A stretch of DNA of 64,000 nucleotides from Candidatus Hodarchaeota archaeon (lineage in GTDB: Archaea; Asgardarchaeota; Heimdallarchaeia; Hodarchaeales; Hodarchaeaceae), in the NCBI GenBank assembly GCA_029856365.1, contig JAHQWW010000007.1:5778-69777 (forward strand), given 5' to 3'. The notes under the pieces were generated by a model that was not told where the DNA came from, ran no database searches, and worked only from the letters and a program-made list of their open reading frames with translations. The position numbers and the translations under genes were made by a program. Position 1 is the stretch's first letter, and the number at the start of each line of letters is the position of its first letter. This document shows positions 1 to 64,000 of the stretch, piece after piece.

Positions 1-275
1 TCTTTCTCTCCGCTGAAGCTAAAGCTTTAATGAAACTAAAAGAAGAAGAAACTAAGGAATTTATTGATCAATTAGGAGTATTAGCTGAGATTTTTATGAT
101 TTTAGGAGTAGTTGCCCCCTTATTCTTCGTAGTAATTGCGGCTATTCTTTCTGTCATTACAAAGGATGCTATTACGGGGCTCGTTATTCTTATGTTACTA
201 TTAGCATACCTTATTATGCCTATCTCATTAATGATAATGATTTTACTAATCTCTACTATTTCACGCGAAATATAA
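1..275 (+). CDS. C-terminal fragment of a T2SS-F/FlaJ/TadC-family polytopic membrane protein (5' end outside the window)
   Basis: The reading frame is open from the window edge (FLSAEAKALMKLK...). It has two hydrophobic helices typical of the end of a GspF-type domain. A paralogous T2SS-F gene follows. Confidence 0.45.
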   Translation, partial: FLSAEAKALMKLKEEETKEFIDQLGVLAEIFMILGVVAPLFFVVIAAILSVITKDAITGLVILMLLLAYLIMPISLMIMILLISTISREI

Positions 276-297
276 TACTAAAGGAGGTTTCAAAATA

Positions 298-1299
298 ATG
301 GGAAAGTTAACGACAAAACGTGAACAGCGAATCTGGATTATTTCAGTGATTCTCTGTATAATTGGATTAATTATTTCTTTTACCTTTTACGTTCCTGTTC
401 TAGAACACATCTTTGACTTTATCGAAAATCCTCCTTCCCTCGCAAATCGTGATAATATAGATTCATATCTTTTTTCTATAAGAGAAGTGAGTCTTACCTC
501 TGTATTTTCATTTGGTTTTATTGACCTTTTAGATTTTACATTTTTAACAATTCTTGTTTTAATTTTCCTCCCAGCTTGGATCTATCATTCTGATCGAAGA
601 TGGCGTGATAACATTGATGATCACATTCCTTCTTTGTTACGTGAGATTTCTGATGCTCAGAAGACTGGCCTTCCTTTACCAAGAGCAATTTTGGAAGCTT
701 CAAAACATCAATATGGTGAACTAACACCTGAATTAAAAAAAATGGCAGCCAAGATCAGTTGGGGAATCCCTTTTAGCAAAACTTTACGAACTTTAACTGA
801 GACTGCTGATACTACACTAATGAAAAGAACTTCACTATTAATTTTAGAAGCAGAACGCTCTGGAGGAGCTATTGAGGATGTTTTTGAATCAGCTCACAAA
901 CATGTATCAGAAATATTAGGTCTAAAACGAGAACGCCTCGCAGCGATGAAACCCTATACTTGGATTATCTATGCATCCTTCATTGTATTTGCTTTTGTAA
1001 TGATTATTCTACTTATAACATTTTTTCAAGGATTAGCAAATCAGATTGTTGATTCTGTAAGAGCAGAACAAGCACCTACGGCAGCATTGCCATTCTGCGT
1101 GGCAGGTTTACAATTGATCTTTTTTCATATGATGATTATTGAAGCTGTATTCGCAGGTCTCATTGCTGGAAAGATGGGTGAAGGAGATGCTAAAATTGGG
1201 CTTCGACATTCTTGTATTCTTTTAATTCTCTGCTACATTATGTTTAAAGCCATAATTATCGGACCAGAGATTCTTGGGTTTTTGGAAACGATCGCGTGA
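298..1299 (+). CDS. Type IV pilus/archaellum-type assembly platform protein (T2SS-F domain, FlaJ/TadC/PilC family)
   Basis: Cytoplasmic helical domain IPSLLREISDAQKTGLPLPRAILEAS...ISWGIPFSKTLRTL...LILEAERSGGAIEDVF flanked by TM helices. A GGAGG-like SD (aaggaggt) lies upstream. Confidence 0.75.
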   Translation: MGKLTTKREQRIWIISVILCIIGLIISFTFYVPVLEHIFDFIENPPSLANRDNIDSYLFSIREVSLTSVFSFGFIDLLDFTFLTILVLIFLPAWIYHSDRRWRDNIDDHIPSLLREISDAQKTGLPLPRAILEASKHQYGELTPELKKMAAKISWGIPFSKTLRTLTETADTTLMKRTSLLILEAERSGGAIEDVFESAHKHVSEILGLKRERLAAMKPYTWIIYASFIVFAFVMIILLITFFQGLANQIVDSVRAEQAPTAALPFCVAGLQLIFFHMMIIEAVFAGLIAGKMGEGDAKIGLRHSCILLILCYIMFKAIIIGPEILGFLETIA

Positions 1300-1310
1300 G
1301 GTTATTATTT

Positions 1311-1766
1311 ATGGGAAAAGAAGAAAAAATGCTATCAGAATTACTAGAAAAAGTTTCAGCACTAGAAGATAAGCTAACCAACATGGAGTTTCTAATGGTT
1401 CAAGGTATGGGATCAGGAGGACCAACTCTCAAAACTCCATCCTTTTCATCCGCTTCTGCTCCGATAACTGGCCCTGTTGAAGTCGACTTAGCCCCTCTCG
1501 AGAGGAGAATATCTGAAATTGAAGGTAACGTCACAGAGATGATGAATAAACTTAATAACTTAGCAGACTTAACTTCCGCATTAAAGACAGAGAAAACACA
1601 GAAAGCAGATGAGTTAATTTCCCAAGCCACCTCTCTTTTGGAGAAAGGGCTTCAATTAACTGAATTAGAAACTACAATGCTCGAATTAAAAGATCGCATT
1701 CAGGAAATAGTTATTCAACTTGAAGTAGCCAATGTTGGTTCCTCGAATGATGAGGGCATGTCTTAG
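1311..1766 (+). CDS. Coiled-coil protein of unknown function inside the pilus-like locus
   Basis: The ATG at 1311 is preceded by gaggt. Heptad-rich sequence with a low-complexity Gly/Ser/Pro linker and no recognisable motif. Confidence 0.45.
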   Translation: MGKEEKMLSELLEKVSALEDKLTNMEFLMVQGMGSGGPTLKTPSFSSASAPITGPVEVDLAPLERRISEIEGNVTEMMNKLNNLADLTSALKTEKTQKADELISQATSLLEKGLQLTELETTMLELKDRIQEIVIQLEVANVGSSNDEGMS

Positions 1767-1797
1767 TATCCTTAAATGAGAATTTTCAGAAAGATAA

Positions 1798-2967
1798 ATG
1801 TGTAATAAAATGGTTTTTTCAAGACTTAAAAAACGACGGTGTGGACAGATTAGAGCTGTCGACTTCGTGGTGAGTCTTTTTCTCTTCTTACTCATGTTAT
1901 CACAGTTGATTTTGATTATCATTAATGTCCAATCTAGTATTAGAACAGGTACAATTGGAACCCTAACTTATGAGGAATTAGATATCTTTGGACGTAAATT
2001 ACTTTTTGAGGAAGGAGATACTAACTGGGGATATCTACAAAAGCTTCCAAGAACATTTGGACTTGCAGATTCAAATTCACATTCACTCTTGACTTTAGAT
2101 AGCGCAAAAATAGCACGACTCATTACTGGTACCTTTCTCCCTATATCACCTGTATCGGGATTCGATATGTATGACTATACAACTCTTAAGGAGACTGTAG
2201 GTCTGGAAAGGGAATATGATTTCAAATTGGGATTTTATCCTTTGTTAGAACCAGAAATAACTGTATCCACATCAGATTTTGCTCAAGTTAAAGTTACAGA
2301 TACTTATAATGCTCCTATTTCTAACGCTCAGGTTAATTTCTTTACCATTGATCTGACCAATGGAGATGTAATTTCAGAAGGATCAACACTAACAGACTCA
2401 AGAGGAGATACGACCCTCCAACTGTCAGATCCCACCAGAAATGATCCAAAGGGTGAACATATTGTATTTATTATTGTAGAAAAAGGTCCTCTCTGGGGAA
2501 TGAATTGGGGATTCCACGATCCTACATCTGAAACAGTTATTATCGGTTCAACTTCAACCACTGCTGTTTGGGGAGGAGGTATTAATACTTCCAGCCTGTT
2601 GATAACAGATAGACTGGAAGAGACTCCTGATTCACATTTTCTCTCTATCATATATCAAAACAGTACATCGTGCTATTTCAATAAAACAATGGACTTATCT
2701 ACGGCTTATGAGGGAAATGAAACAGTTTCAATTCCTAATGAGGGATTAATTACTTTTTTCAGTATTGCAAGGATCAATGATGAATACCAAGTAGGAATAG
2801 GAACATATCCTTCAATTTTAGATCGTGATTCAACTAGTGGAATATTTTATCAGGTATTTGGTGAGTTAATTCCTAATGAGAGAATCAAATCAATGCTATC
2901 AAGATTATACCCTATTATCGTCAGAGGTACATTGATGAGATGCCAACTTACCATCTGGAGAAGATAG
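1798..2967 (+). CDS. Pilin-like secreted protein with class III (type IV prepilin-like) signal and beta-rich Ig/CarboxypepD_reg-like domain
   Basis: N-terminus KKRRCGQIRAVDFVVSLFLFLLML (basic stretch, G-Q, hydrophobic helix). Segment VKVTDTYNAPISNAQVNFFTIDLTNGDVISEGSTLTDSRGDTTLQL resembles a regulatory Ig-like fold. Confidence 0.5.
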   Translation: MCNKMVFSRLKKRRCGQIRAVDFVVSLFLFLLMLSQLILIIINVQSSIRTGTIGTLTYEELDIFGRKLLFEEGDTNWGYLQKLPRTFGLADSNSHSLLTLDSAKIARLITGTFLPISPVSGFDMYDYTTLKETVGLEREYDFKLGFYPLLEPEITVSTSDFAQVKVTDTYNAPISNAQVNFFTIDLTNGDVISEGSTLTDSRGDTTLQLSDPTRNDPKGEHIVFIIVEKGPLWGMNWGFHDPTSETVIIGSTSTTAVWGGGINTSSLLITDRLEETPDSHFLSIIYQNSTSCYFNKTMDLSTAYEGNETVSIPNEGLITFFSIARINDEYQVGIGTYPSILDRDSTSGIFYQVFGELIPNERIKSMLSRLYPIIVRGTLMRCQLTIWRR

Positions 2968-2971
2968 AACA

Positions 2972-3484
2972 ATGCAAAAAAATCGAGACCATGCCCATAG
3001 AGGCCAACTTCAAATCGCAGAAACACTTGTTTCTGTGGCTTTAATGTTAGTTCTCGCTCTTCTCCTGATTAATGCGACTAACCAAACACTATCTCCCTAT
3101 TCCAATCTTACAAGCATGGATCAATCAGCAACAGATATTCTTATAGCTGCAGATGAAGCAGGGCTATTACGACCCGTAATATATCTTTATGGTGACACTA
3201 AATATGAAGCTGATTATTCTTCATACAGAAGTCAACTGGAAGAATACATTTCCATTGTCGTCTCTGACAACATTGATTATGCATTAATTGCACATGAAAT
3301 CAACAATAATACTGTAGAATCTAATTATTTCAGCCCTATTGGCTCTTCAACAGCTATTTCAGCAATACAGCAAGGAGGAGAGGGAGTTGTTGCAAACTAC
3401 CACTTAGGCTCCTTTACTTCCGCTACTTTTGGTCATTATTCCACACAATATCTTATTCAATTATATTTATGGGAGAAATTCTAG
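2972..3484 (+). CDS. Archaeal type IV pilin-like protein (class III signal peptide)
   Basis: N-terminus HAHRGQLQIAETLVSVALMLVLALLLI: R-G/Q cleavage-type motif followed by a hydrophobic helix. Confidence 0.6.
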   Translation: MQKNRDHAHRGQLQIAETLVSVALMLVLALLLINATNQTLSPYSNLTSMDQSATDILIAADEAGLLRPVIYLYGDTKYEADYSSYRSQLEEYISIVVSDNIDYALIAHEINNNTVESNYFSPIGSSTAISAIQQGGEGVVANYHLGSFTSATFGHYSTQYLIQLYLWEKF

Positions 3485-4207
3485 ATGGAGTTTTTAGGAT
3501 TCATATACATGAAATATCGTCACCGAGGTCAAATGTTCATCTTAGCAACAATGTTGATTGCAGTCTATATTGTTACGATGACGGCAGCTTTGATGAATCT
3601 TGGAGCTGAGCAAATCAAATTTGATCGTGAATCAATACGAGAGCCATACTTAGATTCAAAGCGTGAAATTCAAAATTATTTAGAACTAATTCTCGCTGAG
3701 TATAGTAAAAATGGAACCACAATAAAGAGTGCTACTATCGCGAAAACTAAAATCGAGGAATTCTTAGTAGGAATGGGGAGCTTCTATTTCACCCGTGGTG
3801 TCAATTTGAAAGTTCAATTACGCAATAATAACTTCAATATCATAGCAAAGCAATCCCCATATGAGAATATCTCTGATGGGGCTGTTTACACCAGTGAAAT
3901 TCATGCAGAATTTAATTTGAGGATGAGTTCTGTGTCCTCCACATTTAACATTGATGAATCCTTTACTATTGTCTTTGTTGGCCGGGCTGAAATTCAAGGG
4001 AATCGTATTATTGTTCAACAAAAGACTGAAAACCAGTTTGAATACATTGAAGCTGCGTCAGTCAATATCTTCAATGGTTCTAGTCGTTTTTTTCCTAATG
4101 TAAATCCAGATCAAACTGGAGTTTATTACTTTGAGGGGAAAAATAATCTAAATGATCTAGGAGTTCTCAATGTTACTTTAATGAATGGAGTTCAAATTCT
4201 CTCGTGA
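3485..4207 (+). CDS. Archaeal type IV pilin-like protein (class III signal peptide)
   Basis: KYRHRGQMFILATMLIAVYIVTMTAAL motif. The start may be the internal ATG at 3509. It abuts the previous stop. Confidence 0.55.
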   Translation: MEFLGFIYMKYRHRGQMFILATMLIAVYIVTMTAALMNLGAEQIKFDRESIREPYLDSKREIQNYLELILAEYSKNGTTIKSATIAKTKIEEFLVGMGSFYFTRGVNLKVQLRNNNFNIIAKQSPYENISDGAVYTSEIHAEFNLRMSSVSSTFNIDESFTIVFVGRAEIQGNRIIVQQKTENQFEYIEAASVNIFNGSSRFFPNVNPDQTGVYYFEGKNNLNDLGVLNVTLMNGVQILS

Positions 4208-4213
4208 GAGGAA

Positions 4214-7200
4214 ATGATTGAGAAAGAATTTCAGGAATACATTCAAAATATAAAAAAAATTCTTGAAACTCAAGTTCAGCTTGCAACACAAGCTCGGGCC
4301 CTCAAAATAGATCCCCAAACCACAATAGAAACTAAACTTACATATTCTTCGGAAGCAAAAATCGCTGCTATTCTAAATATCCCTAGATTAAAGGAATATC
4401 TCCCTCAAAATATTTCACAGCATGAAAATCCCCTCCTTTTAGCAGCGGATATTGCCAAACAAATAGTTAATGGCCGGTTTGTAAAGAAAACCCGTGAGAA
4501 TCTAATATTATTAGCATTGCACAGCGCTTTAGTGATTTTAAGTCAGGGATTAATCTCTGTTCCTCAGGAAAGTATTCCAAAGGTTTCGATTGGATCTAAA
4601 TCTAATCATTTAACGATTTACTTTTCTAATACAATACGATATGCCACTGGGGAAACTATTGGCTTAGTCATCCTCATTGCAGACTATATTCGGCATATAT
4701 TGCACTTAAACCGCTTTAACCCTTCCCCAGAGTTGACGGGAAGATATATTGAAGAATTAGAACTTTTTCTTACCATGAATGATCGTTTTCAACATCTAAG
4801 AATAGATTTAATCAGATTTCTCGTTCAAAACATTGGTGTTGAAATCTCTGGAGAAGCATATGAACGAATTGAAGTTAAGAAATATAGAAATTTGCCTAAT
4901 ATGACGAATAAACTTCGAATGGGGATGTGTGTAGCTTTTGATAAAATAATTGGAAACATCAATTCAATTGCTTATCGTCGTTTAGCATCAGGGATTCCTG
5001 AATGGCAGTGGTTGAAACCCTCTTTTGATAGGATAAGACGTGGAAAACACGAGTTTGGGCGAAGAGAAATGCGTGGAACGCAGCCTTTACTCTCAAGGTC
5101 GAGAAAACCTGGAGGTTTTAGATTGAGATATGGTCTATCACGTAATACTAGTCAAGGTGCAGCAGGAATCCATCCTGCAACAATGTACCTGACCGAAATG
5201 CTCTCTCCAGGCACAAACATAAAAATTGATTTCATGGAACGGCCACTTACAATATTTCCAGTTTCCAGCTTATCTGGTCCATTTGTTGAATTAAAGGATG
5301 GTTCAAGCGAGAGAATTGAATCTTTAGCGAGAATTTGTGATATAGAAAATCAGGTAGTGCAGATCTGGGAAATGGGAGACATTCTACTCTCTCCTGATGA
5401 TATTCCTGTTACTGAAACTGTCGAATTATCTGCTTGGACAGAAGAATGGTGGAGTCAAGAAATCAAGCACTATATTTACTCGAAAATGAGATCGCTAGAG
5501 AATTTTGCATTAAGTCTAAATATTAACCCCAAAAAGTTAGAAGATTTGTTAACAGAACCAACCCAGTGTAAACCCTCTCCGGAAATTGCTCTTAATCTAA
5601 GTAAGATAAGTAATATACCTATTCATCCCTTCTATTCTTTTAACTGGAATGAAATTGCTATAAGTGATCTAATAAGATTAATTCAGAAACTCAATGATTC
5701 CAGTGATGGCTTACTTCCTAATGAAGATGATTTAAAGGAAATTCTTAGACGATTAGGTGTCCCCTTCATTATTTATAAAGATTACATTCAAACAGAACGA
5801 TTTCAATTATTTATTCGAGCATTAAGAGGAAAAGAAGACCAATTAACTAAGTTCATTTCAAAATCATTAAAACCAATAGAAATCGAAAAATTAATTCCAA
5901 TCCTTACAAAGATTCCTGTACGATCATTATGTCAAAGAAGAATCGGATTGAAAATCATTCGAGTTGAAAAAGCGGAACCTCGACATATAAATCCACCAGC
6001 ACACGTACTTTTCCCCATTAGTTCTCATGGTGGTGCCCAAAGAAATCTTTTAAAAGTTAAAAACACAACTAGTGTAGATATTCAGGTTTCCGAAAGGTTC
6101 TGTGAAACATGTAAGGAATCTACCTTTGTTTCATATTGTCTAAAATGCCAACAGAAAACCAAGCAACAATTTGTTTGTAAAAAGGGGCACATTTCTAGCA
6201 CACAAACATGTATGGAATGTGGCCAATATGCTTTTTCTGCAAGAGTTAAACCTGTTGATGTGGCAAGATTATTGGAATCAGGCTTTCAACAGGTAGGATC
6301 TCTTGAATTAAAAATAGTTAAAGGAGTTTCCTTTCTCAACAGCAAGAACCGAATACCCGAACACATCATTAAAGGCATATTACGAGCAAAACACAAAATT
6401 TTTGTTTACAAGGACGGGACAAGCCGTTTTGATCAAACCAATGCGCATCTCACCCACTTTACTCCTGAAGAAATTCATATCTCCATCAAGGATCTCATAA
6501 GATTAGGGTATTCTCACGATGTTAATGGAAATGACTTAACCCAAGAAAATCAGTTAATTGAGATTAATCCTTATGATGTAATAGTGAGTAAAGCAGCAGG
6601 TAATTTTCTTGTAAATTTATCCAATTTCATTGATGATGAATTAGTCTTTTTGTATGATCTTTCACCTTATTATAGAATATATTCACTTAAGGATATTATG
6701 GGCTCTTTAATTGTGGGTTTGTCACCTTTTTCGATGGTAGCTGTTATAGGTAGAGTAATTGGTTACACGGATAATAATGTTACTTATGCTCATCCTCTTT
6801 GGCACCTATTAAAAACTCGAAATTGTAACGGGGATATAGACTCAATGACACTGCTCTTAGATGTATTACTTAATTTTTCTACTGAATTTATTCCTGCTTC
6901 GCGTGGGGGGACAATGGATGCACCATTTATAATCAATCTTTCTGATAAATGGGAAGATACTTCAGTCTATGCAAATTATGATTCTGTATCGATGAATCTT
7001 TTATTTTATAGGAATCTAACTGAAAATCCTTTAAAAGATGAATTATTGTCTTACAAAAAGTCATACCTCATGCCCTCTTTTCCCAAATTTCATACGATAG
7101 ATAATATTTCTCATTATAACTTCGAGAATCGTTTTCGTGAGAGTAAAATAGTTTCCAAAATTGAGACCGAATTACGGGTTCTCAGCCGCATTCGGGGGGT

Positions 7201-7537
7201 AAAGGAAGGGGAGTTTGTTGAAAATATATTAGAAAACGATTTCCTGCCAAAAATTGCGACCTCATTGACTCGTTTCTTTCTTCAACCTGTACGATGCAAT
7301 ACATGTAATACTACCTTCAGACGGATCCCTCTTACAAAATGCCCTGTATGTCATCATCAGAATATGGGACTCACTTTATCAGAAGGATGGGTTTTAAGAT
7401 ATTTACAAATAATTAACCAGTTAAGAGATAGATATTATACAGACATTTCTGAATATTGTCAATCCTGGGTTGAACTGATTGAATTAAATAAACGTTTATT
7501 ATTCGATAAAGGCCCTCGTCCAACAACACTATTTTAA
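4214..7537 (+). CDS. DNA polymerase II (family D) large subunit DP2
   Basis: 1107 aa. Contains KPGGFRLRYGLSRNTSQGAAGIHPATMYL, HPLWHLLKTRNCNGDIDSMTLLLDVLLNFS...GGTMDAPFII, and C-terminal CxxC...CxxC Zn clusters. An SD gaggaa lies 7 nt after the upstream stop. Confidence 0.9.
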   Translation: MIEKEFQEYIQNIKKILETQVQLATQARALKIDPQTTIETKLTYSSEAKIAAILNIPRLKEYLPQNISQHENPLLLAADIAKQIVNGRFVKKTRENLILLALHSALVILSQGLISVPQESIPKVSIGSKSNHLTIYFSNTIRYATGETIGLVILIADYIRHILHLNRFNPSPELTGRYIEELELFLTMNDRFQHLRIDLIRFLVQNIGVEISGEAYERIEVKKYRNLPNMTNKLRMGMCVAFDKIIGNINSIAYRRLASGIPEWQWLKPSFDRIRRGKHEFGRREMRGTQPLLSRSRKPGGFRLRYGLSRNTSQGAAGIHPATMYLTEMLSPGTNIKIDFMERPLTIFPVSSLSGPFVELKDGSSERIESLARICDIENQVVQIWEMGDILLSPDDIPVTETVELSAWTEEWWSQEIKHYIYSKMRSLENFALSLNINPKKLEDLLTEPTQCKPSPEIALNLSKISNIPIHPFYSFNWNEIAISDLIRLIQKLNDSSDGLLPNEDDLKEILRRLGVPFIIYKDYIQTERFQLFIRALRGKEDQLTKFISKSLKPIEIEKLIPILTKIPVRSLCQRRIGLKIIRVEKAEPRHINPPAHVLFPISSHGGAQRNLLKVKNTTSVDIQVSERFCETCKESTFVSYCLKCQQKTKQQFVCKKGHISSTQTCMECGQYAFSARVKPVDVARLLESGFQQVGSLELKIVKGVSFLNSKNRIPEHIIKGILRAKHKIFVYKDGTSRFDQTNAHLTHFTPEEIHISIKDLIRLGYSHDVNGNDLTQENQLIEINPYDVIVSKAAGNFLVNLSNFIDDELVFLYDLSPYYRIYSLKDIMGSLIVGLSPFSMVAVIGRVIGYTDNNVTYAHPLWHLLKTRNCNGDIDSMTLLLDVLLNFSTEFIPASRGGTMDAPFIINLSDKWEDTSVYANYDSVSMNLLFYRNLTENPLKDELLSYKKSYLMPSFPKFHTIDNISHYNFENRFRESKIVSKIETELRVLSRIRGVKEGEFVENILENDFLPKIATSLTRFFLQPVRCNTCNTTFRRIPLTKCPVCHHQNMGLTLSEGWVLRYLQIINQLRDRYYTDISEYCQSWVELIELNKRLLFDKGPRPTTLF

Positions 7538-7760
7538 AGAAAGAAAATTTATCAATTATAAAGGCCTTCTGTTTCATCAGATTTCATCCAGTTACGAGGA
7601 TATACTCAGAAAACCCCGAGGAGTATTATAGAGAGAATTATAAATTTAAGATTTTGAAATCATTAATGAAAAAGTTTTTTTAGTTGATAAGAATAAAGAA
7701 CTTAGATTATTCTTACCGCAAAGAAAAGAAAAAGATGCGAGGAAAAACTCACATCCGCAG

Positions 7761-8417
7761 GTGATTAAAGGGTTGATAGATAACGAGAAAGAGGTTTTAA
7801 TAGGCAATCTACTGAAAACTTTGACAACTGGGAGTGTATCGAAGCAAAATAAAGGGATTATATCGATGCCAAGTGACCAACCTGTGACAGAAGCGGCAAA
7901 ATTGATGGTAGAGAATCGGATAGGTTCTATCATTATTAAAAATAACCAAATTGAAGGAATTATCACAAAGGGGGATATTATCAATCGTGTGGTAGGCCGT
8001 GCTTTAGACCCAGGAATTGTTGTAGTTGATGATGTTATGAGTAAACCTGTTTCTTATGTCTCTGAAGATGAAACTTTAGAGAACACTATGTTACTAATGG
8101 GTCAGGAAAACATCGAACGGATTTTAGTGGTTAAAGATAATGATCTTTCTCAACCTTTAGGGATCGTTTCCACAAATGATATACTTAAATTTGCTCCAGG
8201 ATTACTTCGAATTCACAGAGAGCGTCTTCTTATCGAAAATTTTTCTGGAAAGCACCCTGATGATAATAATCGCGAATCTATGAGGTTTGAAGGTTTTTGT
8301 GATGATTGTGGCAACTATTCGGATACTCTCAAAACAGCTAATGGCTATACATTATGTCCAGCCTGTATGGGATCTCAACCAGAAGAAGAGCAATCCCCTG
8401 ATGATGATATTATGTGA
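7761..8417 (+). CDS. CBS-domain pair protein with C-terminal zinc ribbon
   Basis: Two CBS repeats (VTEAAKLMVENRIGSIIIKNNQIEGIITKGDI and LENTMLLMGQENIERILVV...GIVSTNDIL), then CDDCGN...CPAC. A GTG start is inferred because the CBS fold begins before the first ATG. Confidence 0.7.
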   Translation: MIKGLIDNEKEVLIGNLLKTLTTGSVSKQNKGIISMPSDQPVTEAAKLMVENRIGSIIIKNNQIEGIITKGDIINRVVGRALDPGIVVVDDVMSKPVSYVSEDETLENTMLLMGQENIERILVVKDNDLSQPLGIVSTNDILKFAPGLLRIHRERLLIENFSGKHPDDNNRESMRFEGFCDDCGNYSDTLKTANGYTLCPACMGSQPEEEQSPDDDIM

Positions 8418-8468
8418 ACAACATCCTATCCACGCAACGGAACTTCGTTGGTGAAATCAAATGTGGCT

Positions 8469-10496
8469 TTAATTATTTTTCTTCTCTAATTTTGAATACT
8501 CCACCCTAGATATAACTGAATCGTGTGGAATTGCTTGGACAAATTCATTCAAGTCAATTGCCCGTATTTTAGCTTTTTTTTCAGGAGAAACAGCCTTTTT
8601 TATGAAAATCTGATTAATTTGTTTTGCTATTTTACCTTTTGACTTAGAACCTGGTTTAATAATTACTGTTATGGGACTTCGCGAGCGAATATTCTCCTCA
8701 GAACCGTAAATAACTTTTGCATTGAATTCATCAACTTGAACTCCGATCGCTAAGGCCATTTCTACTCCTCTAACATAATTTCTTGTACCCCGAATCATTA
8801 TTCCTCCTTTGGGGATATATTCGCCAGTTGGTGCGGAAAAACTTGCACTCTTAGCTGGCACATAATAAACGTCAATGGCACCATATCCAGCTTTCCAACC
8901 ACTCGAAAACACTGCAGCTAAGAGTGCTGCATCAGCAAAATCTTGGTCTGTAACATTTTTTTCACTGGTATCACGAATTAAAATAGTATAAGGAGCTCCT
9001 TGTAATTCCGCATGAAAAAAGATATCATTTTCTTTCATACGTCGTTTTACAATTTCCTCGTTACTAGAGATGTCTTTTCCACCAATTATTAGAAATTTAT
9101 TTCGGGTATTTGTCCAATGGTACTTTTCATACCATTTTCTTTTTCTTCGTTTCAATGTAATGCTTTCTACTATTTTTTGTTCTGAAAGATTTTTAGTTAA
9201 TAAATTAATTTTTCTTTCCGTTTCAAGTATAGCCTCATTAGCAGGGGTTATTTTGCGAGCAGCCTTTTTCGCACGTTGATAATACTCGTTTGCAATCTCA
9301 GTTGCTGATTTCCGAAAGTTTACTTCAATTATTTCAGAGTTAAGATTGATACGAATAGTACCCCGTTCTGGACAAATCTCCTCTAGAATTTTTGCTGAAT
9401 GTATTCCTTGTTCCTTTGCAATTTCTAATTTGTTCTGAATTACTGGCCAGGCAATGTTTTTTTTCCGAGCTATAACAATAGATGATAATAATTCGTCAAT
9501 ATCATTTAATTGAAGAAAAATATTATCCCCCAGATCCTTGTAAAGCTTTTTCTTTTTTTTAAATCCTTCAAGGGTCTGTTTTTGCGCCTCTAAAACCTTG
9601 AGTAGCTTCTTTTTTTTCTGATCATGCTGTTTAAGGCCAACAGAAACTATAGGGGATATATTCATATAGTAAAAATCTAATACGTGAGAAAAACTTTCGA
9701 AATATCGGATTTCTCCAGATATAGATTTGAAGTCAATAGGGTGAAAAGATAACGGTTTTTCATTTGAATCTAGGGCTATCGAGGGTTTCAGTTCTAGTAA
9801 ATCTTTCTTAATATCCATAGTGGATTGTAGAATTCGATTAATTTCTTCATTACTAATTTCCTTATTCTTCGTCTTTTTGGAAATGTTGGCTCGTGCCAGT
9901 AATTCCTCCATCAAATCTCCTCCTCCTCCAGCTTTCCGAGCTAATGTCCGTACAATTTCCTCATCTTCAACCTCTTCAGCAGAGAGAATCTGAGTAATTT
10001 CTTCGTAGTTCATATCTAAAATTGATTTTCCACGACTAGGTGGAAGTTCGAATTCTTTTCCAGGTAACACATCACGATGGCGCATTTTTCTATACCAAAG
10101 TGCTGAAATTACTCTGTTTTGATTCCCAACAACAACTATATTCGGACGATTACCAAAAATCTCAACATAAACTCGATATTCCTGTTTTCCTCTCAATTTA
10201 ATTTCTACTAATCTGTCAAAATCAACTTGACGAATACCGATCACTTCAGCTCCTTTCAGATGACTTCTTAGACCCATAATTTTGTCAGAAGGTCTTTCAG
10301 GAACAGGGTGTTTCACCTCTGTCAAATGTAATCGTATTCCTGGCTCAATCAGGAGAAATGGATCTTTAAAAGGGCCTTTCCCCTTGAACCTGAAAAGGAA
10401 ATATTTTTCTGTTGAATCACGATAGATATTAGCGACTCTATAACCTATTAGCCCTTGCAATTCTTTCGAAATGGCATAAATGTCTAAACTAGACAT
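8469..10496 (-). CDS. NFACT-family protein (Rqc2/Tae2/RqcH, fibronectin-binding protein A-like), ribosome quality control
   Basis: NFACT-N start MSSLDIYAISKELQGLIGYRVANIY, a central coiled coil, and a DUF814-like region FHAELQGAPYTILI...AALLAAVFSSGWKAGYGAIDVYYV. Confidence 0.8.
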   Translation of the reverse strand: MSSLDIYAISKELQGLIGYRVANIYRDSTEKYFLFRFKGKGPFKDPFLLIEPGIRLHLTEVKHPVPERPSDKIMGLRSHLKGAEVIGIRQVDFDRLVEIKLRGKQEYRVYVEIFGNRPNIVVVGNQNRVISALWYRKMRHRDVLPGKEFELPPSRGKSILDMNYEEITQILSAEEVEDEEIVRTLARKAGGGGDLMEELLARANISKKTKNKEISNEEINRILQSTMDIKKDLLELKPSIALDSNEKPLSFHPIDFKSISGEIRYFESFSHVLDFYYMNISPIVSVGLKQHDQKKKKLLKVLEAQKQTLEGFKKKKKLYKDLGDNIFLQLNDIDELLSSIVIARKKNIAWPVIQNKLEIAKEQGIHSAKILEEICPERGTIRINLNSEIIEVNFRKSATEIANEYYQRAKKAARKITPANEAILETERKINLLTKNLSEQKIVESITLKRRKRKWYEKYHWTNTRNKFLIIGGKDISSNEEIVKRRMKENDIFFHAELQGAPYTILIRDTSEKNVTDQDFADAALLAAVFSSGWKAGYGAIDVYYVPAKSASFSAPTGEYIPKGGIMIRGTRNYVRGVEMALAIGVQVDEFNAKVIYGSEENIRSRSPITVIIKPGSKSKGKIAKQINQIFIKKAVSPEKKAKIRAIDLNEFVQAIPHDSVISRVEYSKLEKKNN

Positions 10497-10749
10497 TCTC
10501 CTCACGCCTTGCACACAGCTCCTTTCTCAATTGAATCGATGTTTATTAATAGAATCCTAAGTTTCGAGTATTAAGCCAACCTAGGTATATTTATTAATGA
10601 TCGTAATATTTATCATATGTAATTGTTGTCAGAATAATCATACAATAAATGGAAAATTAGCTGGAGATTAGAATAAGAAGAAAATTAAATCCTCTATAAA
10701 TCAATTGAATAATAGAATATCATTCTTACTATACAAAGGTTGAATTCTC

Positions 10750-11316
10750 ATGACAACACAAAGAACAAAGACAGCAAATCCCATATTAAACACTTTTGCT
10801 GTTTTTGGAGTAGGCACAGCTGTTCTAGGGGGAGTGGCAACGCTAACAGTATCTTCTTTTGAGTTTAATGAAATCTATACGCAAATGTTTAAGGGAATGT
10901 TCCTTTCATTTGATAATCTAATAGATTTTTGGGCTGTTTTTGTCGCATGGGCACTTGCAGGTATGGTTGCAGGGGTTCGAGCAAAGAATGGATTTTGGGG
11001 CGCAATAGCAGGATTTTTCGGCACATTGTTAGGAGTAGGTTTGTTAGCTGTTTTAAATCTAGCAGCATTGGAAGAATCAACCGCTATTCTTGAGTTTGGT
11101 TTAGGAACAGCTGCCTGTGTCATAGTAACTTGTGCGGCAGCTTATATAACTGGTAGTGCTACAAAAGTAAAAGTTAAACCTGCAAAACCAAAACCAACAA
11201 GAAAAGTATGGACGGCTTCCAAAGAAAAAGAAGTATGGACCTGTAACCGCTGTGGTAACAGCATTCCTCCAGGGGCCTTTTCATGTCCAAGTTGTGGAGA
11301 ACCAGTTATTGAATGA
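10750..11316 (+). CDS. Polytopic membrane protein with C-terminal zinc ribbon
   Basis: Four or five Gly/Ala-rich TM helices, a lysine-rich linker, then CNRCGNSIPPGAFSCPSCG. Confidence 0.5.
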   Translation: MTTQRTKTANPILNTFAVFGVGTAVLGGVATLTVSSFEFNEIYTQMFKGMFLSFDNLIDFWAVFVAWALAGMVAGVRAKNGFWGAIAGFFGTLLGVGLLAVLNLAALEESTAILEFGLGTAACVIVTCAAAYITGSATKVKVKPAKPKPTRKVWTASKEKEVWTCNRCGNSIPPGAFSCPSCGEPVIE

Positions 11317-11356
11317 AGAAAATTTTTATTACCGAAATTTAGAAAAGAGAAATGAT

Positions 11357-11383
11357 GTATTTTTGCCTGGGAAGCAAAAATAC
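11357..11383. terminator. Perfect 10-bp hairpin between convergent genes (candidate bidirectional terminator)
   Basis: GTATTTTTGC-ctgggaa-GCAAAAATAC. It abuts the stop of the minus-strand gene and lies 40 nt after the plus-strand stop. Confidence 0.45.
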
Positions 11384-11911
11384 TTATAGAATTCTTTTCT
11401 GTCGTAAATCTTCAAGCTGACTTGATCTTTTGTCAATTTCAATTAACAACTTATCCATTACCTCATCTAGGTCAGAAAATTTTTTGTTTTCAATAACTGT
11501 ATGGAGATCGTTATCTACTGATCCAAGCTCATTAGACCTAAGAGACTTATAGGAATTCCGTACAATTGGTTCCATTTGCTTTAGAGCTAGAACGAGACCC
11601 CTAGACAGCTGAGTACCTCGCTCTAGTAGATCACTTGCCAAGATTTCAATCCCATTCAGTTCCATCAGTAGATCTGTTATGTCCCAATAATGTTCTTTTA
11701 GTTCTTCCAGAAGAACTCCAATTCTCTTGAATCTCCGTTTTTTCTCATCCACACTATCAGCCCCGTTAGTAGAGGCCCTTAAGTAGGAAGCATGTGTCCG
11801 TAATTCCTCGTAAAAATCTGAAACAATGGTACGATGGTTTTCTAATTCACGTACCAACCGAGTTATCTCGGAAGCAATAGAAGTAGAGGTGCGAAACTCG
11901 GTGTTGTTCAA
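11384..11911 (-). CDS. All-helical hypothetical protein
   Basis: 175-aa ORF with predicted helical/coiled-coil character and no recognisable motif. Confidence 0.4.
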   Translation of the reverse strand: MNNTEFRTSTSIASEITRLVRELENHRTIVSDFYEELRTHASYLRASTNGADSVDEKKRRFKRIGVLLEELKEHYWDITDLLMELNGIEILASDLLERGTQLSRGLVLALKQMEPIVRNSYKSLRSNELGSVDNDLHTVIENKKFSDLDEVMDKLLIEIDKRSSQLEDLRQKRIL

Positions 11912-12140
11912 CTCTTAATATCTCCTTTCGTTTTAGCCAAAAATAACTGGATAGGGGAAAGAACACTTTATTAATGCAAGTCTAATAGACAAAACATTTG
12001 TTGGTACTAAAACACCGTAAGATTGCAATTAAGCCTGATATTATCCTGAATAAAAAGCTTTTCGCAATTATTCATTATAATTATTAAATTACCTTGTATA
12101 TATCCTGTAGTTTAATCCAATCGTTAAGACTTATATTGGA

Positions 12141-13490
12141 TTAGTGAAACTCTTGATACTTCTCACGGATTGTAATTTCTCCTTTCAAATTTTGTTTCAT
12201 TAATTCCTTGACTTTTTCCTTTTCACGATAATTTCCTAGGAGATATGCTAGCTTTATATATGCTATTTCGGGTAGAATGTTGAATGCATGGATAACACCA
12301 GCTTTTTGGAGTCTTCTTCCGCTTTCATATACCGATAGAGCTGTAAAACCATGTAGACATTGAGTAGTCATTACAATAATCATCTCATTCTCAATAGCTT
12401 TTTCAATTGTAGGAATTAAATTGAATGAAACGTGTCCAAGTCCAGTTCCTACTAACACGATTCCTTTAAATCCGGCTTCGATACAGTAATCTAATATCCC
12501 TGGTTGGATACCAGGATAATGGTAAATGAGTCCGACCTTCTCTTCAAAGTTTTTCGTGATATGAACAGGTTTATTTTTCAGTTTGGCCTTTATAGGTAGA
12601 TTCTCCTCTTCCATTTCATAAATTATTTTTCCTTCAGTAATTCTACCTAATGGACTTCCTCCAATCGACTTAAATGTATCTCTTCGACTACTATGCATTT
12701 TTCGGACTCTTGTACCTCTATGTATGGTACAAGAAGTGTCTGACGATTTTTCATGCATGACAACTACTACTTCTTTTTTTGCTTGAGGAGAAGCTGCATA
12801 TAATACTGAATTATATAGATTAAAGAAGGCATCTGAGGAAGGGCGATCAGAAGACCGCTGAGAACCAGTAATAACGATTGGGAAAGGTGGATTTGTAATC
12901 GAAAAAGAGAGGGCAGCAGCAGTAAAAGCCATTGTATCAGTACCGTGTGTCAGTACAATTCCTTGAGGTGTTTTATTTTGGATTAAGTGTTCAATTTCTG
13001 TCAAGATTTTGATATAGTGTTAAAAAGTAATGTTCTCTGAAAAGATATCAAATAAGAGTCTTGTTTCAACCCGAGCCAATTCTGCAATTTCAGGAAAAGA
13101 TGAGAAAAGCTCCTCAGGAGTCAAAGCTGGAATTGTCCCTCCAGTTTGGTAATCCAAGCGAGAAGCAATTGTACCTCCGCAACCTAATATGGGAACAAAG
13201 GGTAATTCAGGTTTTTGGGTTACATTGACCTTTGGAACGTGGTATCTACCTTCAAAACGGCCAATTTTTTTGATCCTATATGTCTCCCTCGGATTGAATC
13301 CAATATTATAACCTGTAGATAGCTTTAGACTAATAAAATCAGTTTCAGCTAGTTCATTCCTTGGTAGTATTACTCCTTTTAGTGAAGAACCAGCCTTAGT
13401 AACCTCTATTTCATCCCAAACTTTTAAACCTTGATTTTTCAACCAATCTAATGTAGATCCTCTGTATCCAGTATATTTCTCTTCCGACAT
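12141..13490 (-). pseudogene. gatD: Glu-tRNA(Gln) amidotransferase subunit D (GatD) interrupted by a single in-frame TAA (13020-13022)
   Basis: The upstream ORF carries the asparaginase-type motif GCGGTIASRLDYQTGG and the downstream ORF carries VLTHGTDTMAFTAAA. Both are in one frame, 450 codons in total, separated only by ...FSENITF*HYIKIL... Confidence 0.8.
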
Positions 13491-13515
13491 CTTAATTGTC
13501 TCTTATTATTTATTT

Positions 13516-15435
13516 CTAAACTTGTTTTTTCAAGTGTTTACGTAACTCTTCACTCACAATCTTTCCATCTATTTTCCCACGGGCTTTTTTCATTACTAAT
13601 CCCATTAAAGGAGAAAAAGCATCCATCCCACGTTTTTTTACAAGCTCCTGAGAGGTTTTTAGAACCTCGAGAATTATTGTGTTTAATTCTTCTTGTGACA
13701 TTTCACCACCGAAGTGATTCACGATATCTGTCAATGACTTTGTAGGATCTTTACCAAGATTAGTTAAAATATCTGGAATTGCTTCTTTGGCGAATTTATT
13801 CAACACTAGTGCCTCAAAAATTTTTAATAAATGAGCCTCAGTTATATTATTGATATCAACTCCCTCTCTCGAGATAGCGGTCAAGGTTTGAGTTAAAGTT
13901 GTCACAACTGCCTTGATAGGAGCCCCTTTTTCTATTAATTCTTCAAAAATGTCAGCTTTCTCCTCATAGATTAAAGATTCAGCTAATTCGTTAGAAATAG
14001 AATATTGTTTGTTTAGCCGCTTAATTCGAGCCATAAAATTTTCAGGTAGATTTTTTTCCATCTTAATAACTCGATTTGAGTCAATCACTATAGGGGGAAG
14101 ATCTGTATCTGGATACAGCCTACTCCTACCATGTAAATCTCTTGTGAAGGTAGAAATTCCATTATCATCAACATGTCGAGTTTCTTGATGAACACCATTG
14201 AAAGCAGCAAGTAATCTCTCGTGTACAAAGGAAAGGGCCCTTTGTGCTTCTTCTTTTTTTCCGATTACAATAATAAAAGCTTTTTTCTGACATTCTTTTG
14301 ATAATTCATAGATTTCTCTCTCAGAAAAGTTATATTTCAATAAATCCTCATCACTATGGATTATTCCTTTTAGATTAGTGAACGATTTAACCCGATCGGA
14401 GAGCTCTGTTCCAAATCGTTTATTTGGCTGCAATTCTCGACTTAATAATCCTTGAAATCCAGCAATAGGAAGCATTAAAACTCTTTTCTTTCGTTTAAAG
14501 GCTGATTTAATTATATCAGAAGAAGTGTCTGAAAAAACCTTTGTAACATCAAAAATCTGAAGAGGAATGTCTTGAGGCTGAATGTTTCGTCTTTGAAGTT
14601 CCTTTTGAATAGATATCAAACCCAGTTGTCTTTGGATTTCGATATCAATAGCAATAGGGATCAATTGAAGTAATTGAATCCCCTTTAACTCAATCCGTTC
14701 TCCCTCAGATATACTCACATTTACGTCCTGTCGGACTTTTCCTAATCCTTTACGTACTATTCCAGACGATTTGATTAACATTCCTAATGTTTTTGCTGCA
14801 GAAACTACTTCTGAAGGGGAACTTAAGCTATGATCTGTTACGATCTCAATTAATGGTATTCCTAAACGATCTAATTTGAAAAAGATGTTTTTACCCTTGG
14901 TTCGATCATTATCCCTACGAGCGGCATCTTCTTCAATATAAATCCAAGAAATAGGTAATTTCTTTTCCTCAATCATCGAAGGATCTTTCTTAAAGGTTAC
15001 ATATCCATCATAACCAATAAGGACTGTTCTTTGAAATCCACAGGGAACAGAACCGTCTAAATAATTCTTTCTGCAAATATTTGTTTCTTCAACAATCTTA
15101 CAGTTCATCATTTTTGCCAATTTTATAGAATCATAGAGAGCTTCATCATTGATTGGAAGGGGAGGTGTTTCGTCTAATTCATAAATACAAACACTATCAA
15201 AGACTTCATAAAAAATGGTATGATCTTTCTTAAACTCAATAAGTAAAGCTGGGTCATACACTCCCATCTCACCTAATACTGGGCGAAACTTACGTTGAAC
15301 AATAGCTTGTGGTTTCTCATTTGTCAAGATTGCGGGACAATGACAAAATAATTTTTTTTCGGTAGAAAGCTGTGCGTGAATTTCTAACCCTGCTTTGAAA
15401 CCCAAATTGTCGTAATCAAACATTTTTTCAGTCAT
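13516..15435 (-). CDS. gatE: Glu-tRNA(Gln) amidotransferase subunit E (GatE)
   Basis: MTEKMFDYDNLGFKAGLEIHAQL start, GatB/E catalytic core, inserted AspRS-like domain and a YqeY-like tail. The start was trimmed to the ATG at 15435. Confidence 0.88.
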   Translation of the reverse strand: MTEKMFDYDNLGFKAGLEIHAQLSTEKKLFCHCPAILTNEKPQAIVQRKFRPVLGEMGVYDPALLIEFKKDHTIFYEVFDSVCIYELDETPPLPINDEALYDSIKLAKMMNCKIVEETNICRKNYLDGSVPCGFQRTVLIGYDGYVTFKKDPSMIEEKKLPISWIYIEEDAARRDNDRTKGKNIFFKLDRLGIPLIEIVTDHSLSSPSEVVSAAKTLGMLIKSSGIVRKGLGKVRQDVNVSISEGERIELKGIQLLQLIPIAIDIEIQRQLGLISIQKELQRRNIQPQDIPLQIFDVTKVFSDTSSDIIKSAFKRKKRVLMLPIAGFQGLLSRELQPNKRFGTELSDRVKSFTNLKGIIHSDEDLLKYNFSEREIYELSKECQKKAFIIVIGKKEEAQRALSFVHERLLAAFNGVHQETRHVDDNGISTFTRDLHGRSRLYPDTDLPPIVIDSNRVIKMEKNLPENFMARIKRLNKQYSISNELAESLIYEEKADIFEELIEKGAPIKAVVTTLTQTLTAISREGVDINNITEAHLLKIFEALVLNKFAKEAIPDILTNLGKDPTKSLTDIVNHFGGEMSQEELNTIILEVLKTSQELVKKRGMDAFSPLMGLVMKKARGKIDGKIVSEELRKHLKKQV

Positions 15436-15782
15436 TGTGCATCGCATCCAATTGATTACCAAGAATTTGTGAGGAAGATCAAGATTAAAAGCCCAGACTT
15501 TTAACAATAGTTCATTAAACTAGTTTAACAAAAAACTAGGGACAATCCTGTCTTCAACCAGATAGAATATCCTATATCCTAGAGATAAGAACTATTTTAA
15601 AAACAATTTTTGGCTGATTGATAACACTATCTGGATCCAAATGGACATATGAATATATATGAAATAATCTCTGATTTCTATTCAGCCTATAAAGTATAGA
15701 AGTAAAAATTTTTAATTTCTGTTCTGTTTCCTACATTCTATGATTAGAAACTTTATTATTGATTGTTCTTGAAGGTAATTTC

Positions 15783-17060
15783 ATGGAAGCGTTAATCCTT
15801 ACAGCTGGTAAAGCAACTCGTTTGTATCCTCTCACTAAAACCATTCCTAAACCACTAATACCGATTGCAGGAAGACCATTAATTTGTCATATTCTAGACG
15901 CGTTATCGGGAAATATCGATAGAGTGGTTATAGTTATTGGACATAAAGCAGATTTAGTTAAGCAAACTATAAACCAAATGAACTATCCATTTGAGATCAG
16001 TTGGGTCACCCAACAAGAACAACGAGGAACTGGTCATGCGGTAAAAATCTGTGAACACTATATTGAATCTGATCCTTTTTTTATGATGTATGGCGATATT
16101 TTTACTAGCCAGCGCACAATCAAAAACATAATAATATTGGGGCAATCTAATGATCTTACAGGAGGTATTTTCTCGGCAAAAAAGGTGAGGAACCCAGAAA
16201 AATATGGGTGCCTTGAGATTAAAAACAATAAATTAGTGAAAATATATGAAAAACATTCAAGTCCACCAAGTTCCTATATTAATGCAGGTATCATGGTTTT
16301 ACCTTTAATAATCTTTAATTACTTAACCCATACTTCTGAATCTAGTCGAGGAGAGATAGAACTTACAGAAGGCATAAATCAGCTAATCCAGAACCAAAGA
16401 GAATTGTTTTTTTCTATATATTATATAAAAGATCACTGGTTTGATATTGGCTATCCTTGGAATCTAATAACTGCTAATGAAGTAGGAATGCAAAAAGCAG
16501 AATTCCCCGCAAAATCTTCTTCATTCTCTGCTGTAACGATCGAAGGTTCCGTTAAACTTGCAGATAGTGCGATTTTAAGACCAGGTACCTTCATTCAAGG
16601 ACCAGTCATCATTGATGAAAATGTTACTGTAGGCCCAAATTGTTTTCTTCGATCAAGCACATATTTAGGAAAAGGTGTTCGGATAGGAAATGGTGTTGAA
16701 ATTAAAAGTAGCTTGATTCTTGAAAACACAACGATTGGCCATCTTTCGTATATAGGAGATTCAGTTATTGGAAAAAATTGCAATTTTGGTGCTGGAACTA
16801 AAGTAGCAAATCTAAGATTAGATAATAACGAAATTAATATGAGAATAAAAGGTGAGTCAGTCTCTACAGGACGAAAGAAACTTGGTGTTTTCATGGGAGA
16901 CAATGTCAAGACAGGTATTAATGCCTCTTTAATGCCGGGAATAATTATTGGAGAAAATTCCATAATTGGTGCTCATACTTTAGTTAACCAAGATATTCCC
17001 CCGAATACCATTCTTTATTATGACCCTTTTCAAGGTTTAATTCAAAAATCTCTCGAATAA
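15783..17060 (+). CDS. Bifunctional sugar-1-phosphate nucleotidylyltransferase/acyltransferase (GlmU-like; N-terminal NTP-transferase plus left-handed beta-helix)
   Basis: ALILTAGKATRLYPLTKTIPKPL nucleotidyltransferase signature. Hexapeptide repeats occupy the C-terminal half. Confidence 0.8.
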   Translation: MEALILTAGKATRLYPLTKTIPKPLIPIAGRPLICHILDALSGNIDRVVIVIGHKADLVKQTINQMNYPFEISWVTQQEQRGTGHAVKICEHYIESDPFFMMYGDIFTSQRTIKNIIILGQSNDLTGGIFSAKKVRNPEKYGCLEIKNNKLVKIYEKHSSPPSSYINAGIMVLPLIIFNYLTHTSESSRGEIELTEGINQLIQNQRELFFSIYYIKDHWFDIGYPWNLITANEVGMQKAEFPAKSSSFSAVTIEGSVKLADSAILRPGTFIQGPVIIDENVTVGPNCFLRSSTYLGKGVRIGNGVEIKSSLILENTTIGHLSYIGDSVIGKNCNFGAGTKVANLRLDNNEINMRIKGESVSTGRKKLGVFMGDNVKTGINASLMPGIIIGENSIIGAHTLVNQDIPPNTILYYDPFQGLIQKSLE

Positions 17061-17078
17061 TTTAAGGTACGAACGAGT

Positions 17079-18551
17079 ATGAGAAAGATTCGTCTAAAAG
17101 AGATAAATGTCATACAAAAATCGATTCATGATACTCAATGGCGTATTGGATTAGTGTATCCAAACTCTTATTCGATAGGAATGTCAGGGCTGACAGTCAA
17201 ATTCTTGTATCATCTATTGAATCAGCATCGAAACATTTACACTGAACGAGTCTTCTTTTCCGCTGATCTCCCTGGTCCTCCAAGATCAATAGAAACTGGA
17301 AAAACACTCACTCAATTTGATCTTCTAGCTTTTTCTTTTCAATTTGAACTTGATTATATCAATGCCCTTAAAATGTTACTACGATCGAATATCCCCGTTT
17401 ATTCAAGAGATAGAACTTCCGATCATCCATTATTGATAGCGGGAGGCCCAACAGTCACTACAAACCCAGAACCTTTGTTAGATGTTGTAGATGTAATTTT
17501 CTCTGGTGAATTTGAAGTAATTTCGAAAAAATTTCTTGAGGCAATTATTACAAGCAAACACAGTAACATTTTAGAAGAAATCCTCTCAGTTCCAGGATTC
17601 TATTCCTCTCATGAGCCTGTAACACAGATAACACCGCTTATAACATCAAATCTCAATGATGTCAATTATCCTACCGCTCAAGTCCGTCCAATTAGTGGAT
17701 GGAGAGATAGGAAAGGAGTGTTGGATGGTTACTTTCTTCAGGTGTCAAGAGGATGCGTTCACGGTTGTCATTTCTGCTTAATTGGAAAGATTTTTCGCCC
17801 AAAGAGAGAAAGATCATTAATTAATTTGTTTGAATTAATCGACAATGGGGCCAAAGAAACTGAAACAAATTTCTTTTCTCTCATTGGGTCGAGTACAGCT
17901 GATTATTCTCAAATTATAGATCTTTTAAAGTATCTAATTGAAAAGGAGCATAAATTCTCCCTTCCCAGTATTAGAATCGATTCAGGAATTGAATTACTAG
18001 AACAAATAAGGCGAAGTGGGTTAAGAAGTCTTAGCATTGCTCCTGAAAGCGCATCAGATGATGTTCGGTTTAAGGTGGGGAAAAAAATAACCAATTCACA
18101 AGTTTATGATTTTGTTAAGAAAGCAGAGCAAAATCAAATTCAGGAACTCAAAATCTACTTTATTCTTGGGTTATCTTCGAACCTAGTCTCAGAATCACAT
18201 GAAATCATAAATTTTCTCCACAATCTAGCTGAATTATGTTCTTCACTTCGACTCAATGTTTCTGTAACACCTCTGATTCCAAAACGTGGAACAAAATTAG
18301 AAAACCTATGTGTTAATTATAGAGAAATTCAGGCAGGTTTCAGGGCTCTTAAAGAAGGAATACCTAGGTCTATACGTCAAAAAATGTTTCCAGTTCACTG
18401 GGCAGCAGTACAAGCTATTCTTTCAATTGGAGGTCGTGAATTAACACCTATCATGATTAATATTGCAGAGAATGGAGGATCTTACCAGAGTTGGAAAAAA
18501 AACTTGGATGCAGAACCAATAGATTATTATCTTAAGCACTACTGCTTCTAA
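17079..18551 (+). CDS. Radical SAM protein with N-terminal B12-binding-like domain
   Basis: CVHGCHFC (CX3CX2C) cluster motif, preceded by a Rossmann-like region (LLIAGGPTVT). Confidence 0.7.
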   Translation: MRKIRLKEINVIQKSIHDTQWRIGLVYPNSYSIGMSGLTVKFLYHLLNQHRNIYTERVFFSADLPGPPRSIETGKTLTQFDLLAFSFQFELDYINALKMLLRSNIPVYSRDRTSDHPLLIAGGPTVTTNPEPLLDVVDVIFSGEFEVISKKFLEAIITSKHSNILEEILSVPGFYSSHEPVTQITPLITSNLNDVNYPTAQVRPISGWRDRKGVLDGYFLQVSRGCVHGCHFCLIGKIFRPKRERSLINLFELIDNGAKETETNFFSLIGSSTADYSQIIDLLKYLIEKEHKFSLPSIRIDSGIELLEQIRRSGLRSLSIAPESASDDVRFKVGKKITNSQVYDFVKKAEQNQIQELKIYFILGLSSNLVSESHEIINFLHNLAELCSSLRLNVSVTPLIPKRGTKLENLCVNYREIQAGFRALKEGIPRSIRQKMFPVHWAAVQAILSIGGRELTPIMINIAENGGSYQSWKKNLDAEPIDYYLKHYCF

Positions 18552-18599
18552 GAATCATGTTTTATGGAAGGTTCGATAATGGAGCTTGAAACTAATAAT

Positions 18600-20351
18600 T
18601 CATCGAGATTGAGAGTCAATCATGGTTTTTGCATCCCGGAGGTATCGAAGAGCATCTCTTATATTTGCTATTGGGGAAATAGTCGCACTTCCAATTCGAC
18701 TTTTGTGAATATTTTCTAATAATTTCTCGGCCAAACCCCGAAAGCGTGGAATAGTATTCGAGGAATCAGCTGTGAGAGTCTCAAGAAGCTCTTCAGCCTC
18801 TTCATTGCGCCCCTGTGCTGAAAGCATAATGGCCAAAAGACATTTTCCCTTCGTACGCTTAGGAACACCAACAAGCTTCTCTAAGCTTTCATTAATCATT
18901 TTTTGTGCTTCTTGAAGTATTTTAGAATCCTCTGAAAGCCGATATTCATTAAGATATACTTCAGCTAATGTGTATAAAAGGGTTGATCGAAAATCAGGGC
19001 ATTCATCAGTAAGCTTCATTGCATTGTGTAATAATGTCTTAGCTATACCAATATTATGGATGTGAAACTCATACTTACCTTGGATATAATTATAATAAGC
19101 TTTAGAACATTTTTTTAGATCATCAGGGGGCTTTATTGTCTTGAAAAGACCTGGTACTTTATCTAATCTGTTTAGATCGATAAGTAATTCAGCATATTTC
19201 AGCTGAACTTCATTTTGAAACTGTGGATCTTTCAATTCTAATCCTTCAACAATAGAAAGGGCCCTTTGTGCGTGAGCTAATGCAAGATCATCTTGTGATT
19301 CTAGGAAAAAAACATAAGCTAGCCCAAATTCTACTTTTATTTGGTAATTGGAGCAACAATAGTTTTGAGCTTTCTCAAGGACGAGTGTGAAAGTCTCCTT
19401 TGCTTCTTGTAATTGCCCTCGTTCAACAAGAAGCCAACCTTTCTGAATCAAAGGGTAAACGGATAATCCACCATCAATCCCTTTGCTTAGTAATGTTGTC
19501 AAGGAGAAAGCTTTTGATAAATACTCAGAAGCCTCCTCATGTTTTGCCTTGGCTGCATAATAATTTGCAAAATTTGTATAGGCTATAATCAATCGATTAT
19601 TAGCACTAATTAATTGAAATTGTTGAATAGCAGCTTCTAAATGATTTTCAAAGATGTCATCTTCTTCCTTATGAGACATTAGGATGTAAATAAGTCCTAT
19701 ATTTAAGTGGTGTTGAGATCTTTGTGTTACTTTTAAAGAATTAAAGAGATCTACTTTAGCTTTTTCTATGTCCTTCACAGATGCGAAAGATTGTATTGGA
19801 ATAAATAAATGCTCATATTTTGAATTAGAGTTCAATTCATCTTCAAAAACCTGTTTAGTTGTAAAATATACCTTTTCAAAAGTAACCATTCTATTAGAGT
19901 TACTTAATAGGAGAATATATGGCAAAGCTATATCAAGTAATGCAAACCAATCTTTAGAAGATTCTAATTGAGAAAAACCTTCTCCTATAATTGTGATACC
20001 ATTGTCTGAATTAATAAACTCTGTAATTCCCGCCCCAACATAAGATAATAACAGTGGATCAGAATGAGTTTCAGCTTCTCTGATAAGGAATTCAGATTTT
20101 TTAGTAAAAAATTCTATATCAGCCTGAATCCAAGCTAACTTCGAACACAATGCCCAAAGTACGGTAGGTAGATTTTCTTCTTTTTCAATAAGGTGTTGAA
20201 TAAGGAAGTACCAGTCATCCAGCTTCGAAACGGAGCTTTTTTTCTTAATCTTCGAAAAATTACTTTTTATTATGTTAATCCAATGACCATTAATACGATC
20301 AGTAAAAATAGCGAGCTCTGGGGGAAATTCTATTTTATTCATTTCAAACAC
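18600..20351 (-). CDS. TPR-repeat protein
   Basis: Repeated A/Y/L-rich 34-aa-like helical repeats (e.g. AYTNFANYYAAKAKHEEASEYLSKA). Confidence 0.6.
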   Translation of the reverse strand: MFEMNKIEFPPELAIFTDRINGHWINIIKSNFSKIKKKSSVSKLDDWYFLIQHLIEKEENLPTVLWALCSKLAWIQADIEFFTKKSEFLIREAETHSDPLLLSYVGAGITEFINSDNGITIIGEGFSQLESSKDWFALLDIALPYILLLSNSNRMVTFEKVYFTTKQVFEDELNSNSKYEHLFIPIQSFASVKDIEKAKVDLFNSLKVTQRSQHHLNIGLIYILMSHKEEDDIFENHLEAAIQQFQLISANNRLIIAYTNFANYYAAKAKHEEASEYLSKAFSLTTLLSKGIDGGLSVYPLIQKGWLLVERGQLQEAKETFTLVLEKAQNYCCSNYQIKVEFGLAYVFFLESQDDLALAHAQRALSIVEGLELKDPQFQNEVQLKYAELLIDLNRLDKVPGLFKTIKPPDDLKKCSKAYYNYIQGKYEFHIHNIGIAKTLLHNAMKLTDECPDFRSTLLYTLAEVYLNEYRLSEDSKILQEAQKMINESLEKLVGVPKRTKGKCLLAIMLSAQGRNEEAEELLETLTADSSNTIPRFRGLAEKLLENIHKSRIGSATISPIANIRDALRYLRDAKTMIDSQSR

Positions 20352-20509
20352 TATTATTGTTTTTATTTAAAAAATATTTAGTATGTTCACGTTTTATCGA
20401 AAGGATAAAAAGTTTCATGTATTGACAAAAATACTAAGGAAGATTGAAATTTATTTCTGATTAGGATTGGAAATAGAAAATAATTGTATAAATTATTGGA
20501 GTTTGGAAT

Positions 20510-21709
20510 ATGTCTATCCTAATAGGCATCGTTGGAAAACCATCGTCTGGTAAAACAACTTTTCTAAATGCACTTTGTGGTACATCGGCTAAAACAGCTG
20601 ATTATCCATTTACAACTATCCAGCCAAACCAAGGAGTGGGGTTTGTTACAACACCATGCGTCTGTGAAGAACTCGGGGTAACTTGTGACCCCCGAAATTC
20701 AGAATGCATTGATAGAGTTCGTAAGGTTCCTGTCAAAATTATTGATGTGGCTGGATTGGTTCCGGGCGCATATGAAGGAAAAGGGATGGGAAATCAGTTT
20801 TTATCTGACCTTGCTCAAGCTGATATTCTCATCCATGTGGTAGATATCTCAGGATCTCTTAATGAGGAAGGAGAAATAGTTGATCCTGGTAGTCATGATC
20901 CAATGAAAGATGTGAAGTTTTTAGAGAATGAGATTGCTGCTTGGATCCGTGGAATATTGAAAAAAGACTGGGATCGTGCTGTACGAAAAGCAGACACAGA
21001 GAAAAAGAATATAGTTGATTTTATTACCGAAAAAATGACAGGATTAAAAATTGCCAGAACGGATGTATTTAAAGCAATAAATTCAGCCTCTTTGAATACT
21101 TCAACCGTAAAAGAATGGACCGATGATGATTTACTTCAACTTTGCCATGAAATACGAAAAGCGGGTAAACCAATCATCATTGCAGCAAACAAAATTGATC
21201 GGCCTACGGCAAAAAAGAATTTTGATCGTTTGAAAAAAGAATTTGGAGAAATAATCGTACCAACTTCAGCTCTTACTGATATTGTTCTTAAAAATCTTGT
21301 TAAACATAATAAAGTAGAATATGTTTCTGCTAGTGGGCGTTTAAATCCAACGGGTAGTATGTCCCCTAAAGAAGATTCTATTGTTAATAAAATACAAACA
21401 GAGATATTAGAACCTTATGGAACCACTGGGATCTTTGAAACGCTAAATAAAGCGGTATTTAATATCTTACAACTTCAACCTATATATCCTGTGGCAGATG
21501 TCACTCATTTCAGCGATAATGATGGGAAGGTACTACCTGACGTATTTCTTGTCAAAAAGGGTACAACTATCAAAGAATTTGCGGGGATTATTCATCAGGA
21601 TCTGTTCAAGAACTTCATACATGGTATTGATGCCCGTACGAACCGTAGAACTTCCGAAAAATACGAATTACAATTTGGTGATGTCATTAAAATTGTAGCT
21701 GCTACATAA
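20510..21709 (+). CDS. Obg-family GTPase of the YchF/OLA1/Ygr210 type with C-terminal TGS domain
   Basis: GIVGKPSSGKTTFLNAL (G1), YPFTTIQPN (G2), DVAGLVPGA (G3), AANKID (G4), and a C-terminal beta-grasp ending YELQFGDVIKIV. Confidence 0.8.
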   Translation: MSILIGIVGKPSSGKTTFLNALCGTSAKTADYPFTTIQPNQGVGFVTTPCVCEELGVTCDPRNSECIDRVRKVPVKIIDVAGLVPGAYEGKGMGNQFLSDLAQADILIHVVDISGSLNEEGEIVDPGSHDPMKDVKFLENEIAAWIRGILKKDWDRAVRKADTEKKNIVDFITEKMTGLKIARTDVFKAINSASLNTSTVKEWTDDDLLQLCHEIRKAGKPIIIAANKIDRPTAKKNFDRLKKEFGEIIVPTSALTDIVLKNLVKHNKVEYVSASGRLNPTGSMSPKEDSIVNKIQTEILEPYGTTGIFETLNKAVFNILQLQPIYPVADVTHFSDNDGKVLPDVFLVKKGTTIKEFAGIIHQDLFKNFIHGIDARTNRRTSEKYELQFGDVIKIVAAT

Positions 21710-21716
21710 ATCAGTG

Positions 21717-22217
21717 TTAATCCTTGGTTTTATCATCCATTTGAGAAGGATATCTCTTCTGAATTAGTTTTCGAGTTTTAATTTCGCTAGACTTTCTGTA
21801 ATAATAATTAGAAGAACGTTTAGGCCCAAAAGATCGTATTCCTAATGTTTTTAGCTTTTTTGTTAAGTTATCTGCGTTTTCAGGTGAAATTTGGCCTTGC
21901 TTAACTAAATAGTCAATTATTTCTAATCCTTCTTTATTTGTTCTTGCTCTAGCTAAGAAATCGTAAACATTGGGTTCGTAGTTGCTAAAGGGGTCTTGAT
22001 TTTGCCTCTCTTCATTTAATGATAAAGAAGGCACTATATCATCTCCAACTTCATCTATTCTCATACTCATTTTCTTATTGGTAAGTTCTGCATATATCGC
22101 TGGAAATTTTTCTCTAATTTCATCGATTGTCATGTTCTGGCTTATTGCAAATGATTCTAAAGAGGATTTGTTTCGTAAAAGTTGTTTAGATTCTTTTGAA
22201 GTATTTTGGTTATTCAT
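21717..22217 (-). CDS. Conserved-looking small archaeal protein of unknown function
   Basis: 166-aa ORF. The segment YDFLARARTNKEGLEIIDYLVKQGQISPENADNLTKKLKTLGIRSFGPKR recalls a DUF-type archaeal family, but this is from memory only and not verified. Confidence 0.4.
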   Translation of the reverse strand: MNNQNTSKESKQLLRNKSSLESFAISQNMTIDEIREKFPAIYAELTNKKMSMRIDEVGDDIVPSLSLNEERQNQDPFSNYEPNVYDFLARARTNKEGLEIIDYLVKQGQISPENADNLTKKLKTLGIRSFGPKRSSNYYYRKSSEIKTRKLIQKRYPSQMDDKTKD

Positions 22218-22241
22218 TGATAATCTTCCAAATATTTCATA

Positions 22242-23195
22242 TCATTCTAACAATTTAGGATTAACACAAAATTCAGGTTTTTTACTATTCAAGACTAATC
22301 TTACCTGTTCAGCTGTGACCTGTCCAGCTCGTTCTTGCGCTTCTTTAGTGGAGGCACCAATATGAGGGGAAACATACAAGTTCTCAAGTTCAAATAATTT
22401 ATTTTCTCTTGCAGGTTCGACTGAAAACACATCCAAGGCAGCACCAGCGATTTTTCCTTTCTTCAGTGCATCATAAAGAGCTTCTTCATCAACAATCCCA
22501 CCCCGCGCGCAGTTCACAAGGAAGGCCGTAGGTTTCATTTTTTCAAGTTCATTCTCACCAATCATTCCCCGAGTTTCTTCTGTTAACCACGCATGGATGG
22601 TAATGAAATCAGAAACTCGAAACAATCTATCAAGGTCATCGGTCAATTCCACCCCTATTTTTGCAGGTACTTCAGGAGGAAGATAGGGATCGTAGACTAG
22701 ACAAGTCATGCCAAAAATTTGGACTCGCTTTGCAACTTCAGCACCAATTCGACCACATCCAATAAAACCTAATGTTTTACCATAGATTTCTGTGCCCATT
22801 AATCGTTTTTTTGGCCACTTGCCAGCTTTGGTTTCATTCGTCGCTTGAACTAAATTACGACTGAGAGCCAGCATATATGCAATTGTTATCTCGGCAACAG
22901 AGATGGTAGATGCTCGAGGAGAATTAACAACAAAAATCCTTTTTTCTGTTGCTGCTTCCACGTCAATATTATCGACTCCAACTCCAGCTCGTCCAATTAC
23001 TTTCAATTTACTTTTTTCGATCACCTCTCGAGTGACTTTTGTTCCACTACGTACAATAATAGCATCATAATCACTGATTTTACTCAGTAATTCGCTAGGA
23101 GAGAAGTGTCGTTCGACTACTTCAAAATTTTTACTTAAATTTTCAACTGCTGAAGTTATAATGGGATCAGCTATTAAAATTTTGATTGTTATCAC
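22242..23195 (-). CDS. D-isomer-specific 2-hydroxyacid dehydrogenase (D-3-phosphoglycerate dehydrogenase-like, no ACT domain)
   Basis: GFIGCGRIGAEVAKR NAD-binding motif, NCARGGIVDE, and the catalytic-region motif SPHIGAST. Confidence 0.85.
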   Translation of the reverse strand: MITIKILIADPIITSAVENLSKNFEVVERHFSPSELLSKISDYDAIIVRSGTKVTREVIEKSKLKVIGRAGVGVDNIDVEAATEKRIFVVNSPRASTISVAEITIAYMLALSRNLVQATNETKAGKWPKKRLMGTEIYGKTLGFIGCGRIGAEVAKRVQIFGMTCLVYDPYLPPEVPAKIGVELTDDLDRLFRVSDFITIHAWLTEETRGMIGENELEKMKPTAFLVNCARGGIVDEEALYDALKKGKIAGAALDVFSVEPARENKLFELENLYVSPHIGASTKEAQERAGQVTAEQVRLVLNSKKPEFCVNPKLLE

Positions 23196-23511
23196 TTCCT
23201 CAATCCAATAACTAGCTCTTCTTTTTCATTACGGAGAATTAGCTTCAAAAGAAAGGCGTTTTATACAACTGTAAAAGGTTATGCCTAAAACAATACCCTG
23301 AAATTTCAAGGTAGCAATCTAAGCATTGAAGTAACAATCAAACAATATCAAAAAATACTCAATATTAGATAAATATTGAAAGAAAACTGTAAATGGTTAA
23401 GCAAGCATTTAAAACTTTCCCAAAAAACGTCTGATCCAAGTATCTCCGTTTTGGAATGTTGCTGAGTGAGTCAGAAACTCATATCCGCAGAACCTAGAGG
23501 AGGTAATCTTG

Positions 23512-24075
23512 ATGAGTGCTTATAAATACGTATCTAAATTCTGGAAAGAGAGAAATCAAGACTTTCGAAGATTGCGAATATCCAGATTGATCCAATGGAG
23601 GCGAGATCCAACTGTTATTAGAATTGAAAATCCGACAAGGGTTGATAGAGCTCGTGCACTTGGATTTCGTCGTAAAAAAGGTTATATCATGGCAAGGGTT
23701 CGCGTGCCCCGTGGGGGGCGTCGAAAATCCAGACCTAAAAGTGGCAGACGCTCAAAAAGAATGGGAATAAGACGTATTACTCCCAAGAAATCCAGACAAT
23801 GGATTGCTGAAGAACGTTGTTGGCGTCGATTCCCAAATCTAGAGGTGTTAAACAGTTACCCTGTGTTAGAAGATGGTTTACATCGGTGGTTTGAAGTGAT
23901 TTTAGTTGATCCTCATGCCCCAGAAATCTTATCTGATCAAAAAATCAACTGGATTTGTAATAGAAGTAGTCGCGGCCGTGTTGCTCGAGGGAAAACTTCA
24001 GCTGGCCAGAAAAGCCGAGGATTGCATCGCCGTGGAAAGGGAACAGAACACATTAGGCCTTCCTATGATCGCTGA
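23512..24075 (+). CDS. rpl15e: Ribosomal protein eL15 (L15e)
   Basis: SAYKYVSKFWKE...RLIQWRR...GYIMARVRVPRGGRRK. A GGAGGT SD lies 7 nt upstream of the ATG. Confidence 0.92.
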   Translation: MSAYKYVSKFWKERNQDFRRLRISRLIQWRRDPTVIRIENPTRVDRARALGFRRKKGYIMARVRVPRGGRRKSRPKSGRRSKRMGIRRITPKKSRQWIAEERCWRRFPNLEVLNSYPVLEDGLHRWFEVILVDPHAPEILSDQKINWICNRSSRGRVARGKTSAGQKSRGLHRRGKGTEHIRPSYDR

Positions 24076-24180
24076 CCATTTTCTTTCATTTTTCTATGAA
24101 AAAACGTAATATGTGCTTTAATTCAATGTTGATTTGAATTAAAAGACACAAATTGAGAAAAATTTAAAGAGATTCTTGAT

Positions 24181-24939
24181 GTGAGGAATTTGCCTCGGAA
24201 TTTCATTGATTCACTTGGTCCCAGATATGAATCATACTTATCAGTATATCTTCACACCGCCAGCCAGTTGGGCTTCTCGGAAATTTGGATTAGTAATCCA
24301 ACGGAAGAAGAAAAAAATTTGATCACTCAACCTACCTTTACCTCTCTGATTCGTATGTATGAGCGATTAGATATTGGATTAAACCATGAATCTAAAGCAC
24401 ATATGGTATCGATCCTTCGTCATCAAAGACGACAAATCCCAATCATAACGGTAACATGTTTAACCCCCGAACTCACTGCATGGGCAGCACAAGACAATCG
24501 TGTTGATATTTTAACATTTCCTGTTTTTCAGATTGGCAAGCTCATGTCTCGATCTATTGCAAAGCTTATGGTTAAATTTAAAAAACACTTAGAAATTCAA
24601 CTCTCCGATTTATACTCCCTACCTGAACGACAACAAATTCCAGCGTTGAGACAGATTCGTTCTGCCTTGGAAATTGCTTCGTGTAAGAATGTTCCCATTA
24701 TTTTCACCTCTGGAAGCAAAAAACCTGATCAAATGCGGTCTCCACGAGAACTAACGTCATTGGGGCAAATGTTGCTAATGAGTTACATAATGTCGTTGGA
24801 TTCTTTGAGTATAATTCCCCAACAATTATTACAAAAAAACCTCCTCAAAATCAGTCCAAATTATATTGCTCCTGGAGTGTACAAGATTCCTTCCCGAATA
24901 CGGCCATCTATAACAATGGAGAAGGAGGAGGAGGAATAG
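24181..24939 (+). CDS. rnp3: RNase P protein component 3 (Rpp30 family)
   Basis: TIM-barrel-like Rpp30 pattern (RVDILTFP..., LEIQLSDL..., VPIIFTSGS). It sits in the conserved eL15-Rpp30-Pop5 gene order. Confidence 0.7.
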   Translation: MRNLPRNFIDSLGPRYESYLSVYLHTASQLGFSEIWISNPTEEEKNLITQPTFTSLIRMYERLDIGLNHESKAHMVSILRHQRRQIPIITVTCLTPELTAWAAQDNRVDILTFPVFQIGKLMSRSIAKLMVKFKKHLEIQLSDLYSLPERQQIPALRQIRSALEIASCKNVPIIFTSGSKKPDQMRSPRELTSLGQMLLMSYIMSLDSLSIIPQQLLQKNLLKISPNYIAPGVYKIPSRIRPSITMEKEEEE

Positions 24940-24944
24940 AAACA

Positions 24945-25334
24945 ATGGATGAACGAATAAGGTATATAAATATTCGATTCATCAGTCCTATCCAACTCCA
25001 AGAGAAGGATGCTTGGTTTACTGTATCATCTGAAGTAAAACGCCTCTTTGGAACACATGGAGCGGCAGAGATTGGTTTATTTCTCTCCTATTTTGACCAA
25101 ACAGCTCAAGGAGGTATTTTTAGGGCCTCACACAAGTATGTTTATCGTGTTAGATCCGCCCTTTGCTTTATCCACTCGAGACATAATAATCCCCTTTTCT
25201 TATTTTCAGAAAATGTCAGTGGTTCATTGAAGAAAGCGAAAAAACTGTTATCGGGATCAAAACACTTAACTCGTTATCAAAAACTTCGAAAAATGCTTTG
25301 TATAAGTTGGGAACAACGTTTCGATGATGATTAG
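24945..25334 (+). CDS. rnp2: RNase P protein component 2 (Pop5 family)
   Basis: 129 aa, N-terminus RIRYINIRF..., positioned directly after Rpp30. Confidence 0.65.
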   Translation: MDERIRYINIRFISPIQLQEKDAWFTVSSEVKRLFGTHGAAEIGLFLSYFDQTAQGGIFRASHKYVYRVRSALCFIHSRHNNPLFLFSENVSGSLKKAKKLLSGSKHLTRYQKLRKMLCISWEQRFDDD

Positions 25335-25374
25335 ATACCAGACTGAACTAGATGTTGATACCGTCCCAGTCTGA
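25324..25374 (+). ncRNA. Candidate archaeal C/D box sRNA (2'-O-methylation guide)
   Basis: ATGATGA (C, 25324-30), 12 nt, CTGA (D', 25343-46), 5 nt, ATGTTGA (C', one mismatch, 25352-58), 12 nt, CTGA (D, 25371-74). The C box overlaps the last Pop5 codons. Confidence 0.5.
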
Positions 25375-26268
25375 GAAATTCCATTTGGAGTTCCCAACTT
25401 GGTCTTTGAGTAGAAACCATTTCCACCATAGCCCTACCTTTTCTTCTTCGATCAACAAAAATTAGCCATTGTTCAAACAAACTTAGGTATAAATACCTAA
25501 AAGTAACACATAGATTCTCACAAAATACAAATGAGTTAACAATCCTGGAGTATTTCCAACGCCTTTTGTACTTGTGTTATAGAGGATAGATAGTGATGTA
25601 TAAATCATGTTTTTAAGTTATATTATGCTGTTTCCTCATTGTAATTTAATTTGAAACATTGAAGTGTCTTCAGGTATTGGTTTATTGGTTCCACACATTG
25701 GGCATACAAAGATTTTCTCATCATCTTTATTCTTAAGTATCCAGATTCCTCCACATGAACAGAAAATCGATAAAGTTTGGAATTTTAAATCAATTAGAAT
25801 ATATATGTTTAATATGTGATGTTATCATTTTAATTAATTATTTTCTAATTAAATTACTATTACTCAATTATATTCGGGGTTTATGCCAAAAAAAAACATT
25901 TTTTTCTAATTTTATCACAGATTATATTAGATAAATTCTAAAAACTATCGAAATGGATTCAATTCTAGTAGAATGAGTCAAAGGTGTTCCAGATTCCTTT
26001 CCATTAAGCAACTAGAGGTTAAAAGGATACAAACATGTTTCCTCTAAATAAACAACTTTAATTCTATCCCCCCTTTTCCCAACAAATGGAATTATATATG
26101 TTGATATAATAATTCTATATCGGATTCCAATCCATGACTTCGAATAATTAAATAAACAAACACAAGTTAATAATACGTGTTTTGTTACTTTTTTCTACCT
26201 CTTTCACTGGAAGCTAACGCTATTAAGGCGATCTGGATAGTTCATCTTCGATTAACAAAGATTTGTTA

Positions 26269-26778
26269 TTACTCAGCTATTGCGAGGTAGAGATAACCCA
26301 CAATTAACGCGGAGACTCCTACAAAGAATATTGAAAAAAATTCGTTATATATTATCAGACTTGAAAGAGTAAAAATGAGAGTTATTCCAGCTATTTCAAG
26401 TAAGCCTGTTCTACCTCCAGTATATTCACGAATCATTGTATAAACCAAAAGAGTGGAAAAAAACATTATTCCCCACACTATTAAATGAAAGATAGTTAGA
26501 AGTGGTGTGAATGTGCCTCCAAATAACTCAAATTCCCAGAATAGAAATTCCAGAAAGTTTTGCAAATCAACGGGGAAGAAGAGGAATAAAAGTTCCAGTA
26601 GAAAACATATTGAGAGCATTAATGTTCCTAGGATTAGAGTTCGTACCTCTTCTGAGGCCCAAAGATTTCGATAGAGGGTTTGAGCCATAACTTTTCCAAC
26701 TCCTTTCAGAGCTCTCAAGACGTTGGCAATTTGTGTTCGGTTTTTAATTTTTCCCAAAATTTTCAAAAGCAATCTCAA
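26269..26778 (-). CDS. Polytopic membrane protein, unknown function
   Basis: Four hydrophobic helices. The start is uncertain (TTG at 26778 or the ATG at 26688). Confidence 0.4.
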   Translation of the reverse strand: MRLLLKILGKIKNRTQIANVLRALKGVGKVMAQTLYRNLWASEEVRTLILGTLMLSICFLLELLFLFFPVDLQNFLEFLFWEFELFGGTFTPLLTIFHLIVWGIMFFSTLLVYTMIREYTGGRTGLLEIAGITLIFTLSSLIIYNEFFSIFFVGVSALIVGYLYLAIAE

Positions 26779-27219
26779 GCGATTTGAGCAATGATATCAG
26801 TTGGTATATTGTGCTGATCAAAAATAAATAATTTAATTCTAAAAAAATGTAGATATAAAGAAATTAAGACTGGATCCAGATATAAATGGCTCCATTCTAT
26901 CCTCTTCAAGTGTTTTTATCTAACCATTACCAATCTAAAGAAAAGTGAACCTCTAAAAATTCCGATCAATAAAATACTTACTGAATAAGGGAAGTAAAAA
27001 GAAAATAAAAGCTAATGTTTATAAGTTGTAGAAATAGGATGAATGTAACGAAGGTATGGAACAAATCTTTTCCTAGATTCATAGCCATTGCCTCACGATA
27101 GTTAGGCTGCTCAATTTGGATTGTTAATCAAAAAAAGCAGGCTTTGATTGAATTAGTGATTCAGTCAAAGTAATTATTCTAATGGATAACGATTTTGTTC
27201 AATCAGAGAGGTCTGAGTA

Positions 27220-27921
27220 ATGAAAATAGTCCTAATAGGCCCCTACAATAGTGGAAAATCAACGACAGTCCAAAAGATATGTAGGGGTTCTGCAGTCTCT
27301 ATTGATTATGGTGGAACAACAGTTGCTTTAGATCATTGTCGAACAAAGATTTATGGAGTTGAAATTTTCCTATTTGGAACTCCTGGACTTCAACGATTCG
27401 AGATAATCCGAAAAATCTTGAGTAAAGGAGCAGATGGTATCCTCTTTGTAGTTGATTCAGTGAATGTAGCTTCATTTGAAGAAGCTAAAAAACTATTGAA
27501 TGAAGTTTATGACATATTACCAGGCGTTCCTATTGTCCTCTGTGCAAATAAACAAGACATACGAGGAGCAAAAAGTCCCAACGAAGTAGCAGAAGTGGTT
27601 TTAGGAAAAAATAAAGACAAAATTTCAGTTATAGGAACTTCAGCAACAACTGGAGAACAAATTGAACACGCCTTAGGTCTAATTGTGCTTAATGCGATCA
27701 AACAGTATTATGATATTCTTATAGCAGTGAAGAAATCAAATGGTGAACTTGCAGAGATTGCAAAAAACATCCAACAACCTGAAGAGAAAGTTTATTCACA
27801 ACTTCAATTTGCCTCTTGGAGACGACTTATAATAGCTGATTGGGACAACTTAACTTTTAATTTAACGATAGGAGTTTCGAATATTACTGATATACTTGAA
27901 TTTGGACACAAACAGTTTTAA
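27220..27921 (+). CDS. MglA/COG2229-like small GTPase with a roughly 70-aa C-terminal extension
   Basis: GPYNSGKST (G1), FGTPGLQRF (G3 with Thr in place of Asp, as in the MglA family), CANKQD (G4), TSATTG (G5). Confidence 0.7.
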   Translation: MKIVLIGPYNSGKSTTVQKICRGSAVSIDYGGTTVALDHCRTKIYGVEIFLFGTPGLQRFEIIRKILSKGADGILFVVDSVNVASFEEAKKLLNEVYDILPGVPIVLCANKQDIRGAKSPNEVAEVVLGKNKDKISVIGTSATTGEQIEHALGLIVLNAIKQYYDILIAVKKSNGELAEIAKNIQQPEEKVYSQLQFASWRRLIIADWDNLTFNLTIGVSNITDILEFGHKQF

Positions 27922-27961
27922 GTAATTATTCATAGACTATTTTAACAAGGAGTTGGCATAT

Positions 27962-28138
27962 ATGGTTGAAAAACCTGATGTCTATATTTGTCAAAAGAAG
28001 GAATGTGGTCATCGTTTTCAGAAAGCGAAATTTATTACTGTTGAAGAAGATGGGGTCTATATAACAAAGCCTTCTTGTCCAGAGTGTGGTACAACAGATA
28101 TAATATCATCTGCTTGGTTGTTAAAAGAAGAGAAATAA
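27962..28138 (+). CDS. Small zinc-ribbon protein
   Basis: CQKKECGH...CPECGT. An AAGGAG SD lies 10 nt upstream of the ATG at 27962. Confidence 0.45.
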   Translation: MVEKPDVYICQKKECGHRFQKAKFITVEEDGVYITKPSCPECGTTDIISSAWLLKEEK

Positions 28139-28162
28139 TGCCAAGAACGAGGCCCCTTTACG

Positions 28163-28693
28163 ATGAGCTTCTTAATCAGCTCTCAGCGAACGTTCGAACG
28201 TGATGCTCTTTCTGAAGCCTATTATGTAATTTCAGATGTTCTCGGATATAAAGTTCATCCATTAAAATCTCGTGTACCAGGTTTAGCAATTTTACGATTA
28301 AATGAAGAAACCAGTCCATTTAGCATTATTGATGAAATCAGCCAGTATATCCAAAAAAAAGGTCTCCTGGTAGCTTGTCTAAAGATTGTTCCTCTCGAGA
28401 GACTAATGAAAACTAATCTATCAAAAATAGTGGAAAATGCATTTTCTCTTGCAAAAGCAAAGATTCTTCCCACTCATTCATGGAAAGTTCATGTAAAGAA
28501 AAGACAGACAAATCTAAGGACTTTTCAGGTAGTCGAGAAAGTTGCAGAAAAAATTAATTGGGGGGTAGTAGACCTAACGACGCCTGATCTCGAGATCAGA
28601 ATCGAAATTGTAAGAGATTTGACTGGGATATCTGTAATGGAACCACGTTTTGAACTTAGTATGGTTCGTTTATCACATGAAACTTCTAATTAG
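28163..28693 (+). CDS. Stand-alone THUMP-domain protein
   Basis: WKVHVKKRQTNLRTFQVVEKVAEKINWGVVDLTTPDLEIRIEIVRDLTGISV matches the THUMP topology. Confidence 0.6.
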   Translation: MSFLISSQRTFERDALSEAYYVISDVLGYKVHPLKSRVPGLAILRLNEETSPFSIIDEISQYIQKKGLLVACLKIVPLERLMKTNLSKIVENAFSLAKAKILPTHSWKVHVKKRQTNLRTFQVVEKVAEKINWGVVDLTTPDLEIRIEIVRDLTGISVMEPRFELSMVRLSHETSN

Positions 28694-28706
28694 ATGGTTT
28701 AGATTA

Positions 28707-29228
28707 TCATTCTAAAGCTAGCAGAGCAATTTTCTGTAGAATTGCTTTTTCAATTTCAGAAAAAGTGAAATCAGTGGCAAGATATCCATCATCAATAAGT
28801 ATTTTTATTAGATTTTGTTTTTTAGACGAAAAATCATCCAATAAATCGAGGTTTGGTGTTAAACGAAGCTCTTTTTGGAGTTGGATATTGGCATTAATTA
28901 ACGTGTGATCTGTTTCGCCAAGTAACACTCCAACAATATCTTGTGTTGTTTCCTTTACTCCTAAAAGAGCAATAGCCTTTTTAATCTGCCTTTGACCAGC
29001 TACGTAAAGAAGAACTTCGATAGCAAGTGTTTTTGATATCATTCTATCATTTTTCTTAGCATTCAAAGCATGCCAAATTCCAGAGAAAAGATGTTTATAA
29101 CCCCAGATGTATCGATTATCGAACAATTGTGATGCCTCTAAATTATAGCCAGTTGTAATTTGGTTTAAGATACCCCCAATGTTTACAGAGGATGGCTTCA
29201 ACACAAGTAGTGATCCAACAAATACCAA
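28707..29228 (-). CDS. cgi121: KEOPS complex subunit Cgi121
   Basis: HALNAKKNDRMISKTLAIEVLLYVAGQRQIKKAIALLGV is the characteristic Cgi121 core. 173 aa with a TTG start. Confidence 0.65.
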   Translation of the reverse strand: MVFVGSLLVLKPSSVNIGGILNQITTGYNLEASQLFDNRYIWGYKHLFSGIWHALNAKKNDRMISKTLAIEVLLYVAGQRQIKKAIALLGVKETTQDIVGVLLGETDHTLINANIQLQKELRLTPNLDLLDDFSSKKQNLIKILIDDGYLATDFTFSEIEKAILQKIALLALE

Positions 29229-29393
29229 TAAACTAGATCCGTCAACTTTATCAAGAATATATGACTTATGTTGGGTAATCTAAACAACTCTCCATTTGCC
29301 ACGGAGCATAATTCGATGAGTAGATTTTTTTTAACCTTTCTTAATAACATATTATTATCATTGCAGTTCAATTTAAAGTGTTGATAAGATAAG

Positions 29394-29996
29394 ATGGTTA
29401 AGTTTAAAATAGTTAGCTGGCAAGAAATAGACCAGTTAGCACGAAAACTCTTTCATCTAGTCAAAAATGACGAATTTGAACCTGAAATCATATTAGGTAT
29501 AAGTAGAGGGGGTACGATTCCAGCTAGATTATTAAGTGATATGTTCGATGCAGTAATGCCATTTAAGAAGGGAGTAACCACTTCAATATTAGCTTCAATG
29601 CAAATAAAGTTCTATACTGGAATAGCAGAAACCCATACACGTCCTGTAGTAGCACAAGATGTGACTGTGGAAATTCAACAAAGGAAAATATTATTGGTAG
29701 ATGACCTCGTGGATAGTGGCGAAAGTATTCAGTGTGCTCTCGATTATTTGAATTTAAAGAATCCTAAAGAAGTGAAAATTGCAGCCCTTCTCTTTAAACC
29801 TTGGTCTAAGATCATCCCACACTATTATGTAGAAAAAGCTACTGAATGGGTGGTGTTTCCTCATGAATATTATGAATTCATGACCGAACGAACCATTTCA
29901 GAAGGATATGATAAAGCGGAAGCATGGGCAACTTTTATCAAGCTTGGAATCCCCGATTCATCTGTAGCTTTTTTTGTTGAGAACTTTTTACCTTAA
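29394..29996 (+). CDS. Purine (hypoxanthine/xanthine-type) phosphoribosyltransferase
   Basis: PRPP-binding loop ILLVDDLVDSGESI. Size and topology fit the type I PRTase fold. Confidence 0.7.
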   Translation: MVKFKIVSWQEIDQLARKLFHLVKNDEFEPEIILGISRGGTIPARLLSDMFDAVMPFKKGVTTSILASMQIKFYTGIAETHTRPVVAQDVTVEIQQRKILLVDDLVDSGESIQCALDYLNLKNPKEVKIAALLFKPWSKIIPHYYVEKATEWVVFPHEYYEFMTERTISEGYDKAEAWATFIKLGIPDSSVAFFVENFLP

Positions 29997-30107
29997 CAAG
30001 TAAAGACTCTAGTCTTTTACTTGAATGTGGAAAAGTACTTTTGTAGAGGAAAATTCTGGTTGTTCTGACCCAAAAAAACGTTAAAATAGAACATCGTGTT
30101 TATTATG

Positions 30108-32000
30108 CAGTTACTATTAATTCATTCAGATGGATTTAGCTGGAAAGTTAATGATAAAGCAGTGAGTAGCCCTGAAACTTTGACAGATAATATATTGAGG
30201 GAGTATAGTACAGAAAATTCGGTAATGGTTATTTTTATTGGTGTAGAGAAGAGTGACTCCGATAACACTTCTCAATTAATTGATATGGCTATTTTAGAGA
30301 TTCAACAAGCTCTACAAGATGTTAAAGAGAATAATATTATTCTCTATCCCTGGGTTCACTTAGTAAAAACGACCCCAGCAAAACCCAATGACGCTTTACG
30401 TGTTTTACAAACATTACATAAACAATTAAACAATAAATCAGATTTTCACATTGTCCGTGCTCCTTTCGGGTATTATAAAGGTTTCTCGTTACAATGTAAG
30501 GGACATGCTCTAGCAGAACGTTCTAAGGAGATTTTTAGTGAGAAAAGATATGAAAAATCTAAAGAGACAGTTGAAGTAACTACTGCAATTGCGGCAGAAG
30601 ATAAAGTGAAATCCCAGTTCTACATTCTCACTCAGGCTGGTAATGTAATCCCATATGATACGTTTGACTATGGAGAATTGACAGACTTCCAAATATTTGT
30701 TTACTATGAAACAGCCAAAGATAGGGCTGTGAGTTCTCCTCCTAAACACGTCGCATTCATGAAACAACTAGAATTAATCGATTATGAGGAAGGTAGTGAT
30801 GCTGGAAATTTTCGCATTCTTCCTAGAGGATATATTGTCAAACATTTGATTGAAAATCATGTTCTCGAGATGGCAATCAGATATGGAGCTATGGTTGTTG
30901 AAACTCCCCTTATGTATTCCTATGAACATCCTTCTCTCAAAAAATATTTGGAGCGTTTTCCTGCTCGTCAATATATTGTAAAATCTGGTGATAAGGATTA
31001 CTTTCTTAGGTTCTCAGCATGTTTTGGTCAATTTCTAACTTTGTCTGACGCGACAATTAGTTATCGACAGCTTCCTCTGAAAATGTTCGAGATGACCAAT
31101 TCTTTTAGACGTGAGCAACGTGGTGAATTAGCTGGAATCCGTCGTCTCCGTGCATTTACAATGCCTGATTTACACACTGCAGCCATAGACATGCCAATGG
31201 CTAAAAAAGAGTTTGAAGCCCAATTCAAGCTTGCTTTACAGTATATGCGGGATATAGAGGTTAGTTTTGAAACTGCATTTCGTATGACAACCGATTTTTT
31301 TGAGGAGAATAAAGATTGGCTGATTTCTCTCATAAACAATCTAGAAAAACCTATTCTACTCGAGTTGTTCAACACAAGATACGCCTATTTCATTTTAAAA
31401 TTTGAATTCAACATTGTTGACGGCCAACGGAAAGCTGGAGCCTTATCGACAGTCCAAATAGACGTGGAAAATTCAGAGCGATTTGATATCAAATATATTA
31501 ATATCCTTGGGCAAGAAGTACATCCATTATTGTTACATTGTTCCTTATCAGGATCAACTGAGCGTGTGATTTATGGAATCCTCGAGGAGCAAATCAAGCA
31601 AATACAAAAGGGTTTCAAACCCCAACTTCCATTATGGCTCTCACCTGCCCAAGTTCGGATTTTACCACTCACAGAAGTATTTTTACCCTATTCTATAGAG
31701 GTTGCTGAGGAGCTAGAACGGAAAAGCATTCGAGTGGAAATTGATGATCGTGATCTCTCACTTGCAAAGAAAATTCGTGCTGCAGAAAAGCTTTGGACTC
31801 CATTGATTTTTGTAATTGGTGAGAATGAAGTAAATCAGGAAAAAATCAGTGTTCGCTATCGAAAAGAAAATACTCAAGAATTTCAACCCTTAAAAGAAGT
31901 GATAAAATATATTGAGAAACATACTACTGATATGCCATCATTTAATCTAGTTATTCCAAAGTTTGTGTCTCAACAACCCATATTCACTCGTGAGGTCTAA
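30108..32000 (+). CDS. thrS: Threonyl-tRNA synthetase, archaeal type with N-terminal editing domain
   Basis: MQLLLIHSDGFSW archaeal editing-domain start, class II motif 2 FRREQRGELAGIRRLRAFTMPDLH, and a C-terminal anticodon-binding domain. Confidence 0.9.
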   Translation, partial: QLLLIHSDGFSWKVNDKAVSSPETLTDNILREYSTENSVMVIFIGVEKSDSDNTSQLIDMAILEIQQALQDVKENNIILYPWVHLVKTTPAKPNDALRVLQTLHKQLNNKSDFHIVRAPFGYYKGFSLQCKGHALAERSKEIFSEKRYEKSKETVEVTTAIAAEDKVKSQFYILTQAGNVIPYDTFDYGELTDFQIFVYYETAKDRAVSSPPKHVAFMKQLELIDYEEGSDAGNFRILPRGYIVKHLIENHVLEMAIRYGAMVVETPLMYSYEHPSLKKYLERFPARQYIVKSGDKDYFLRFSACFGQFLTLSDATISYRQLPLKMFEMTNSFRREQRGELAGIRRLRAFTMPDLHTAAIDMPMAKKEFEAQFKLALQYMRDIEVSFETAFRMTTDFFEENKDWLISLINNLEKPILLELFNTRYAYFILKFEFNIVDGQRKAGALSTVQIDVENSERFDIKYINILGQEVHPLLLHCSLSGSTERVIYGILEEQIKQIQKGFKPQLPLWLSPAQVRILPLTEVFLPYSIEVAEELERKSIRVEIDDRDLSLAKKIRAAEKLWTPLIFVIGENEVNQEKISVRYRKENTQEFQPLKEVIKYIEKHTTDMPSFNLVIPKFVSQQPIFTREV

Positions 32001-32196
32001 GAAACAGTTTTAATAATCCATACAAATCATCAATCAAATAATAATAACAGGTACTTTGTCTCAGAAATCAACCTTGAGATCTAAATTAGAGCAAAGCATC
32101 ACATAAAGACCTTTAAATTAATCAATCGGCATCAATAATTGCATTTTTTACTATTTAAATGGATTTAAATTAAATAATCTTTGAAAGGGAATACTT

Positions 32197-32745
32197 ATGC
32201 CTACAAAATTGTTTGGTCGAGAGATAGAAAATCAAATAGCATTTGTTGGCCTTGCAAATGCGGGGAAAACTACCTTAGTTAAAAGACTTAAGGGAGACGA
32301 TAATCTAGAAACCGTACCAACAATGGGGATGAATATTGAGACTTTAAAAATTGGTGACATTGAAGTAATGGCTGCAGATCTAGGAGGACAGGCAACATAT
32401 CCGACGAGCTTATGGAAACCATTTGTTTCAGATGCATCAGGTATTGTGTTTGTATTTGATTCTGCAGACAGATCTAAAGTCGAGAATGCGGGAAAGTGGT
32501 TGAAGAACGTCATTCAATGGGCGCCAGAAGATTCTGCATTTCTTTTCTTGGCAAATAAACAAGATTTAACAGAAGCAATGACTCTTGAAAGAATTATTTA
32601 TACATTAGAACTTGAAAAAGAGATGGCTGCAAGACCTAGAACGTTTGCTGTTTATCCTTGTTCTGCATTAACAGGTGATGGGGTCGAGGAACCGTGGCAG
32701 TGGATGAGCGACAGGTTTCGTCATAGAATGTCACAAAAAAAATAG
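32197..32745 (+). CDS. Arf/Arl-like small GTPase
   Basis: GLANAGKTTL (G1), TMGMN (switch I), DLGGQ (G3), ANKQD (G4), CSALTG (G5). There is no Gly2. Confidence 0.8.
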   Translation: MPTKLFGREIENQIAFVGLANAGKTTLVKRLKGDDNLETVPTMGMNIETLKIGDIEVMAADLGGQATYPTSLWKPFVSDASGIVFVFDSADRSKVENAGKWLKNVIQWAPEDSAFLFLANKQDLTEAMTLERIIYTLELEKEMAARPRTFAVYPCSALTGDGVEEPWQWMSDRFRHRMSQKK

Positions 32746-32754
32746 GTGCCCCAT

Positions 32755-33318
32755 ATGAGTTTCCTTTCAAAGCTTCGCGCAAAATTTGCCAAAGAAAAAT
32801 TAACGGTAAAGATCGCGTGGCTGGGTCTTGACCAGGCAGGGAAAACTACATTAGTCAAAAGAATAACATCTGGAGAGTTTAACAGTAGTACTTTCCGAAC
32901 ATTAGGGATGAATGTTGATGAATTTAGTTCGGGAAATGTTCGATTTATTTCTTGGGATATTGGGGGGCAAGAAGCCTTTCGTGAATCTCTTTGGGAAAGC
33001 TATATGGCAGGTAGCATGGGAATCGTATATGTGGTGGATTCAGCCGATAGAGCTCGACTCTCAGAAGCTAAGATGGAATTATGGAAATATGTCCTTGATA
33101 ATGATAAAGTTGAAAACATACCAATTTTAGTCCTTGCTAATAAACAGGATCTTGAAAATGCCGCTTCAGCTGGAGAGGTTGCTCGAGGGCTCAATCTTCA
33201 TAAAGTTACGACACATTCATATGCTATCGTTCCCACGTCTGCCAAAACTGGTTTTAACGTTGAGGAAGGACTTGAATGGCTTCGCCAAAGGGTGACTGAA
33301 AAAATCGATCTCTTATAG
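32755..33318 (+). CDS. Arf/Sar-like small GTPase, tandem paralogue
   Basis: GLDQAGKTTL, TLGMN, SWDIGGQEAFRESLW (Arf-type WDxGGQ interswitch), ANKQD, TSAKTG. Confidence 0.85.
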   Translation: MSFLSKLRAKFAKEKLTVKIAWLGLDQAGKTTLVKRITSGEFNSSTFRTLGMNVDEFSSGNVRFISWDIGGQEAFRESLWESYMAGSMGIVYVVDSADRARLSEAKMELWKYVLDNDKVENIPILVLANKQDLENAASAGEVARGLNLHKVTTHSYAIVPTSAKTGFNVEEGLEWLRQRVTEKIDLL

Positions 33319-33368
33319 TAAAATCTCTATAATATTCTGTTTCTTCATGGTAGATATTCTAAGTTAAT

Positions 33369-34178
33369 CTAACGTTTTTTCTTCATGACTACCTTTTCAG
33401 AAACCTCATTAATCCGGTCACAAAGTGCAAGAAACAGTGCATGTAACCTTTCCAGATTCAAATCTTTGTTAATTCGTGCATAAATACGAATGGATGGATC
33501 ATCAGCAGAATTGACAGAAATTCTAACAACTACTTTTCTAACATTATGAATCAGTTTCAAAAGGTTTTTATCACCGAGAAAGTATGTTCCTGTCCGTTGG
33601 GTGGTCGCTTTAACCAAAAAAAAATCATCAAATCTTTTTACTCCGAGCTCGATGTCTTCAAGTGTAAACAGGAAATCTTGATGTTTTTTTATTTGACCTT
33701 CTTCATGTTTAGGTATGATCTGAATCTTGGTAGGAATTTGAGAACGGATTTCTCCCTTTTTTGAGTTTGCCTCTAGTGCTATATAATCATTTACTCCTGC
33801 AAACCATGAGATGATGACTGATAACATGAGATGCCTTTCTTCTAGGGCAAATACCACACGGAAGTCTTGAAAGGGTATATCATGTGATCTCTTGTACTTG
33901 GGAAGTAACAAACCCCCGTTTGAACTCATTTCATCCATAACAAGATCATCGAATTCGTTTGTAAAGACTTCCAACAATGCTTCTCGTGATAATCGCATAA
34001 TTTTGCGATTTTTTCGTCTTCCAGCCCATAAAAGGTAGAATGTAAAGAATAGAACCGTCCCTGGGCCTAAGAATATTAAAACATAGTCTATCATCCCATA
34101 TCCTTCTTGGAGGAAAAAACGAGGAAAATTTTCTAGAGGAAACTCAAAAAATCCCAAATTCAACATCATTGAACTCAT
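33369..34178 (-). CDS. N-terminally membrane-anchored protein of unknown function
   Basis: One TM helix (VLIFLGPGTVLFFTFYLLW) followed by RRKNRK, then a 220-aa soluble alpha/beta region with no recognisable motif. Confidence 0.45.
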   Translation of the reverse strand: MSSMMLNLGFFEFPLENFPRFFLQEGYGMIDYVLIFLGPGTVLFFTFYLLWAGRRKNRKIMRLSREALLEVFTNEFDDLVMDEMSSNGGLLLPKYKRSHDIPFQDFRVVFALEERHLMLSVIISWFAGVNDYIALEANSKKGEIRSQIPTKIQIIPKHEEGQIKKHQDFLFTLEDIELGVKRFDDFFLVKATTQRTGTYFLGDKNLLKLIHNVRKVVVRISVNSADDPSIRIYARINKDLNLERLHALFLALCDRINEVSEKVVMKKKR

Positions 34179-34307
34179 GGCTCATAATTAGCTTGCAAAT
34201 TTAAATTATTTTTCGTCGGAATCTTGTTTTTAATTTGCATTCTGTAGGAAAATGCTTCAATTCGTTGACGCTTTTCCCCTCAAAATATGTTAAATGACTA
34301 AGGGTTC

Positions 34308-34907
34308 TTAATGCTGTATAAAGCTAGCAATTTCCTTGTATCTGAAGGAATCTTTCCCATTTTCCCCTATAACTTGGTAAAATTGAAAAGCAGCACGACC
34401 AGAAATATCAATCTTGGTAGGTTCAATAACAAGTGCAATAGAAAGAGCATTGTGGAGCTGAAAAGAATAAATATGAGTTTTTATATCTGTTTGAGATAAA
34501 AATAGGCCATATCCAGGATGAGAATGCCACCAACCAAGGCAATAATAGTCATCTTCCAATATATCTTCAAAAACCCTAAAATCTTCTTCAGAAAAAGAAA
34601 CAGATACTTCATCACCTTCAGAAACAAAAATGATTTTTAATATTTCCAATTCTTTGGGACGTAGTTCTTTCCCACCTAACAGACCAATAGCTTCCCTAGG
34701 CATAGATTTTACTGAATATTCAGTTATTTCATCAAGTAATTTTCCTAAGATTGATACTGACTTAACTTGGGGAGATGAAGGAATTTTTAACTTTTCGATT
34801 TCCGCTTGTTTACCAAAAAAGCCCTCTTGTATTTTATTAGTAGTCTTCCCTTCCGTTATTTTATAATTTTCTGCCCTCAATCCTTTTTGTTTATTATTGT
34901 CAGACAT
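34308..34907 (-). CDS. JAB1/MPN/Mov34 (JAMM) metalloprotease, Rpn11/CSN5-like deubiquitinase
   Basis: Catalytic Glu in PREAIGLLGG and the JAMM motif GWWHSHPGYGLFLSQTD. Confidence 0.85.
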   Translation of the reverse strand: MSDNNKQKGLRAENYKITEGKTTNKIQEGFFGKQAEIEKLKIPSSPQVKSVSILGKLLDEITEYSVKSMPREAIGLLGGKELRPKELEILKIIFVSEGDEVSVSFSEEDFRVFEDILEDDYYCLGWWHSHPGYGLFLSQTDIKTHIYSFQLHNALSIALVIEPTKIDISGRAAFQFYQVIGENGKDSFRYKEIASFIQH

Positions 34908-34939
34908 AGATCATCCACAATACCAATTCCACAAGAAGT

Positions 34940-35482
34940 TTACTTTGCATGCTTCTTGGTCCAATCTTCAGCTGTTTCCCAGAATTTATCAAAATTTGTT
35001 TTCATCATCTCTCCAGCTTCAGGATTAAAGGGATCATTTGGATCAACAAGATATTCTGGAAAATCTACATCCCCTGTTGCCTGATAAACATCTAACATCA
35101 TTTCAACATGTTCAAAGACACTGGGCAAAGTTATCGTTTCCTTCCAACCACCAGGTTTCCCTAAGTTATTCCAATTCACAAGACTTAAGCATACATTGGA
35201 GCCCCAGTTCCATTGAGTTTTACCAGTTGCAATATTAGGGTGATATATAGGAGTCAGAAAGTTGATAATTGGAGGTTTAAAGGGATATTCAGAAGGTAAG
35301 TCAAGAGTGATCTCCCATTTACCTCCCTCATAAGGAGTATTTTTCTTTCCTTTAATAGTCGCTTTGTAATGATGAAGGTCATTATTGACTATAGCCCATT
35401 TAATGGGACTTTTTTTCGGTGGATAAGTTTTCAACATCCGTTTGAACTCTTCTCGTAGCCGTCTAGAGTGTAAATCCTGCAC
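34940..35482 (-). CDS. Ubiquitin-conjugating enzyme E2 (UBC fold)
   Basis: YPFKPPIINFLTPIYHPNI (HPN motif), followed by the active-site region NVCLSLV. GTG start. Confidence 0.85.
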   Translation of the reverse strand: MQDLHSRRLREEFKRMLKTYPPKKSPIKWAIVNNDLHHYKATIKGKKNTPYEGGKWEITLDLPSEYPFKPPIINFLTPIYHPNIATGKTQWNWGSNVCLSLVNWNNLGKPGGWKETITLPSVFEHVEMMLDVYQATGDVDFPEYLVDPNDPFNPEAGEMMKTNFDKFWETAEDWTKKHAK

Positions 35483-35703
35483 GATCTTACCATCCTACCA
35501 TTTTTATCATTATATAATCTATGATAAATTATAATTTAATATCATTTAACGCTAAAGATAACTTATAAATTATACAAGGTTGCCGATATTTAAAGCTGTG
35601 GCTAGGAAATGGAAGAAAAGGTGTAGAATAAGCTAGCTTTTTAAGGTCTAAAGACTGACTCATCTTGCACGAACATTCCTCACATAATGGGTGATCAAAA
35701 AAA

Positions 35704-36498
35704 ATGGAGGATACACAAACTGATATTTCTCAATGTAGCGGTTGTGGGGCGCCCCTTCCAATAAGACCAACATATCAACACCCTATAAAGTGTGAATACT
35801 GTGACCTGACAAATTATCTGAAACGGGCCGCTATCACACCAGCAGAAGCACAAATGATGGATGCAGAAGAAGAAGCTGAAAATTATTATCTTATTTACCA
35901 AGAATCACAGAAAATTCTTGAAAATTTTCCTGGGGAATTTGTTGGTGATGAAGTAAGTAAGATAAGGATAAAGATGCAAGTAAAAGAATACGCTTTTCCT
36001 CTCTTTCTTGTGTTGGATGATTTACCTGACCGACCTTACATTGATGGCCCTGCTAAACTTAGAGAAATATTAGATTGTGAAATCAATGATTTAAAAGGAA
36101 TGAAAAACTGGACTCCCGGTTCAGGTTCAGTACTGAGCGTGTTAGAAGAAATTTATCAGAAAGCTGAAGAAGGACTTCCCCGAGTCATGGAAGAACCCGT
36201 TATAGCGTCTTCTGAAGTTTCTTCTATAATTCAAGAAGAACGTGATCCTCTTATACGTCAAATCCTCGCGAATTATGATGCTTCAGCAGATAAAAAAGAG
36301 ATTAATGTAAGATTTTATGCCCAGAATGGTGAAGTCATAAATTTTGTCATTAGGAGAAAAAAGAATTTACCTATAGGTCTTGAAAGTGATATTTTGACTA
36401 AATATCCTCTTATCCGAGGGCCTTTAGAGGATTATGCCAAAGGACGGATTGATATTCTTTCTACACTCTCAGAAATTGAACGTATGTTTTACACTTAA
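35704..36498 (+). CDS. Zinc-ribbon protein with non-catalytic E2-like (RWD/UEV-like) domain(s)
   Basis: CSGCG...CEYC at the N-terminus. The stretch YQESQKILENFPGEF...IRIKMQV...FLVLDDLPDRPYIDGP...VLSVLEEIYQKA follows the RWD/UEV secondary-structure pattern. No HPN or Cys active site was seen. Confidence 0.45.
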   Translation: MEDTQTDISQCSGCGAPLPIRPTYQHPIKCEYCDLTNYLKRAAITPAEAQMMDAEEEAENYYLIYQESQKILENFPGEFVGDEVSKIRIKMQVKEYAFPLFLVLDDLPDRPYIDGPAKLREILDCEINDLKGMKNWTPGSGSVLSVLEEIYQKAEEGLPRVMEEPVIASSEVSSIIQEERDPLIRQILANYDASADKKEINVRFYAQNGEVINFVIRRKKNLPIGLESDILTKYPLIRGPLEDYAKGRIDILSTLSEIERMFYT

Positions 36499-36520
36499 GT
36501 TAATTAAGAAGGTGAAAATT

Positions 36521-36841
36521 ATGAGTAAAAAGGATGTAATTTGGGATTCTACTTCTACAGGAAAAACCCCTGACAGTGGTATTGAAAAAATGATTAAAAT
36601 TCGCTTTAAGGATCCACAACTTCCTCCAGATCAAAATATTCGTGAAAAATACATCAACATTAACGGAACTGTATTTCAAGCAATCACAGCGGCTCGTGAT
36701 GCATTTAATATTCCAGAAGTTGTACCGATCGCTTTATTATTCAAGGGAAGAAGAATGAATCCTTCAAATAATCTTTCTTCCTATGGAATCGAACAAAATG
36801 CAATTCTCATGATAGTTCCAGACCAGATTAAGGGGGGATAA
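36521..36841 (+). CDS. Ubiquitin-like beta-grasp protein ending in Gly-Gly-stop
   Basis: ...ALLFKGRRMNPSNNLSSYGIEQNAILMIVPDQIKGG* parallels the ubiquitin C-terminal half. A GGTGA SD precedes the ATG at 36521. Confidence 0.8.
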   Translation: MSKKDVIWDSTSTGKTPDSGIEKMIKIRFKDPQLPPDQNIREKYININGTVFQAITAARDAFNIPEVVPIALLFKGRRMNPSNNLSSYGIEQNAILMIVPDQIKGG

Positions 36842-36880
36842 TTCCCTCTTATTTTAATTTCAAAAGGAAGATTTCAGAGT

Positions 36881-38110
36881 ATGACACAGGATCTTCCTTC
36901 TTCCAAATATGACCGACAAGAACGTCTATCTCTCTGGGATCAACATATCGTTGAAGATAGTGTAATTTTAATAGCAGGAGTAGGAGGGACAGGTAGCGAG
37001 GTAGCTAAGAACTTAGCTTTATTGGGTATTGGTGGTTTGATCCTTGTTGATGTTGACACCATAGAATTTTCTAACTTAAATCGTCAAATGTTGTTTAAAG
37101 AGGAGGATGTTGGGAAGAAAAAGGTAGAAATTGCAACAAAAAGGATTCGAGAGAGATTTAATCCCGATATAAAGATTGAAAGCTATTCAAACCTCCTCCA
37201 AAACTTACCACAAAGGATTTTTCACAAAGTTGACATCATCGCAGGCTGTGTAGATAATTTTTTGGCGCGACAATATCTTAATGCTATGGCGGTTGAACTG
37301 AAAATACCTTTTATTGATTCAGCTACCGATGGTTATTTCGGACAAATCCAGTACATAAAGCCAAAAGATACTGCTTGTTTAGCTTGTGAAACACCCCAAC
37401 CGCCTAATGAAACTCGAGTTTTAACAGCTCCTTGTACCTTAGTGGGAGTTCCTCGTGTGAGAGAACATTGTGCTTGGAAAGCGCTTTATGAATTTAGTAC
37501 TATCCATGAGCGTGAACCTATAGATACCTCGGCTGAAGATATTGCTGAACTTACAAAATTAGCAAATAATTTTGCCTACGAGTACAATTTTGGGCAATTT
37601 GATGAAAAACAACTCTTACAATTAATACTTTTCCACGTACCCAGTCTGATCACTGTTAATGCGGTAGTCAGTGGTCTACAATCTCAAGAAATCATAAAGT
37701 CTCTCTTTTTAGAAAAAAAAGATATTATGAAAGAAAGGGAACGCAAAATCCTTGAAAATTTGCTAAAAGCTCATAGATTCCGCATCCCTTCATTTATCAT
37801 ATATTCTGCGTTAACAGGGACTATTAATACATTCGATTTAGTTCCTGATCCAAGTTGTCTTGTTTGTGGTCAATCTAATACCGTTGTAGATTCCATCCAA
37901 ATCGTAACAGTAGATCGTAAGTCAAGATTTGGATCTCTTCTTGATACGATTCGAGAAGAACATAATAAAGACTATGTTGGGTTTCGAGGAAATCTCATCA
38001 TACCTGATGATGGTATCATCCAAAAATTTCTTTCTGATGGTGATCGGATAACTCTTAGTTCTTTAGCTGATGATGAAGAAATACGTTTGCAAATAAAATT
38101 TCTAAATTAA
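36881..38110 (+). CDS. E1-like ubiquitin-activating enzyme (ThiF/MoeB/UBA family)
   Basis: GVGGTGSEVAKNLALLGIGGLILVDVDTIEFSNLNRQ adenylation motif, CLAC/CLVC zinc site, and a eukaryote-type PCTL catalytic-Cys motif (TAPCTLVG). Confidence 0.88.
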   Translation: MTQDLPSSKYDRQERLSLWDQHIVEDSVILIAGVGGTGSEVAKNLALLGIGGLILVDVDTIEFSNLNRQMLFKEEDVGKKKVEIATKRIRERFNPDIKIESYSNLLQNLPQRIFHKVDIIAGCVDNFLARQYLNAMAVELKIPFIDSATDGYFGQIQYIKPKDTACLACETPQPPNETRVLTAPCTLVGVPRVREHCAWKALYEFSTIHEREPIDTSAEDIAELTKLANNFAYEYNFGQFDEKQLLQLILFHVPSLITVNAVVSGLQSQEIIKSLFLEKKDIMKERERKILENLLKAHRFRIPSFIIYSALTGTINTFDLVPDPSCLVCGQSNTVVDSIQIVTVDRKSRFGSLLDTIREEHNKDYVGFRGNLIIPDDGIIQKFLSDGDRITLSSLADDEEIRLQIKFLN

Positions 38111-38218
38111 CGACACAATAACCTCTAGAGCATAAAATGTGACTTTCTCTTTATTTTTTTCCCTGTTTCCTCTATGCTCTTCAATTACTAGTTTCACACA
38201 AAATAGAAGTACTTTTAA

Positions 38219-38533
38219 TTACTTTTTATAAAATAATCGTATCTTGTCCCTTCTTTTGGGGAGAATTGGATTGATTTTCGGTTTCAGGTAAGGTTCTTTA
38301 AAACCAAGATCAGGGGCTTTTTCATCAGTTAATCGGTCATAAATCTTTCCAATTACTTGATCTCGTGATTTTTGAGTGATTTGCGGCTTTTTATAGAATT
38401 TTCGAGCAACTCTAGGGCGGTGATGGGGAATCTCCACGCGTTTCCCACACTTAGGACAATACCAACTCCCAGAGACAGGGAGATCTCGAGGAATATGACC
38501 ACAATTTGCACATTTGAATTCATTCTGAGCCAT
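38219..38533 (-). CDS. Small basic zinc-ribbon protein
   Basis: CANCGH...CPKCGK followed by a Lys/Arg/Pro-rich tail. The ATG at 38533 has a gagga SD. Confidence 0.45.
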   Translation of the reverse strand: MAQNEFKCANCGHIPRDLPVSGSWYCPKCGKRVEIPHHRPRVARKFYKKPQITQKSRDQVIGKIYDRLTDEKAPDLGFKEPYLKPKINPILPKRRDKIRLFYKK

Positions 38534-38657
38534 TATATTTTTTCCTCTGGCTTTTCCCACTAAACTTCAATACTATAAAAGCCTAAAGATTTTATAAAAA
38601 AATATTTCTCGGTTTTTTCATATAAAAATTTTACAGCAAGAGATCTGGGTCAGACCA

Positions 38658-40409
38658 ATGTTTGGGAGAAAAAGACAAAAATGGTTCACAGAAGCTCAAA
38701 TGGCACATACTCTGCTTAAATTCCGTGAAATGGCACCAAGAGAAAACCCAAGCGTTATTGCTGCATTTTTGCGTGAAAAAATTGGTTCAAACGAGTTAAA
38801 TGGCTTTGTTAGTTTTGATGACGAAAAATTCATCCCTAAAAAGTTCCTTCACCAATGGATATCTCGTGAATTGGCAACAAAAGGTTTTATAGACATATGT
38901 GATGTTATTGACACTACAAACTTACCAGGTGAGCTACTAGAACACCAAATCAAATTGGCAGCTCAAAATATCGAGGGGTTCTTTGATATCATTCATCGAA
39001 AATTCTTCACCCTACAAGGAGCTAAAGCAGAAATCAAACAGAGAGTAAGTACAAATACCACAATGGATCTGAAATATCTCTTGAACCAACTCTATTGGAC
39101 TGAAGAATACTTAGAAGGCGTTTTGGAGCTTATTGCCCAAGAAAATCAATTCATTGGTTACATTGATCCAATAAAAAAACGAATATATAATTTTACTCTT
39201 TTAAATTTCTCCTCTCCCTCAGACATGCAAAAAAATATCAAATATCTCATTCGTTTTATAAATACAAGTTTTCAATTGGAATCTGAAGTCTCAGTTAACC
39301 ATATTAGTAAATTAACACAACTATCAGAAGAAGAATGTCTAGAATTTCTGGAAAGAATTCGAAACCAAATCAGCTTCATCTTTTCCGCTAACTACCATTA
39401 TCTATATTCCACTATGGACATTATGAACCAAATCTTGAAAGACATTTTCGTTTATCGAAATATTCCTATTGATTTCTGGATTCGACGTCTCGATGTAGAC
39501 AGACCTGATTTTTTCAATATGCTAAATATTTTAAATCAGAGTTTAAAGGGAACTTTGTCTGTAGAAGATTTTAGTGCTTCTTCTTTAAGCGAATGGTTCG
39601 AAAATGGAATTGCTGTTGAGGATTTAGCATCATCATTAAGTCTAGACCCATTAAAACTCTTAGATCGAATTCTCAAGTTAGCAAAGCTCCTTGGATTACG
39701 ACTTATAGCAGGAGAAACCTCTGATCCCTTTTTAGTTAAAGGTGTAAGATATTTTGAAATTTTTTGCCAAATAGACACGTCTTCTTATACGGATCCTGGT
39801 CTTTATTTCGAGTGTCAAAACTGTCGACGAATTATGTGCTCAAATTGCCGTTCTACAGGAAGTAAACATGAATGTCCGTTTTGTGGAAACATTTCTGCTT
39901 TTATTATCGATCTTCCTAGATATTGTCCCCATTGTAGGGTTAACTACACTCACTCTTACAATTTAGTGAGCACAGAGGAATGCTATTTCTGCAAAAAGGG
40001 TCCTTTAAAAATTGGATGGACTGAATACGAACCAATCCCACTTAAATCATCTGAATTAGATCCAACTCTCTTAGAATTTCTTGAACAGTCATCTAAAGCT
40101 GAAATTCCACTCAAACAAATAATAAATTTAATTAACCGCTCTGATAGCGAAACAATTAAACTATTAGAAAGCTACATCTTACGTGGTACGATTCAAGGGA
40201 GGATCAATATTCGAGAAATGACTTTACAATTAGCTTTACAAGAAGAAAAATTTCTTTGTGGTGTTTGTGAACTTTCTAAAACGGATTCTATCAATTATTT
40301 CTGCACATCTTGTGGCTTAAAATTATGTACAGATTGCTATAAAGAGATGAGCATAGTAGGAATGATTTTTTGTCCTGAATGTGGGGGAAGTTTGCAGGAG
40401 AACAAATAA
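38658..40409 (+). CDS. Multi-winged-helix protein with several Cys4 clusters and a C-terminal C4C4 cross-brace (RING-like) finger; candidate E3
   Basis: Repeated WH-like xxGxIDxxxxxxxF modules (FIGYIDPIKKRIYNF, ILRGTIQGRINIREMTLQL). The C-terminus has the spacing C-x2-C-x11-C-x2-C-x4-C-x2-C-x11-C-x2-C (nt 40257-40382). Confidence 0.4.
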   Translation: MFGRKRQKWFTEAQMAHTLLKFREMAPRENPSVIAAFLREKIGSNELNGFVSFDDEKFIPKKFLHQWISRELATKGFIDICDVIDTTNLPGELLEHQIKLAAQNIEGFFDIIHRKFFTLQGAKAEIKQRVSTNTTMDLKYLLNQLYWTEEYLEGVLELIAQENQFIGYIDPIKKRIYNFTLLNFSSPSDMQKNIKYLIRFINTSFQLESEVSVNHISKLTQLSEEECLEFLERIRNQISFIFSANYHYLYSTMDIMNQILKDIFVYRNIPIDFWIRRLDVDRPDFFNMLNILNQSLKGTLSVEDFSASSLSEWFENGIAVEDLASSLSLDPLKLLDRILKLAKLLGLRLIAGETSDPFLVKGVRYFEIFCQIDTSSYTDPGLYFECQNCRRIMCSNCRSTGSKHECPFCGNISAFIIDLPRYCPHCRVNYTHSYNLVSTEECYFCKKGPLKIGWTEYEPIPLKSSELDPTLLEFLEQSSKAEIPLKQIINLINRSDSETIKLLESYILRGTIQGRINIREMTLQLALQEEKFLCGVCELSKTDSINYFCTSCGLKLCTDCYKEMSIVGMIFCPECGGSLQENK

Positions 40410-40416
40410 CTCTATC

Positions 40417-41307
40417 TCATGACATCTGAGCTTTAAATTGAGCCAATTTTTTAGAATACTTATCTGTAAGTTCCTTGTACTTTTGTTCTGAGATTTTACC
40501 ACTGAGAAACATTTCATCAGCTTGCTCAAGCATTTGTTCATACTTTTTCACTTTCTCTGTTATGTCATCAAGCGACTTTCTTTCTTCTGTCAACTCTCGA
40601 CGTTGCTCTAAAACTTGCTTCTCGACTTCATACGATAACAAGGCTTGATATTCATCAGGTACCTTGAAACCTCCAATATCCAAGCCAACTAATTCTAATC
40701 CCCAACGAGAGGTTTCGGGTCCAAGCTCTGAACGAGTTTGGATTTCCAAGCTTCTACGTTCCTTGAGCATCTCGGGTACAGAATATCGTGACAATACATG
40801 TTTTACTGCTGCGATGATCGTTTGCTTGACCCAATTCTTCAATTCATCTCCAGAATAATATTTCTTATGCGAAACAATGTTCATAATAAAATTACGGGGA
40901 TTGACAACCCTCATACGAGAAATACCATAAGAACCTACCATTATATTATCAGAAGTATAAATCCCAGGTGTTCCCCATTTGATAATGAATTCTCGTTTGG
41001 TTACCCAGATAATTTCACTTCCAGGCTGTTTTGCACTCTTATCAAGCTCATAAATACCACTTCCTGCGATCCCCACTAAAGATCCAGATTGTAGCAAAAT
41101 GGCATTTTCTGGGTCTTTAACAATGAATCCATCATACTTCCGAAAACCATCAAGATCTTCGGATTTAATCCTACAAATCAATGAACTTTTTGCTTCTGGG
41201 CCAAAATCTGAACTCAAAATCGATTTTCCCTTAAATTTCTTTGTTCCAATATGTACAGTATCGCCTATTCTACGAAATAATCCACCATATTTCTCTACTT
41301 CTGCCAT
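40417..41307 (-). CDS. SPFH/Band-7-superfamily protein (YdjI/'virion core protein'-like subtype) with C-terminal coiled coil
   Basis: The pattern FIVKDPENAILLQSG...IIWVTKREFIIKWGTPG...GISRMRVVNPRNFI...LKNWVKQTIIAAVKHVLSRYSV follows the SPFH-like fold, with a heptad tail. A GGTGA SD lies in the 10-nt gap after the upstream gene. Confidence 0.55.
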   Translation of the reverse strand: MAEVEKYGGLFRRIGDTVHIGTKKFKGKSILSSDFGPEAKSSLICRIKSEDLDGFRKYDGFIVKDPENAILLQSGSLVGIAGSGIYELDKSAKQPGSEIIWVTKREFIIKWGTPGIYTSDNIMVGSYGISRMRVVNPRNFIMNIVSHKKYYSGDELKNWVKQTIIAAVKHVLSRYSVPEMLKERRSLEIQTRSELGPETSRWGLELVGLDIGGFKVPDEYQALLSYEVEKQVLEQRRELTEERKSLDDITEKVKKYEQMLEQADEMFLSGKISEQKYKELTDKYSKKLAQFKAQMS

Positions 41308-41317
41308 AAGATTTCAC

Positions 41318-42319
41318 CTACCATCCATTGTCCCCATATAATCCAGGAAAATAATATTGATCTCCTGTATCAAGAGATGAAACTTTTCGTGCAATTTTTT
41401 GTTCAATAAGGCTTTCAAGAACTCTAATTACACGCTGATGATCCCATTTTGTTCCCATTACGACCTCTTCCAGTGTAACATATCCCTTATTAACTGCAAG
41501 ATCAAAAACTTTCCTTGCATCGCTCCCGAGAGTGACTGGAACAAATTCTACTATCTTAACTCCGGATCGTTTTACAATTCCTTCAATGAGAGATTGTTTT
41601 TTAAGGCGTTTACAGGATTTTTCCAGATCTTTTGTGGAGAATTCTACATCAGGAACTTGAGTTTTTAAGGCTGTATAGAGATTTGCCAGCGAAATATAAC
41701 CACCAGAACTAGCTCGGAGATTTTTTCCATATTCAAGAATCAAATCGTCTAATGTTTCTTCAAACTTTCCTTTTCCAAACAGTTTTGGTTTTTTTGTTAC
41801 ATCTAGAGCAGTTACAGTCAAAGCGCGACCTTCTTTACGTAATAGCTCTTGCTCTAGCTGAGTAATCCGAGTATCGTATTTTTTCTGTAAGTTTTTAATG
41901 CTTTCAGTCGATACAGGGGCTCCATCAGCCAATTTTTTTTGAACTTGGACAACTTCATTTAGTCGAGTGATTTGTTCTCGAATCTCACGAATTTCATCTC
42001 GAATATCCAAATCCTCTTCCCCAAAATCAAGATCCTCTGCTAATCGCGTTGATTGGTCTGCAATTCGCTCACAGAGAATGGAAGCAAGCAATTGCGCAAC
42101 CCGTATTTCACCACTCGATTTGAGATTGGATTTGGTTTGGTCAGGATGTAGAATGAAATCAGGAATAGTTTCACTTATATACCGAATCTCCTCAAATTTT
42201 GTATAGATCCTCACCGTTATATCTGCGACACTTCGAGCATTCGTTGAAACACTATTATTTAAACGTGTCAAGGCATTACTGGCTTTTAAAAAGTATTCTT
42301 TCACGAATTTAACCACCAT
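41318..42319 (-). CDS. ESCRT-II Vps22/SNF8 (EAP30)-like tandem winged-helix protein with a roughly 170-aa N-terminal coiled-coil extension
   Basis: The C-terminal 150 aa align by eye with human SNF8: SGGYISLANLY vs NGGLITLEEL, STKDLEKSCKRLKK vs SQDDLIRAIKKLKA, and GYVTLEEVVMGTKWDHQRVIRVLESLIEQ...QYYFPGLY vs GYVTVSEIKASLKWETERARQVLEHLLKE...HYWLPALF. Confidence 0.75.
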   Translation of the reverse strand: MVVKFVKEYFLKASNALTRLNNSVSTNARSVADITVRIYTKFEEIRYISETIPDFILHPDQTKSNLKSSGEIRVAQLLASILCERIADQSTRLAEDLDFGEEDLDIRDEIREIREQITRLNEVVQVQKKLADGAPVSTESIKNLQKKYDTRITQLEQELLRKEGRALTVTALDVTKKPKLFGKGKFEETLDDLILEYGKNLRASSGGYISLANLYTALKTQVPDVEFSTKDLEKSCKRLKKQSLIEGIVKRSGVKIVEFVPVTLGSDARKVFDLAVNKGYVTLEEVVMGTKWDHQRVIRVLESLIEQKIARKVSSLDTGDQYYFPGLYGDNGW

Positions 42320-42825
42320 TCTTAGAATGACACACGGATATGCATTTACATTCTTATTTTAGAGGCGAGTCTTTAGTCCATATGTAACAGGCTCTCCGTA
42401 TTAAAAATTATTCTTATATTTACACTAATCACGTTTTTTGTCTTTTTAAAGCTTTATGTTTGGGCGTTTTCTGACTTGTATTGTGGTTATTTAACTTTCT
42501 CTGATTGGTAATCCCTTGTCATTAAGCTGGAATTTAAAACAGAACTGATATTCAAGATCACTGGTTGCATTCCATGTTACCTCTGAAATATTCATAGAAC
42601 TAATTCGTTCAGGTGGCATATAGATTGTTGTGATGGTGGTTGTCATAATTAGTTTTTATTGCGATGTTTACTTTTATGTAATCGTTTTAGAATGTGATGA
42701 TAATGTTTCTCGCGATTCCAGAGTTCTTATCAAAGTGGAAAAAGATCTTTTACTTATTTCAACCACTATTCCCTAGCTTAGGAAGACATAATTCCTCAAT
42801 CCCGCTTTTCAAAGCTGTGAGGAGA

Positions 42826-43332
42826 TCACGAGGTATGTTTCGAAGTCTTCGGCACTTTTTGAACCATTAAATAAGCTGATTCAAAGTCACGATAATAATG
42901 GTTAATTTCCTTTAAGATTTCATACCCTAACGATTTATAGAGATTGACAGCTGGAATATTTGAGACTCGAACTTCTAGGAAGAGTTCGCTTGCACCGTGT
43001 TTAATCATAGCAGCGATAGATTCTTTTAATAACTTTGTTGCAAAACCTTTTCTACGATATTCGGGTCTTATGGCGACACTAACTGTGTGACCCTTTTTCG
43101 CTCGATGAAAAATTGAATAATGACTTAATCCCCTCTCAATTCTAGCCATGGTATAGCCTATTAGCTTACCATTCATCTCAGCAATCAAAAATGCAGAAGG
43201 CAATTCTGCATGGATCGTACGGAAAAAACTTTCTGGATAATTTTCAGGTAGAGTTTGTTTATTGATCTCCATGACTTGATCTAGATCCTTTAGTTCGAAC
43301 TTTCGGATGATTATTGATGATTGTTCAGTCAT
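42826..43332 (-). CDS. GNAT N-alpha-acetyltransferase (RimI/Ard1-like)
   Basis: VAIRPEYRRKGFATKLL acetyl-CoA motif. ATGA overlap with the Nop10 stop. Confidence 0.8.
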   Translation of the reverse strand: MTEQSSIIIRKFELKDLDQVMEINKQTLPENYPESFFRTIHAELPSAFLIAEMNGKLIGYTMARIERGLSHYSIFHRAKKGHTVSVAIRPEYRRKGFATKLLKESIAAMIKHGASELFLEVRVSNIPAVNLYKSLGYEILKEINHYYRDFESAYLMVQKVPKTSKHTS

Positions 43333-43505
43333 AATAATCCCCTTTGCCTGGCAAGTTCTCTCATTTTCCTCCTATAATCAGCATATTTGTCATAAGGAGA
43401 AAATTTTGGTGGATATGCGCTACGAAACCTCTCCCCACATTTATTACAAATTTCCCTTGATTGATCGATAGTGTAGCGACATTTACACTTTCTTAACAGA
43501 CGCAT
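43329..43505 (-). CDS. nop10: H/ACA RNP protein Nop10 (58 aa, below the ORF-track cutoff)
   Basis: Hand translation gives MRLLRKCKCRYTIDQSREICNKCGERFRSAYPPKFSPYDKYADYRRKMRELARQRGLL. It sits in the conserved eS27-aIF2alpha-Nop10 order. Confidence 0.85.
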   Translation of the reverse strand: MRLLRKCKCRYTIDQSREICNKCGERFRSAYPPKFSPYDKYADYRRKMRELARQRGLL

Positions 43506-43531
43506 TCATATCCCGTTCTGCAGTACAATGA

Positions 43532-44317
43532 TTATTGTCTTTCAAAAGAATATTCAGCATCATAAGGAGTAAAAAATTGTTCTGTCTCCTTTTGTATATC
43601 CTTCCAAATACCTTCTGCAGTTCTCCAGTCTCCACTCTCGATTACACAACGATAATCAGGTGGAGAAATGATCTGAATATTATACTCAGAACCTTTATAC
43701 TTATTATTAAAACTTTTATTAAAAGAAGTAAAGAATTTCTTAAGAAGAATCACTCCTTCAGGTTCGTAACACGTTATTTTCACTAAACCACTTAATCGCA
43801 CTGTTGGTGGTTGAAGCTCTTTTAGTGCTAATTGATGAATTTCCTGTGCTGCAGTTTCAGGGATTCCAATTTCAGTAAGTATATTGACACCTCCTACCCT
43901 TGCTTGAATTAATCCTTCATATATAGAACCAAATTTTCCCAAAAGAGATTCCTCAACAATATCAGCAGAAACTTCTACTTTTTCACAAGCAACTGTTACG
44001 AGACCACGAGCACGATTTTCCTGTTTGAATTCATTGAGTTTAGACCTCCGTTGAGGTTCTGATACTCGTCGGATAGACATATCAATTTCCCCACGGGCCG
44101 TGTCAACCCGGAGGATTTTTGCTACTGCTCTTTGCCCTTCACGAATGTGACTACGAATATTCCGAACCCAAGTACGACTTAATTCTGAGATATGGACAAA
44201 TCCTGCTTCTGGGCCTAGCTTTTCATAATCAAAAATTTCAAAATATGCTCCATGTGGTGTTAGTTTGGAGCAAGTACCAATAATGAGTTCACCTACTCTT
44301 GGAAAGCTTGTATCCAT
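43532..44317 (-). CDS. eif2a: Translation initiation factor aIF2 alpha
   Basis: S1 domain GELIIGTC...GFVHISELSRTWVRNIRSHIREGQ...MSIRRVS plus helical and alpha-beta C-terminal domains. Confidence 0.9.
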   Translation of the reverse strand: MDTSFPRVGELIIGTCSKLTPHGAYFEIFDYEKLGPEAGFVHISELSRTWVRNIRSHIREGQRAVAKILRVDTARGEIDMSIRRVSEPQRRSKLNEFKQENRARGLVTVACEKVEVSADIVEESLLGKFGSIYEGLIQARVGGVNILTEIGIPETAAQEIHQLALKELQPPTVRLSGLVKITCYEPEGVILLKKFFTSFNKSFNNKYKGSEYNIQIISPPDYRCVIESGDWRTAEGIWKDIQKETEQFFTPYDAEYSFERQ

Positions 44318-44333
44318 TCATTATCGCCTTTTT

Positions 44334-44522
44334 TTAGTCTAAAACCTCTATAACTTCCCCAAACAATTTTGTTATTCCTCCACTAGGTTCTGCAAGAGTT
44401 TTCCCACAAACTCGGCAAACAACAACGGTTGTAGCATGGGAAAAAATTTCTTGAACATTCCCACACTCACAAGTCACTTTTAGAAAATGTGAACGAGGCT
44501 GAGGTATATAGCGTCTTCTCAC
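44334..44522 (-). CDS. rps27e: Ribosomal protein eS27 (S27e)
   Basis: SHFLKVTCECGNVQEIFSHATTVVVCRVCGKTLAEPSGG zinc ribbon. Confidence 0.9.
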   Translation of the reverse strand: MRRRYIPQPRSHFLKVTCECGNVQEIFSHATTVVVCRVCGKTLAEPSGGITKLFGEVIEVLD

Positions 44523-45151
44523 AACTTTTCACCTGAAATTACTTTTCCTTCACTTGTTTCTATTATTCTTGCCACTCCTCGGGCAATCAGGGCCTTAGCG
44601 TTTTCTACGGGCAAACGTACAATATCGTGCCTGATTAAGGGACCATATCGCTTATTATCCAGTCCAACAAAGGCTTCGACATCATCAAGAATCCTAATTA
44701 TCAAATTAACTGGGAACTTGTGAATAGCATCGCTATTCTCCTCAATTTGACTAGGTTCTACTGCCGAATCTTCCTGAAGATTCGTGGTTGGAGAATTATC
44801 CTGAGTATCTAAAATGTTTGGTTTCTCCATGCCGATTGTTTCAATAGATTTTCTCAGATCCTTAATTAAGCGGCGTTCTCCCCATGTACATCGTCGTTCC
44901 AAATTAATTGGAATATTGTGAATTACTGAATTCAGTATTTTTGTTAACCTTAGTTGAGCAAGATCTTTTCTGAGAAACTCCATTCTTTCAATAATTTCAT
45001 CCGCCAATTCTCCCCATTCTAGAGTTTGTGGTTTTCTATATAATTTAGCTAATTTTCCGTCCATTGAAATATAGAAATCCGCAGGTATCTCTATAAGAGT
45101 TGAACTGGCTCTTTCTTCCAACCATAACTCATATAGTCTCCGGTAATCCAA
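44519..45151 (-). CDS. GINS complex subunit (Gins51/Gins15-like)
   Basis: MDYRRLYELWLEERASSTLIEIPADFY... N-terminal helical A-domain pattern with a small C-terminal beta domain. TTG start with a GAGGAG SD. Confidence 0.55.
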   Translation of the reverse strand: MDYRRLYELWLEERASSTLIEIPADFYISMDGKLAKLYRKPQTLEWGELADEIIERMEFLRKDLAQLRLTKILNSVIHNIPINLERRCTWGERRLIKDLRKSIETIGMEKPNILDTQDNSPTTNLQEDSAVEPSQIEENSDAIHKFPVNLIIRILDDVEAFVGLDNKRYGPLIRHDIVRLPVENAKALIARGVARIIETSEGKVISGEKL

Positions 45152-45211
45152 ATAATCTCCTCATGTTTATATGAGAACATAAATAATGTAGTGTGTCTTC
45201 TTTATGAGAAG

Positions 45212-45349
45212 AGCCACTGGCGCGAATTTCCTGAAAACTCTCGCAAAAGTATTCATTTTGAACGCGCGACATCCTCCTTTGTGTTTCTCACCCAATTGAG
45301 GAATGAGAATTACCAAGGAGGCGCTATAACCTAGCTAAGCCACAGTGGC
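45212..45349 (-). tRNA. tRNA-Thr (anticodon GGU) with two introns (canonical 37/38 and T-loop)
   Basis: Acceptor stem GCCACTG/CAGTGGC. D-arm with A14, G18G19 and A21. Anticodon stem CCTCC/GGAGG with loop TTGGTA[32-nt insert]A. T-stem GCGCG/CGCGC encloses 38 nt (7-nt loop plus about 31-nt insert). No encoded CCA. Confidence 0.8.
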
Positions 45350-45384
45350 AGTTTTTTAGGTAATGAAATACCTATTAACACCCC

Positions 45385-45396
45385 TTTTATAATAAA
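45385..45396 (-). promoter_or_regulatory. TATA-like box upstream of tRNA-Thr
   Basis: The minus strand reads TTTATTATAAAA, centred about 40 nt upstream of the mature tRNA 5' end. Confidence 0.3.
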
Positions 45397-45663
45397 TTTA
45401 TTTTTTTTCGCACTGAAACTGATTAGTTTTTTCATCAATTATTTACCTAGCTAAATGTTAAGACAATCACTATTTTATGAAATCAAATATGTTTATTTAA
45501 ATAAAACATAGAATATCGCAGGTACTCAATGTTGGAGATAAATGTTAAATCATTATTCATTGAACTAAGCTGCCAGGATAATTCTCACCTCATTAATCAT
45601 AAAAATAAATGACAATTCTTGGAATAATGGCCTGAAATTAACCATACAAAGGTTTAACGTCAG

Positions 45664-46491
45664 ATGATTGGATCAGAACTAAATTTTCTTCTTTTAATTC
45701 TTGCTTTCTTGCTACTGTCGATAGGATCATGGCACGATATCAAGACTCGGGAAGTGGCTGATTGGATTTGGTTAAGTATGATTGGAGGAGGCATTGCAAT
45801 TCACGTTTTTCAGTTCCTCTTACTAATTTTAGCCAAAGAGTCTGTTTTTGAATATTTTACGACTTGGACAATAAATATCGTTTTTGCTTTCAGTCTAGCC
45901 TTTTTTTTGACTTTCTCAGGATTAGGAGGGGAGGCAGATCGTATCGCTTTCATCGCTATTGGATTCATTTCTCCTGTTTCTCCCCCACTTATTATTTTTC
46001 AAGATCCAGTTTATGAGATACTTATTGCGATCACTCCAAGAATTCTTGGAACCTTCTTCAATGCCTATTTAATTACACTTCCTATACCATTTCTGATTTT
46101 TGGCTATAATATTGTCAATCAGCATTTATATCCCGACCTTTATGTTTTTTCAAACGAATCTAAATGGAAACGATTTTCTATCCGCTTCATTGGGTATCCT
46201 CGTCAGACTCAAAATCTTGACATGGAATTGGAAGAAAAACCATGGCATTTTGATTTTTTAGAAGAATTTGAAGATGAAACTGGATGGAGTATATTGTTTC
46301 GGGCACGCCTCGATACACCTGAAGCTGATCTCACAAGAAAACAGGAACTGATCTCATTGATTCAAAATACAGAAAAACGGTCTATTTGGATTCAACCGTC
46401 ACTCCCATTCATTTTTATTTTAATGTTAGGATTTTTTACAGATATTCTTGTTGGGAATCTTATATTATTATTCATGGTGATTTTATTATGA
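45664..46491 (+). CDS. Archaeal prepilin/preflagellin peptidase (A24 family, FlaK/PibD-like)
   Basis: Polytopic. The first catalytic Asp context is SWHDIKTREVADWIW, the second is GLGGEADRIAF, and there is a soluble insertion before the last TM helices, as in FlaK. Confidence 0.6.
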   Translation: MIGSELNFLLLILAFLLLSIGSWHDIKTREVADWIWLSMIGGGIAIHVFQFLLLILAKESVFEYFTTWTINIVFAFSLAFFLTFSGLGGEADRIAFIAIGFISPVSPPLIIFQDPVYEILIAITPRILGTFFNAYLITLPIPFLIFGYNIVNQHLYPDLYVFSNESKWKRFSIRFIGYPRQTQNLDMELEEKPWHFDFLEEFEDETGWSILFRARLDTPEADLTRKQELISLIQNTEKRSIWIQPSLPFIFILMLGFFTDILVGNLILLFMVILL

Positions 46492-46748
46492 GAATCATTA
46501 TGTATATATGATATTCAGCTTGTCACAGGCCCTTTTTCTTTGCTATCTTCATAAGTCTCTAAAAAATAGTGGGTAGATTCAAAATAAGAACCTTCTTTTA
46601 GAGAAATTAAAAAAAGTTAAAAGGATAATAATAAAATATAATACATAATAATTTATAAATGACCAGTGTGTGGTTATTCAAGTCAATTCCTCATTGAAAA
46701 CAGAGGATTGTACAAAAAACAGAAGTACTCAAAAGGGATGATAGAAAA

Positions 46749-47246
46749 GTGATAGATCCCAGAAGATTCGACACTGTACTTAGTAAAATCATTAAAAGCG
46801 AACCAGGTATTAAAAAAGTAATCCTAGTAGATCGAACTGGTCTCACAATTGCCCACGTTTCTAAATTTAGCTATGTATCTGTTGATGTAGATGGGATTGG
46901 TGCAATAGCATCCGCTGTATTTATGGCGTCAGCCGAACAAGGACTAAATCTCACAATAGGCGGCCTAGATATCGTTACCTCAGAATTTGATACTGGAAAA
47001 ATTTTTGCTAGTACATGCGGGCGCGGAATTTTGACAATTATTTCAGATGCCGATGTAAATATAGGTATGATTAGATTACTCATGAGAAAAGCTAATGAAG
47101 AACTCAGTAGTATATTAGACGAATTTTTAGCTGGAAAACCCACACGTATAGGCATTGGAGGGGTAGCTTCTGCGACTCCTGAGGTTCGTACAAGTCTTGA
47201 AAAAGATGAACTAGAAGCAGCATTACGAGAACTCGAAAAATTCTAA
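46749..47246 (+). CDS. Roadblock/LC7 (MglB-like) domain protein with C-terminal extension
   Basis: GIKKVILVDRTGLTIAHVS...GIGAIASAVFMASAEQG...GKIFASTCGRGILTIISD. Confidence 0.75.
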   Translation: MIDPRRFDTVLSKIIKSEPGIKKVILVDRTGLTIAHVSKFSYVSVDVDGIGAIASAVFMASAEQGLNLTIGGLDIVTSEFDTGKIFASTCGRGILTIISDADVNIGMIRLLMRKANEELSSILDEFLAGKPTRIGIGGVASATPEVRTSLEKDELEAALRELEKF

Positions 47247-47293
47247 CATTATTCCTGAATCACGACTCCTAACCTTCAGAGGAGACTTATTTC

Positions 47294-47881
47294 TTGAGAA
47301 AGGATGCAGAAGGTCGTCATCGATTCAAAGTTGTATTCTATGGCCCATCTCTGGGTGGGAAAACAACAACATTAGCTTGGTTATATAAAAGAGTAGATGG
47401 TCTTGAGAAAGGAAAATTTACTCAGTTAGCAGATCCCACGGGCCGCACTTTATTTTTCGATTTCGTCCCAATGCAAGCAACCACGGGTGTTGTTTTTGAT
47501 GTGTATACTACTGCAGGTCAAGAACGTCACAAACATCAGCGTAAAATAGTCATACAAGGAGTAGATGGTCTTATATTTGTTGTTGATTCTAGTGCTTCAC
47601 AATTTCAAGAGAATGTGGAATCTTTCAATGAGTTAAAATCTCGTTTAGGTAATCAACTGGGTAAAACCATCCCTCTTGTTATTACTCTCAACAAGCGAGA
47701 TGTACAGGATGCTTTGCCTAGATCAGAGTTGATTCAAAAGCTCGAAATCCAAGATTATCCCATATATGAGACTGTTGCGACCACGGGTCTCGGAGTCAAG
47801 CGTGCATTTCAATCATTGGCTCGTGAAATCCTTATGATCCAGCTTTATGGAACTAAAGAGTCTCAAATAGCCAAAGCTTAA
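47294..47881 (+). CDS. MglA-like small GTPase
   Basis: FYGPSLGGKTTTL (G1), VYTTAGQERH (MglA-type TxxGQ G3), LNKRD (G4), TVATTG (G5). TTG start. Confidence 0.75.
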   Translation: MRKDAEGRHRFKVVFYGPSLGGKTTTLAWLYKRVDGLEKGKFTQLADPTGRTLFFDFVPMQATTGVVFDVYTTAGQERHKHQRKIVIQGVDGLIFVVDSSASQFQENVESFNELKSRLGNQLGKTIPLVITLNKRDVQDALPRSELIQKLEIQDYPIYETVATTGLGVKRAFQSLAREILMIQLYGTKESQIAKA

Positions 47882-48223
47882 ATCGTTCTAGAATGAAGAC
47901 AAGAACTGACTCTCAATTCATCTCTCGACAAAAATACCTACTTTGCAAATCAATTTATCACAAAGAAACAACATGTTGATCCACACTTTTTGATTGTGTA
48001 TCTAAAATGCACTATCCTATGATTCATATTATAACACCTACATGTCAGGTACTTATTTTTTCCTTCCTGTTTTTTTTATCCTTGATCTGCTTTGATGGTT
48101 CGAAGATGTCGTTTTCTAGGAATCATGGATCCTGCTAGATTTTTAGGAATAAGAATTCTTATATATTAGAATTATATTATTCACATAAGTCGCCAAACTA
48201 AAGAATATACAACGGCATCAATT

Positions 48224-48300
48224 GTTACAAGAATGATAGAAATTCGAAATAACGTTATGAGCATGATAAAAATTTGAGAAAACGTTACAAGAATAACCAA
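48224..48300. repeat. Degenerate 30-nt-period direct repeats immediately upstream of the second Roadblock gene
   Basis: The exact 11-mer GTTACAAGAAT occurs at 48224 and 48284. AACGTTA occurs at 48251 and 48281. Units 48241-70 and 48271-300 match at 21 of 30 positions. Confidence 0.4.
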
Positions 48301-48317
48301 TAGTACGGGTGTAATAA

Positions 48318-48722
48318 GTGTACATTCCAGATAGTGAAACAGATACCCAGGTGCATAAAGAAATAGCAGAAGTGCTTGAGGCTTTTGTGAGTAAATTACC
48401 AGCAATAGATTTTGCCTCGGTAGTGTCCTTGGAGGGATTACCAATTTCATCTTGGCCACCAACCTTACCTTCAGGATTGGACGATGTACGAGTTGCGGCT
48501 ATGACGGCTGCCATCTTAAGCTTGGGTGAAAGAGCTGTGATGGAGACTGGAAAAGGGGAAATGACACGTATCTTAGTTGAAGGAGACAGTGGATACCTGA
48601 TTTCTGTCCAAGCAGGTTCAAAAGCTGTCTTAACGACTTCAGCAAGTCGTTCTGTGAAATTAGGGCTAATATTTCTTGACATGAAGCAAGCAGCTATAAA
48701 AATCGGTGAAATTCTCGGCTAA
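48318..48722 (+). CDS. Roadblock/LC7 (MglB-like) domain protein
   Basis: AIDFASVVSLEGLPISS...RVAAMTAAILSLGERAVMETGKGEMTRILVEGDSGYLISVQAGSKAVLT. GTG start. Confidence 0.8.
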   Translation: MYIPDSETDTQVHKEIAEVLEAFVSKLPAIDFASVVSLEGLPISSWPPTLPSGLDDVRVAAMTAAILSLGERAVMETGKGEMTRILVEGDSGYLISVQAGSKAVLTTSASRSVKLGLIFLDMKQAAIKIGEILG

Positions 48723-48774
48723 AAGCTCGATACAACTAAATAGGGGAGAATAGAGAGCTATTAAATTTAGATGT

Positions 48775-50025
48775 TTAGAGTTCGTAAAGCTGATCTTTCA
48801 TTTCTTGCGCTTTCTGCCTATAATATTCTTGAAATTGATGTTCATTTATAGTTTGAGCTTTATCAGCAGCAAATTCATAGTGCATCAGAGCTTTTTCAAA
48901 TCCCCCCTGAAATCCTTCAATCTCCCCAAATAAACCATGCGCAATTATAAGTCCTATTTTATCCTCAAGTGCCTCAAAAAGCTGAATAGCTTCTTCAAGA
49001 TAATATGCTGCTTGAGCAGCACTAGAACTATCACCTTGTCGTATATACTGTCCCAATACTTTAGCTAAATTAACTTGAGACATAGCAAGAGAATAACGAT
49101 CCTGTCTTGATTCAGCTAAGGAACGAGATTTATCAAAATTTTTCATTGCCTCTTCATACTTTTGTATACGATAATAACACTCACCAATATTGCAATAAGC
49201 ATTAACGACTGCTTTATGAATATTAGCTCTTTTTGCACGTTCAAGTGCTTGTTCAAATTTTGCAATGGCTTGCTTGTAGAGACGATTTTCGTATAAAAGA
49301 ATACCTTCAGTTGATAAAATATTTTCTTCAAGCATGGGATCGCCTAGTTGGCTTGTAAATTCCCATAATGCTTCTAAGCGATTTTTAGTGAGATCAAAAT
49401 TCATGGAATCAAGTGATAACTCAGCTTGGGCGAATACTGCGTGAAATTTACCGTTAATATCTGTTAAAATATCGAATATTTTGTACGCTTTTGTGAAATT
49501 TTCCATTGCTTTCCTTGGATCTGTTTTCATAATTCTACGGCCTTGCTCAATTAAAAGCCAAGGTTCTTCTCCAATGATATCACTAATAACCTTCCATTCA
49601 CTTTTTGGTTTAGCTGAGATGCTAATTTTGCTCTTCCACAAATCTGGTTTGTCAAAGAGATCAGATACCAAGTTCAAAAGGAGGTTACTATCACCTCCAG
49701 CTTTTTCTGACAAGCTTTTTGGGCCTACTCCTCGTAATCTCAGATCACCTTCAGTAAACTCGAAAAGAACTCCCAATGGGATGCTTTGAGCGCGAGATTC
49801 TCCCCACTTCCGTCCTACAACGACAAAGAAATTTTTAGGAGGGAAAACCACATCATCTCGTGTCACAGATTTTAATCCTGGGATCCAAGTGTAGTCAGTT
49901 TTAAAAAAACTGGCAATCAATTCCCCTTTGAATTCAGGATCCCAGTCAACTAAGGTTGCTGCGTCAAATAACTCGATTTCTTCATCCTGCACCCCTAAAG
50001 CAAAAATAACCTTCCAACTAACCAT
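48775..50025 (-). CDS. Protein with an unknown roughly 170-aa alpha/beta N-terminal domain plus TPR repeats
   Basis: The C-terminal two-thirds has TPR-like repeats (AYCNIGECYYRIQKYEEAMKNFDKS...). The N-terminus is unassigned. Confidence 0.55.
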   Translation of the reverse strand: MVSWKVIFALGVQDEEIELFDAATLVDWDPEFKGELIASFFKTDYTWIPGLKSVTRDDVVFPPKNFFVVVGRKWGESRAQSIPLGVLFEFTEGDLRLRGVGPKSLSEKAGGDSNLLLNLVSDLFDKPDLWKSKISISAKPKSEWKVISDIIGEEPWLLIEQGRRIMKTDPRKAMENFTKAYKIFDILTDINGKFHAVFAQAELSLDSMNFDLTKNRLEALWEFTSQLGDPMLEENILSTEGILLYENRLYKQAIAKFEQALERAKRANIHKAVVNAYCNIGECYYRIQKYEEAMKNFDKSRSLAESRQDRYSLAMSQVNLAKVLGQYIRQGDSSSAAQAAYYLEEAIQLFEALEDKIGLIIAHGLFGEIEGFQGGFEKALMHYEFAADKAQTINEHQFQEYYRQKAQEMKDQLYEL

Positions 50026-50153
50026 AGTTCGTCTTCACCCATTTGTTTAACAAGAGATAATTGTGTATTTCTTCGTGAATTAATAATCTACGTATTTTTA
50101 CTACTAGTAACTACTTGTTTATGGAAATAAAATTCTAACATTTTATAACTTAT

Positions 50154-50170
50154 ACTCATATATTATGAGT
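50154..50170. promoter_or_regulatory. Perfect 17-bp palindrome ACTCATATATTATGAGT between atpB and the TPR gene
   Basis: 7-bp arms with a 3-nt centre, followed by a T8 run on the plus strand. It lies about 130 nt upstream of the TPR gene start. It is a candidate operator or terminator element. Confidence 0.25.
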
Positions 50171-50292
50171 TCTATTTTTTTTATTCATTTCTTATACATA
50201 AGTATCCTTCTTTTAAGTAAGGTGGTACTATCTTATCTTTATCTTTTACCCTTAAGTGAATCATACAAATGAAAGAAAGTTTAATAAATTGT

Positions 50293-51735
50293 TTATGGTT
50301 CAGGATCATCAATAGAGAGTTTTCTGTCTCCACGATACCGTGGGTGATACATTTTTAGCATTTTGGGCGGAATCCGCTTTAATTCATCTTCTGGGAGATC
50401 TGATAATAAATCCCATGCCAACTCAAGGGTCTCAAATACTTCCCTTGATTCATAATAATCCTGTTGAAGAAATTCGTTTTCAAATCTATCAGCAAAATCT
50501 AGATACTTTTTATCTACATTGGTCAAGCTTTCTTCTCCCACAACTGCAACAAGGTCGCGTAAATTTCTACCCATGGAGTAACCAGCAAACATCTGATCTG
50601 AAACTGATTTATGACTTACGTGCGTTCGATCTCTACCTATCCCTTCACGCATTAGACGACTAAGACTAGGCATGGGATCAATTGGTGGGTAGATCCCTCG
50701 ACGATGGAGATCCCGATCGATAATTAGCTGACCTTCTGTGATATAACCACTAAGATCAGGGATAGGGTGTGTAATATCATCAGAAGGCATTGATAATATT
50801 GGAAGTTGAGTTATGGTTCCTTTTTTACCCTTTATTCGGCCAGCTCGTTCATAAATGGTAGCTAAATCTGTGTAAAGATAACCTGGATATCCTCGTCGTC
50901 CTGGAACTTCCTCTCGTGCTGCTGATATTTCACGTAGAGCCTCGGCATAATTGGTCATATCGGTAAGGATAACTAAACAGTGATAATCATATTCAAAAGC
51001 TAGATACTCGGCAGTGGAAAGAGCTATTCTAGGAGTAATCAACCGTTCTGCAGCAGGGGAGTCTGCAAGGTTTAAGAATAAAATGACTCTTTCTAGAGCC
51101 CCAGTTTTCTCGAAATCTGAACGAAAAAATCGGGCTTCTTCTGTTGTGATTCCCATTGCAGCAAAAATTACAGCAAATTCCTCTTCTTTTCCTAGCACTT
51201 TTGCCTGTCTGGCAATTTGAGCAGCAATATTATTATGAGGGAGCCCACTACCTGAAAAAATGGGTAATTTTTGTCCCCGAATCAATGTATTTAGACCATC
51301 GATCGATGAAATACCCGTCTGAATGAATTCCCTGGGGTATTCTCGAGCATAAGGATTAATGGGGGCTCCTGTTATGTCGAGGCGCTCTTCTGCAAATATT
51401 TGAGGACCTGTATCAATAATTTTTCCACTTCCAGAGAAGATTCGACCAAGCATATCTTGTGATACTGCAATTTTAATAGTTTCACCAAGAAATCTAACGG
51501 ATGTTTCCTGAGTATCAAGACCCTGAGTTCCTTCAAAAACTTGAACTATAGCAATGTCTTCAGAGACTTCTAACACTTGACCCGTACGTTTTTCACCAGT
51601 TGGGGTTGTTACACTAACAATTTCCCCATAAGAAACCCCCTTTATATTATTAACAAAGAGAAGCGGCCCAGCAATTGTTGATACCGTTGAATAAGTAACG
51701 ATAGAAGACAGAGATTCATCCGTCATTGATTTCAC
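50293..51735 (-). CDS. atpB: A/V-type ATP synthase subunit B
   Basis: [58 protein letters not shown], and [25 protein letters not shown]. Confidence 0.92.
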
Positions 51736-51922
51736 TCCAAAAAAACAGCTTTCGACTTGATAAATCTCTTAATGTTAACTTCTCAAAATTGTTTCGTTCT
51801 TTCGTAAGAAAAACATAAAGTCTCACACTTAGAACAAATTCTAATTACATCCAAGAGAACATCGCAATTAGAAATCATAAGCCCTTTATATGGAGGTTAA
51901 GGGAATTAATACAGATTCTTTC

Positions 51923-52753
51923 TCAAACTTCAGATTTATGAGCATCAACTTTTGTGTTATCGATTATTTCTTCCCAATATGGGAAGAGTCCAGCAGTAAA
52001 CTCACGCATTAATACCTTTGCTGCTTCTGTAACATTTGGTTGAGCACCTTTCAGAAGCATTCCTCTCTGTTGTGCAATATGTGTTATTATTGCCTCATTC
52101 TCCATTGAAAGCGATGAAAGATTATATCGTTGTATGAATCCTTCTGAATAATGTTTTCTTATTCGATCGAGAAAGAAAAAAGAAGTTTTTAGTGGATCCT
52201 CAAGCTTATCGATAGGTACAGCTCCCATAAAAACTTGTAACTCCTTATTAGGATGATCGAAAGGTACTACTCCGGGTGTATCATACATTAGGATTTTCTT
52301 TGATACACGAACAATTTGTAGATGTCTTGTAACACCAGGTTTCTGTCCTGTAGGAGTAACATGTTTCCCCCTCAGAATATTTAAGAGACTACTTTTCCCT
52401 GTATTTGGAATTCCAACAACTGAGACAAGGATCTCTTGCTTCTTTAGAGATAGTTGTCTGATTTTTTGACGAAGTATTTTCGTCCCTTGGCGATTACGAG
52501 CAGAAATATAGACTGTGGGGTATTCTTGATTAAAAATCCTCTTTATTCTATCGCAAATATTTCGAGGAACTAGGTCACACTTATTAAGAACGATAATGAG
52601 AGGAATTCCTAATTTTTCCAGATGTCTTTCAATCGTAGAAACACGACTAAGTTCTGAAAGGCGACCATCGATTACTTCCAGTACTATATCGCTATTTCTG
52701 ATTAACTCAAACACTTGGCGGTGTTCTTTTTGACGTCTCATGTTAATCAGCAT
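51923..52753 (-). CDS. Circularly permuted ribosome-biogenesis GTPase (YlqF/RbgA/Nug1-Lsg1 class)
   Basis: The motif order is G4 NKCDLV, then G1 GIPNTGKSSLLN, then G3 DTPGV. Confidence 0.75.
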   Translation of the reverse strand: MLINMRRQKEHRQVFELIRNSDIVLEVIDGRLSELSRVSTIERHLEKLGIPLIIVLNKCDLVPRNICDRIKRIFNQEYPTVYISARNRQGTKILRQKIRQLSLKKQEILVSVVGIPNTGKSSLLNILRGKHVTPTGQKPGVTRHLQIVRVSKKILMYDTPGVVPFDHPNKELQVFMGAVPIDKLEDPLKTSFFFLDRIRKHYSEGFIQRYNLSSLSMENEAIITHIAQQRGMLLKGAQPNVTEAAKVLMREFTAGLFPYWEEIIDNTKVDAHKSEV

Positions 52754-52875
52754 TATAAAACATCCTAGCGAGAGGATTAAAAAGCTAGCCGGATTCGCTC
52801 CTGTCAGAAGGAATGAGTTTGTAAATCATCTCTTGATCACTTTTACAACTTTATTTCCAAGGATTTTGAAGTTTG

Positions 52876-53292
52876 ATGACAACAGAAAAAAACTATCTTG
52901 CTTCTCTTAAACGTGCTAGAGACAATCTTCCAGCTCATGTGTTTGAAAAGTCACGTTTTAAAATCCCACATGCGGATGTTTTCAAAGAAGGAAACAAAAC
53001 ATGGATAACTGATTGGGCAAGGATCCTCAAGACATTAAATAGAGAAAATGAGGCAGATCATCTAGCTAAACACTTAGCAAGAGAATTTGCTACATCTTCT
53101 ACTGAAGAAAGAGGACGATTATGTTTACAGGGGAAATTCTCCAGTGGAATGATAAATCGCGAGTTGGAAGCATATGTGAAAGAATTTGTTTTATGTGAAG
53201 AATGTGGAAAACCCGATACTAGACTTATCAAAGAGGGACGCATATTAATTAAAGTCTGTGAAGCTTGCGGTGCCCGTGTTGCGGTCAAATAA
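52876..53292 (+). CDS. eif2b: Translation initiation factor aIF2 beta
   Basis: C-terminal zinc ribbon CEECGKPDTRLIKEGRILIKVCEACGA. Confidence 0.88.
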   Translation: MTTEKNYLASLKRARDNLPAHVFEKSRFKIPHADVFKEGNKTWITDWARILKTLNRENEADHLAKHLAREFATSSTEERGRLCLQGKFSSGMINRELEAYVKEFVLCEECGKPDTRLIKEGRILIKVCEACGARVAVK

Positions 53293-53323
53293 TTCTCCTC
53301 AGCGTTCATCGTCGTCTAGTCGT

Positions 53324-53635
53324 GTGTATTTTAAGGTTCATCGAAAAAATAATGTTGAAATATTAGCTTTATGTGATGAATCACTTTTAGGGCAAGAAAT
53401 ATTCAACGAAAAGGCCCGAATGAGAATCCCAGTTGATTTTTACAGGGGTCAAGAGATAGAAGCACAGGATGCTCTGCAATTGATGAGAAATTATGCGAAC
53501 ATCAACGTTGTAGGTTCAGTACTAGAACTCGGAATTCGCAAGAATCTCATCAATGAAGATGCAGTGCTGTGGTTCTCCACACTGGAAGGAAAAAAAATCC
53601 CACATCTGTTGATATTCTCTATCCCTCCCCTATAA
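53324..53635 (+). CDS. DUF424-like small archaeal protein
   Basis: YFKVHRKNNVEILALCDESLLGQ...FYRGQEI...INVVGS pattern. GTG start at 53324 chosen to avoid overlap with aIF2 beta. Confidence 0.5.
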   Translation: MYFKVHRKNNVEILALCDESLLGQEIFNEKARMRIPVDFYRGQEIEAQDALQLMRNYANINVVGSVLELGIRKNLINEDAVLWFSTLEGKKIPHLLIFSIPPL

Positions 53636-53651
53636 CAATTGGAGGTTTGTT

Positions 53652-54752
53652 ATGGCTGAATTGGCACCTCAATGCATTTCATGTGGGTCATCAGAAGTAT
53701 TTTTTGGTCGTTTATGTCAACAGTGTTATTTACAAAACCATCCGATCTTAAAACAAAAGAAGGATCTTCATATTACTGTATGTGAACGATGTGAATTACT
53801 TTCATTAAAAGGACATTGGTCAAATTTCTATTTAGTTGACTTAGGTAAACCCCCTATAAACACAAAGCTTACTAAGCTTTTTTCTCAGGAATGGGAATTT
53901 TATTATCGTCCAAGGAAGATTCAAATTCAAAAAATGAATATTGAATCAGATGAGGAAGGAGATATCTCTGTAATTATTGGCATTGTAGACATTAGCGCAA
54001 GCCCCGATGCATTTGTTCCACTGATGACTATTTCGGAAGCCTTTAAAATACATATTGAATGGGGAGAGTGCTCCGAATGCCGCACGCGCCTCATAGGATC
54101 CTATTTTTCGAAAATTCAAATTCGTGCCCCGAAAGAAGTTAATAATGAACACCTAAATATTTGGAGTGACGAAATTGAAAATATAAGCCAATCTTATCCT
54201 CAATCAGATGGTAAAAATCCGCTTTTTAAGATAAAATACTTACAATCAGGAATTGACGCCTTATTTCAAACAAGAGCAGCTGCTAATTCTGTTGGCAGAG
54301 AATTCGCTAAAAATCATGGTGGTATCATAAGCGTAACAACAGAATTTGCAGGATTTGATAAATCAAGATCCAAGGAATATCCAAGGAAACCTGTTGTTTT
54401 AATAACACTACCAAATTTTAACCCAGGAGATATAGCGATATTAAACCACCAATTGATTCAAATATTGAGATACAACTCTAAAGTAGAATTCTGGGATTTC
54501 AGGAAAAAATTAAAGGGAAAACTGCCGATAAAATCATTTATAGCCTCTGAACCACAGTTTTTGGAAAATAATTATGAACAATTTCAATTAATAAACTTTG
54601 AACAAAGAGGAGGACTCGCTCAAGTCATGAATACTAGAACCTTTGAGACTCAATATATTGATTCAACCGAAGTATCTGACCTTTCAGAAGGAGAGTCCTT
54701 CGAGTGTATATCTTATAATGGTAGATTACTCAGAAGACAAAAAGAGACTTAA
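53652..54752 (+). CDS. NMD3-family protein (60S subunit export adaptor homologue)
   Basis: N-terminal paired zinc clusters CISCG...CQQCY...VCERCE, then an NMD3-type body. Confidence 0.75.
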   Translation: MAELAPQCISCGSSEVFFGRLCQQCYLQNHPILKQKKDLHITVCERCELLSLKGHWSNFYLVDLGKPPINTKLTKLFSQEWEFYYRPRKIQIQKMNIESDEEGDISVIIGIVDISASPDAFVPLMTISEAFKIHIEWGECSECRTRLIGSYFSKIQIRAPKEVNNEHLNIWSDEIENISQSYPQSDGKNPLFKIKYLQSGIDALFQTRAAANSVGREFAKNHGGIISVTTEFAGFDKSRSKEYPRKPVVLITLPNFNPGDIAILNHQLIQILRYNSKVEFWDFRKKLKGKLPIKSFIASEPQFLENNYEQFQLINFEQRGGLAQVMNTRTFETQYIDSTEVSDLSEGESFECISYNGRLLRRQKET

Positions 54753-54781
54753 TTGTTTTATTAAAGGACGGATGAGTCTAA

Positions 54782-56155
54782 TTGAATACTAATGCTGATT
54801 CAATAAGTTTTCAGACTATTATCGAGTCAGCAGCAATCATAATAACGTATTATGAAGAGAATCAAGTTTCCTTAAGAAGTGCTATGAAGATCATTCCAAC
54901 ATTTTTAGAGTCTGTTACTCCAGAAACTTATTCACAAATCCATGCTCTAGTATTTGAAACCGTAAGACATCAGAATGTTCTCAATCGGATTATTCATCTC
55001 AATTTTCAGAGATTTCTTGCAGATAAAATCCCGAAAAAACTACATAATCTTTTACGGGTTTTAACATATCTTTTGACTATGTCCTCGGATGTTGAGAACG
55101 ACCATCTCTTAGAAATAGCTCATTTAATCACTCTTAATTCAATTGATGACCCCAACTTGGTTCATTTACTTAGAAATTATGTTGAAGATTTGAGGAATTG
55201 GGATTTAAGTTCATTTATTAAAACAATTGATGACCCTGCAGAGAAACTAGCAGTTCAATTTTTCCATCCCACATGGTTAATTCGTGATTGGATTAATTAT
55301 TATGGTTTAGAAACGACTAAAAGAATTTTAGAATCGAATAATCTTATTAAACCAGTTTATTTACGACTTGATCTAATGAATCATGATAAGATGGATATTA
55401 TTGAACAATTGAGAGAGGAGGAAGTGGAAATCGAACAAGATAAACACCTTTTTGATGTTGTGAAAGTCTTATCATGGAAAATCCCTGTTCCTCGACTTCC
55501 TTCCTTCGTTAAAGGACTTTATTATATTCAGGATAAAGGATCAGCACTTATTTCTCATATATTAGATCCTCAGAATGGAGAGGTGGTATTAGATGCTTGT
55601 GCAGCCCCTGGTGGGAAAACTCTTCACATTGCAGCGTTACAACAGGATTCAGGAACCATTATTGCTCTAGATAACCATTTTCGAAGATTAACTGAAATGG
55701 TAACAAAGGTTAACACTTTTAAGATGAAAAGTATTTCACCAATTTTATATGATCTCCGATTGGGGCTGAAATTTCGAATAAAATTTGATAAAATCTTAGT
55801 AGATGCCCCCTGTTCTGGATCAGGTACCTTTGCATCCCGACCCGATGCTAAATGGCGTGTTGATCGTCACCAGACCAAATGGTTGAGTCAATTGCAATAT
55901 TCTCTACTATCGAACGCTTCTATCGTGCTTAGAAACACTCCAACTGCATCATTGGTTTATGCAACTTGTTCTCTTCATCCTATTGAAAATGAAGGAGTTG
56001 TAAAACAATTCCTAGAAAATCATCCAGACTTTGTACTACAACCTCAAAAGATCTTTATCGGAACATCTAGCCCAGAATTCCCGTTAGCGCAACGTCTCTT
56101 CCCGCACTTGACTCAAACGGAAGGTTTTTCCATATTTAAACTTGGATGGAATTAG
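54782..56155 (+). CDS. NOL1/NOP2/Sun-family RNA m5C methyltransferase
   Basis: LDACAAPGGKT (SAM motif I), DAPCSGSGT (motif IV Cys) and YATCS (motif VI Cys). TTG start is uncertain. Confidence 0.85.
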   Translation: MNTNADSISFQTIIESAAIIITYYEENQVSLRSAMKIIPTFLESVTPETYSQIHALVFETVRHQNVLNRIIHLNFQRFLADKIPKKLHNLLRVLTYLLTMSSDVENDHLLEIAHLITLNSIDDPNLVHLLRNYVEDLRNWDLSSFIKTIDDPAEKLAVQFFHPTWLIRDWINYYGLETTKRILESNNLIKPVYLRLDLMNHDKMDIIEQLREEEVEIEQDKHLFDVVKVLSWKIPVPRLPSFVKGLYYIQDKGSALISHILDPQNGEVVLDACAAPGGKTLHIAALQQDSGTIIALDNHFRRLTEMVTKVNTFKMKSISPILYDLRLGLKFRIKFDKILVDAPCSGSGTFASRPDAKWRVDRHQTKWLSQLQYSLLSNASIVLRNTPTASLVYATCSLHPIENEGVVKQFLENHPDFVLQPQKIFIGTSSPEFPLAQRLFPHLTQTEGFSIFKLGWN

Positions 56156-58701
56156 CCAAAGAATTCCATTAAATTTACTTGACCAGTAGAAACCTCGTCA
56201 ACATCTATATCCAGTGCTCCAAACAGCTGATCAAAAATGGAATCAACCATTGATTTGTACGCTTTCACATCAACCTTTGTTTTATCATTCATTAATTCAA
56301 TAGGAGTCACCCGATCACCTGTTCTCGTTTTAACAAAGCGAATTAATTGGCCTGCTTTGATAAAAGAACTCCGACGCTTCTTATCATCATAGTTATGTTG
56401 TTTTTGATAATATTTCTCCAGTTGATTTGCTGCTTTCACATGTTGTGCTTTCACTTTGTACCTACTTAACGGTTGTGTAAGTTGCATAGTGATCGCTAAA
56501 TCTTCTCCAGAGTAGAGTTGTTTTTCCAATTTATGATAGATATCTCTGACTAGTTCTTTCACCTCTTTTTTCGCATTTTTAAATTCCTCCTCTGTATTGA
56601 CTTGTGATAAAATTATCAAAACACTGTTGAATCCTTCCTGTAAAAATGGAGGAGTATTTCTTTTTTTTCCCATCAGTCCTTTAACATCGATGCTAGAGTC
56701 AGGATATACCCCAAAGTAATTCTTTTTGCGTTCTGAGAGAACAACATACCTGTAGAATTTTTCCATCTCCAACCTCACTCCCAAATTTTCTTGGCTCCAA
56801 GTAATAATCTCATCAATCTGTTCTTTATTGGGTTTATGTAGAAAAACAGAATCAGTGTCACCATAGAGAACCTGAATACCCAAACTCTGAGCTTTTTGTA
56901 TAGTTTTTTTAATTGCATCGCGGCCATATGCTGTTGTGGAGTCAGCGACAGGAAGACAGTACAATGGAAATCTGTCACTGCCTATGACCCCGTACGAAGC
57001 ATTAATTAGTACTTTTAGGCTTCTTTCCAAGATACGTAAAAAATTTTTATGAGGAGTGTCTTTTTTCGACTCGGGTTTGAGCCAGTAGACACGTACATCT
57101 TTAATAAAACCAATAATGTCAGCTACAATTCCACGGTTCTTCTGGCAAACCCAATAATTTGTTTGGGGTACAATATTGTTCTCGCATTCTTTATGAGAAC
57201 AGTAAATTGTTTCGTAACTCAGATTAAAAGTTCCAATGATAGAAGGATAAAGAGAAGCAAAGTCCATGACTGTAACATTGAAATGAACGCCTGGAACAGG
57301 ATCGATAACCAAGGCTCCCTTATATTTTTTTCCTTTTATTATAGCCTTCGAACTGGCGTGTGTTCCTTTTATTGAAAGATCTTCTTGATTTGGGATGAGG
57401 TATCCCCTACGACGATGTTCGTAATAAAAAAGACTTCTTACCCAGTTGGATACGCTAGTACGTACCAGATCATCAATCGGTATTCTAGAAATACGAGCTA
57501 AAATGAATATTAAGTTTAAAGGTGTTTTATTATCGAATAATAGAAGGTTTAAAGTAATTTTAGCATCTCGCACGCAATAAGAAATTAACTCCCACTCTGA
57601 TAATTCTGAAATCTCCTTTTTTAATGGGATTTTCCCAATTCCAAACAATGATCGGGTAATTGTGTCAAGAGTTTCCTCTCTATATCGATTTCCAAATGCA
57701 TAGCCTCGAATAGCAACATTATGATAAAATCGATACATGTCTAAATGTAGTGCCTGCTTAAAGTTACAACTTTTATTTCTACGATTCCATATGATAGGAC
57801 TATGAGTACCAATCTTTAGGTGTTTTGCACGTTCGTGAAGATACGGGAAATCAAAGTTGTCTCCATTAAAAGTAACAACAACTGAATATTTTCTTAGAAT
57901 CTCAAAAGCTTGTTTTAGAAGGGATGATTCATTAGTGAATCTTTGAATTTGAACATGAAGGGGCAGCTCTTTAGGTTTATTACCCTTATCTATGCCCTTA
58001 CGCTCCAGAACCAAAGCAATTTCGTTGCCATCACTATCAGCGAAACAAATACAAATTATTCGAAATTTTGGGTCTGCAGCTTGAGGAATCTGTCCCTTTT
58101 TATACTCTGTTTCGATATCACAAGCCACTATAGGCATTTCTGGAATTTCTTGTGTAAAATCATCCTGAAAAACCTCGCTTAATCCCTCATATTTGGCTAA
58201 ATGCTCGATAATGCTTTGTGGAATGTCCAATCCAGAACTCATACTTTGAGATCGAATAAATCTTTTATGATCAGAATCCCACCAATAACGCCTTCCAGGT
58301 ATAATTTGGACATCATAAATCCAATTTTGATGGTATTTAATCCTAGACTCCCATGTTTCTCCAACAATATCTCTTACCTTAGGAACTTCACTGGGGGTGG
58401 GAGTCACAATTCGTGTGAGTTCTTCATCTGTCTCATTCAGGATGTCTCTTTTTCTAATAGTGTCGATCCTCTTTACTGTTCCACGTGGAAACTCAATTTC
58501 TTGTATTTTCTGAAGTGGTTCTCGACTAAAGCAATATGGTTCATGATCATAGGTATCAGTAATATATATCACTTTTTTCTTTTCTACGTCATATAATTTG
58601 ATTCCAGCGCCATTTGTTTTCGCATCATACACAGTACTTAAAACAAAATAATCTTTGCCTGCTCCCAGTGCCTCCTTCCAGTACACTGAATTTGGCTTCA
58701 T
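56152..58701 (-). CDS. polB: Family B DNA polymerase
   Basis: Exo I VACDIETE, Exo II FNGDNFDFPYL, Exo III YCVRDAKIT, Pol A DFASLYPSII, Pol B KVLINASYG, Pol C YGDTDSVF. Confidence 0.92.
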   Translation of the reverse strand: MKPNSVYWKEALGAGKDYFVLSTVYDAKTNGAGIKLYDVEKKKVIYITDTYDHEPYCFSREPLQKIQEIEFPRGTVKRIDTIRKRDILNETDEELTRIVTPTPSEVPKVRDIVGETWESRIKYHQNWIYDVQIIPGRRYWWDSDHKRFIRSQSMSSGLDIPQSIIEHLAKYEGLSEVFQDDFTQEIPEMPIVACDIETEYKKGQIPQAADPKFRIICICFADSDGNEIALVLERKGIDKGNKPKELPLHVQIQRFTNESSLLKQAFEILRKYSVVVTFNGDNFDFPYLHERAKHLKIGTHSPIIWNRRNKSCNFKQALHLDMYRFYHNVAIRGYAFGNRYREETLDTITRSLFGIGKIPLKKEISELSEWELISYCVRDAKITLNLLLFDNKTPLNLIFILARISRIPIDDLVRTSVSNWVRSLFYYEHRRRGYLIPNQEDLSIKGTHASSKAIIKGKKYKGALVIDPVPGVHFNVTVMDFASLYPSIIGTFNLSYETIYCSHKECENNIVPQTNYWVCQKNRGIVADIIGFIKDVRVYWLKPESKKDTPHKNFLRILERSLKVLINASYGVIGSDRFPLYCLPVADSTTAYGRDAIKKTIQKAQSLGIQVLYGDTDSVFLHKPNKEQIDEIITWSQENLGVRLEMEKFYRYVVLSERKKNYFGVYPDSSIDVKGLMGKKRNTPPFLQEGFNSVLIILSQVNTEEEFKNAKKEVKELVRDIYHKLEKQLYSGEDLAITMQLTQPLSRYKVKAQHVKAANQLEKYYQKQHNYDDKKRRSSFIKAGQLIRFVKTRTGDRVTPIELMNDKTKVDVKAYKSMVDSIFDQLFGALDIDVDEVSTGQVNLMEFFG

Positions 58702-58849
58702 TTCTTAGATCTCTATGGATTGAATAAGATACGAAAATTGAATAAATGATAAAAAGGTTTCATGTATAATATAGTTAAAGTCATATAATAATAACCCGAA
58801 AGTACAGATGTTTAATGGATTCAATAAGTATTCTTCACATGTGATTTAA

Positions 58850-59197
58850 ATGGCAACTATTGAAGCAATAAATAATAATGCTAAAAAAATTGAAACCCTA
58901 ACAAAAGTGGCGAGGTTACTTGGAGATCAAATTAAAGAACAAAATCAAAAAATAGACAATCTTCAGGAAGAGATTATCAAATTAAAAGAACAAATAAAGC
59001 AATCATCCAGTCCGAGAACATCCGTAATTCCAGACAAAAAAGCTGATGTAGTTGCTTCTTCTGCCCCACAACAACCGCTTTTACAAAAGCCAGAAGCAAT
59101 TGAATTGATAAAGGAAAAACCAACGAGTATTCTTGTAGCAACGGACTCCGATAAACAGGAATTGTTACGAGCCTTAAAGGTAATAGATGATTTATAA
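58850..59197 (+). CDS. Small coiled-coil protein, unknown function
   Basis: 115-aa ORF with an N-terminal heptad region and a Pro/Ser linker. Confidence 0.4.
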   Translation: MATIEAINNNAKKIETLTKVARLLGDQIKEQNQKIDNLQEEIIKLKEQIKQSSSPRTSVIPDKKADVVASSAPQQPLLQKPEAIELIKEKPTSILVATDSDKQELLRALKVIDDL

Positions 59198-59222
59198 GAT
59201 TTATAAGGAGATGAGTAATTAA

Positions 59223-60905
59223 TTAATTTAAAACATTTCGAACCAATTGTCGAATTTTTAATGGTACTAAGCTTTTGTTACCTAAAAGAGTCGTGATATA
59301 ACTGCCAATAAGATCTGATTGTTGCCATTGATCTATCTGATAGAGTTCTTCTCCCTCTGGTGAAATTTCAACTTTCAATATATTCCGATCCACATAATCA
59401 TTTAAGCGTCTTTGAAGATCTATACGCTTTTCTGCGGGTATTCCTAAGATGTCATGTATCTGTTCTTTTGTTAAAGCTTGATTTGATCCTAAAATGAACA
59501 AAATCCAATTGTCTGGATGAGCTAGAAATGTTTTAACTAGCTGACGAATATCTATATCGATATCTATAGAGGGTTGACCCTCTGATTTCATAGTAATTTC
59601 TTGAGTAACTTTATAGCTTAATTCCTTACTAGGAGGAGATGGGATTTGACTAATCATTGCCAATCGTTCTTTCAATAGATCAACATCATGGCGTAATTGA
59701 GTAAAATCATCAGTCATGAGGGATTCTGATGTATTTTCATAAAGTAGAGACTCTCCAGGAGTTATCGCGCCACTTTCCCTAAGTATTCGTTTAAGTTCTT
59801 CATTCTCGTTCTTTGTTTGACCTAAAATCCGTTCAAACTCTACTAATTTCTCAGTCAAATCTTCTGCAAGTCGTTCGTCCATTCCACGAGACCAGGTGAG
59901 CTTTTCATTAATTCTTTGAGTCGCTCCTCTAAGATTGCCCTCCAAATCATCTTTAATGTTTTCTAGTTCTTTGATCCGAGCCTCTTGATTGTGAATTTTC
60001 CTTTTTAAACGTGAGACGAGAGAAGGAGTGCTTAAGATCACTTCATTATCAGCTATGTTTGGAATACGATATACTGGAATGAAATTGTTGTTGTCAATAA
60101 TTGATCCTGTTTCATACTGTACTCCTATTTTATCAAGAAGTTTGACAAGTTCTCGAGTTTCATCATTATAACGAAACATGAAAAGGTCCTCTCGGTCACC
60201 TGTATAGCGATAGATTCTCGAAAACTGAAGCCATATCGTCACAAAATCTAATATATCCTGTTCATTCGTACATTTGGCAACAGAACGAATGATTTGGGGA
60301 ACACTAGCTTTATATTCCCCTGTGAATGCTTTAACTAATGCTGAACAAATCTGTACAGGAATCTTGATATAGTATCCTCGTAGATTTTGAGGAATTTCTC
60401 CTTCTGAACATAAACGGACATCAAATATTGAATCAAAGGTTTCAATAAGACTTTCTACCTTATCCCTCTGATCTGTCTGATACGTTCCAGTAGTAAATAC
60501 GTTTTTGGATAAAGTAAATAATGCCAATAATTTTGCCAGAGAATTATTACTAGTTCTTATTGGGAGCTTTATAGGAAGCTGATTCTTTTTATTTCCAATT
60601 GTCGTTACAGTAAAAGAAGTCATGAATAACTCGCGCTGATTTTCAGCCAAAAGACGTATTGTCGAAAGAGGAATAGACATCTCTGGATTTGAACGATAAC
60701 GAGACCATTGTGCACGACTAACAACAGGTTCTAGGCTTTTTAAAACCACTCCCTTTTGAAAAATGAATCTACGACCTCGTGGAGTTAAATTCACTCTTGA
60801 ATCATCAGGAAAATCGGTTAACGTTAACCATTCTTCTATTTCATAGTCCATATCTAGTCTAGATCGTTCTTTCTGAATAGATTCGTGCAAATCCGCCTTT
60901 TCCAT
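59223..60905 (-). CDS. Large uncharacterised protein: N-terminal alpha/beta domain (possibly degenerate LAGLIDADG-like), central coiled coil, C-terminal winged-helix-like domain
   Basis: 560-aa ORF. Helices LAKLLALFTLSKNVFTTG and ILDFVTIWLQFSRIYRYTG are about 100 aa apart, followed by RELVKLLDKIGVQYE. The C-terminus reads LTKEQIHDILGIPAEKRIDLQRRLNDYVDRNIL. Confidence 0.4.
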   Translation of the reverse strand: MEKADLHESIQKERSRLDMDYEIEEWLTLTDFPDDSRVNLTPRGRRFIFQKGVVLKSLEPVVSRAQWSRYRSNPEMSIPLSTIRLLAENQRELFMTSFTVTTIGNKKNQLPIKLPIRTSNNSLAKLLALFTLSKNVFTTGTYQTDQRDKVESLIETFDSIFDVRLCSEGEIPQNLRGYYIKIPVQICSALVKAFTGEYKASVPQIIRSVAKCTNEQDILDFVTIWLQFSRIYRYTGDREDLFMFRYNDETRELVKLLDKIGVQYETGSIIDNNNFIPVYRIPNIADNEVILSTPSLVSRLKRKIHNQEARIKELENIKDDLEGNLRGATQRINEKLTWSRGMDERLAEDLTEKLVEFERILGQTKNENEELKRILRESGAITPGESLLYENTSESLMTDDFTQLRHDVDLLKERLAMISQIPSPPSKELSYKVTQEITMKSEGQPSIDIDIDIRQLVKTFLAHPDNWILFILGSNQALTKEQIHDILGIPAEKRIDLQRRLNDYVDRNILKVEISPEGEELYQIDQWQQSDLIGSYITTLLGNKSLVPLKIRQLVRNVLN

Positions 60906-61164
60906 GGCGTAAACTCCATATTATTATTTCATGTTTATGATGACAAAGTTAAATTTATTCTACCTCAAGCAAATAAATTTCTACTTATATATTCCCCTTA
61001 TCCATTCATGAATCTTTCTCTTTGACTGAAGTAATTTTCTTTTGGAGAATGCCCTAAAAAGGATATATAACCATTTTATCTAAACATTCGGAGTTTTTTG
61101 GTACAAAGTTCTACCATAATCATTCAATCAGCAGTTAGAGGAGTTATGATTAGAACTTAAAACT

Positions 61165-62055
61165 TCATTCGTTAATTGTTGAAGAATCCCCTGCTGAAGA
61201 TTCAAGATGTTTTCTTTTCAAATAAGGCATTAACATAAATTGGTAAAATAAGTAAGCACAACCTAGAATGACCACAATAATAATGAGTAATACATTAAAT
61301 TGAGTCGATCCAGCATCAATAAAGGCTTGCATTGCAATTGGATCATCTATAATATCTTCCACGCTACCATCACCCTGAATCAATAGAGATCCTAACCATG
61401 CATAAAACACACACCGAATAATTGAGCCAATTAAAGTAGCAATACAGTATGATCTGAACTCAATTTTAAGAAATCCTGAAGCATAGGAAATGGGATCAAA
61501 GGCCATAAAAGGAAATGCTCTTGCTACAAGAATAGCTACTGCTCCATATTTTCCAATGTAAAAATCGAGAACAGCAAGATTTTCTTGGCCAAGAAATCTT
61601 TCCATCATTGGTCTTCCTCCAAGAACAGCAATATAATAGGTTAAAATTCCAGCTGCCATTGAGCCAACAATCCCAAGGATTGTACCCCCTATTAGGCCCC
61701 AGATGAGACCTGAAGATAAAAGAACAAGTTCCGATGGAATAGGTACTAATATACCTTGAATACCCATGAATAAAATAAAGATTAACCAACCCCATTCTTT
61801 TAAATCAATTATAGGTACAATAAACCAATGAATAACCATTGAGAATAACCAAGTGTCATCTTGATATTGAAGTATCAAGATTATAACACTAATAATGAGG
61901 ATAATTATGAAGAGAGTCATCCAAACCCAAGTAGATCTACTATGACCACTAAAAGTTCGCTTAATAGCTTCAAGTAACCAATTTAACAGTTTTCTTGCAA
62001 GACTGTAAGTCCTTGTTTTTTCTCCCTCGGATATATTTGATTCATTACGATCCAT
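61165..62055 (-). CDS. DedA/VTT-domain (SNARE-associated, TVP38/TMEM64-like) membrane protein
   Basis: PSELVLLSSGLIWG...YYIAVLGGRPMMERFLG...GAVAILVARAFPFMAFDPISYASG. Confidence 0.7.
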   Translation of the reverse strand: MDRNESNISEGEKTRTYSLARKLLNWLLEAIKRTFSGHSRSTWVWMTLFIIILIISVIILILQYQDDTWLFSMVIHWFIVPIIDLKEWGWLIFILFMGIQGILVPIPSELVLLSSGLIWGLIGGTILGIVGSMAAGILTYYIAVLGGRPMMERFLGQENLAVLDFYIGKYGAVAILVARAFPFMAFDPISYASGFLKIEFRSYCIATLIGSIIRCVFYAWLGSLLIQGDGSVEDIIDDPIAMQAFIDAGSTQFNVLLIIIVVILGCAYLFYQFMLMPYLKRKHLESSAGDSSTINE

Positions 62056-62126
62056 ATCCTAGACATTTCCTATTGAAAATAGATGATCATCGGCTTTATA
62101 ATGAGCTTTTATGAAAAAATAGTGGA

Positions 62127-62507
62127 TTATGCTATCAAAACTGCATCAACGGTTCCATTTTGTCCAGGGCGACTTGTTACCCTCGCATTCCCCTTTTTTG
62201 TTCGAATTATTGCTCCTTTTGTAATAATCTTTCTCCGCGCGAAATCCCTGTTTGCTAGATTCTCAAGTACATCTTCAATTTCTACTTTTTCTGTAGTTCG
62301 CTTCTTTATGGAGGATATATTGGCATATTGACAGCTTAACAATCTAATTTTTCGATTCCCTCCTCGAGTTCGTACAATTTTTTTTCGTTTTTCACCAAGC
62401 ATTGTATGTGCGGCTGGTCGTGCTAAATCTCGTTTCTTCTTTTTAATAGCAACATGATATCGGCCGCCACTAGGTTTCCGTACAGATCTCTTCTGTGATC
62501 TTGCCAA
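62127..62507 (-). CDS. rps8e: Ribosomal protein eS8 (S8e)
   Basis: [18 protein letters not shown]...[15 protein letters not shown] start with a GAGGAG SD. Confidence 0.9.
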
Positions 62508-62555
62508 CGAATAGCTCTCCTCAAATGTTATGCCAATAAATTTTGATTTTAAATA

Positions 62556-62870
62556 TCAGCTTCTATTTCTCTTTTGTTTTCTAACTCTTTTCTTTTTCTT
62601 CTTTTTTTCTCGTTGAGATCGTTCCTCTGTGAAAATATTGTCATCATACTGAACCATGTTAAACGAGCTTGGGGAGGCTGAAATTACAATCCATGGATTT
62701 CGGGTTGATCCAATAACCTCGATAACCTCTCCGATTGCCTTAAAGTGTCCATTTCTTCTTATTTTTGCACGGGATCCGATTTTAGGAAGATTTTTAACTG
62801 TTAATTTCACAATTATCTTTCCTTGAACTTTTTTTGAACATTTTCCTACTTTAATCGGTGTTTGTGTCAC
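62556..62870 (-). CDS. gar1: H/ACA RNP protein Gar1 with Lys-rich C-terminal tail
   Basis: Beta-barrel core KNLPKIGSRAKIRRNGHFKAIGEVIEVIGSTRNPWIVI and tail EKKKKKKRVRKQKRNRS. GTG start. Confidence 0.7.
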   Translation of the reverse strand: MTQTPIKVGKCSKKVQGKIIVKLTVKNLPKIGSRAKIRRNGHFKAIGEVIEVIGSTRNPWIVISASPSSFNMVQYDDNIFTEERSQREKKKKKKRVRKQKRNRS

Positions 62871-63019
62871 AAATAAACCCGTTTTATTTTGATTTGTTTT
62901 CTGATTAATCCTTTTTTCATAAAAATTAACAATTGGGAATACAATTATGTCTAGATTTAAATTTTAGTACATGATCTAGAATCCCTACATCATGAATAAA
63001 AAGTCAGAGTTGTAAAAAT

Positions 63020-64000
63020 ATGGCTGTTTATGATGTTCTTATTGTAGGAGGGGGTCCTACAGGGTTATCAGCAGCAACCACAACAGCCAAACAGGGCTTA
63101 TCTACGATTTTAATTGAAGAACACACCAAAATAGGCCAACCACTAGCATGTGGAGAGGGAATATCAGCTGATAAACTCTTCTCGCTAGAAAATATGCCGA
63201 AAATAAATTCTCAAACTAATGATCAGATTTTACGTCTCCAGCAACATGAATCTTTTATTGAAAGAGTAGTTAATACTCAACGCTTCTTTTTTGGATCGAA
63301 AGGAGTCGCCACAGCAAACATAAAAACTATTACCATTAATCGTCCTCTATTCGATCAAATTATGGCTAAACAAGCTCATAATGCAGGAGTAGAACTACTT
63401 TTAGGAACTCAAGTAATTGCAATCAACCCGAAGAACGGGAGATTAGAGATTAAAACTACAAATGGAAGTTACGAGGCAAATATTGCCATCGGATGTGACG
63501 GGCCGTCTGCTCACACTGTTCGTATGATGGGACTGCAGCCTCCGACGGAATATGTTCAAGGTGTGGAATATAAGATTCAAGGAGTCCACACAGATGCTTT
63601 AGATTTTTATTTTGATTTCAATCATTTTAAAAAAATGCATTATGGCTGGTCTTTCCCAAAAAAGAAACATACAAATGTGGGGGTTGTAGTTGAACCAGCG
63701 TCTAAACCAATGAAAATCTTGAATCAATTCATCAAACATTTAAGGTACATGGACATTAAAGATGAAGAGATAATCCAAAAGATTGCTGGAATCATACCTG
63801 CTAGTGGCCCCATTCCCAAGAGATACAGTAATAATTATATGGTTGCAGGAGATGCGGCAGGTTTGACGAACTCTATTTTCTATGGAGGGATTTCGATAGG
63901 AATTCACTCGGGTATGCTTGCTGGACAAACTGCAGTCGAAGCTCATGAAATTGGTAAATTTGATGAACAACAAATGAGTGAATATCAAAAGAACTCTCAA
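63020..64000 (+). CDS. Geranylgeranyl reductase-family FAD-dependent oxidoreductase (3' end outside the window)
   Basis: Hand translation is open to the window end: MAVYDVLIVGGGPTGLSAATTTAKQG (FAD dinucleotide motif), GCDGPSAH and MVAGDAAGL. Confidence 0.8.
   Translation, partial: MAVYDVLIVGGGPTGLSAATTTAKQGLSTILIEEHTKIGQPLACGEGISADKLFSLENMPKINSQTNDQILRLQQHESFIERVVNTQRFFFGSKGVATANIKTITINRPLFDQIMAKQAHNAGVELLLGTQVIAINPKNGRLEIKTTNGSYEANIAIGCDGPSAHTVRMMGLQPPTEYVQGVEYKIQGVHTDALDFYFDFNHFKKMHYGWSFPKKKHTNVGVVVEPASKPMKILNQFIKHLRYMDIKDEEIIQKIAGIIPASGPIPKRYSNNYMVAGDAAGLTNSIFYGGISIGIHSGMLAGQTAVEAHEIGKFDEQQMSEYQKNSQ

Follow-up and report, generated by a model that had tools for sequence, protein, structure and literature searches.

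A Hodarchaeales ubiquitin-system locus of a known kind, set between Arf-like and SPFH/Vps22-like gene blocks

Do twelve adjacent genes that encode ubiquitin-system enzymes, small GTPases, an SPFH protein, and a Vps22-like protein make up one machine, or are they several? The question is raised by positions 32197-42319 of a 64,000-nucleotide stretch of DNA (here, the "window") from Candidatus Hodarchaeota archaeon (assembly GCA_029856365.1, contig JAHQWW010000007.1). An earlier note on this DNA had described the region as an "island" holding an undescribed ubiquitin-directed membrane-remodeling module. All 12 of its open reading frames were found at their coordinates (Table 1).

What lies here is the chromosomal locus for the ubiquitin system of an Asgard archaeon of the Hodarchaeales, and its kind is already known. 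Its twelve genes (g1 to g12) are a mosaic of at least three separate blocks, whose union in a single module is unproven; taken together, they are a version of the known ubiquitin cluster of Asgard archaea that is particular to this lineage. The word "island" is a misnomer, because the GC content of the 12-gene region (0.35-0.37) is the same as that of the remainder of the window.

Table 1. Features of the locus, with positions in the window.
Feature	Position	Strand	Remarks
g1, Arf-like small GTPase, 182 aa	32197..32745	+	Pfam Arf 6.5e-39; opens two-gene unit
g2, Arf-like small GTPase, 190 aa	32746..33318	+	Pfam Arf 7.9e-48; 0-bp gap to g1
g3, single-pass membrane protein, 269 aa	33369..34178	-	TM-like segment at residues 29-53; ends E2-JAMM-g3 unit
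g4, JAMM/MPN+ isopeptidase, 199 aa	34308..34907	-	Pfam JAB 1.4e-9, Prok-JAB 1.4e-8
g5, canonical E2, 180 aa	34940..35482	-	Pfam UQ_con 2.9e-24
Divergent intergenic region	35483..35703	.	221 bp; separates E2-JAMM-g3 and g6-Ubl-E1 units (gene coordinates and gaps)
g6, zinc ribbon and two RWD/UBC-like domains, 264 aa	35704..36498	+	Heads g6-Ubl-E1 unit
g7, ubiquitin-like modifier (Ubl), 106 aa	36521..36841	+	Pfam Rad60-SLD 4.6e-6, ubiquitin 1.1e-4
g8, E1 activating enzyme, 409 aa	36881..38110	+	Pfam ThiF 4e-55; E1_4HB match faint
g9, small zinc ribbon, basic conserved C-terminal tail, 104 aa	38219..38533	-	Monocistronic unit
g10 residues 1-363, N-terminal helix and ~6 tandem UFL1-type winged-helix domains (predicted)	38658..39746	+	
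g10 residues 367-450, beta-rich module, 12 invariant Cys/His	39756..40007	+	Ligands suffice for three zinc sites
g10 residues 465-526, PCI-type winged helix (predicted), weakly DDRGK1-like	40050..40235	+	
g10 residues 530-583, C4C4 RING-like finger	40245..40406	+	Eight invariant Cys
g11, soluble SPFH/Band-7 protein, C-terminal coiled coil, 296 aa	40417..41307	-	Downstream gene of g12-g11 unit
g12, Vps22/SNF8-like protein, 333 aa	41318..42319	-	Pfam EAP30 1.4e-10

The intergenic gaps (0, 32, 129, 22, 39, and 10 bp) suggest an operon layout, in which the divergent intergenic region is putatively a promoter region for both of the units that it separates. Chance clearly cannot account for the grouping of E1, E2, Ubl, JAMM enzyme, and RING protein into a pair of divergent operons. 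The family calls made earlier for these enzymes and the GG-ended Ubl, together with those for the two Arf-like GTPases, the SPFH protein, and the Vps22-like protein, hold in Pfam and PDB searches.

In the PDB, the E1 is nearest to UBA1 (4.5e-39), with UBA2 and UBA3 near 1e-30; ThiF/MoeB (1e-25 to 1e-22) and UBA5 (7e-19) come lower. The E2 has HPN...C plus a short insertion, and its closest PDB matches are Ubc4/UbcH5 (2e-21). In the JAMM protein, the motif H-x-H-x7-S-x2-D is intact (WWHSHPGYGLFLSQTD), with a Glu upstream. Orthologues place the start of the Ubl at 36521 (MSKKD...), replacing 36434; its C-terminus reads ...IKGG-stop, meaning that the mature form is encoded directly. Its profile retrieves ubiquitins exclusively from the PDB, and hhalign gives E 1.4e-4 for ubiquitin and 0.023 for UFM1. 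The Ubl is 78-100% identical over loci where g10 drops to 45%. This is the pattern expected for a conjugated modifier.

To one side of this core lie the two Arf-like GTPases. The G motifs of g1 (GLANAGKT, DLGGQ, NKQD) are legible in its sequence; g2 has the Arf-type motifs GLDQAGKT, WDIGGQ, and NKQD, and an N-terminal amphipathic stretch (SFLSKLRAKFAK). Identity is 74-95% for g1 across the orthologous loci having a complete gene, and 87-96% for g2 throughout the order. To the other side lies the g12-g11 unit. The SPFH protein (Pfam Band_7 7.8e-15, Band_7_1 2e-12) is 74-93% identical throughout the order and has no transmembrane segment; across the region, a TM-like segment is found in g3 alone. 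Pfam EAP30 is matched in all nine g12 orthologues, and g12 itself matches human SNF8 (1.6e-12, residues 178-329) and yeast Vps22 (2.5e-4). It is built from a family-less helical N-terminal extension of ~135-175 residues, followed by two winged helices. A VPS28 match to that N-terminus, seen in just one of the nine orthologues, is regarded as noise. Thirty larger ORFs scanned elsewhere in the 64-kb window include no Vps25, Vps36, ESCRT-III, or Vps4. What survives of the "ESCRT-II" announced for the locus is, then, one Vps22-like protein, with neither Vps25 nor Vps36 among those ORFs.

Were all twelve genes one ubiquitin-directed membrane-remodeling module, membrane recruitment of the E3 would fall to the Arf-like GTPases and g3, the Vps22-like protein and SPFH scaffold would then receive the ubiquitylated cargo, and membrane deformation would follow. 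The genes are adjacent and conserved order-wide, g3 shares its orientation with E2 and JAMM, and the Vps22-like gene is separated from the E3 by 7 bp and one gene. Conservation of the neighborhood, which the earlier note had proposed as a check, is indeed seen: 22 genome loci share the collinear gene order, as do another contig and two long metagenome contigs. However, the region is collinear with its flanking housekeeping genes included in all Hodarchaeales loci long enough for judging, and the synteny spans CGI-121, PRT, ThrRS, GNAT, aIF2-alpha, S27e, and GINS equally. Because these unrelated genes are covered just as well, the synteny carries no functional information and is no proof of one 12-gene module.

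The division into blocks is based on two contigs, one long and distant, the other of 2.2 kb. The first (L042) retains, within the same housekeeping frame, a g3-like gene together with orthologues of g1 (56% identical and adjoining the g3-like gene) and g2 (54%), without ubiquitin, E3, SPFH, or Vps22-like (EAP30) genes. This speaks against one module, although gene loss in the L042 lineage and insertion in Hodarchaeales would predict the same picture. The second contig (L024), from another lineage, speaks for it: the C-terminus of an E3-like gene, a g3-like gene, and a g2-like gene (67% identical) are adjacent there, in a different order. Against it, again, are the missing Vps25, ESCRT-III, and Vps4 among the scanned ORFs, and an SPFH protein that has no membrane anchor and is tied to the other genes by position alone. 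The single module is, on this balance, unlikely. Nor would it be undescribed. That ubiquitin and ESCRT genes lie together in Heimdallarchaeota, which favors such a module, has already been published with the B3_Heim genome plotted (Hatano, 2022), and the B3_Heim contig bears the present locus (L015).

Pfam assigns no family above threshold to g3, g6, g9, or g10. The earlier note had observed that its uncharacterized proteins sit where an E3 and a membrane receptor or adaptor would be expected. At the first position is g10. Its sequence and predicted structure make it a putative E3 ligase, in which a winged-helix array of UFL1 type is followed by a module for three zincs, then by a winged helix resembling PCI domains, and lastly by a RING of the C4C4 class. 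A g10 profile matches human UFL1 in the PDB (3.3e-7 to 4.6e-6), and Pfam E3_UFM1_ligase matches 22 of the 41 family members (best 3e-6). The window's own g10 fails to match that model at a limit of E 0.1, the link being made through its relatives and the family profile only. For the AlphaFold2 model (pLDDT 85, pTM 0.70), the five best Foldseek matches are all UFL1 (5.8e-10 to 5.2e-8), with SelB next at 3e-4.

The invariant ligands of the zinc module (C370, C386, C389, C394, C397, H404, C406, C409, C423, C426, C442, and C445) are preserved in the L024 relative; its Pfam matches (B-box, ZZ, NOB1-ribbon) are weak. Pfam PCI is matched in 32 of 41 family members (best 1.6e-8), and these matches are taken to fall in residues 465-526 on the strength of an alignment to the DDRGK1 winged helix at profile positions 461-527 (E 0.3-1.2). 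A RING is suggested by the ligand spacing (C-x2-C-x11-C-x2-C-x4-C-x2-C-x11-C-x2-C), by weak profile matches in the PDB, mainly to the RING fingers of UHRF1, MAT1, BRE1, NOT4, and TRIMs (E 0.015-0.3), and by the beta-beta-alpha fold predicted for the region. E3s resembling UFL1 already serve as a standard marker for Asgard archaea; the E3 marker of Hatano (2022) was a UFL1-type InterPro entry.

At the second position is g3, a candidate membrane-anchored adaptor. Its family is small: a search of 1.84 billion proteins yields 26 representatives, whose lengths are 58-281 aa. Judged from sequence matches, its cytosolic domain is possibly CCDC47-like: Pfam CCDC47 gives collinear, almost full-length, sub-threshold matches in 16 of 37 and 6 of 22 members, the best reaching 25.5 bits where the cut-off is 27.7. 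Several remote g3 matches are paralogues, and are therefore uninformative on orthologous context.

A link to membrane-bound ribosomes may be the most interesting idea that the locus raises. Here, the locus would be a forerunner of UFMylation. The UFL1-type array of g10 would dock, at the membrane, on the large subunit of the ribosome, a CCDC47-like g3 would mark the translocon site, and the GG-ended Ubl would be put on a ribosomal or translocon protein via canonical E2 and RING; eukaryotic UFL1 would later have lost the RING and gained UFM1, UBA5, and UFC1. This would fit the specifically UFL1-like character of g10, its weakly DDRGK1/PCI-like winged helix, the collinearity of the CCDC47 matches, and the direct adjacency of E3-like and g3-like genes in L024. 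Further, the UFL1 complex and CCDC47 dock similarly on the 60S subunit in human cells (PMC10937380, Extended Data Fig. 3k), and UFL1 and DDRGK1 have been proposed to be of Asgard origin, older than UFM1 (Picchianti, 2023). However, every CCDC47 match lies under the Pfam threshold, a PDB sequence search gave no match for g3, and the g3 profile found no CCDC47 of eukaryote size among 1.84 billion proteins. Winged-helix arrays bind many non-ribosomal partners too. The E1, E2, and Ubl are, moreover, of the ubiquitin type, unlike their UFMylation counterparts UBA5, UFC1, and UFM1. A forerunner of UFMylation is, in our view, quite improbable.

The reading that we consider probable is a ubiquitin-system core between two small gene blocks. 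The core would comprise the divergent operons E2-JAMM-g3 and g6-Ubl-E1 and, alongside, g9 and g10, each apparently transcribed alone. Its domain content suggests the following cascade. The Ubl would be produced with its Gly-Gly end already exposed, adenylated by the UBA1/2/3-like E1 with formation of a thioester, and handed to the canonical HPN-Cys E2. The C4C4 RING of g10 would stimulate its discharge onto lysines, the UFL1-type array serving as a docking platform for substrate or partner, and the JAMM enzyme would remove it. Here, g6 may act as a non-catalytic UBC-fold cofactor, either binding ubiquitin or E2, or adapting substrates as the DRWD domain of FANCL does. The first flanking block (the Arf-like pair and g3) would be an older trio, occurring also without ubiquitin genes, that probably provides a GTP-switched membrane site; in Hodarchaeales, g3 would have been recruited into the E2-JAMM operon. 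The second would be the Vps22-like/SPFH operon.

An antiviral role, in which E1, E2, JAMM, and Ubl would form a conjugation system like those of bacterial Bil or CBASS Cap2/Cap3, here joined by accessory effectors, is hardly credible: g8 and g4 are hit by PADLOC models for E1-E2 (5.8e-18) and JAB (7.6e-9), respectively, and g8 matches Citrobacter BubCD (5.8e-10), but these matches are domain-level and much weaker than those to eukaryotic UBA1 and UbcH5, PADLOC finds nothing for the E2, Ubl, g10, g6, g3, or SPFH protein, and a locus fixed in its housekeeping frame across the order's genomes, with a near-invariant modifier, is the opposite of a patchy defense island. Just as far-fetched is the idea that the ThiF/MoeB-like E1 works with a beta-grasp protein in cofactor or tRNA thiolation, as part of a SAMP-type or sulfur-carrier system, instead of in protein conjugation; NCBIfam ThiF, MoeB, and SAMP-E1 models match g8 (1e-36 to 1e-29, all under cut-offs) and a desampylase model weakly matches g4 (2e-4), but ThiF and MoeB stand further from the E1 than do UBA1, UBA2, and UBA3, the profile of the Ubl finds ubiquitin, and the locus encodes both a canonical E2 and a RING E3, neither of which, to our knowledge, sulfur-carrier systems use.

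Two accessory zinc-ribbon proteins complete the locus. Sequence searches gave no family for g6, whose homologues are confined to Hodarchaeales-type MAGs. Its zinc ribbon (CxxC...CxxC) is at residues 11-33, and its AlphaFold2 model (pLDDT 77) predicts a tandem RWD/UBC-like fold beside it, with FANCL closest. Foldseek against the PDB gives FANCL at 5.5e-4 to 9.8e-4 (probability 1.0) and its DRWD domain at 0.02, as well as the RWD domains of KNL1 and CENP-O, and E2 enzymes at 0.04-0.5; the RWD/UEV-like fold suspected earlier is thereby borne out. Pfam zinc-ribbon matches to g9 are all sub-threshold. Its start at 38533 is backed by orthologues, which are found in all Hodarchaeales-type loci spanning its position and keep the C-terminal motif ...G(F/Y/L)K(E/D)PY(L/I)(N/K)P....

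To judge from the sequences of its products, the core of the locus (32197-42319) is a eukaryote-type ubiquitin cascade. The locus as a whole is a lineage-specific variant of a known Asgard ubiquitin cluster, made up of at least three blocks. An earlier note on this DNA had placed twelve genes here and had interpreted them as one undescribed, ubiquitin-directed membrane-remodelling module. Its twelve reading frames are all found in the ORF list where it put them, and Pfam bears out eight of its family calls: the two Arf-like GTPases (g1 and g2), the JAMM enzyme (g4), the E2 (g5), the ubiquitin-like modifier (Ubl, g7), the E1 (g8), the SPFH protein (g11) and the Vps22-like protein (g12). Comparison with orthologues backs the start it chose for a basic zinc-ribbon protein (g9) and fixes that of the Ubl. 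The proteins g3, g6, g9 and g10 match no Pfam family above threshold, and NCBIfam models were uninformative for the proteins of the locus. The same note had spoken of an island. GC is, however, flat at 0.35-0.37 throughout the window, and the locus is thus not a compositional island. No Rfam family lies within 28.0-47.5 kb of the window, and no tRNA in the whole of it.

Units of the locus, as judged from coordinates and gaps, and other features of the window
Feature	Position	Strand	Remark
DNA polymerase D large subunit DP2	4214-7537	+	
NFACT (NEMF/Rqc2-type) ribosome quality-control protein	8469-10514	-	NFACT_N 1.8e-55
Fourth small GTPase	27220-27921	+	233 aa
Four-cysteine zinc-ribbon ORF	27953-28138	+	61 aa; THUMP protein next
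Arf-like GTPase pair, g1-g2			gap 0
E2-JAMM-membrane protein, g5-g4-g3			gaps 32 and 129 bp
RWD protein-Ubl-E1, g6-g7-g8	Ubl start 36521		gaps 22 and 39 bp; divergent from g5-g4-g3 across 221 bp
Basic zinc-ribbon protein, g9	start 38533		alone, own unit
Predicted UFL1-like E3, g10			alone, own unit
Vps22-like-SPFH, g12-g11			gap 10 bp
Stretch without ORF of >=60 aa	42320-42825		506 bp; between Vps22-like and GNAT genes
Roadblock/LC7 protein	46749-47246	+	2.4e-8
Small Arf/Ras-like GTPase	47294-47881	+	Arf 2.6e-12; directly after Roadblock gene
ORF without Pfam family at E <=0.001	48218-48682	-	154 aa
aIF2-beta, NMD3, RsmB-type methyltransferase run	52873-56155	+	
Family-B DNA polymerase	56152-58701	-	
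ORF without Pfam family at E <=0.001	59223-60905	-	560 aa

The modifier is a small beta-grasp protein that ends in IKGG-stop and matches Rad60-SLD and ubiquitin in Pfam. Its orthologues all end in GG and are encoded mature, with the exception of one at L012 (the locus in another genome), which ends in GGN; there, C-terminal processing would be needed, presumably by the JAMM enzyme. The Ubl remains 78-100% identical in loci where the E3 has fallen to 45%, a near-constancy of the kind that a conjugated modifier should show. By eye it looks like UFM1, and a single-sequence alignment with mouse Ufm1 (1j0g) runs end to end, with E = 1. Orthology with UFM1 was rejected, as ubiquitins are the sole family in the PDB that the Ubl profile matches, and as hhalign prefers ubiquitin (E 1.4e-4) to UFM1 (E 0.023, probability 2%).

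The enzymes point the same way. The E1 is of the ThiF type (Pfam 4e-55), and its matches in the PDB are stronger to UBA1 (4.5e-39) and to UBA2/UBA3 (~1e-30) than to ThiF (2e-25), MoeB (1.8e-22) or UBA5 (7e-19); it is thus closer to UBA1-3, and a UBA5-like E1 was rejected. The E2 (UQ_con 2.9e-24) has Ubc4/UbcH5 as its nearest PDB relatives (2e-21) and carries HPN...Cys, with HPNIATGKTQWNWGSNVC in its sequence; being UbcH5-like with HPN, it was rejected as a UFC1-like enzyme. In the deubiquitinase (JAB 1.4e-9) the JAMM/MPN+ site E...HxHx7Sx2D is intact, as WWHSHPGYGLFLSQTD plus an upstream Glu.

The earlier note had expected an E3 among the genes of no obvious family. Here, g10 is predicted to be that E3, from its UFL1-type winged-helix array and its RING-like finger. 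The profile of its family matches human UFL1 in the PDB (3.3e-7 to 4.6e-6) over the N-terminal third of this 583-aa protein; 22 of the 41 family members match Pfam E3_UFM1_ligase (PF09743), and 32 match PCI. AlphaFold2 gives a confident model (pLDDT 85, pTM 0.70); in a Foldseek search of the PDB with it, UFL1 takes the first five places (5.8e-10 to 5.2e-8), with SelB, CSN/lid PCI proteins and ESCRT-II far behind. The model begins with a helix and some six winged helices; a zinc module rich in beta strands comes next, then another winged helix, which aligns weakly to that of DDRGK1 (E 0.3-1.2), and last a beta-beta-alpha finger. The last 55 residues match, weakly (E 0.015-0.3), mainly RING fingers (UHRF1, MAT1, BRE1, NOT4, TRIMs). 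In the 41-member alignment, 12 Cys/His are invariant at 370-445 and eight Cys at 534-575; the spacing of the latter is C4C4, which we take to be that of the NOT4 RING.

This protein resembles the UFL1-UFBP1(DDRGK1)-CDK5RAP3 ligase in its tandem winged-helix array, seen both by profile and by fold, and, weakly, its DDRGK1 subunit in having a PCI-type winged helix. As for the UFM1 ligase, a candidate membrane-anchored partner (g3) is encoded close by. UFL1 itself has a partial winged helix at its N-terminus that membrane-anchored DDRGK1 completes. It has no RING, HECT or RBR; it is a scaffold-type E3 that works with UFC1 and UFM1 (Makhlouf et al. 2024, PMC10937380). The g10 protein, in contrast, has the C4C4 RING-like finger and, besides it, a three-zinc module, and the neighbouring genes encode a UBA1-like E1, a UbcH5-like E2 and a ubiquitin-like GG modifier. 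Because it has a RING-like finger and no UFM1, UBA5 or UFC1 alongside, it is UFL1-like in scaffold, and not a UFL1 orthologue in mechanism.

For g6 (264 aa), sequence searches of the PDB and Pfam gave nothing beyond its own family, apart from one chance-level match to a SUMO2 strand. Its AlphaFold2 model, of moderate quality (pLDDT 77, pTM 0.48), places a zinc ribbon before two alpha/beta domains, which secondary structure and Foldseek make two consecutive RWD/UBC-like folds. The RWD/UEV-like fold proposed earlier is thus borne out, with FANCL the best match (5.5e-4 to 9.8e-4, probability 1.0; FANCL DRWD 3zqs, 0.02), followed by kinetochore RWD proteins and E2 enzymes. FANCL combines an E2-like fold, a double RWD and a RING. 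The hodarchaeal system likewise pairs UBC/RWD-fold domains with a putative RING, but places them on separate proteins (g6 and g10), and g6 carries a zinc ribbon at its N-terminus; by sequence no similarity to FANCL is detectable, and the Foldseek E value is modest (5.5e-4). The small protein g9 has four cysteines in a ribbon, followed by a basic tail that is conserved.

The only protein of the locus with a transmembrane-like segment is g3 (269 aa). Its profile retrieved 26 representatives from 1.84 billion proteins, all of 58-281 residues, and no eukaryotic CCDC47 among them; a sequence search of the PDB gave no match. A DDRGK1-like protein was considered for g3 and gave no signal; what came up instead was Pfam CCDC47 (PF07946), in matches that are collinear and near full-length (~215 residues), all of them below the gathering threshold. 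The top one scores 25.5 bits, where the cut-off is 27.7, and aligns residues 39-253 with positions 11-252 of the 326 in the model; at E <=0.05, CCDC47 is matched by 16/37 and 6/22 family members. CCDC47 is a subunit of the PAT complex at the ribosome-Sec61 translocon. Like it, g3 has one transmembrane-like helix followed by a cytosolic domain; unlike it, g3 is only about half as large. On these alignments, homology between the two is about an even call.

Relatives of g3 are found elsewhere as well, in unrelated contexts that mostly lack ubiquitin genes. Some are paralogues, and at least one distant relative, a paralogue, comes from a genome that has the full locus as well. A single assembly, for example, holds the full locus (L020, JBHLRO010000018.1) and a second, divergent g3-family gene (L043, JBHLRO010000009.1), which means that these genomes have at least two g3 paralogues. 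The second gene adjoins an amino-acid permease, with a similar context at L029 and L030. In another lineage (L031 and L032, 2293-4183), genes for a zf-AN1 protein and for an unannotated 177-aa protein precede a member of the g3 family. Stress proteins with links to ubiquitin or the proteasome are among those that contain AN1 fingers.

At the two ends of the locus lie the Arf-like pair and the Vps22-like/SPFH unit. The GTPases are clear members of Pfam Arf (g1 6.5e-39, g2 7.9e-48), the second with Arf-type G1/G3/G4 motifs (GLDQAGKT, WDIGGQ, NKQD) and an amphipathic N-terminal stretch. Neither has the Gly2 needed for myristoylation, as g1 begins MPTK and g2 begins MPHMSF. The SPFH domain of g11 matches Band_7 (7.8e-15) and Band_7_1 (2e-12). 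No membrane anchor was found in the protein: its hydropathy over 19 residues peaks at 1.18 and thus stays below 1.6 throughout.

ESCRT-II had been claimed for this locus. A Vps22-type core is present: g12 matches Pfam EAP30 (1.4e-10), as do 9/9 orthologues, and its two C-terminal winged helices (178-329) match human SNF8 (1.6e-12) and yeast Vps22 (2.5e-4). Unlike Vps22/SNF8, g12 has a helical N-terminal extension of ~135-175 residues that matches no family; a Vps28-like match there, in 1/9 orthologues, was taken as noise. Its gene pairs with that for SPFH in place of Vps25. [quoted passage not shown] In this the window differs from published Asgard Ub-ESCRT clusters.

Domain content, conservation and layout suggest how these proteins might work. 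The ready-made GG-Ubl would be activated by the E1 and handed to the E2, and the RING of g10 would promote its discharge onto lysines; the JAMM enzyme would undo the modification. A substrate or a large partner would sit on the winged-helix array of g10, and g6 would be an adaptor or a cofactor with a non-catalytic UBC fold. A membrane address would be supplied by g3 and the Arf-like GTPases.

Does the gene neighbourhood show that all twelve genes work together? Homologues of g10, g3 and g6 number ~64-66 proteins each, nearly constant in length, and all that are named come from Hodarchaeales or Heimdallarchaeota MAGs. Taking one genome per GTDB species gave 22 loci, including those of B3_Heim and Candidatus Hodarchaeum mangrovi, and these were compared by tblastn with 21 proteins of the window. 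Wherever a locus is long enough, all twelve genes are collinear, even with g10 at 45% identity, and the order recurs on metagenome contigs and on one contig whose g6 homologue is more divergent (52% identity). The conservation that the earlier note proposed to test is therefore observed. The flanks, however, are equally collinear: CGI-121, phosphoribosyltransferase, ThrRS, GNAT, aIF2-alpha, S27e, Gins51, prepilin peptidase and Roadblock. Gene order along this stretch of chromosome is thus frozen across the order whatever the function, and its conservation is uninformative; a synteny that takes in housekeeping genes is not evidence for an operon-like module in these genomes.

More is learned from contigs where the order is broken. 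On L042, a contig of 53 kb whose source is a more distant archaeon (aIF2-alpha 45% identical), the housekeeping frame is kept (GTPase, THUMP, CGI-121, PRT ... GNAT ... Nop10, aIF2-alpha, S27e, Gins51). Inside it, a g3-family gene lies beside orthologues of g1 (56%) and g2 (54%), and the contig has no JAMM, E2, g6, Ubl, E1, g9, g10, SPFH or EAP30 gene. On L024, a contig of 2.2 kb, the gene order is not that of the window: a relative of g10 (its C-terminal 211 residues, 38% identical, with every zinc ligand retained), a relative of g3 and a converging relative of g2 (67% identity) follow one another in that sequence. A metagenome scan for further rearranged contexts of this kind returned Hodarchaeales-type loci in window order only.

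In our reading of these sequences, the Arf pair and g3 would be an older trio; the ubiquitin block and its E3 would form a unit of their own, which in Hodarchaeales is next to this trio. L024 suggests a real connection between E3, g3 and Arf. Only its position links the Vps22-like/SPFH operon to the rest. Thus, of the earlier interpretation, the family calls, the predicted E3 and the RWD fold stand, and the single, undescribed membrane-remodelling module does not, since the cluster is of a known Asgard type and L042 keeps the Arf pair and g3 alone.

A more specific form of that interpretation, in which the ubiquitin system hands off to a Vps22-like/SPFH membrane scaffold, seems unlikely. Another has g10 and a CCDC47-like g3, switched by Arf, acting on membrane-bound ribosomes or translocons through a ubiquitin-type modifier, a canonical E2 and a RING. 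The resemblances of g10 to UFL1 and of g3 to CCDC47 speak for it, as does the similar docking of the human UFL1 complex and of CCDC47 on the 60S subunit, a published finding (PMC10937380); these now support it weakly, and we hold it to be quite improbable. A sulfur-carrier system is unlikely with an E1 nearer UBA1/2/3 than ThiF/MoeB, and so is a defence system, for which PADLOC gives generic domain matches only. A lineage-specific ubiquitin cluster of several blocks is the reading retained.

This kind of system is already known. Reportedly, Caldiarchaeum subterraneum has an operon of E1, E2, small-RING E3 and Rpn11 (Nunoura 2011; Hennell James 2017, both cited in PMC9192718). In both systems, the genes of a minimal eukaryote-type cascade stand together (Ubl, E1, E2, RING E3 and JAMM, the RING here being putative). 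The hodarchaeal E3 differs from the small RING in its 583 aa, UFL1-type winged-helix array and extra zinc modules, and the operons here differ in a Ubl that is encoded mature and in the double-RWD and membrane proteins inside them. IPR018611 is the InterPro entry for UFL1. It is the diagnostic for 'ubiquitin-ligase enzyme E3' of Hatano et al. 2022 (PMC9192718), who described the co-location of Ub and ESCRT genes in Asgard genomes, with sets clustered in Heimdallarchaeota, and who plotted B3_Heim, a contig of which carries the present locus as L015. Other Asgard surveys, too, list 'UFM1-protein ligase 1 (E3)'. With the Asgard Ub(-ESCRT) clusters (Hatano 2022, PMC9192718; Liu et al. 2020 preprint) the locus shares the co-location of Ub, E1, E2 and deubiquitinase, and of a UFL1-type E3 marker and a Vps22-like gene with the Ub genes. 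A different hodarchaeal cluster joins UEV-Vps23, ubiquitin, Yip1 and a Rab-like GTPase (Lu et al. 2023).

Hatano 2022 (PMC9192718) uses neither the word 'SPFH' nor the word 'Arf' (0 occurrences of each). The Asgard ubiquitin/ESCRT papers that were read make no mention of the Arf-like pair of the locus, the g3 family or its link to Arf, or g9. Nor were the RING and three-zinc additions on a UFL1-like E3, the FANCL-like g6 or the SPFH/Vps22-like pairing found described there; the literature searched did not mention CCDC47 together with Asgard.

According to the proposal of Picchianti et al. 2023, UFL1 and DDRGK1 arose in Asgard archaea, before UFM1. Ufm1 homologues have been found in nine Asgard clades (Köstlbacher et al. 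2026), and the Ubl of this locus does not have their look. Here, a UFL1-type winged-helix ligase that has retained a RING-like finger occurs at one site with genes for a ubiquitin-type E1, E2 and modifier. This gives a concrete, testable picture of UFL1-like function before UFM1, a question open after Picchianti 2023. Some analyses make Hodarchaeales the closest known archaeal relatives of eukaryotes, a placement that is disputed. The locus also offers new candidate factors: the FANCL-like double-RWD protein, the basic zinc-ribbon protein, and a small single-pass membrane protein family that travels with an Arf-like GTPase pair. Were the ribosome/translocon reading true, the locus would represent the ancestral state of the RING-less eukaryotic UFL1-DDRGK1 UFM1 ligase, and ribosome-translocon surveillance would predate the endoplasmic reticulum.

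The surroundings of the locus, with DP2, a family-B polymerase and the aIF2-beta/NMD3/RsmB-type run, are ordinary chromosomal ones of informational genes, among which two ORFs match no family. The NFACT gene lies 22 kb from the UFL1-like E3, too far for a link to be inferred; PDB 9gy4, one of the structures matched by g10, holds UFL1 and NEMF on the 60S subunit. Loci collinear with that of Hodarchaeales (L004 and L020) were deposited as 'Hermodarchaeota' and 'Thorarchaeota', labels that look inconsistent with the gene content of these MAGs. The ORF-free stretch beyond the Vps22-like gene, which holds no Rfam family and no tRNA, exceeds its counterpart in L023 (261 bp). The fourth small GTPase has counterparts in L023 and L042 that are labelled Arf/Ras, and, with the zinc-ribbon ORF and the THUMP protein, it heads the housekeeping frame there too. 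Downstream, the Roadblock protein and the GTPase next to it look like a Roadblock-GTPase pair, and the Roadblock gene is 85-97% identical in all related loci that reach that far.

Follow-up and report, generated by a model that had tools for sequence, protein, structure and literature searches.

Canonical Asgard Vps22 (SNF8/EAP30; asCOG cog.002769, for example HeimAB125_14050) consists of a helical N-terminal segment followed by two winged-helix (WH) domains. In published Asgard loci vps22 is found with vps23 and vps28, and vps25 with ESCRT-III, and vps22 is never paired with a gene of the SPFH family. The canonical Vps22 loci in Table S2 of Makarova 2024 carry Vps25, Vps4 and Snf7 and, as far as the entries of that table go, lack SPFH. 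Links between SPFH proteins and ESCRT proteins have been described in other prokaryotes. In the PspA-YdjGHI (SamGHI) system of Bacillus subtilis the gene for a cytosolic Band_7_1 SPFH protein lacking transmembrane (TM) segments shares an operon with that of a soluble membrane-remodelling or adaptor protein (PMC8581546, 10.64898/2026.02.06.704340), and YdjI recruits PspA (PMC8581546). The 'Meth_adaptin' archaeal ESCRT loci of methanogens contain SPFH genes, and there SPFH proteins that also contain a coiled coil and a zinc ribbon are tied by context to ESCRT-family WH proteins (PMC10936438). In eukaryotes, flotillin has been linked to ESCRT-0/I in the sorting of ubiquitinated cargo at endosomes, according to a passage in PMC10936438 (its ref. 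59), and the UFL1-DDRGK1(-CDK5RAP3) complex is a membrane-tethered WH scaffold that serves a ubiquitin-like (Ubl) ligase. In a cultured Asgard archaeon, basket-like structures on the inner membrane face have been attributed to SPFH proteins (10.1101/2025.11.06.686947).

In the Hodarchaeota window studied here (the whole analysed stretch of 64,000 nucleotides), a long-form protein of the EAP30/Vps22 family, which we call EAP30L, is encoded directly upstream of an SPFH protein, within a cluster of genes for Ubl conjugation (Table 1). The pairing lies outside the canonical description of ESCRT, as an earlier note on this DNA had stated, and we found no description of such an Asgard pair in the searchable literature. 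EAP30L shares with canonical Vps22 the helical segment, the two WH domains and a C-terminal YFPGL motif, but it is some 90-118 aa longer at the N-terminus and is encoded with SPFH rather than with Vps23/Vps28 or Vps25/ESCRT-III/Vps4. The likeness to PspA-YdjGHI lies in a TM-less SPFH protein in an operon with a soluble partner, with membrane or zinc-ribbon proteins nearby that are possible recruiters; however, the Asgard partner is an ESCRT-II-type WH protein rather than ESCRT-III/PspA, and the locus is archaeal, Ubl-linked and devoid of PspA. Unlike the methanogen loci, which have Vps4, ESCRT-III, adaptin-appendage and GOLD proteins, the Asgard pair has none of these and lies beside Ubl enzymes. 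With UFL1-DDRGK1 it has in common a UFL1-like WH-array protein beside the pair, UFC1-like E2s in other lineages and, if the pair is tethered to a membrane as we suppose, the general logic of the system, but EAP30L is of Vps22 type rather than a DDRGK-domain protein, and the Ubl and E2 of the window are of ubiquitin type. As an analogy, the flotillin case likewise ties an SPFH scaffold functionally to early ESCRT components that read ubiquitin, but it is an interaction rather than an operon and flotillins are lipid-anchored.

Table 1. Features of the EAP30L-SPFH locus and its Ubl conjugation neighbourhood (positions in the window; AF2, AlphaFold2 model)
Feature	Position	Strand	Basis
SPFH/Band_7 gene, 296 aa, no transmembrane segment	40417..41307	-	Pfam Band_7 and Band_7_1
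SPFH C-terminal helices, aa 218-268 and 274-295 (predicted)	40423..40656	-	AF2 DSSP, heptads, alignment A8
Coupling junction: 10-nt spacer 41308-41317 and last stop base	41308..41318	-	sequence
EAP30L, EAP30/Vps22-family gene, 333 aa	41318..42319	-	ORF, Pfam EAP30, SNF8 profile, Foldseek
EAP30L tandem WH core, Vps22/SNF8 type, aa 179-330	41330..41785	-	SNF8 alignment, AF2
EAP30L helical segment and linker, aa 119-178, corresponding to N-terminal helical region of canonical Vps22	41786..41965	-	hhalign, AF2, alignments A1/A3
EAP30L N-terminal extension, aa 1-118, no counterpart in canonical Asgard Vps22	41966..42319	-	hhalign, AF2
p583, UFL1-like protein, convergent to SPFH gene	38658..40409	+	PCI, PF09743, human UFL1 match
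p113, small basic zinc-ribbon protein	38219..38560	-	weak zinc-ribbon Pfam/NCBIfam matches
E1-like ThiF-family activating enzyme, 409 aa	36881..38110	+	ThiF E 4.1e-55
Ubiquitin/SUMO-like protein, C-terminus ...QIKGG	36434..36841	+	Rad60-SLD and ubiquitin matches
p264, conserved protein, N-terminal zinc ribbon	35704..36498	+	synteny; no Pfam family
E2 ubiquitin-conjugating enzyme (UQ_con)	34940..35482	-	UQ_con E 2.9e-24
JAB/MPN isopeptidase	34308..34907	-	JAB E 1.4e-9, Prok-JAB E 1.4e-8
p269, conserved single-pass membrane protein, TM aa 33-51	33369..34178	-	Kyte-Doolittle 19-residue mean 1.95

Both open reading frames of the pair exist on the minus strand where the earlier note had placed them, and its assignment of the C-terminal half of EAP30L to the tandem WH proteins of Vps22/SNF8 type is borne out by sequence and by fold. 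The protein matches Pfam EAP30 (PF04157) over aa 137-307 (E 1.4e-10, 41.8 bits, gathering cut-off 26.8), and a profile of its family searched against the PDB aligns aa 179-330 with residues 89-242 of human SNF8 at E 4e-14, a significant similarity of the tandem WH core, and matches yeast Vps22 at E 9e-5. In a Foldseek search with the AF2 model (pLDDT 75), human and yeast Vps22 take ranks 1-3 (E 1e-7 to 1.5e-4), Vps36 comes next and Vps25 is at rank 12, such that Vps22 is the nearest fold among WH proteins. In the model WH1 spans 183-259, WH2 spans 266-323 and residues 164-181 are disordered; a conserved KKPKLFGKGKF motif (aa 176-186) starts in the linker and extends into the core, which terminates in a conserved YFPGLYG motif. 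We collected 72 homologues with lengths of 326-360 aa, and a 328-aa form, common among orthologues, would also result here from a possible GTG start at 42304. NCBIfam gave nothing informative for EAP30L or its SPFH partner, and a neighbour-joining tree of the EAP30 WH core was star-like and did not recover monophyly of the long forms.

With 333 aa, EAP30L falls outside the size and architecture of canonical Vps22 (about 235-260 aa, with a short helical N-terminus). Alignment of profiles with hhalign equates long-form residues 119-330 with residues 30-242 of canonical Asgard Vps22 (E 7e-40), so that on this sequence comparison residues 119-330 correspond to the entire canonical protein, and the additional N-terminal part is about 90-118 aa. 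An extra region had been proposed previously and is real, but not at the suggested 170 aa. Nor does its description as a long coiled coil hold: for the N-terminal part AF2 predicts not a single long coiled coil but five helices of 20-30 residues and a beta-hairpin, with helices at 2-27, 29-50 and 70-98, the hairpin at 55-65 and the start of a helix (106-132) falling in the extension, at a pLDDT of about 90 across much of the region. Across EAP30 proteins the lengths of N-terminal extensions form separate classes of about 80, 150-230, 300 and 600 aa. Neither Pfam nor PDB profile searches gave a reproducible family match for the extension of EAP30L. Makarova 2024 (PMC10936438) reports a steadiness box fused to canonical Asgard Vps22. 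We considered a Vps28/steadiness-box identity for the extension and rejected it, as the VPS28 match of the window protein was weak (E 0.012) and such a match occurred in only one of 17 family members; PDB profile searches, which gave generic coiled-coil and designed-bundle matches only, do not support this identity either.

The 296-aa partner is an SPFH protein, as had been claimed. It matches Band_7 (PF01145; E 7.8e-15, 55.8 bits, cut-off 23.6) and Band_7_1 (PF13421; E 2e-12, 47.7 bits, cut-off 24), stomatins match best in a PDB sequence search, and 80 homologues were found. Band_7_1 we take to be the YdjI-type family. The N-terminal motif is GGLFxRIGD...KKFKGK (alignment A8). No hydrophobic segment was detected (maximum Kyte-Doolittle 19-residue mean 1.18), and the N-terminal TM helix or hairpin anchor typical of stomatin, prohibitin and HflK/C is missing; given this lack of an anchor, membrane localisation is something that we infer. 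The C-terminus ends in predicted helices, in agreement with the earlier note; they have heptad spacing, and their pLDDT of 72-86 applies to that part only of a poor overall monomer model (pLDDT 49, from a shallow alignment with 17 close homologues). A terminal motif, ADExLLxGxISxxxY, which is SHOCT-like by eye, is kept in five of eight aligned lineages (7/10 sequences), and some Asgard partners contain a zinc ribbon. The C-terminal coiled coil is missing in three of nine lineages, yet the N-terminal extension of EAP30L is retained in these three, and because of this the proposal that the two proteins pair through their coiled coils is weakened.

The TAG stop of EAP30L (41318-41320) and the ATG of the SPFH gene (41305-41307) are separated by 10 nt, and the two co-directional genes are tightly coupled, as had been noted, with a Shine-Dalgarno-like GGTGA at 41314-41318 whose first G is the final base of the stop codon and which lies 6 nt before the SPFH ATG. 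A GGTG(A)/AGGT element precedes the SPFH ATG by 5-9 nt in nearly all of 28 loci, being degenerate in three distant ones, and the intergenic gap is 0-32 nt everywhere except in one locus (105 nt). Far from being confined to this genome, the pair is conserved across Asgard classes. Each of the 22 distinct loci of Hodarchaeales type that we examined has it, and so do all eight distant lineages with a long-form EAP30 (25-38% identity; metagenome-assembled genomes under labels such as Helarchaeota, Heimdallarchaeaceae and 'Odin'), in which gene order and strand of the pair are constant and the flanking genes differ. The conservation within Hodarchaeales alone proves little, because an entire block of 13 genes around the pair is syntenic there, including unrelated housekeeping genes (GINS, eIF2-alpha, GNAT), and the argument for the pair therefore depends on the eight distant lineages. 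In these the partners diverge in parallel, with SPFH identities of 27-43%, and the Hodarchaeales SPFH profile recognises all the distant partners, with E values from 1e-18 to 1e-96. A reciprocal metagenome scan starting from SPFH, which used the narrower alignment A9 and returned eight loci, found EAP30L upstream in six of seven informative loci. The EAP30L and SPFH genes are an ancient operon across Asgard lineages.

The genes on which a canonical ESCRT function would depend are not found around this operon. Pfam searches of all ORFs of at least 120 aa in the window found no Snf7, Vps4 or Vps25, and tblastn of the window with a Hodarchaeota ESCRT set gave no ESCRT match, in agreement with what had been noted before. 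ESCRT-III, Vps4 or Vps25 genes adjoin the pair in none of nine lineages, and no Snf7/PspA gene was found in the window or in related loci. In another Hodarchaeota lineage, the gene for a canonical Vps22 of 239 aa has Vps25, Vps4 and two Snf7 genes as neighbours but no SPFH gene. A homologue search aimed at genomes that might carry both the canonical Vps22 and the long form gave five matches, none of them on closed chromosomes. EAP30L is apparently a variant of its own, longer than and separate from canonical Asgard Vps22, and the identity given to it in the earlier note stands at the level of the family but not as a canonical ESCRT-II subunit.

In place of ESCRT genes, the window contains a cluster for Ubl conjugation. 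In p583, WH repeats occupy the N-terminal part and three zinc ribbons the centre; the protein also has a WH of PCI type and, at its C-terminus, a RING/B-box-like finger with eight cysteines. Cys columns are invariant in the p583 family, whose members match PCI in 11 of 11 cases (best E 1.7e-10) and E3_UFM1_ligase (PF09743) in eight of 11 (best E 3.7e-5). The likeness to UFL1 (E 2.5e-6 against the human protein) consists of below-threshold to moderate matches confined to the N-terminal WH repeats, and RING matches are weak. To our knowledge, eukaryotic UFL1 has neither the zinc ribbons nor the RING-like finger of p583. We regard p583 as the probable E3 or scaffold of this cluster. This zinc-finger gene, converging on the SPFH gene, and the surrounding Ubl conjugation cluster had been overlooked previously. 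The E1-like protein has a weak E1_4HB match and NCBIfam matches to Ube1 and UbaA. The Ubl matches Rad60-SLD (E 2.3e-6 to 4.6e-6) and ubiquitin (E about 1e-4), and its ORF as listed is over-extended, since orthologues have 100-112 aa. With an E2 of UQ_con type and a Rad60-SLD/ubiquitin-type Ubl ending in GG, UFC1 and UFM1 types are absent from the window cluster. Orthologues of p113 are mostly 104-110 aa, and its start is probably Met10. Both p113 and p264 are syntenic in all Hodarchaeales loci, and the zinc ribbon of p264 resembles the C-terminal ribbon of a 360-aa protein of locus L029 (E 3e-4); the homologous 363-aa protein of L030 had no direct significant match to p264. The membrane protein p269, also syntenic and with a weak CCDC47 match (E 0.016), is a possible membrane anchor of the system. 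Rfam at its gathering threshold gave no match in the window.

Among the nine lineages, E1, E2 or JAB genes lie near the pair in five and a UFL1-like protein in three. UFC1-like E2s are found beside the pair in three (L029, L030 and L035), those of L029 and L030 matching UFC1 at E 2-4e-5, just below the cut-off. In L030 the order is ThiF, JAB, an 87-aa ORF, the UFC1-like E2, EAP30L and SPFH, all co-directional, and in L029 and L035 the E2, JAB and ThiF genes are near the pair. The UFL1-like gene of L025 lies directly downstream of SPFH on the same strand and is followed by p113. L034 and L041 encode a protein with faint UFL1 and DDRGK Pfam matches (822 aa in L034; the L041 copy ends at a contig edge). 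No Ubl genes were found within the DNA available for L026 and the P0154 locus. TM proteins near the pair elsewhere are a 98-aa protein in L026, a 359-aa protein with a zinc ribbon in L028 and a 288-aa protein in L030. We tried the 87-90-aa ORFs beside UFC1-like E2s as UFM1 homologues, and found no match by BLASTP against human UFM1, by Pfam or by phmmer against the PDB; as they end in VG, they are possible Ubls.

The domain identities, the operon architecture, the deep conservation of the pair and a gene context of Ubl conjugation rather than ESCRT-III are shown by the analysis. The reading that we prefer, to which we give slightly better than an even chance, is that EAP30L and SPFH form a scaffold-plus-adaptor module, probably associated with a membrane, that serves a Ubl conjugation system. 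EAP30L comprises a complete canonical Vps22 (helical segment and two WH domains) behind an additional helical domain of about 100 aa, and the second gene supplies a soluble SPFH protein without an anchor, having in most lineages a C-terminal coiled coil and the conserved terminal motif. SPFH oligomers may form a ring or basket at the cytoplasmic membrane face, to which either their own basic N-terminus or a membrane or zinc-ribbon protein encoded nearby could recruit them. Translational coupling would provide EAP30L in matching amounts to dock onto this scaffold, where its WH pair could act as a platform for E1, E2, JAB and the candidate UFL1-like zinc-finger E3, giving a station at the membrane for Ubl-dependent marking or sorting of clients. 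The YdjI-PspA, Meth_adaptin and flotillin cases are precedents for SPFH proteins acting together with partners of ESCRT type, and the basket-like structures of the cultured archaeon are one for SPFH assemblies in Asgard cells. Any transfer from EAP30L-SPFH to ESCRT-III would be a conjectural further step. The earlier interpretation is partly borne out: its domain identities and its coupled pair stand, pairing through coiled coils is weakened, and the logic by which SPFH microdomains would engage ESCRT-II and thereby ESCRT-III finds no backing, since gene context, with ESCRT-III, Vps4 or Vps25 beside the pair in none of nine lineages, does not support nucleation of ESCRT-III by the pair.

It is nonetheless conceivable that EAP30L is a true ESCRT-II subunit, which would dock on SPFH microdomains and recruit Vps25, ESCRT-III and Vps4 encoded elsewhere for scission at SPFH-marked sites. 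The proximity of its WH core to Vps22/SNF8 in sequence and fold is what this would predict, yeast two-hybrid assays show that Heimdall Vps22 forms homodimers and interacts with Vps25 and ESCRT-I (PMC9192718), and SPFH-ESCRT links exist in other prokaryotes (PMC10936438, PMC8581546). However, Vps25, ESCRT-III and Vps4 are absent both from the window and from beside the pair, the Vps25-Vps4-Snf7 locus of another Hodarchaeota lineage holds a separate canonical Vps22, and published Asgard loci do not pair vps22 with SPFH, and we therefore regard a true ESCRT-II subunit as unlikely. We are equally doubtful that EAP30L is a Ubl E3 ligase subunit without any ESCRT role, whose WH pair would extend the WH array of a UFL1-like protein in the manner of DDRGK1, with SPFH in place of the endoplasmic reticulum (ER) TM anchor. 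The adjacent UFL1-like gene, in particular its position in L025, and the UFC1-like E2s of three lineages are in keeping with such a subunit, as is the architecture of EAP30L, in which a long helical region precedes WH domains at the C-terminus and which we take to resemble DDRGK1 minus its TM helix. An Asgard origin has been reported for both UFL1 and DDRGK1 (PMC10183829). The UFL1-DDRGK1 chimera 8b9x appears at Foldseek ranks 7-8, but with E values of 0.02-0.04 this is a weak match, explained by a similarity common to WH domains in general, and Pfam and PDB profile searches up to E 1 gave no DDRGK-domain match for EAP30L. The window E2 and Ubl are moreover of standard UQ_con and ubiquitin/SUMO type, and the 87-90-aa ORFs of other lineages have no detectable similarity to human UFM1.

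A combined possibility, to which we would give only about the same low credence, is that EAP30L and SPFH serve to dock an ancestral Asgard Ubl ligase, built around a UFL1-type scaffold, to the membrane; in it an ESCRT-II-type WH protein would take the part that DDRGK1 has beside UFL1 in eukaryotes, and an SPFH cage would replace the ER TM anchor. If so, ESCRT-II and the UFM1 E3 scaffold would have a common functional root in WH adaptor arrays, and membrane domains of SPFH proteins would have been sites of Ubl-dependent surveillance or sorting before eukaryotes arose. Simple inherited synteny, with each protein acting independently, is suggested by the GINS, eIF2-alpha and GNAT genes, which also hold their positions around the pair in Hodarchaeales. 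It is very improbable, as the pair persists in eight lineages at 25-38% identity with different flanks, short gaps and the Shine-Dalgarno-like element, and by our own estimate the chance of SPFH as a random downstream neighbour is about 1/1000.

Should the preferred reading of a scaffold-plus-adaptor module be true, Asgard archaea would have a second deeply conserved ESCRT-II-like protein, wired to SPFH and Ubl/UFL1-like enzymes rather than to ESCRT-III, and the Asgard ubiquitin-ESCRT picture would gain a new component. The contextual link between SPFH and ESCRT, until now seen in bacteria (YdjI-PspA) and methanogens, would extend to Asgard archaea. The two genes are also clonable targets for asking what role the basket-like membrane structures of the cultured Asgard cell have, and what UFL1-like proteins did before UFM1. 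A search for RNA runs covering the EAP30L-SPFH region, as evidence of co-transcription, found none. In DNA metagenomes the region is present in marine sediment, seawater, mangrove, marsh and soil.

The protein that we designate EAP30L, the long-form Vps22/EAP30-family product, is a member of the Vps22 family by both sequence and fold, but has neither the canonical architecture nor the genomic association with Vps25 and ESCRT-III. It matched Pfam EAP30 (PF04157) above the curated cut-off (E 1.4e-10), and a 19-member family profile aligned residues 179-330 with residues 89-242 of human SNF8 (E 4e-14) and also detected yeast Vps22 (E 9e-5). The AlphaFold2 model (mean pLDDT 75) contains winged-helix domains at 183-259 and 266-323, and was structurally most similar to human and yeast Vps22, then to Vps36, with Vps25 lower. 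Its partner, SPFH, exceeded the cut-offs for Band_7 (E 7.8e-15) and for Band_7_1 (E 2e-12), and with both ORFs present the pair reported in the earlier note therefore stands. Only 10 nt separate EAP30L from SPFH, and the EAP30L stop codon (TAG, 41318-41320) overlaps a GGTGA element (41314-41318) positioned 6 nt 5' of the SPFH ATG (41305-41307). The gap 5' of EAP30L is unusually long, approximately 500 nt; it contains AT-rich stretches resembling TATA elements, together with a short ORF that is unconfirmed, and had no Rfam match.

Features of the window and of related loci, with the distant long-form EAP30 proteins
Feature	Position	Strand	Remark
EAP30L	41318..42319	-	333 aa
SPFH	40417..41307	-	296 aa
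Non-coding gap	42320..42825
p583	38658..40409	+	UFL1-like; converges on SPFH gene
E1	36881..38110		ThiF-type
Ubl	36434..36841	+	ubiquitin/SUMO-like; C-terminus exactly ...QIKGG
p264	35704..36498	+	conserved unknown; N-terminal zinc ribbon
E2	34940..35482		UQ_con
JAB isopeptidase	34308..34907
p269	33369..34178	-	conserved unknown; one TM helix, aa 33-51
Several Arf/Ras-like small GTPases and a Roadblock/LC7 protein	27220..27921, 32197..33318, 46749..47881		two GTPases in tandem at 32197..33318
gatD	12141..13490	-	GatD_N and asparaginase domains; in-frame TAA 13020-13022 (...FSENITF*HYIKIL...)
NFACT/Rqc2-type protein	8469..10514	-	ribosome quality control
VTT-domain protein	61165..62055	-	membrane protein
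Small ORF by UFC1-like E2	L029 5466-5735	-
Small ORF by UFC1-like E2	L030 6235-6498	+
Small ORF by UFC1-like E2	L035 5330-5602	-
Tandem EAP30L genes	L035 590-1636, 1847-2887	+	upstream of SPFH gene
P0153			338 aa; unlabelled NCBI MAG
P0155			347 aa; MAG labelled 'Odin'
P0156			306 aa; unlabelled NCBI MAG
P0157			356 aa; Helarchaeota
P0237			338 aa; Heimdallarchaeaceae
P0171			344 aa; JGI metagenome
P0154			386 aa; JGI metagenome, one cluster member labelled Promethearchaeota
P0178			346 aa; Logan assembly

The N-terminal extension of EAP30L had been described as approximately 170 aa of one long coiled coil, but that length did not survive closer analysis, and its predicted form looks different. 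A profile-profile comparison against 16 short, canonical Vps22 proteins of Asgard archaea, among them the HeimAB125_14050 cluster, aligned long-form residues 119-330 with short-form residues 30-242 (probability 100%, E 7e-40), and the truly extra part is therefore residues 1 to approximately 118, a net gain of approximately 90 aa over canonical Vps22. In the AlphaFold2 model the N-terminal part is a bundle-like set of short helices (2-27, 29-50, 70-98, 106-132 and 139-162), in which residues 55-65 form a beta-hairpin and residues 164-181 are a disordered linker. No Pfam family or PDB sequence was matched reproducibly by the extension. SPFH contains no hydrophobic segment (highest 19-residue Kyte-Doolittle mean 1.18), and has a conserved motif at its N-terminus (GGLFxRIGD...KKFKGK) and, following the SPFH domain, predicted helices of 50 and 22 residues. 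These helices bear the motif ADExLLxGxISxxxY, kept in five of eight aligned lineages, in a region that by eye resembles a SHOCT domain, although Pfam reported none in SPFH. An extra coiled coil of approximately 200 aa is inserted in the SPFH of two lineages, while three others (L028, L030 and L034) lack the C-terminal helices entirely. EAP30L retains its extension in these three, which argues against pairing of the two coiled coils, as previously envisaged, being the conserved interface.

Each of the 22 distinct loci recovered from the Hodarchaeales-type clade has the same 13-gene order (GINS, eIF2-alpha, GNAT, EAP30L, SPFH, p583, p113, E1, Ubl, p264, E2, JAB, p269, where p-names denote neighbouring proteins by length), with identities of 60-95% for EAP30L and 62-93% for SPFH. 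The closest homologues are labelled Hodarchaeales, Hodarchaeota or Heimdallarchaeota, the nearest being on chromosome CP070665.1 (95% amino-acid identity). On its own, this synteny is weak evidence, as it extends to housekeeping genes with no relation to the pair. What is decisive for conserved pairing are the eight distant long-form relatives found by exhaustive HMMER search, in all of which a Band_7 gene lies directly 3' of EAP30 on the same strand while the flanking genes vary. The SPFH partners are specifically related: a Hodarchaeales SPFH profile matched the distant ones with E of 1e-18 to 1e-96. SPFH partners and their EAP30 neighbours diverge in step. The gaps between EAP30 and SPFH are 0-32 nt with a single exception of 105 nt, and almost every SPFH start is preceded, at 5-9 nt, by an element of GGTG(A) type. 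In a reciprocal search from SPFH, EAP30L was upstream in six of seven informative metagenome loci, with L043, on a 1.4-kb contig, an exception. The two tandem EAP30L genes of locus L035 hint at a heterodimer that would be analogous to Vps22/Vps36.

The pair is not associated with core ESCRT genes. The earlier note had seen no Vps25, ESCRT-III or Vps4 gene in the window, and this was borne out both by Pfam scans of every ORF of at least 120 aa and by tblastn with a Hodarchaeota Vps25/Vps4/Snf7 set; nor do these genes adjoin the pair in any lineage examined. A canonical Vps22 of 239 aa, encoded in a Hodarchaeota MAG, served as control, and it adjoins Vps25, Vps4 and two Snf7 genes and no SPFH gene. 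The same picture is seen in published neighbourhood-table entries for Heimdall LC_3 and AB_125, where canonical Vps22 is without SPFH (PMC10936438), and Asgard vps22 has been described as co-directed with vps23 and vps28 (Makarova et al. 2024, PMC10936438).

Instead, the pair is located inside a ubiquitin-like conjugation cluster. The C-terminus of its Ubl is such that C-terminal processing would not be needed, and the mechanical Ubl ORF of 135 aa is approximately 26-30 aa longer than its orthologues (100-112 aa) and overlaps the end of p264. The stop codons of p583 and SPFH are 7 nt apart (40409 vs 40417), and their transcripts must therefore overlap or terminate inside each other. Among 11 aligned members of the p583 family, PCI was matched in all and E3_UFM1_ligase in eight, and the family profile matched human UFL1 over the N-terminal winged-helix repeats (E 2.5e-6). 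These repeats are followed by three central zinc ribbons, a PCI-type winged helix and a C-terminal 8-Cys RING/B-box-like finger with weak RING matches; the fusion of UFL1-like proteins to zinc-binding domains is already known from Asgard archaea (e.g. asCOG cog.003822), and an Asgard origin has been proposed for UFL1 and DDRGK1 (PMC10183829). The NFACT/Rqc2-type gene lies 28 kb from p583.

Conjugation genes also accompany the pair in distant lineages. ThiF, JAB, an 87-aa ORF, E2, EAP30L and SPFH form one co-directional run in L030 (Heimdallarchaeaceae), and E2, JAB and ThiF surround the pair in L029 (Helarchaeota) and L035. The L029 and L030 E2s matched UFC1 at E 2-4e-5 (23.7-24.8 bits, cut-off 25), with poorer UQ_con scores. 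Beside the UFC1-like E2s of L029, L030 and L035 are small ORFs of 87-90 aa with ...RG(V/D)VG at, or at most two residues from, the C-terminus; no similarity of their sequences to human UFM1 was detected, and it is possible that they are Ubls, perhaps Ufm1-like modifiers. On the basis of structural comparisons, nine Asgard clades are reported to have Ufm1 homologues (PMC12962969). A p583 orthologue lies directly 3' of SPFH on the same strand in L025, and upstream of the pair in L034 and L041 is a protein with faint UFL1 and DDRGK matches (822 aa in L034, cut by the contig end in L041). The zinc ribbon of p264 resembles the C-terminal ribbon of a 360-aa protein beside the pair in L029, which is homologous to a 363-aa protein in L030. 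Membrane proteins also adjoin the pair in several lineages: p269 in the window (weak CCDC47-like match, E 0.016), a protein of 98 aa with two TM helices in L026, one with multiple TM helices and a zinc ribbon in L028, and another TM protein in L030.

The best-supported interpretation is a scaffold-plus-adaptor module made up of a cytosolic SPFH protein, which would oligomerise, and a long-form variant of Vps22; the module probably lies at the membrane and serves the adjacent Ubl machinery. We infer that EAP30L and SPFH would interact physically, and that SPFH would oligomerise and the module be targeted to membrane. The Asgard pair resembles two known systems in tying an SPFH protein to ESCRT-family partners: Bacillus, where PspA is recruited by YdjI (PMC8581546), and the methanogen 'Meth_adaptin' ESCRT loci, one component of which is an SPFH protein that bears both a coiled coil and a zinc ribbon (PMC10936438). 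It is a member of neither, because its locus has no ESCRT-III-family gene. In the searchable literature on Asgard, SPFH/ESCRT, UFL1/DDRGK1 and archaeal UFMylation, coverage of which is incomplete, the pair was not described, and Makarova et al. (2024, PMC10936438) give an SPFH link only for the methanogen systems and YdjI. The family may be listed in the asCOG tables under another number.

We note several further features of the window. Relatives L001, L002 and L025 likewise pair a GTPase with a Roadblock protein close to the cluster. The VTT domain belongs to the DedA/Tvp38/VMP1 family. The in-frame TAA that interrupts gatD could be a sequencing error; alternatively, the gene could be a pseudogene or be truly split.
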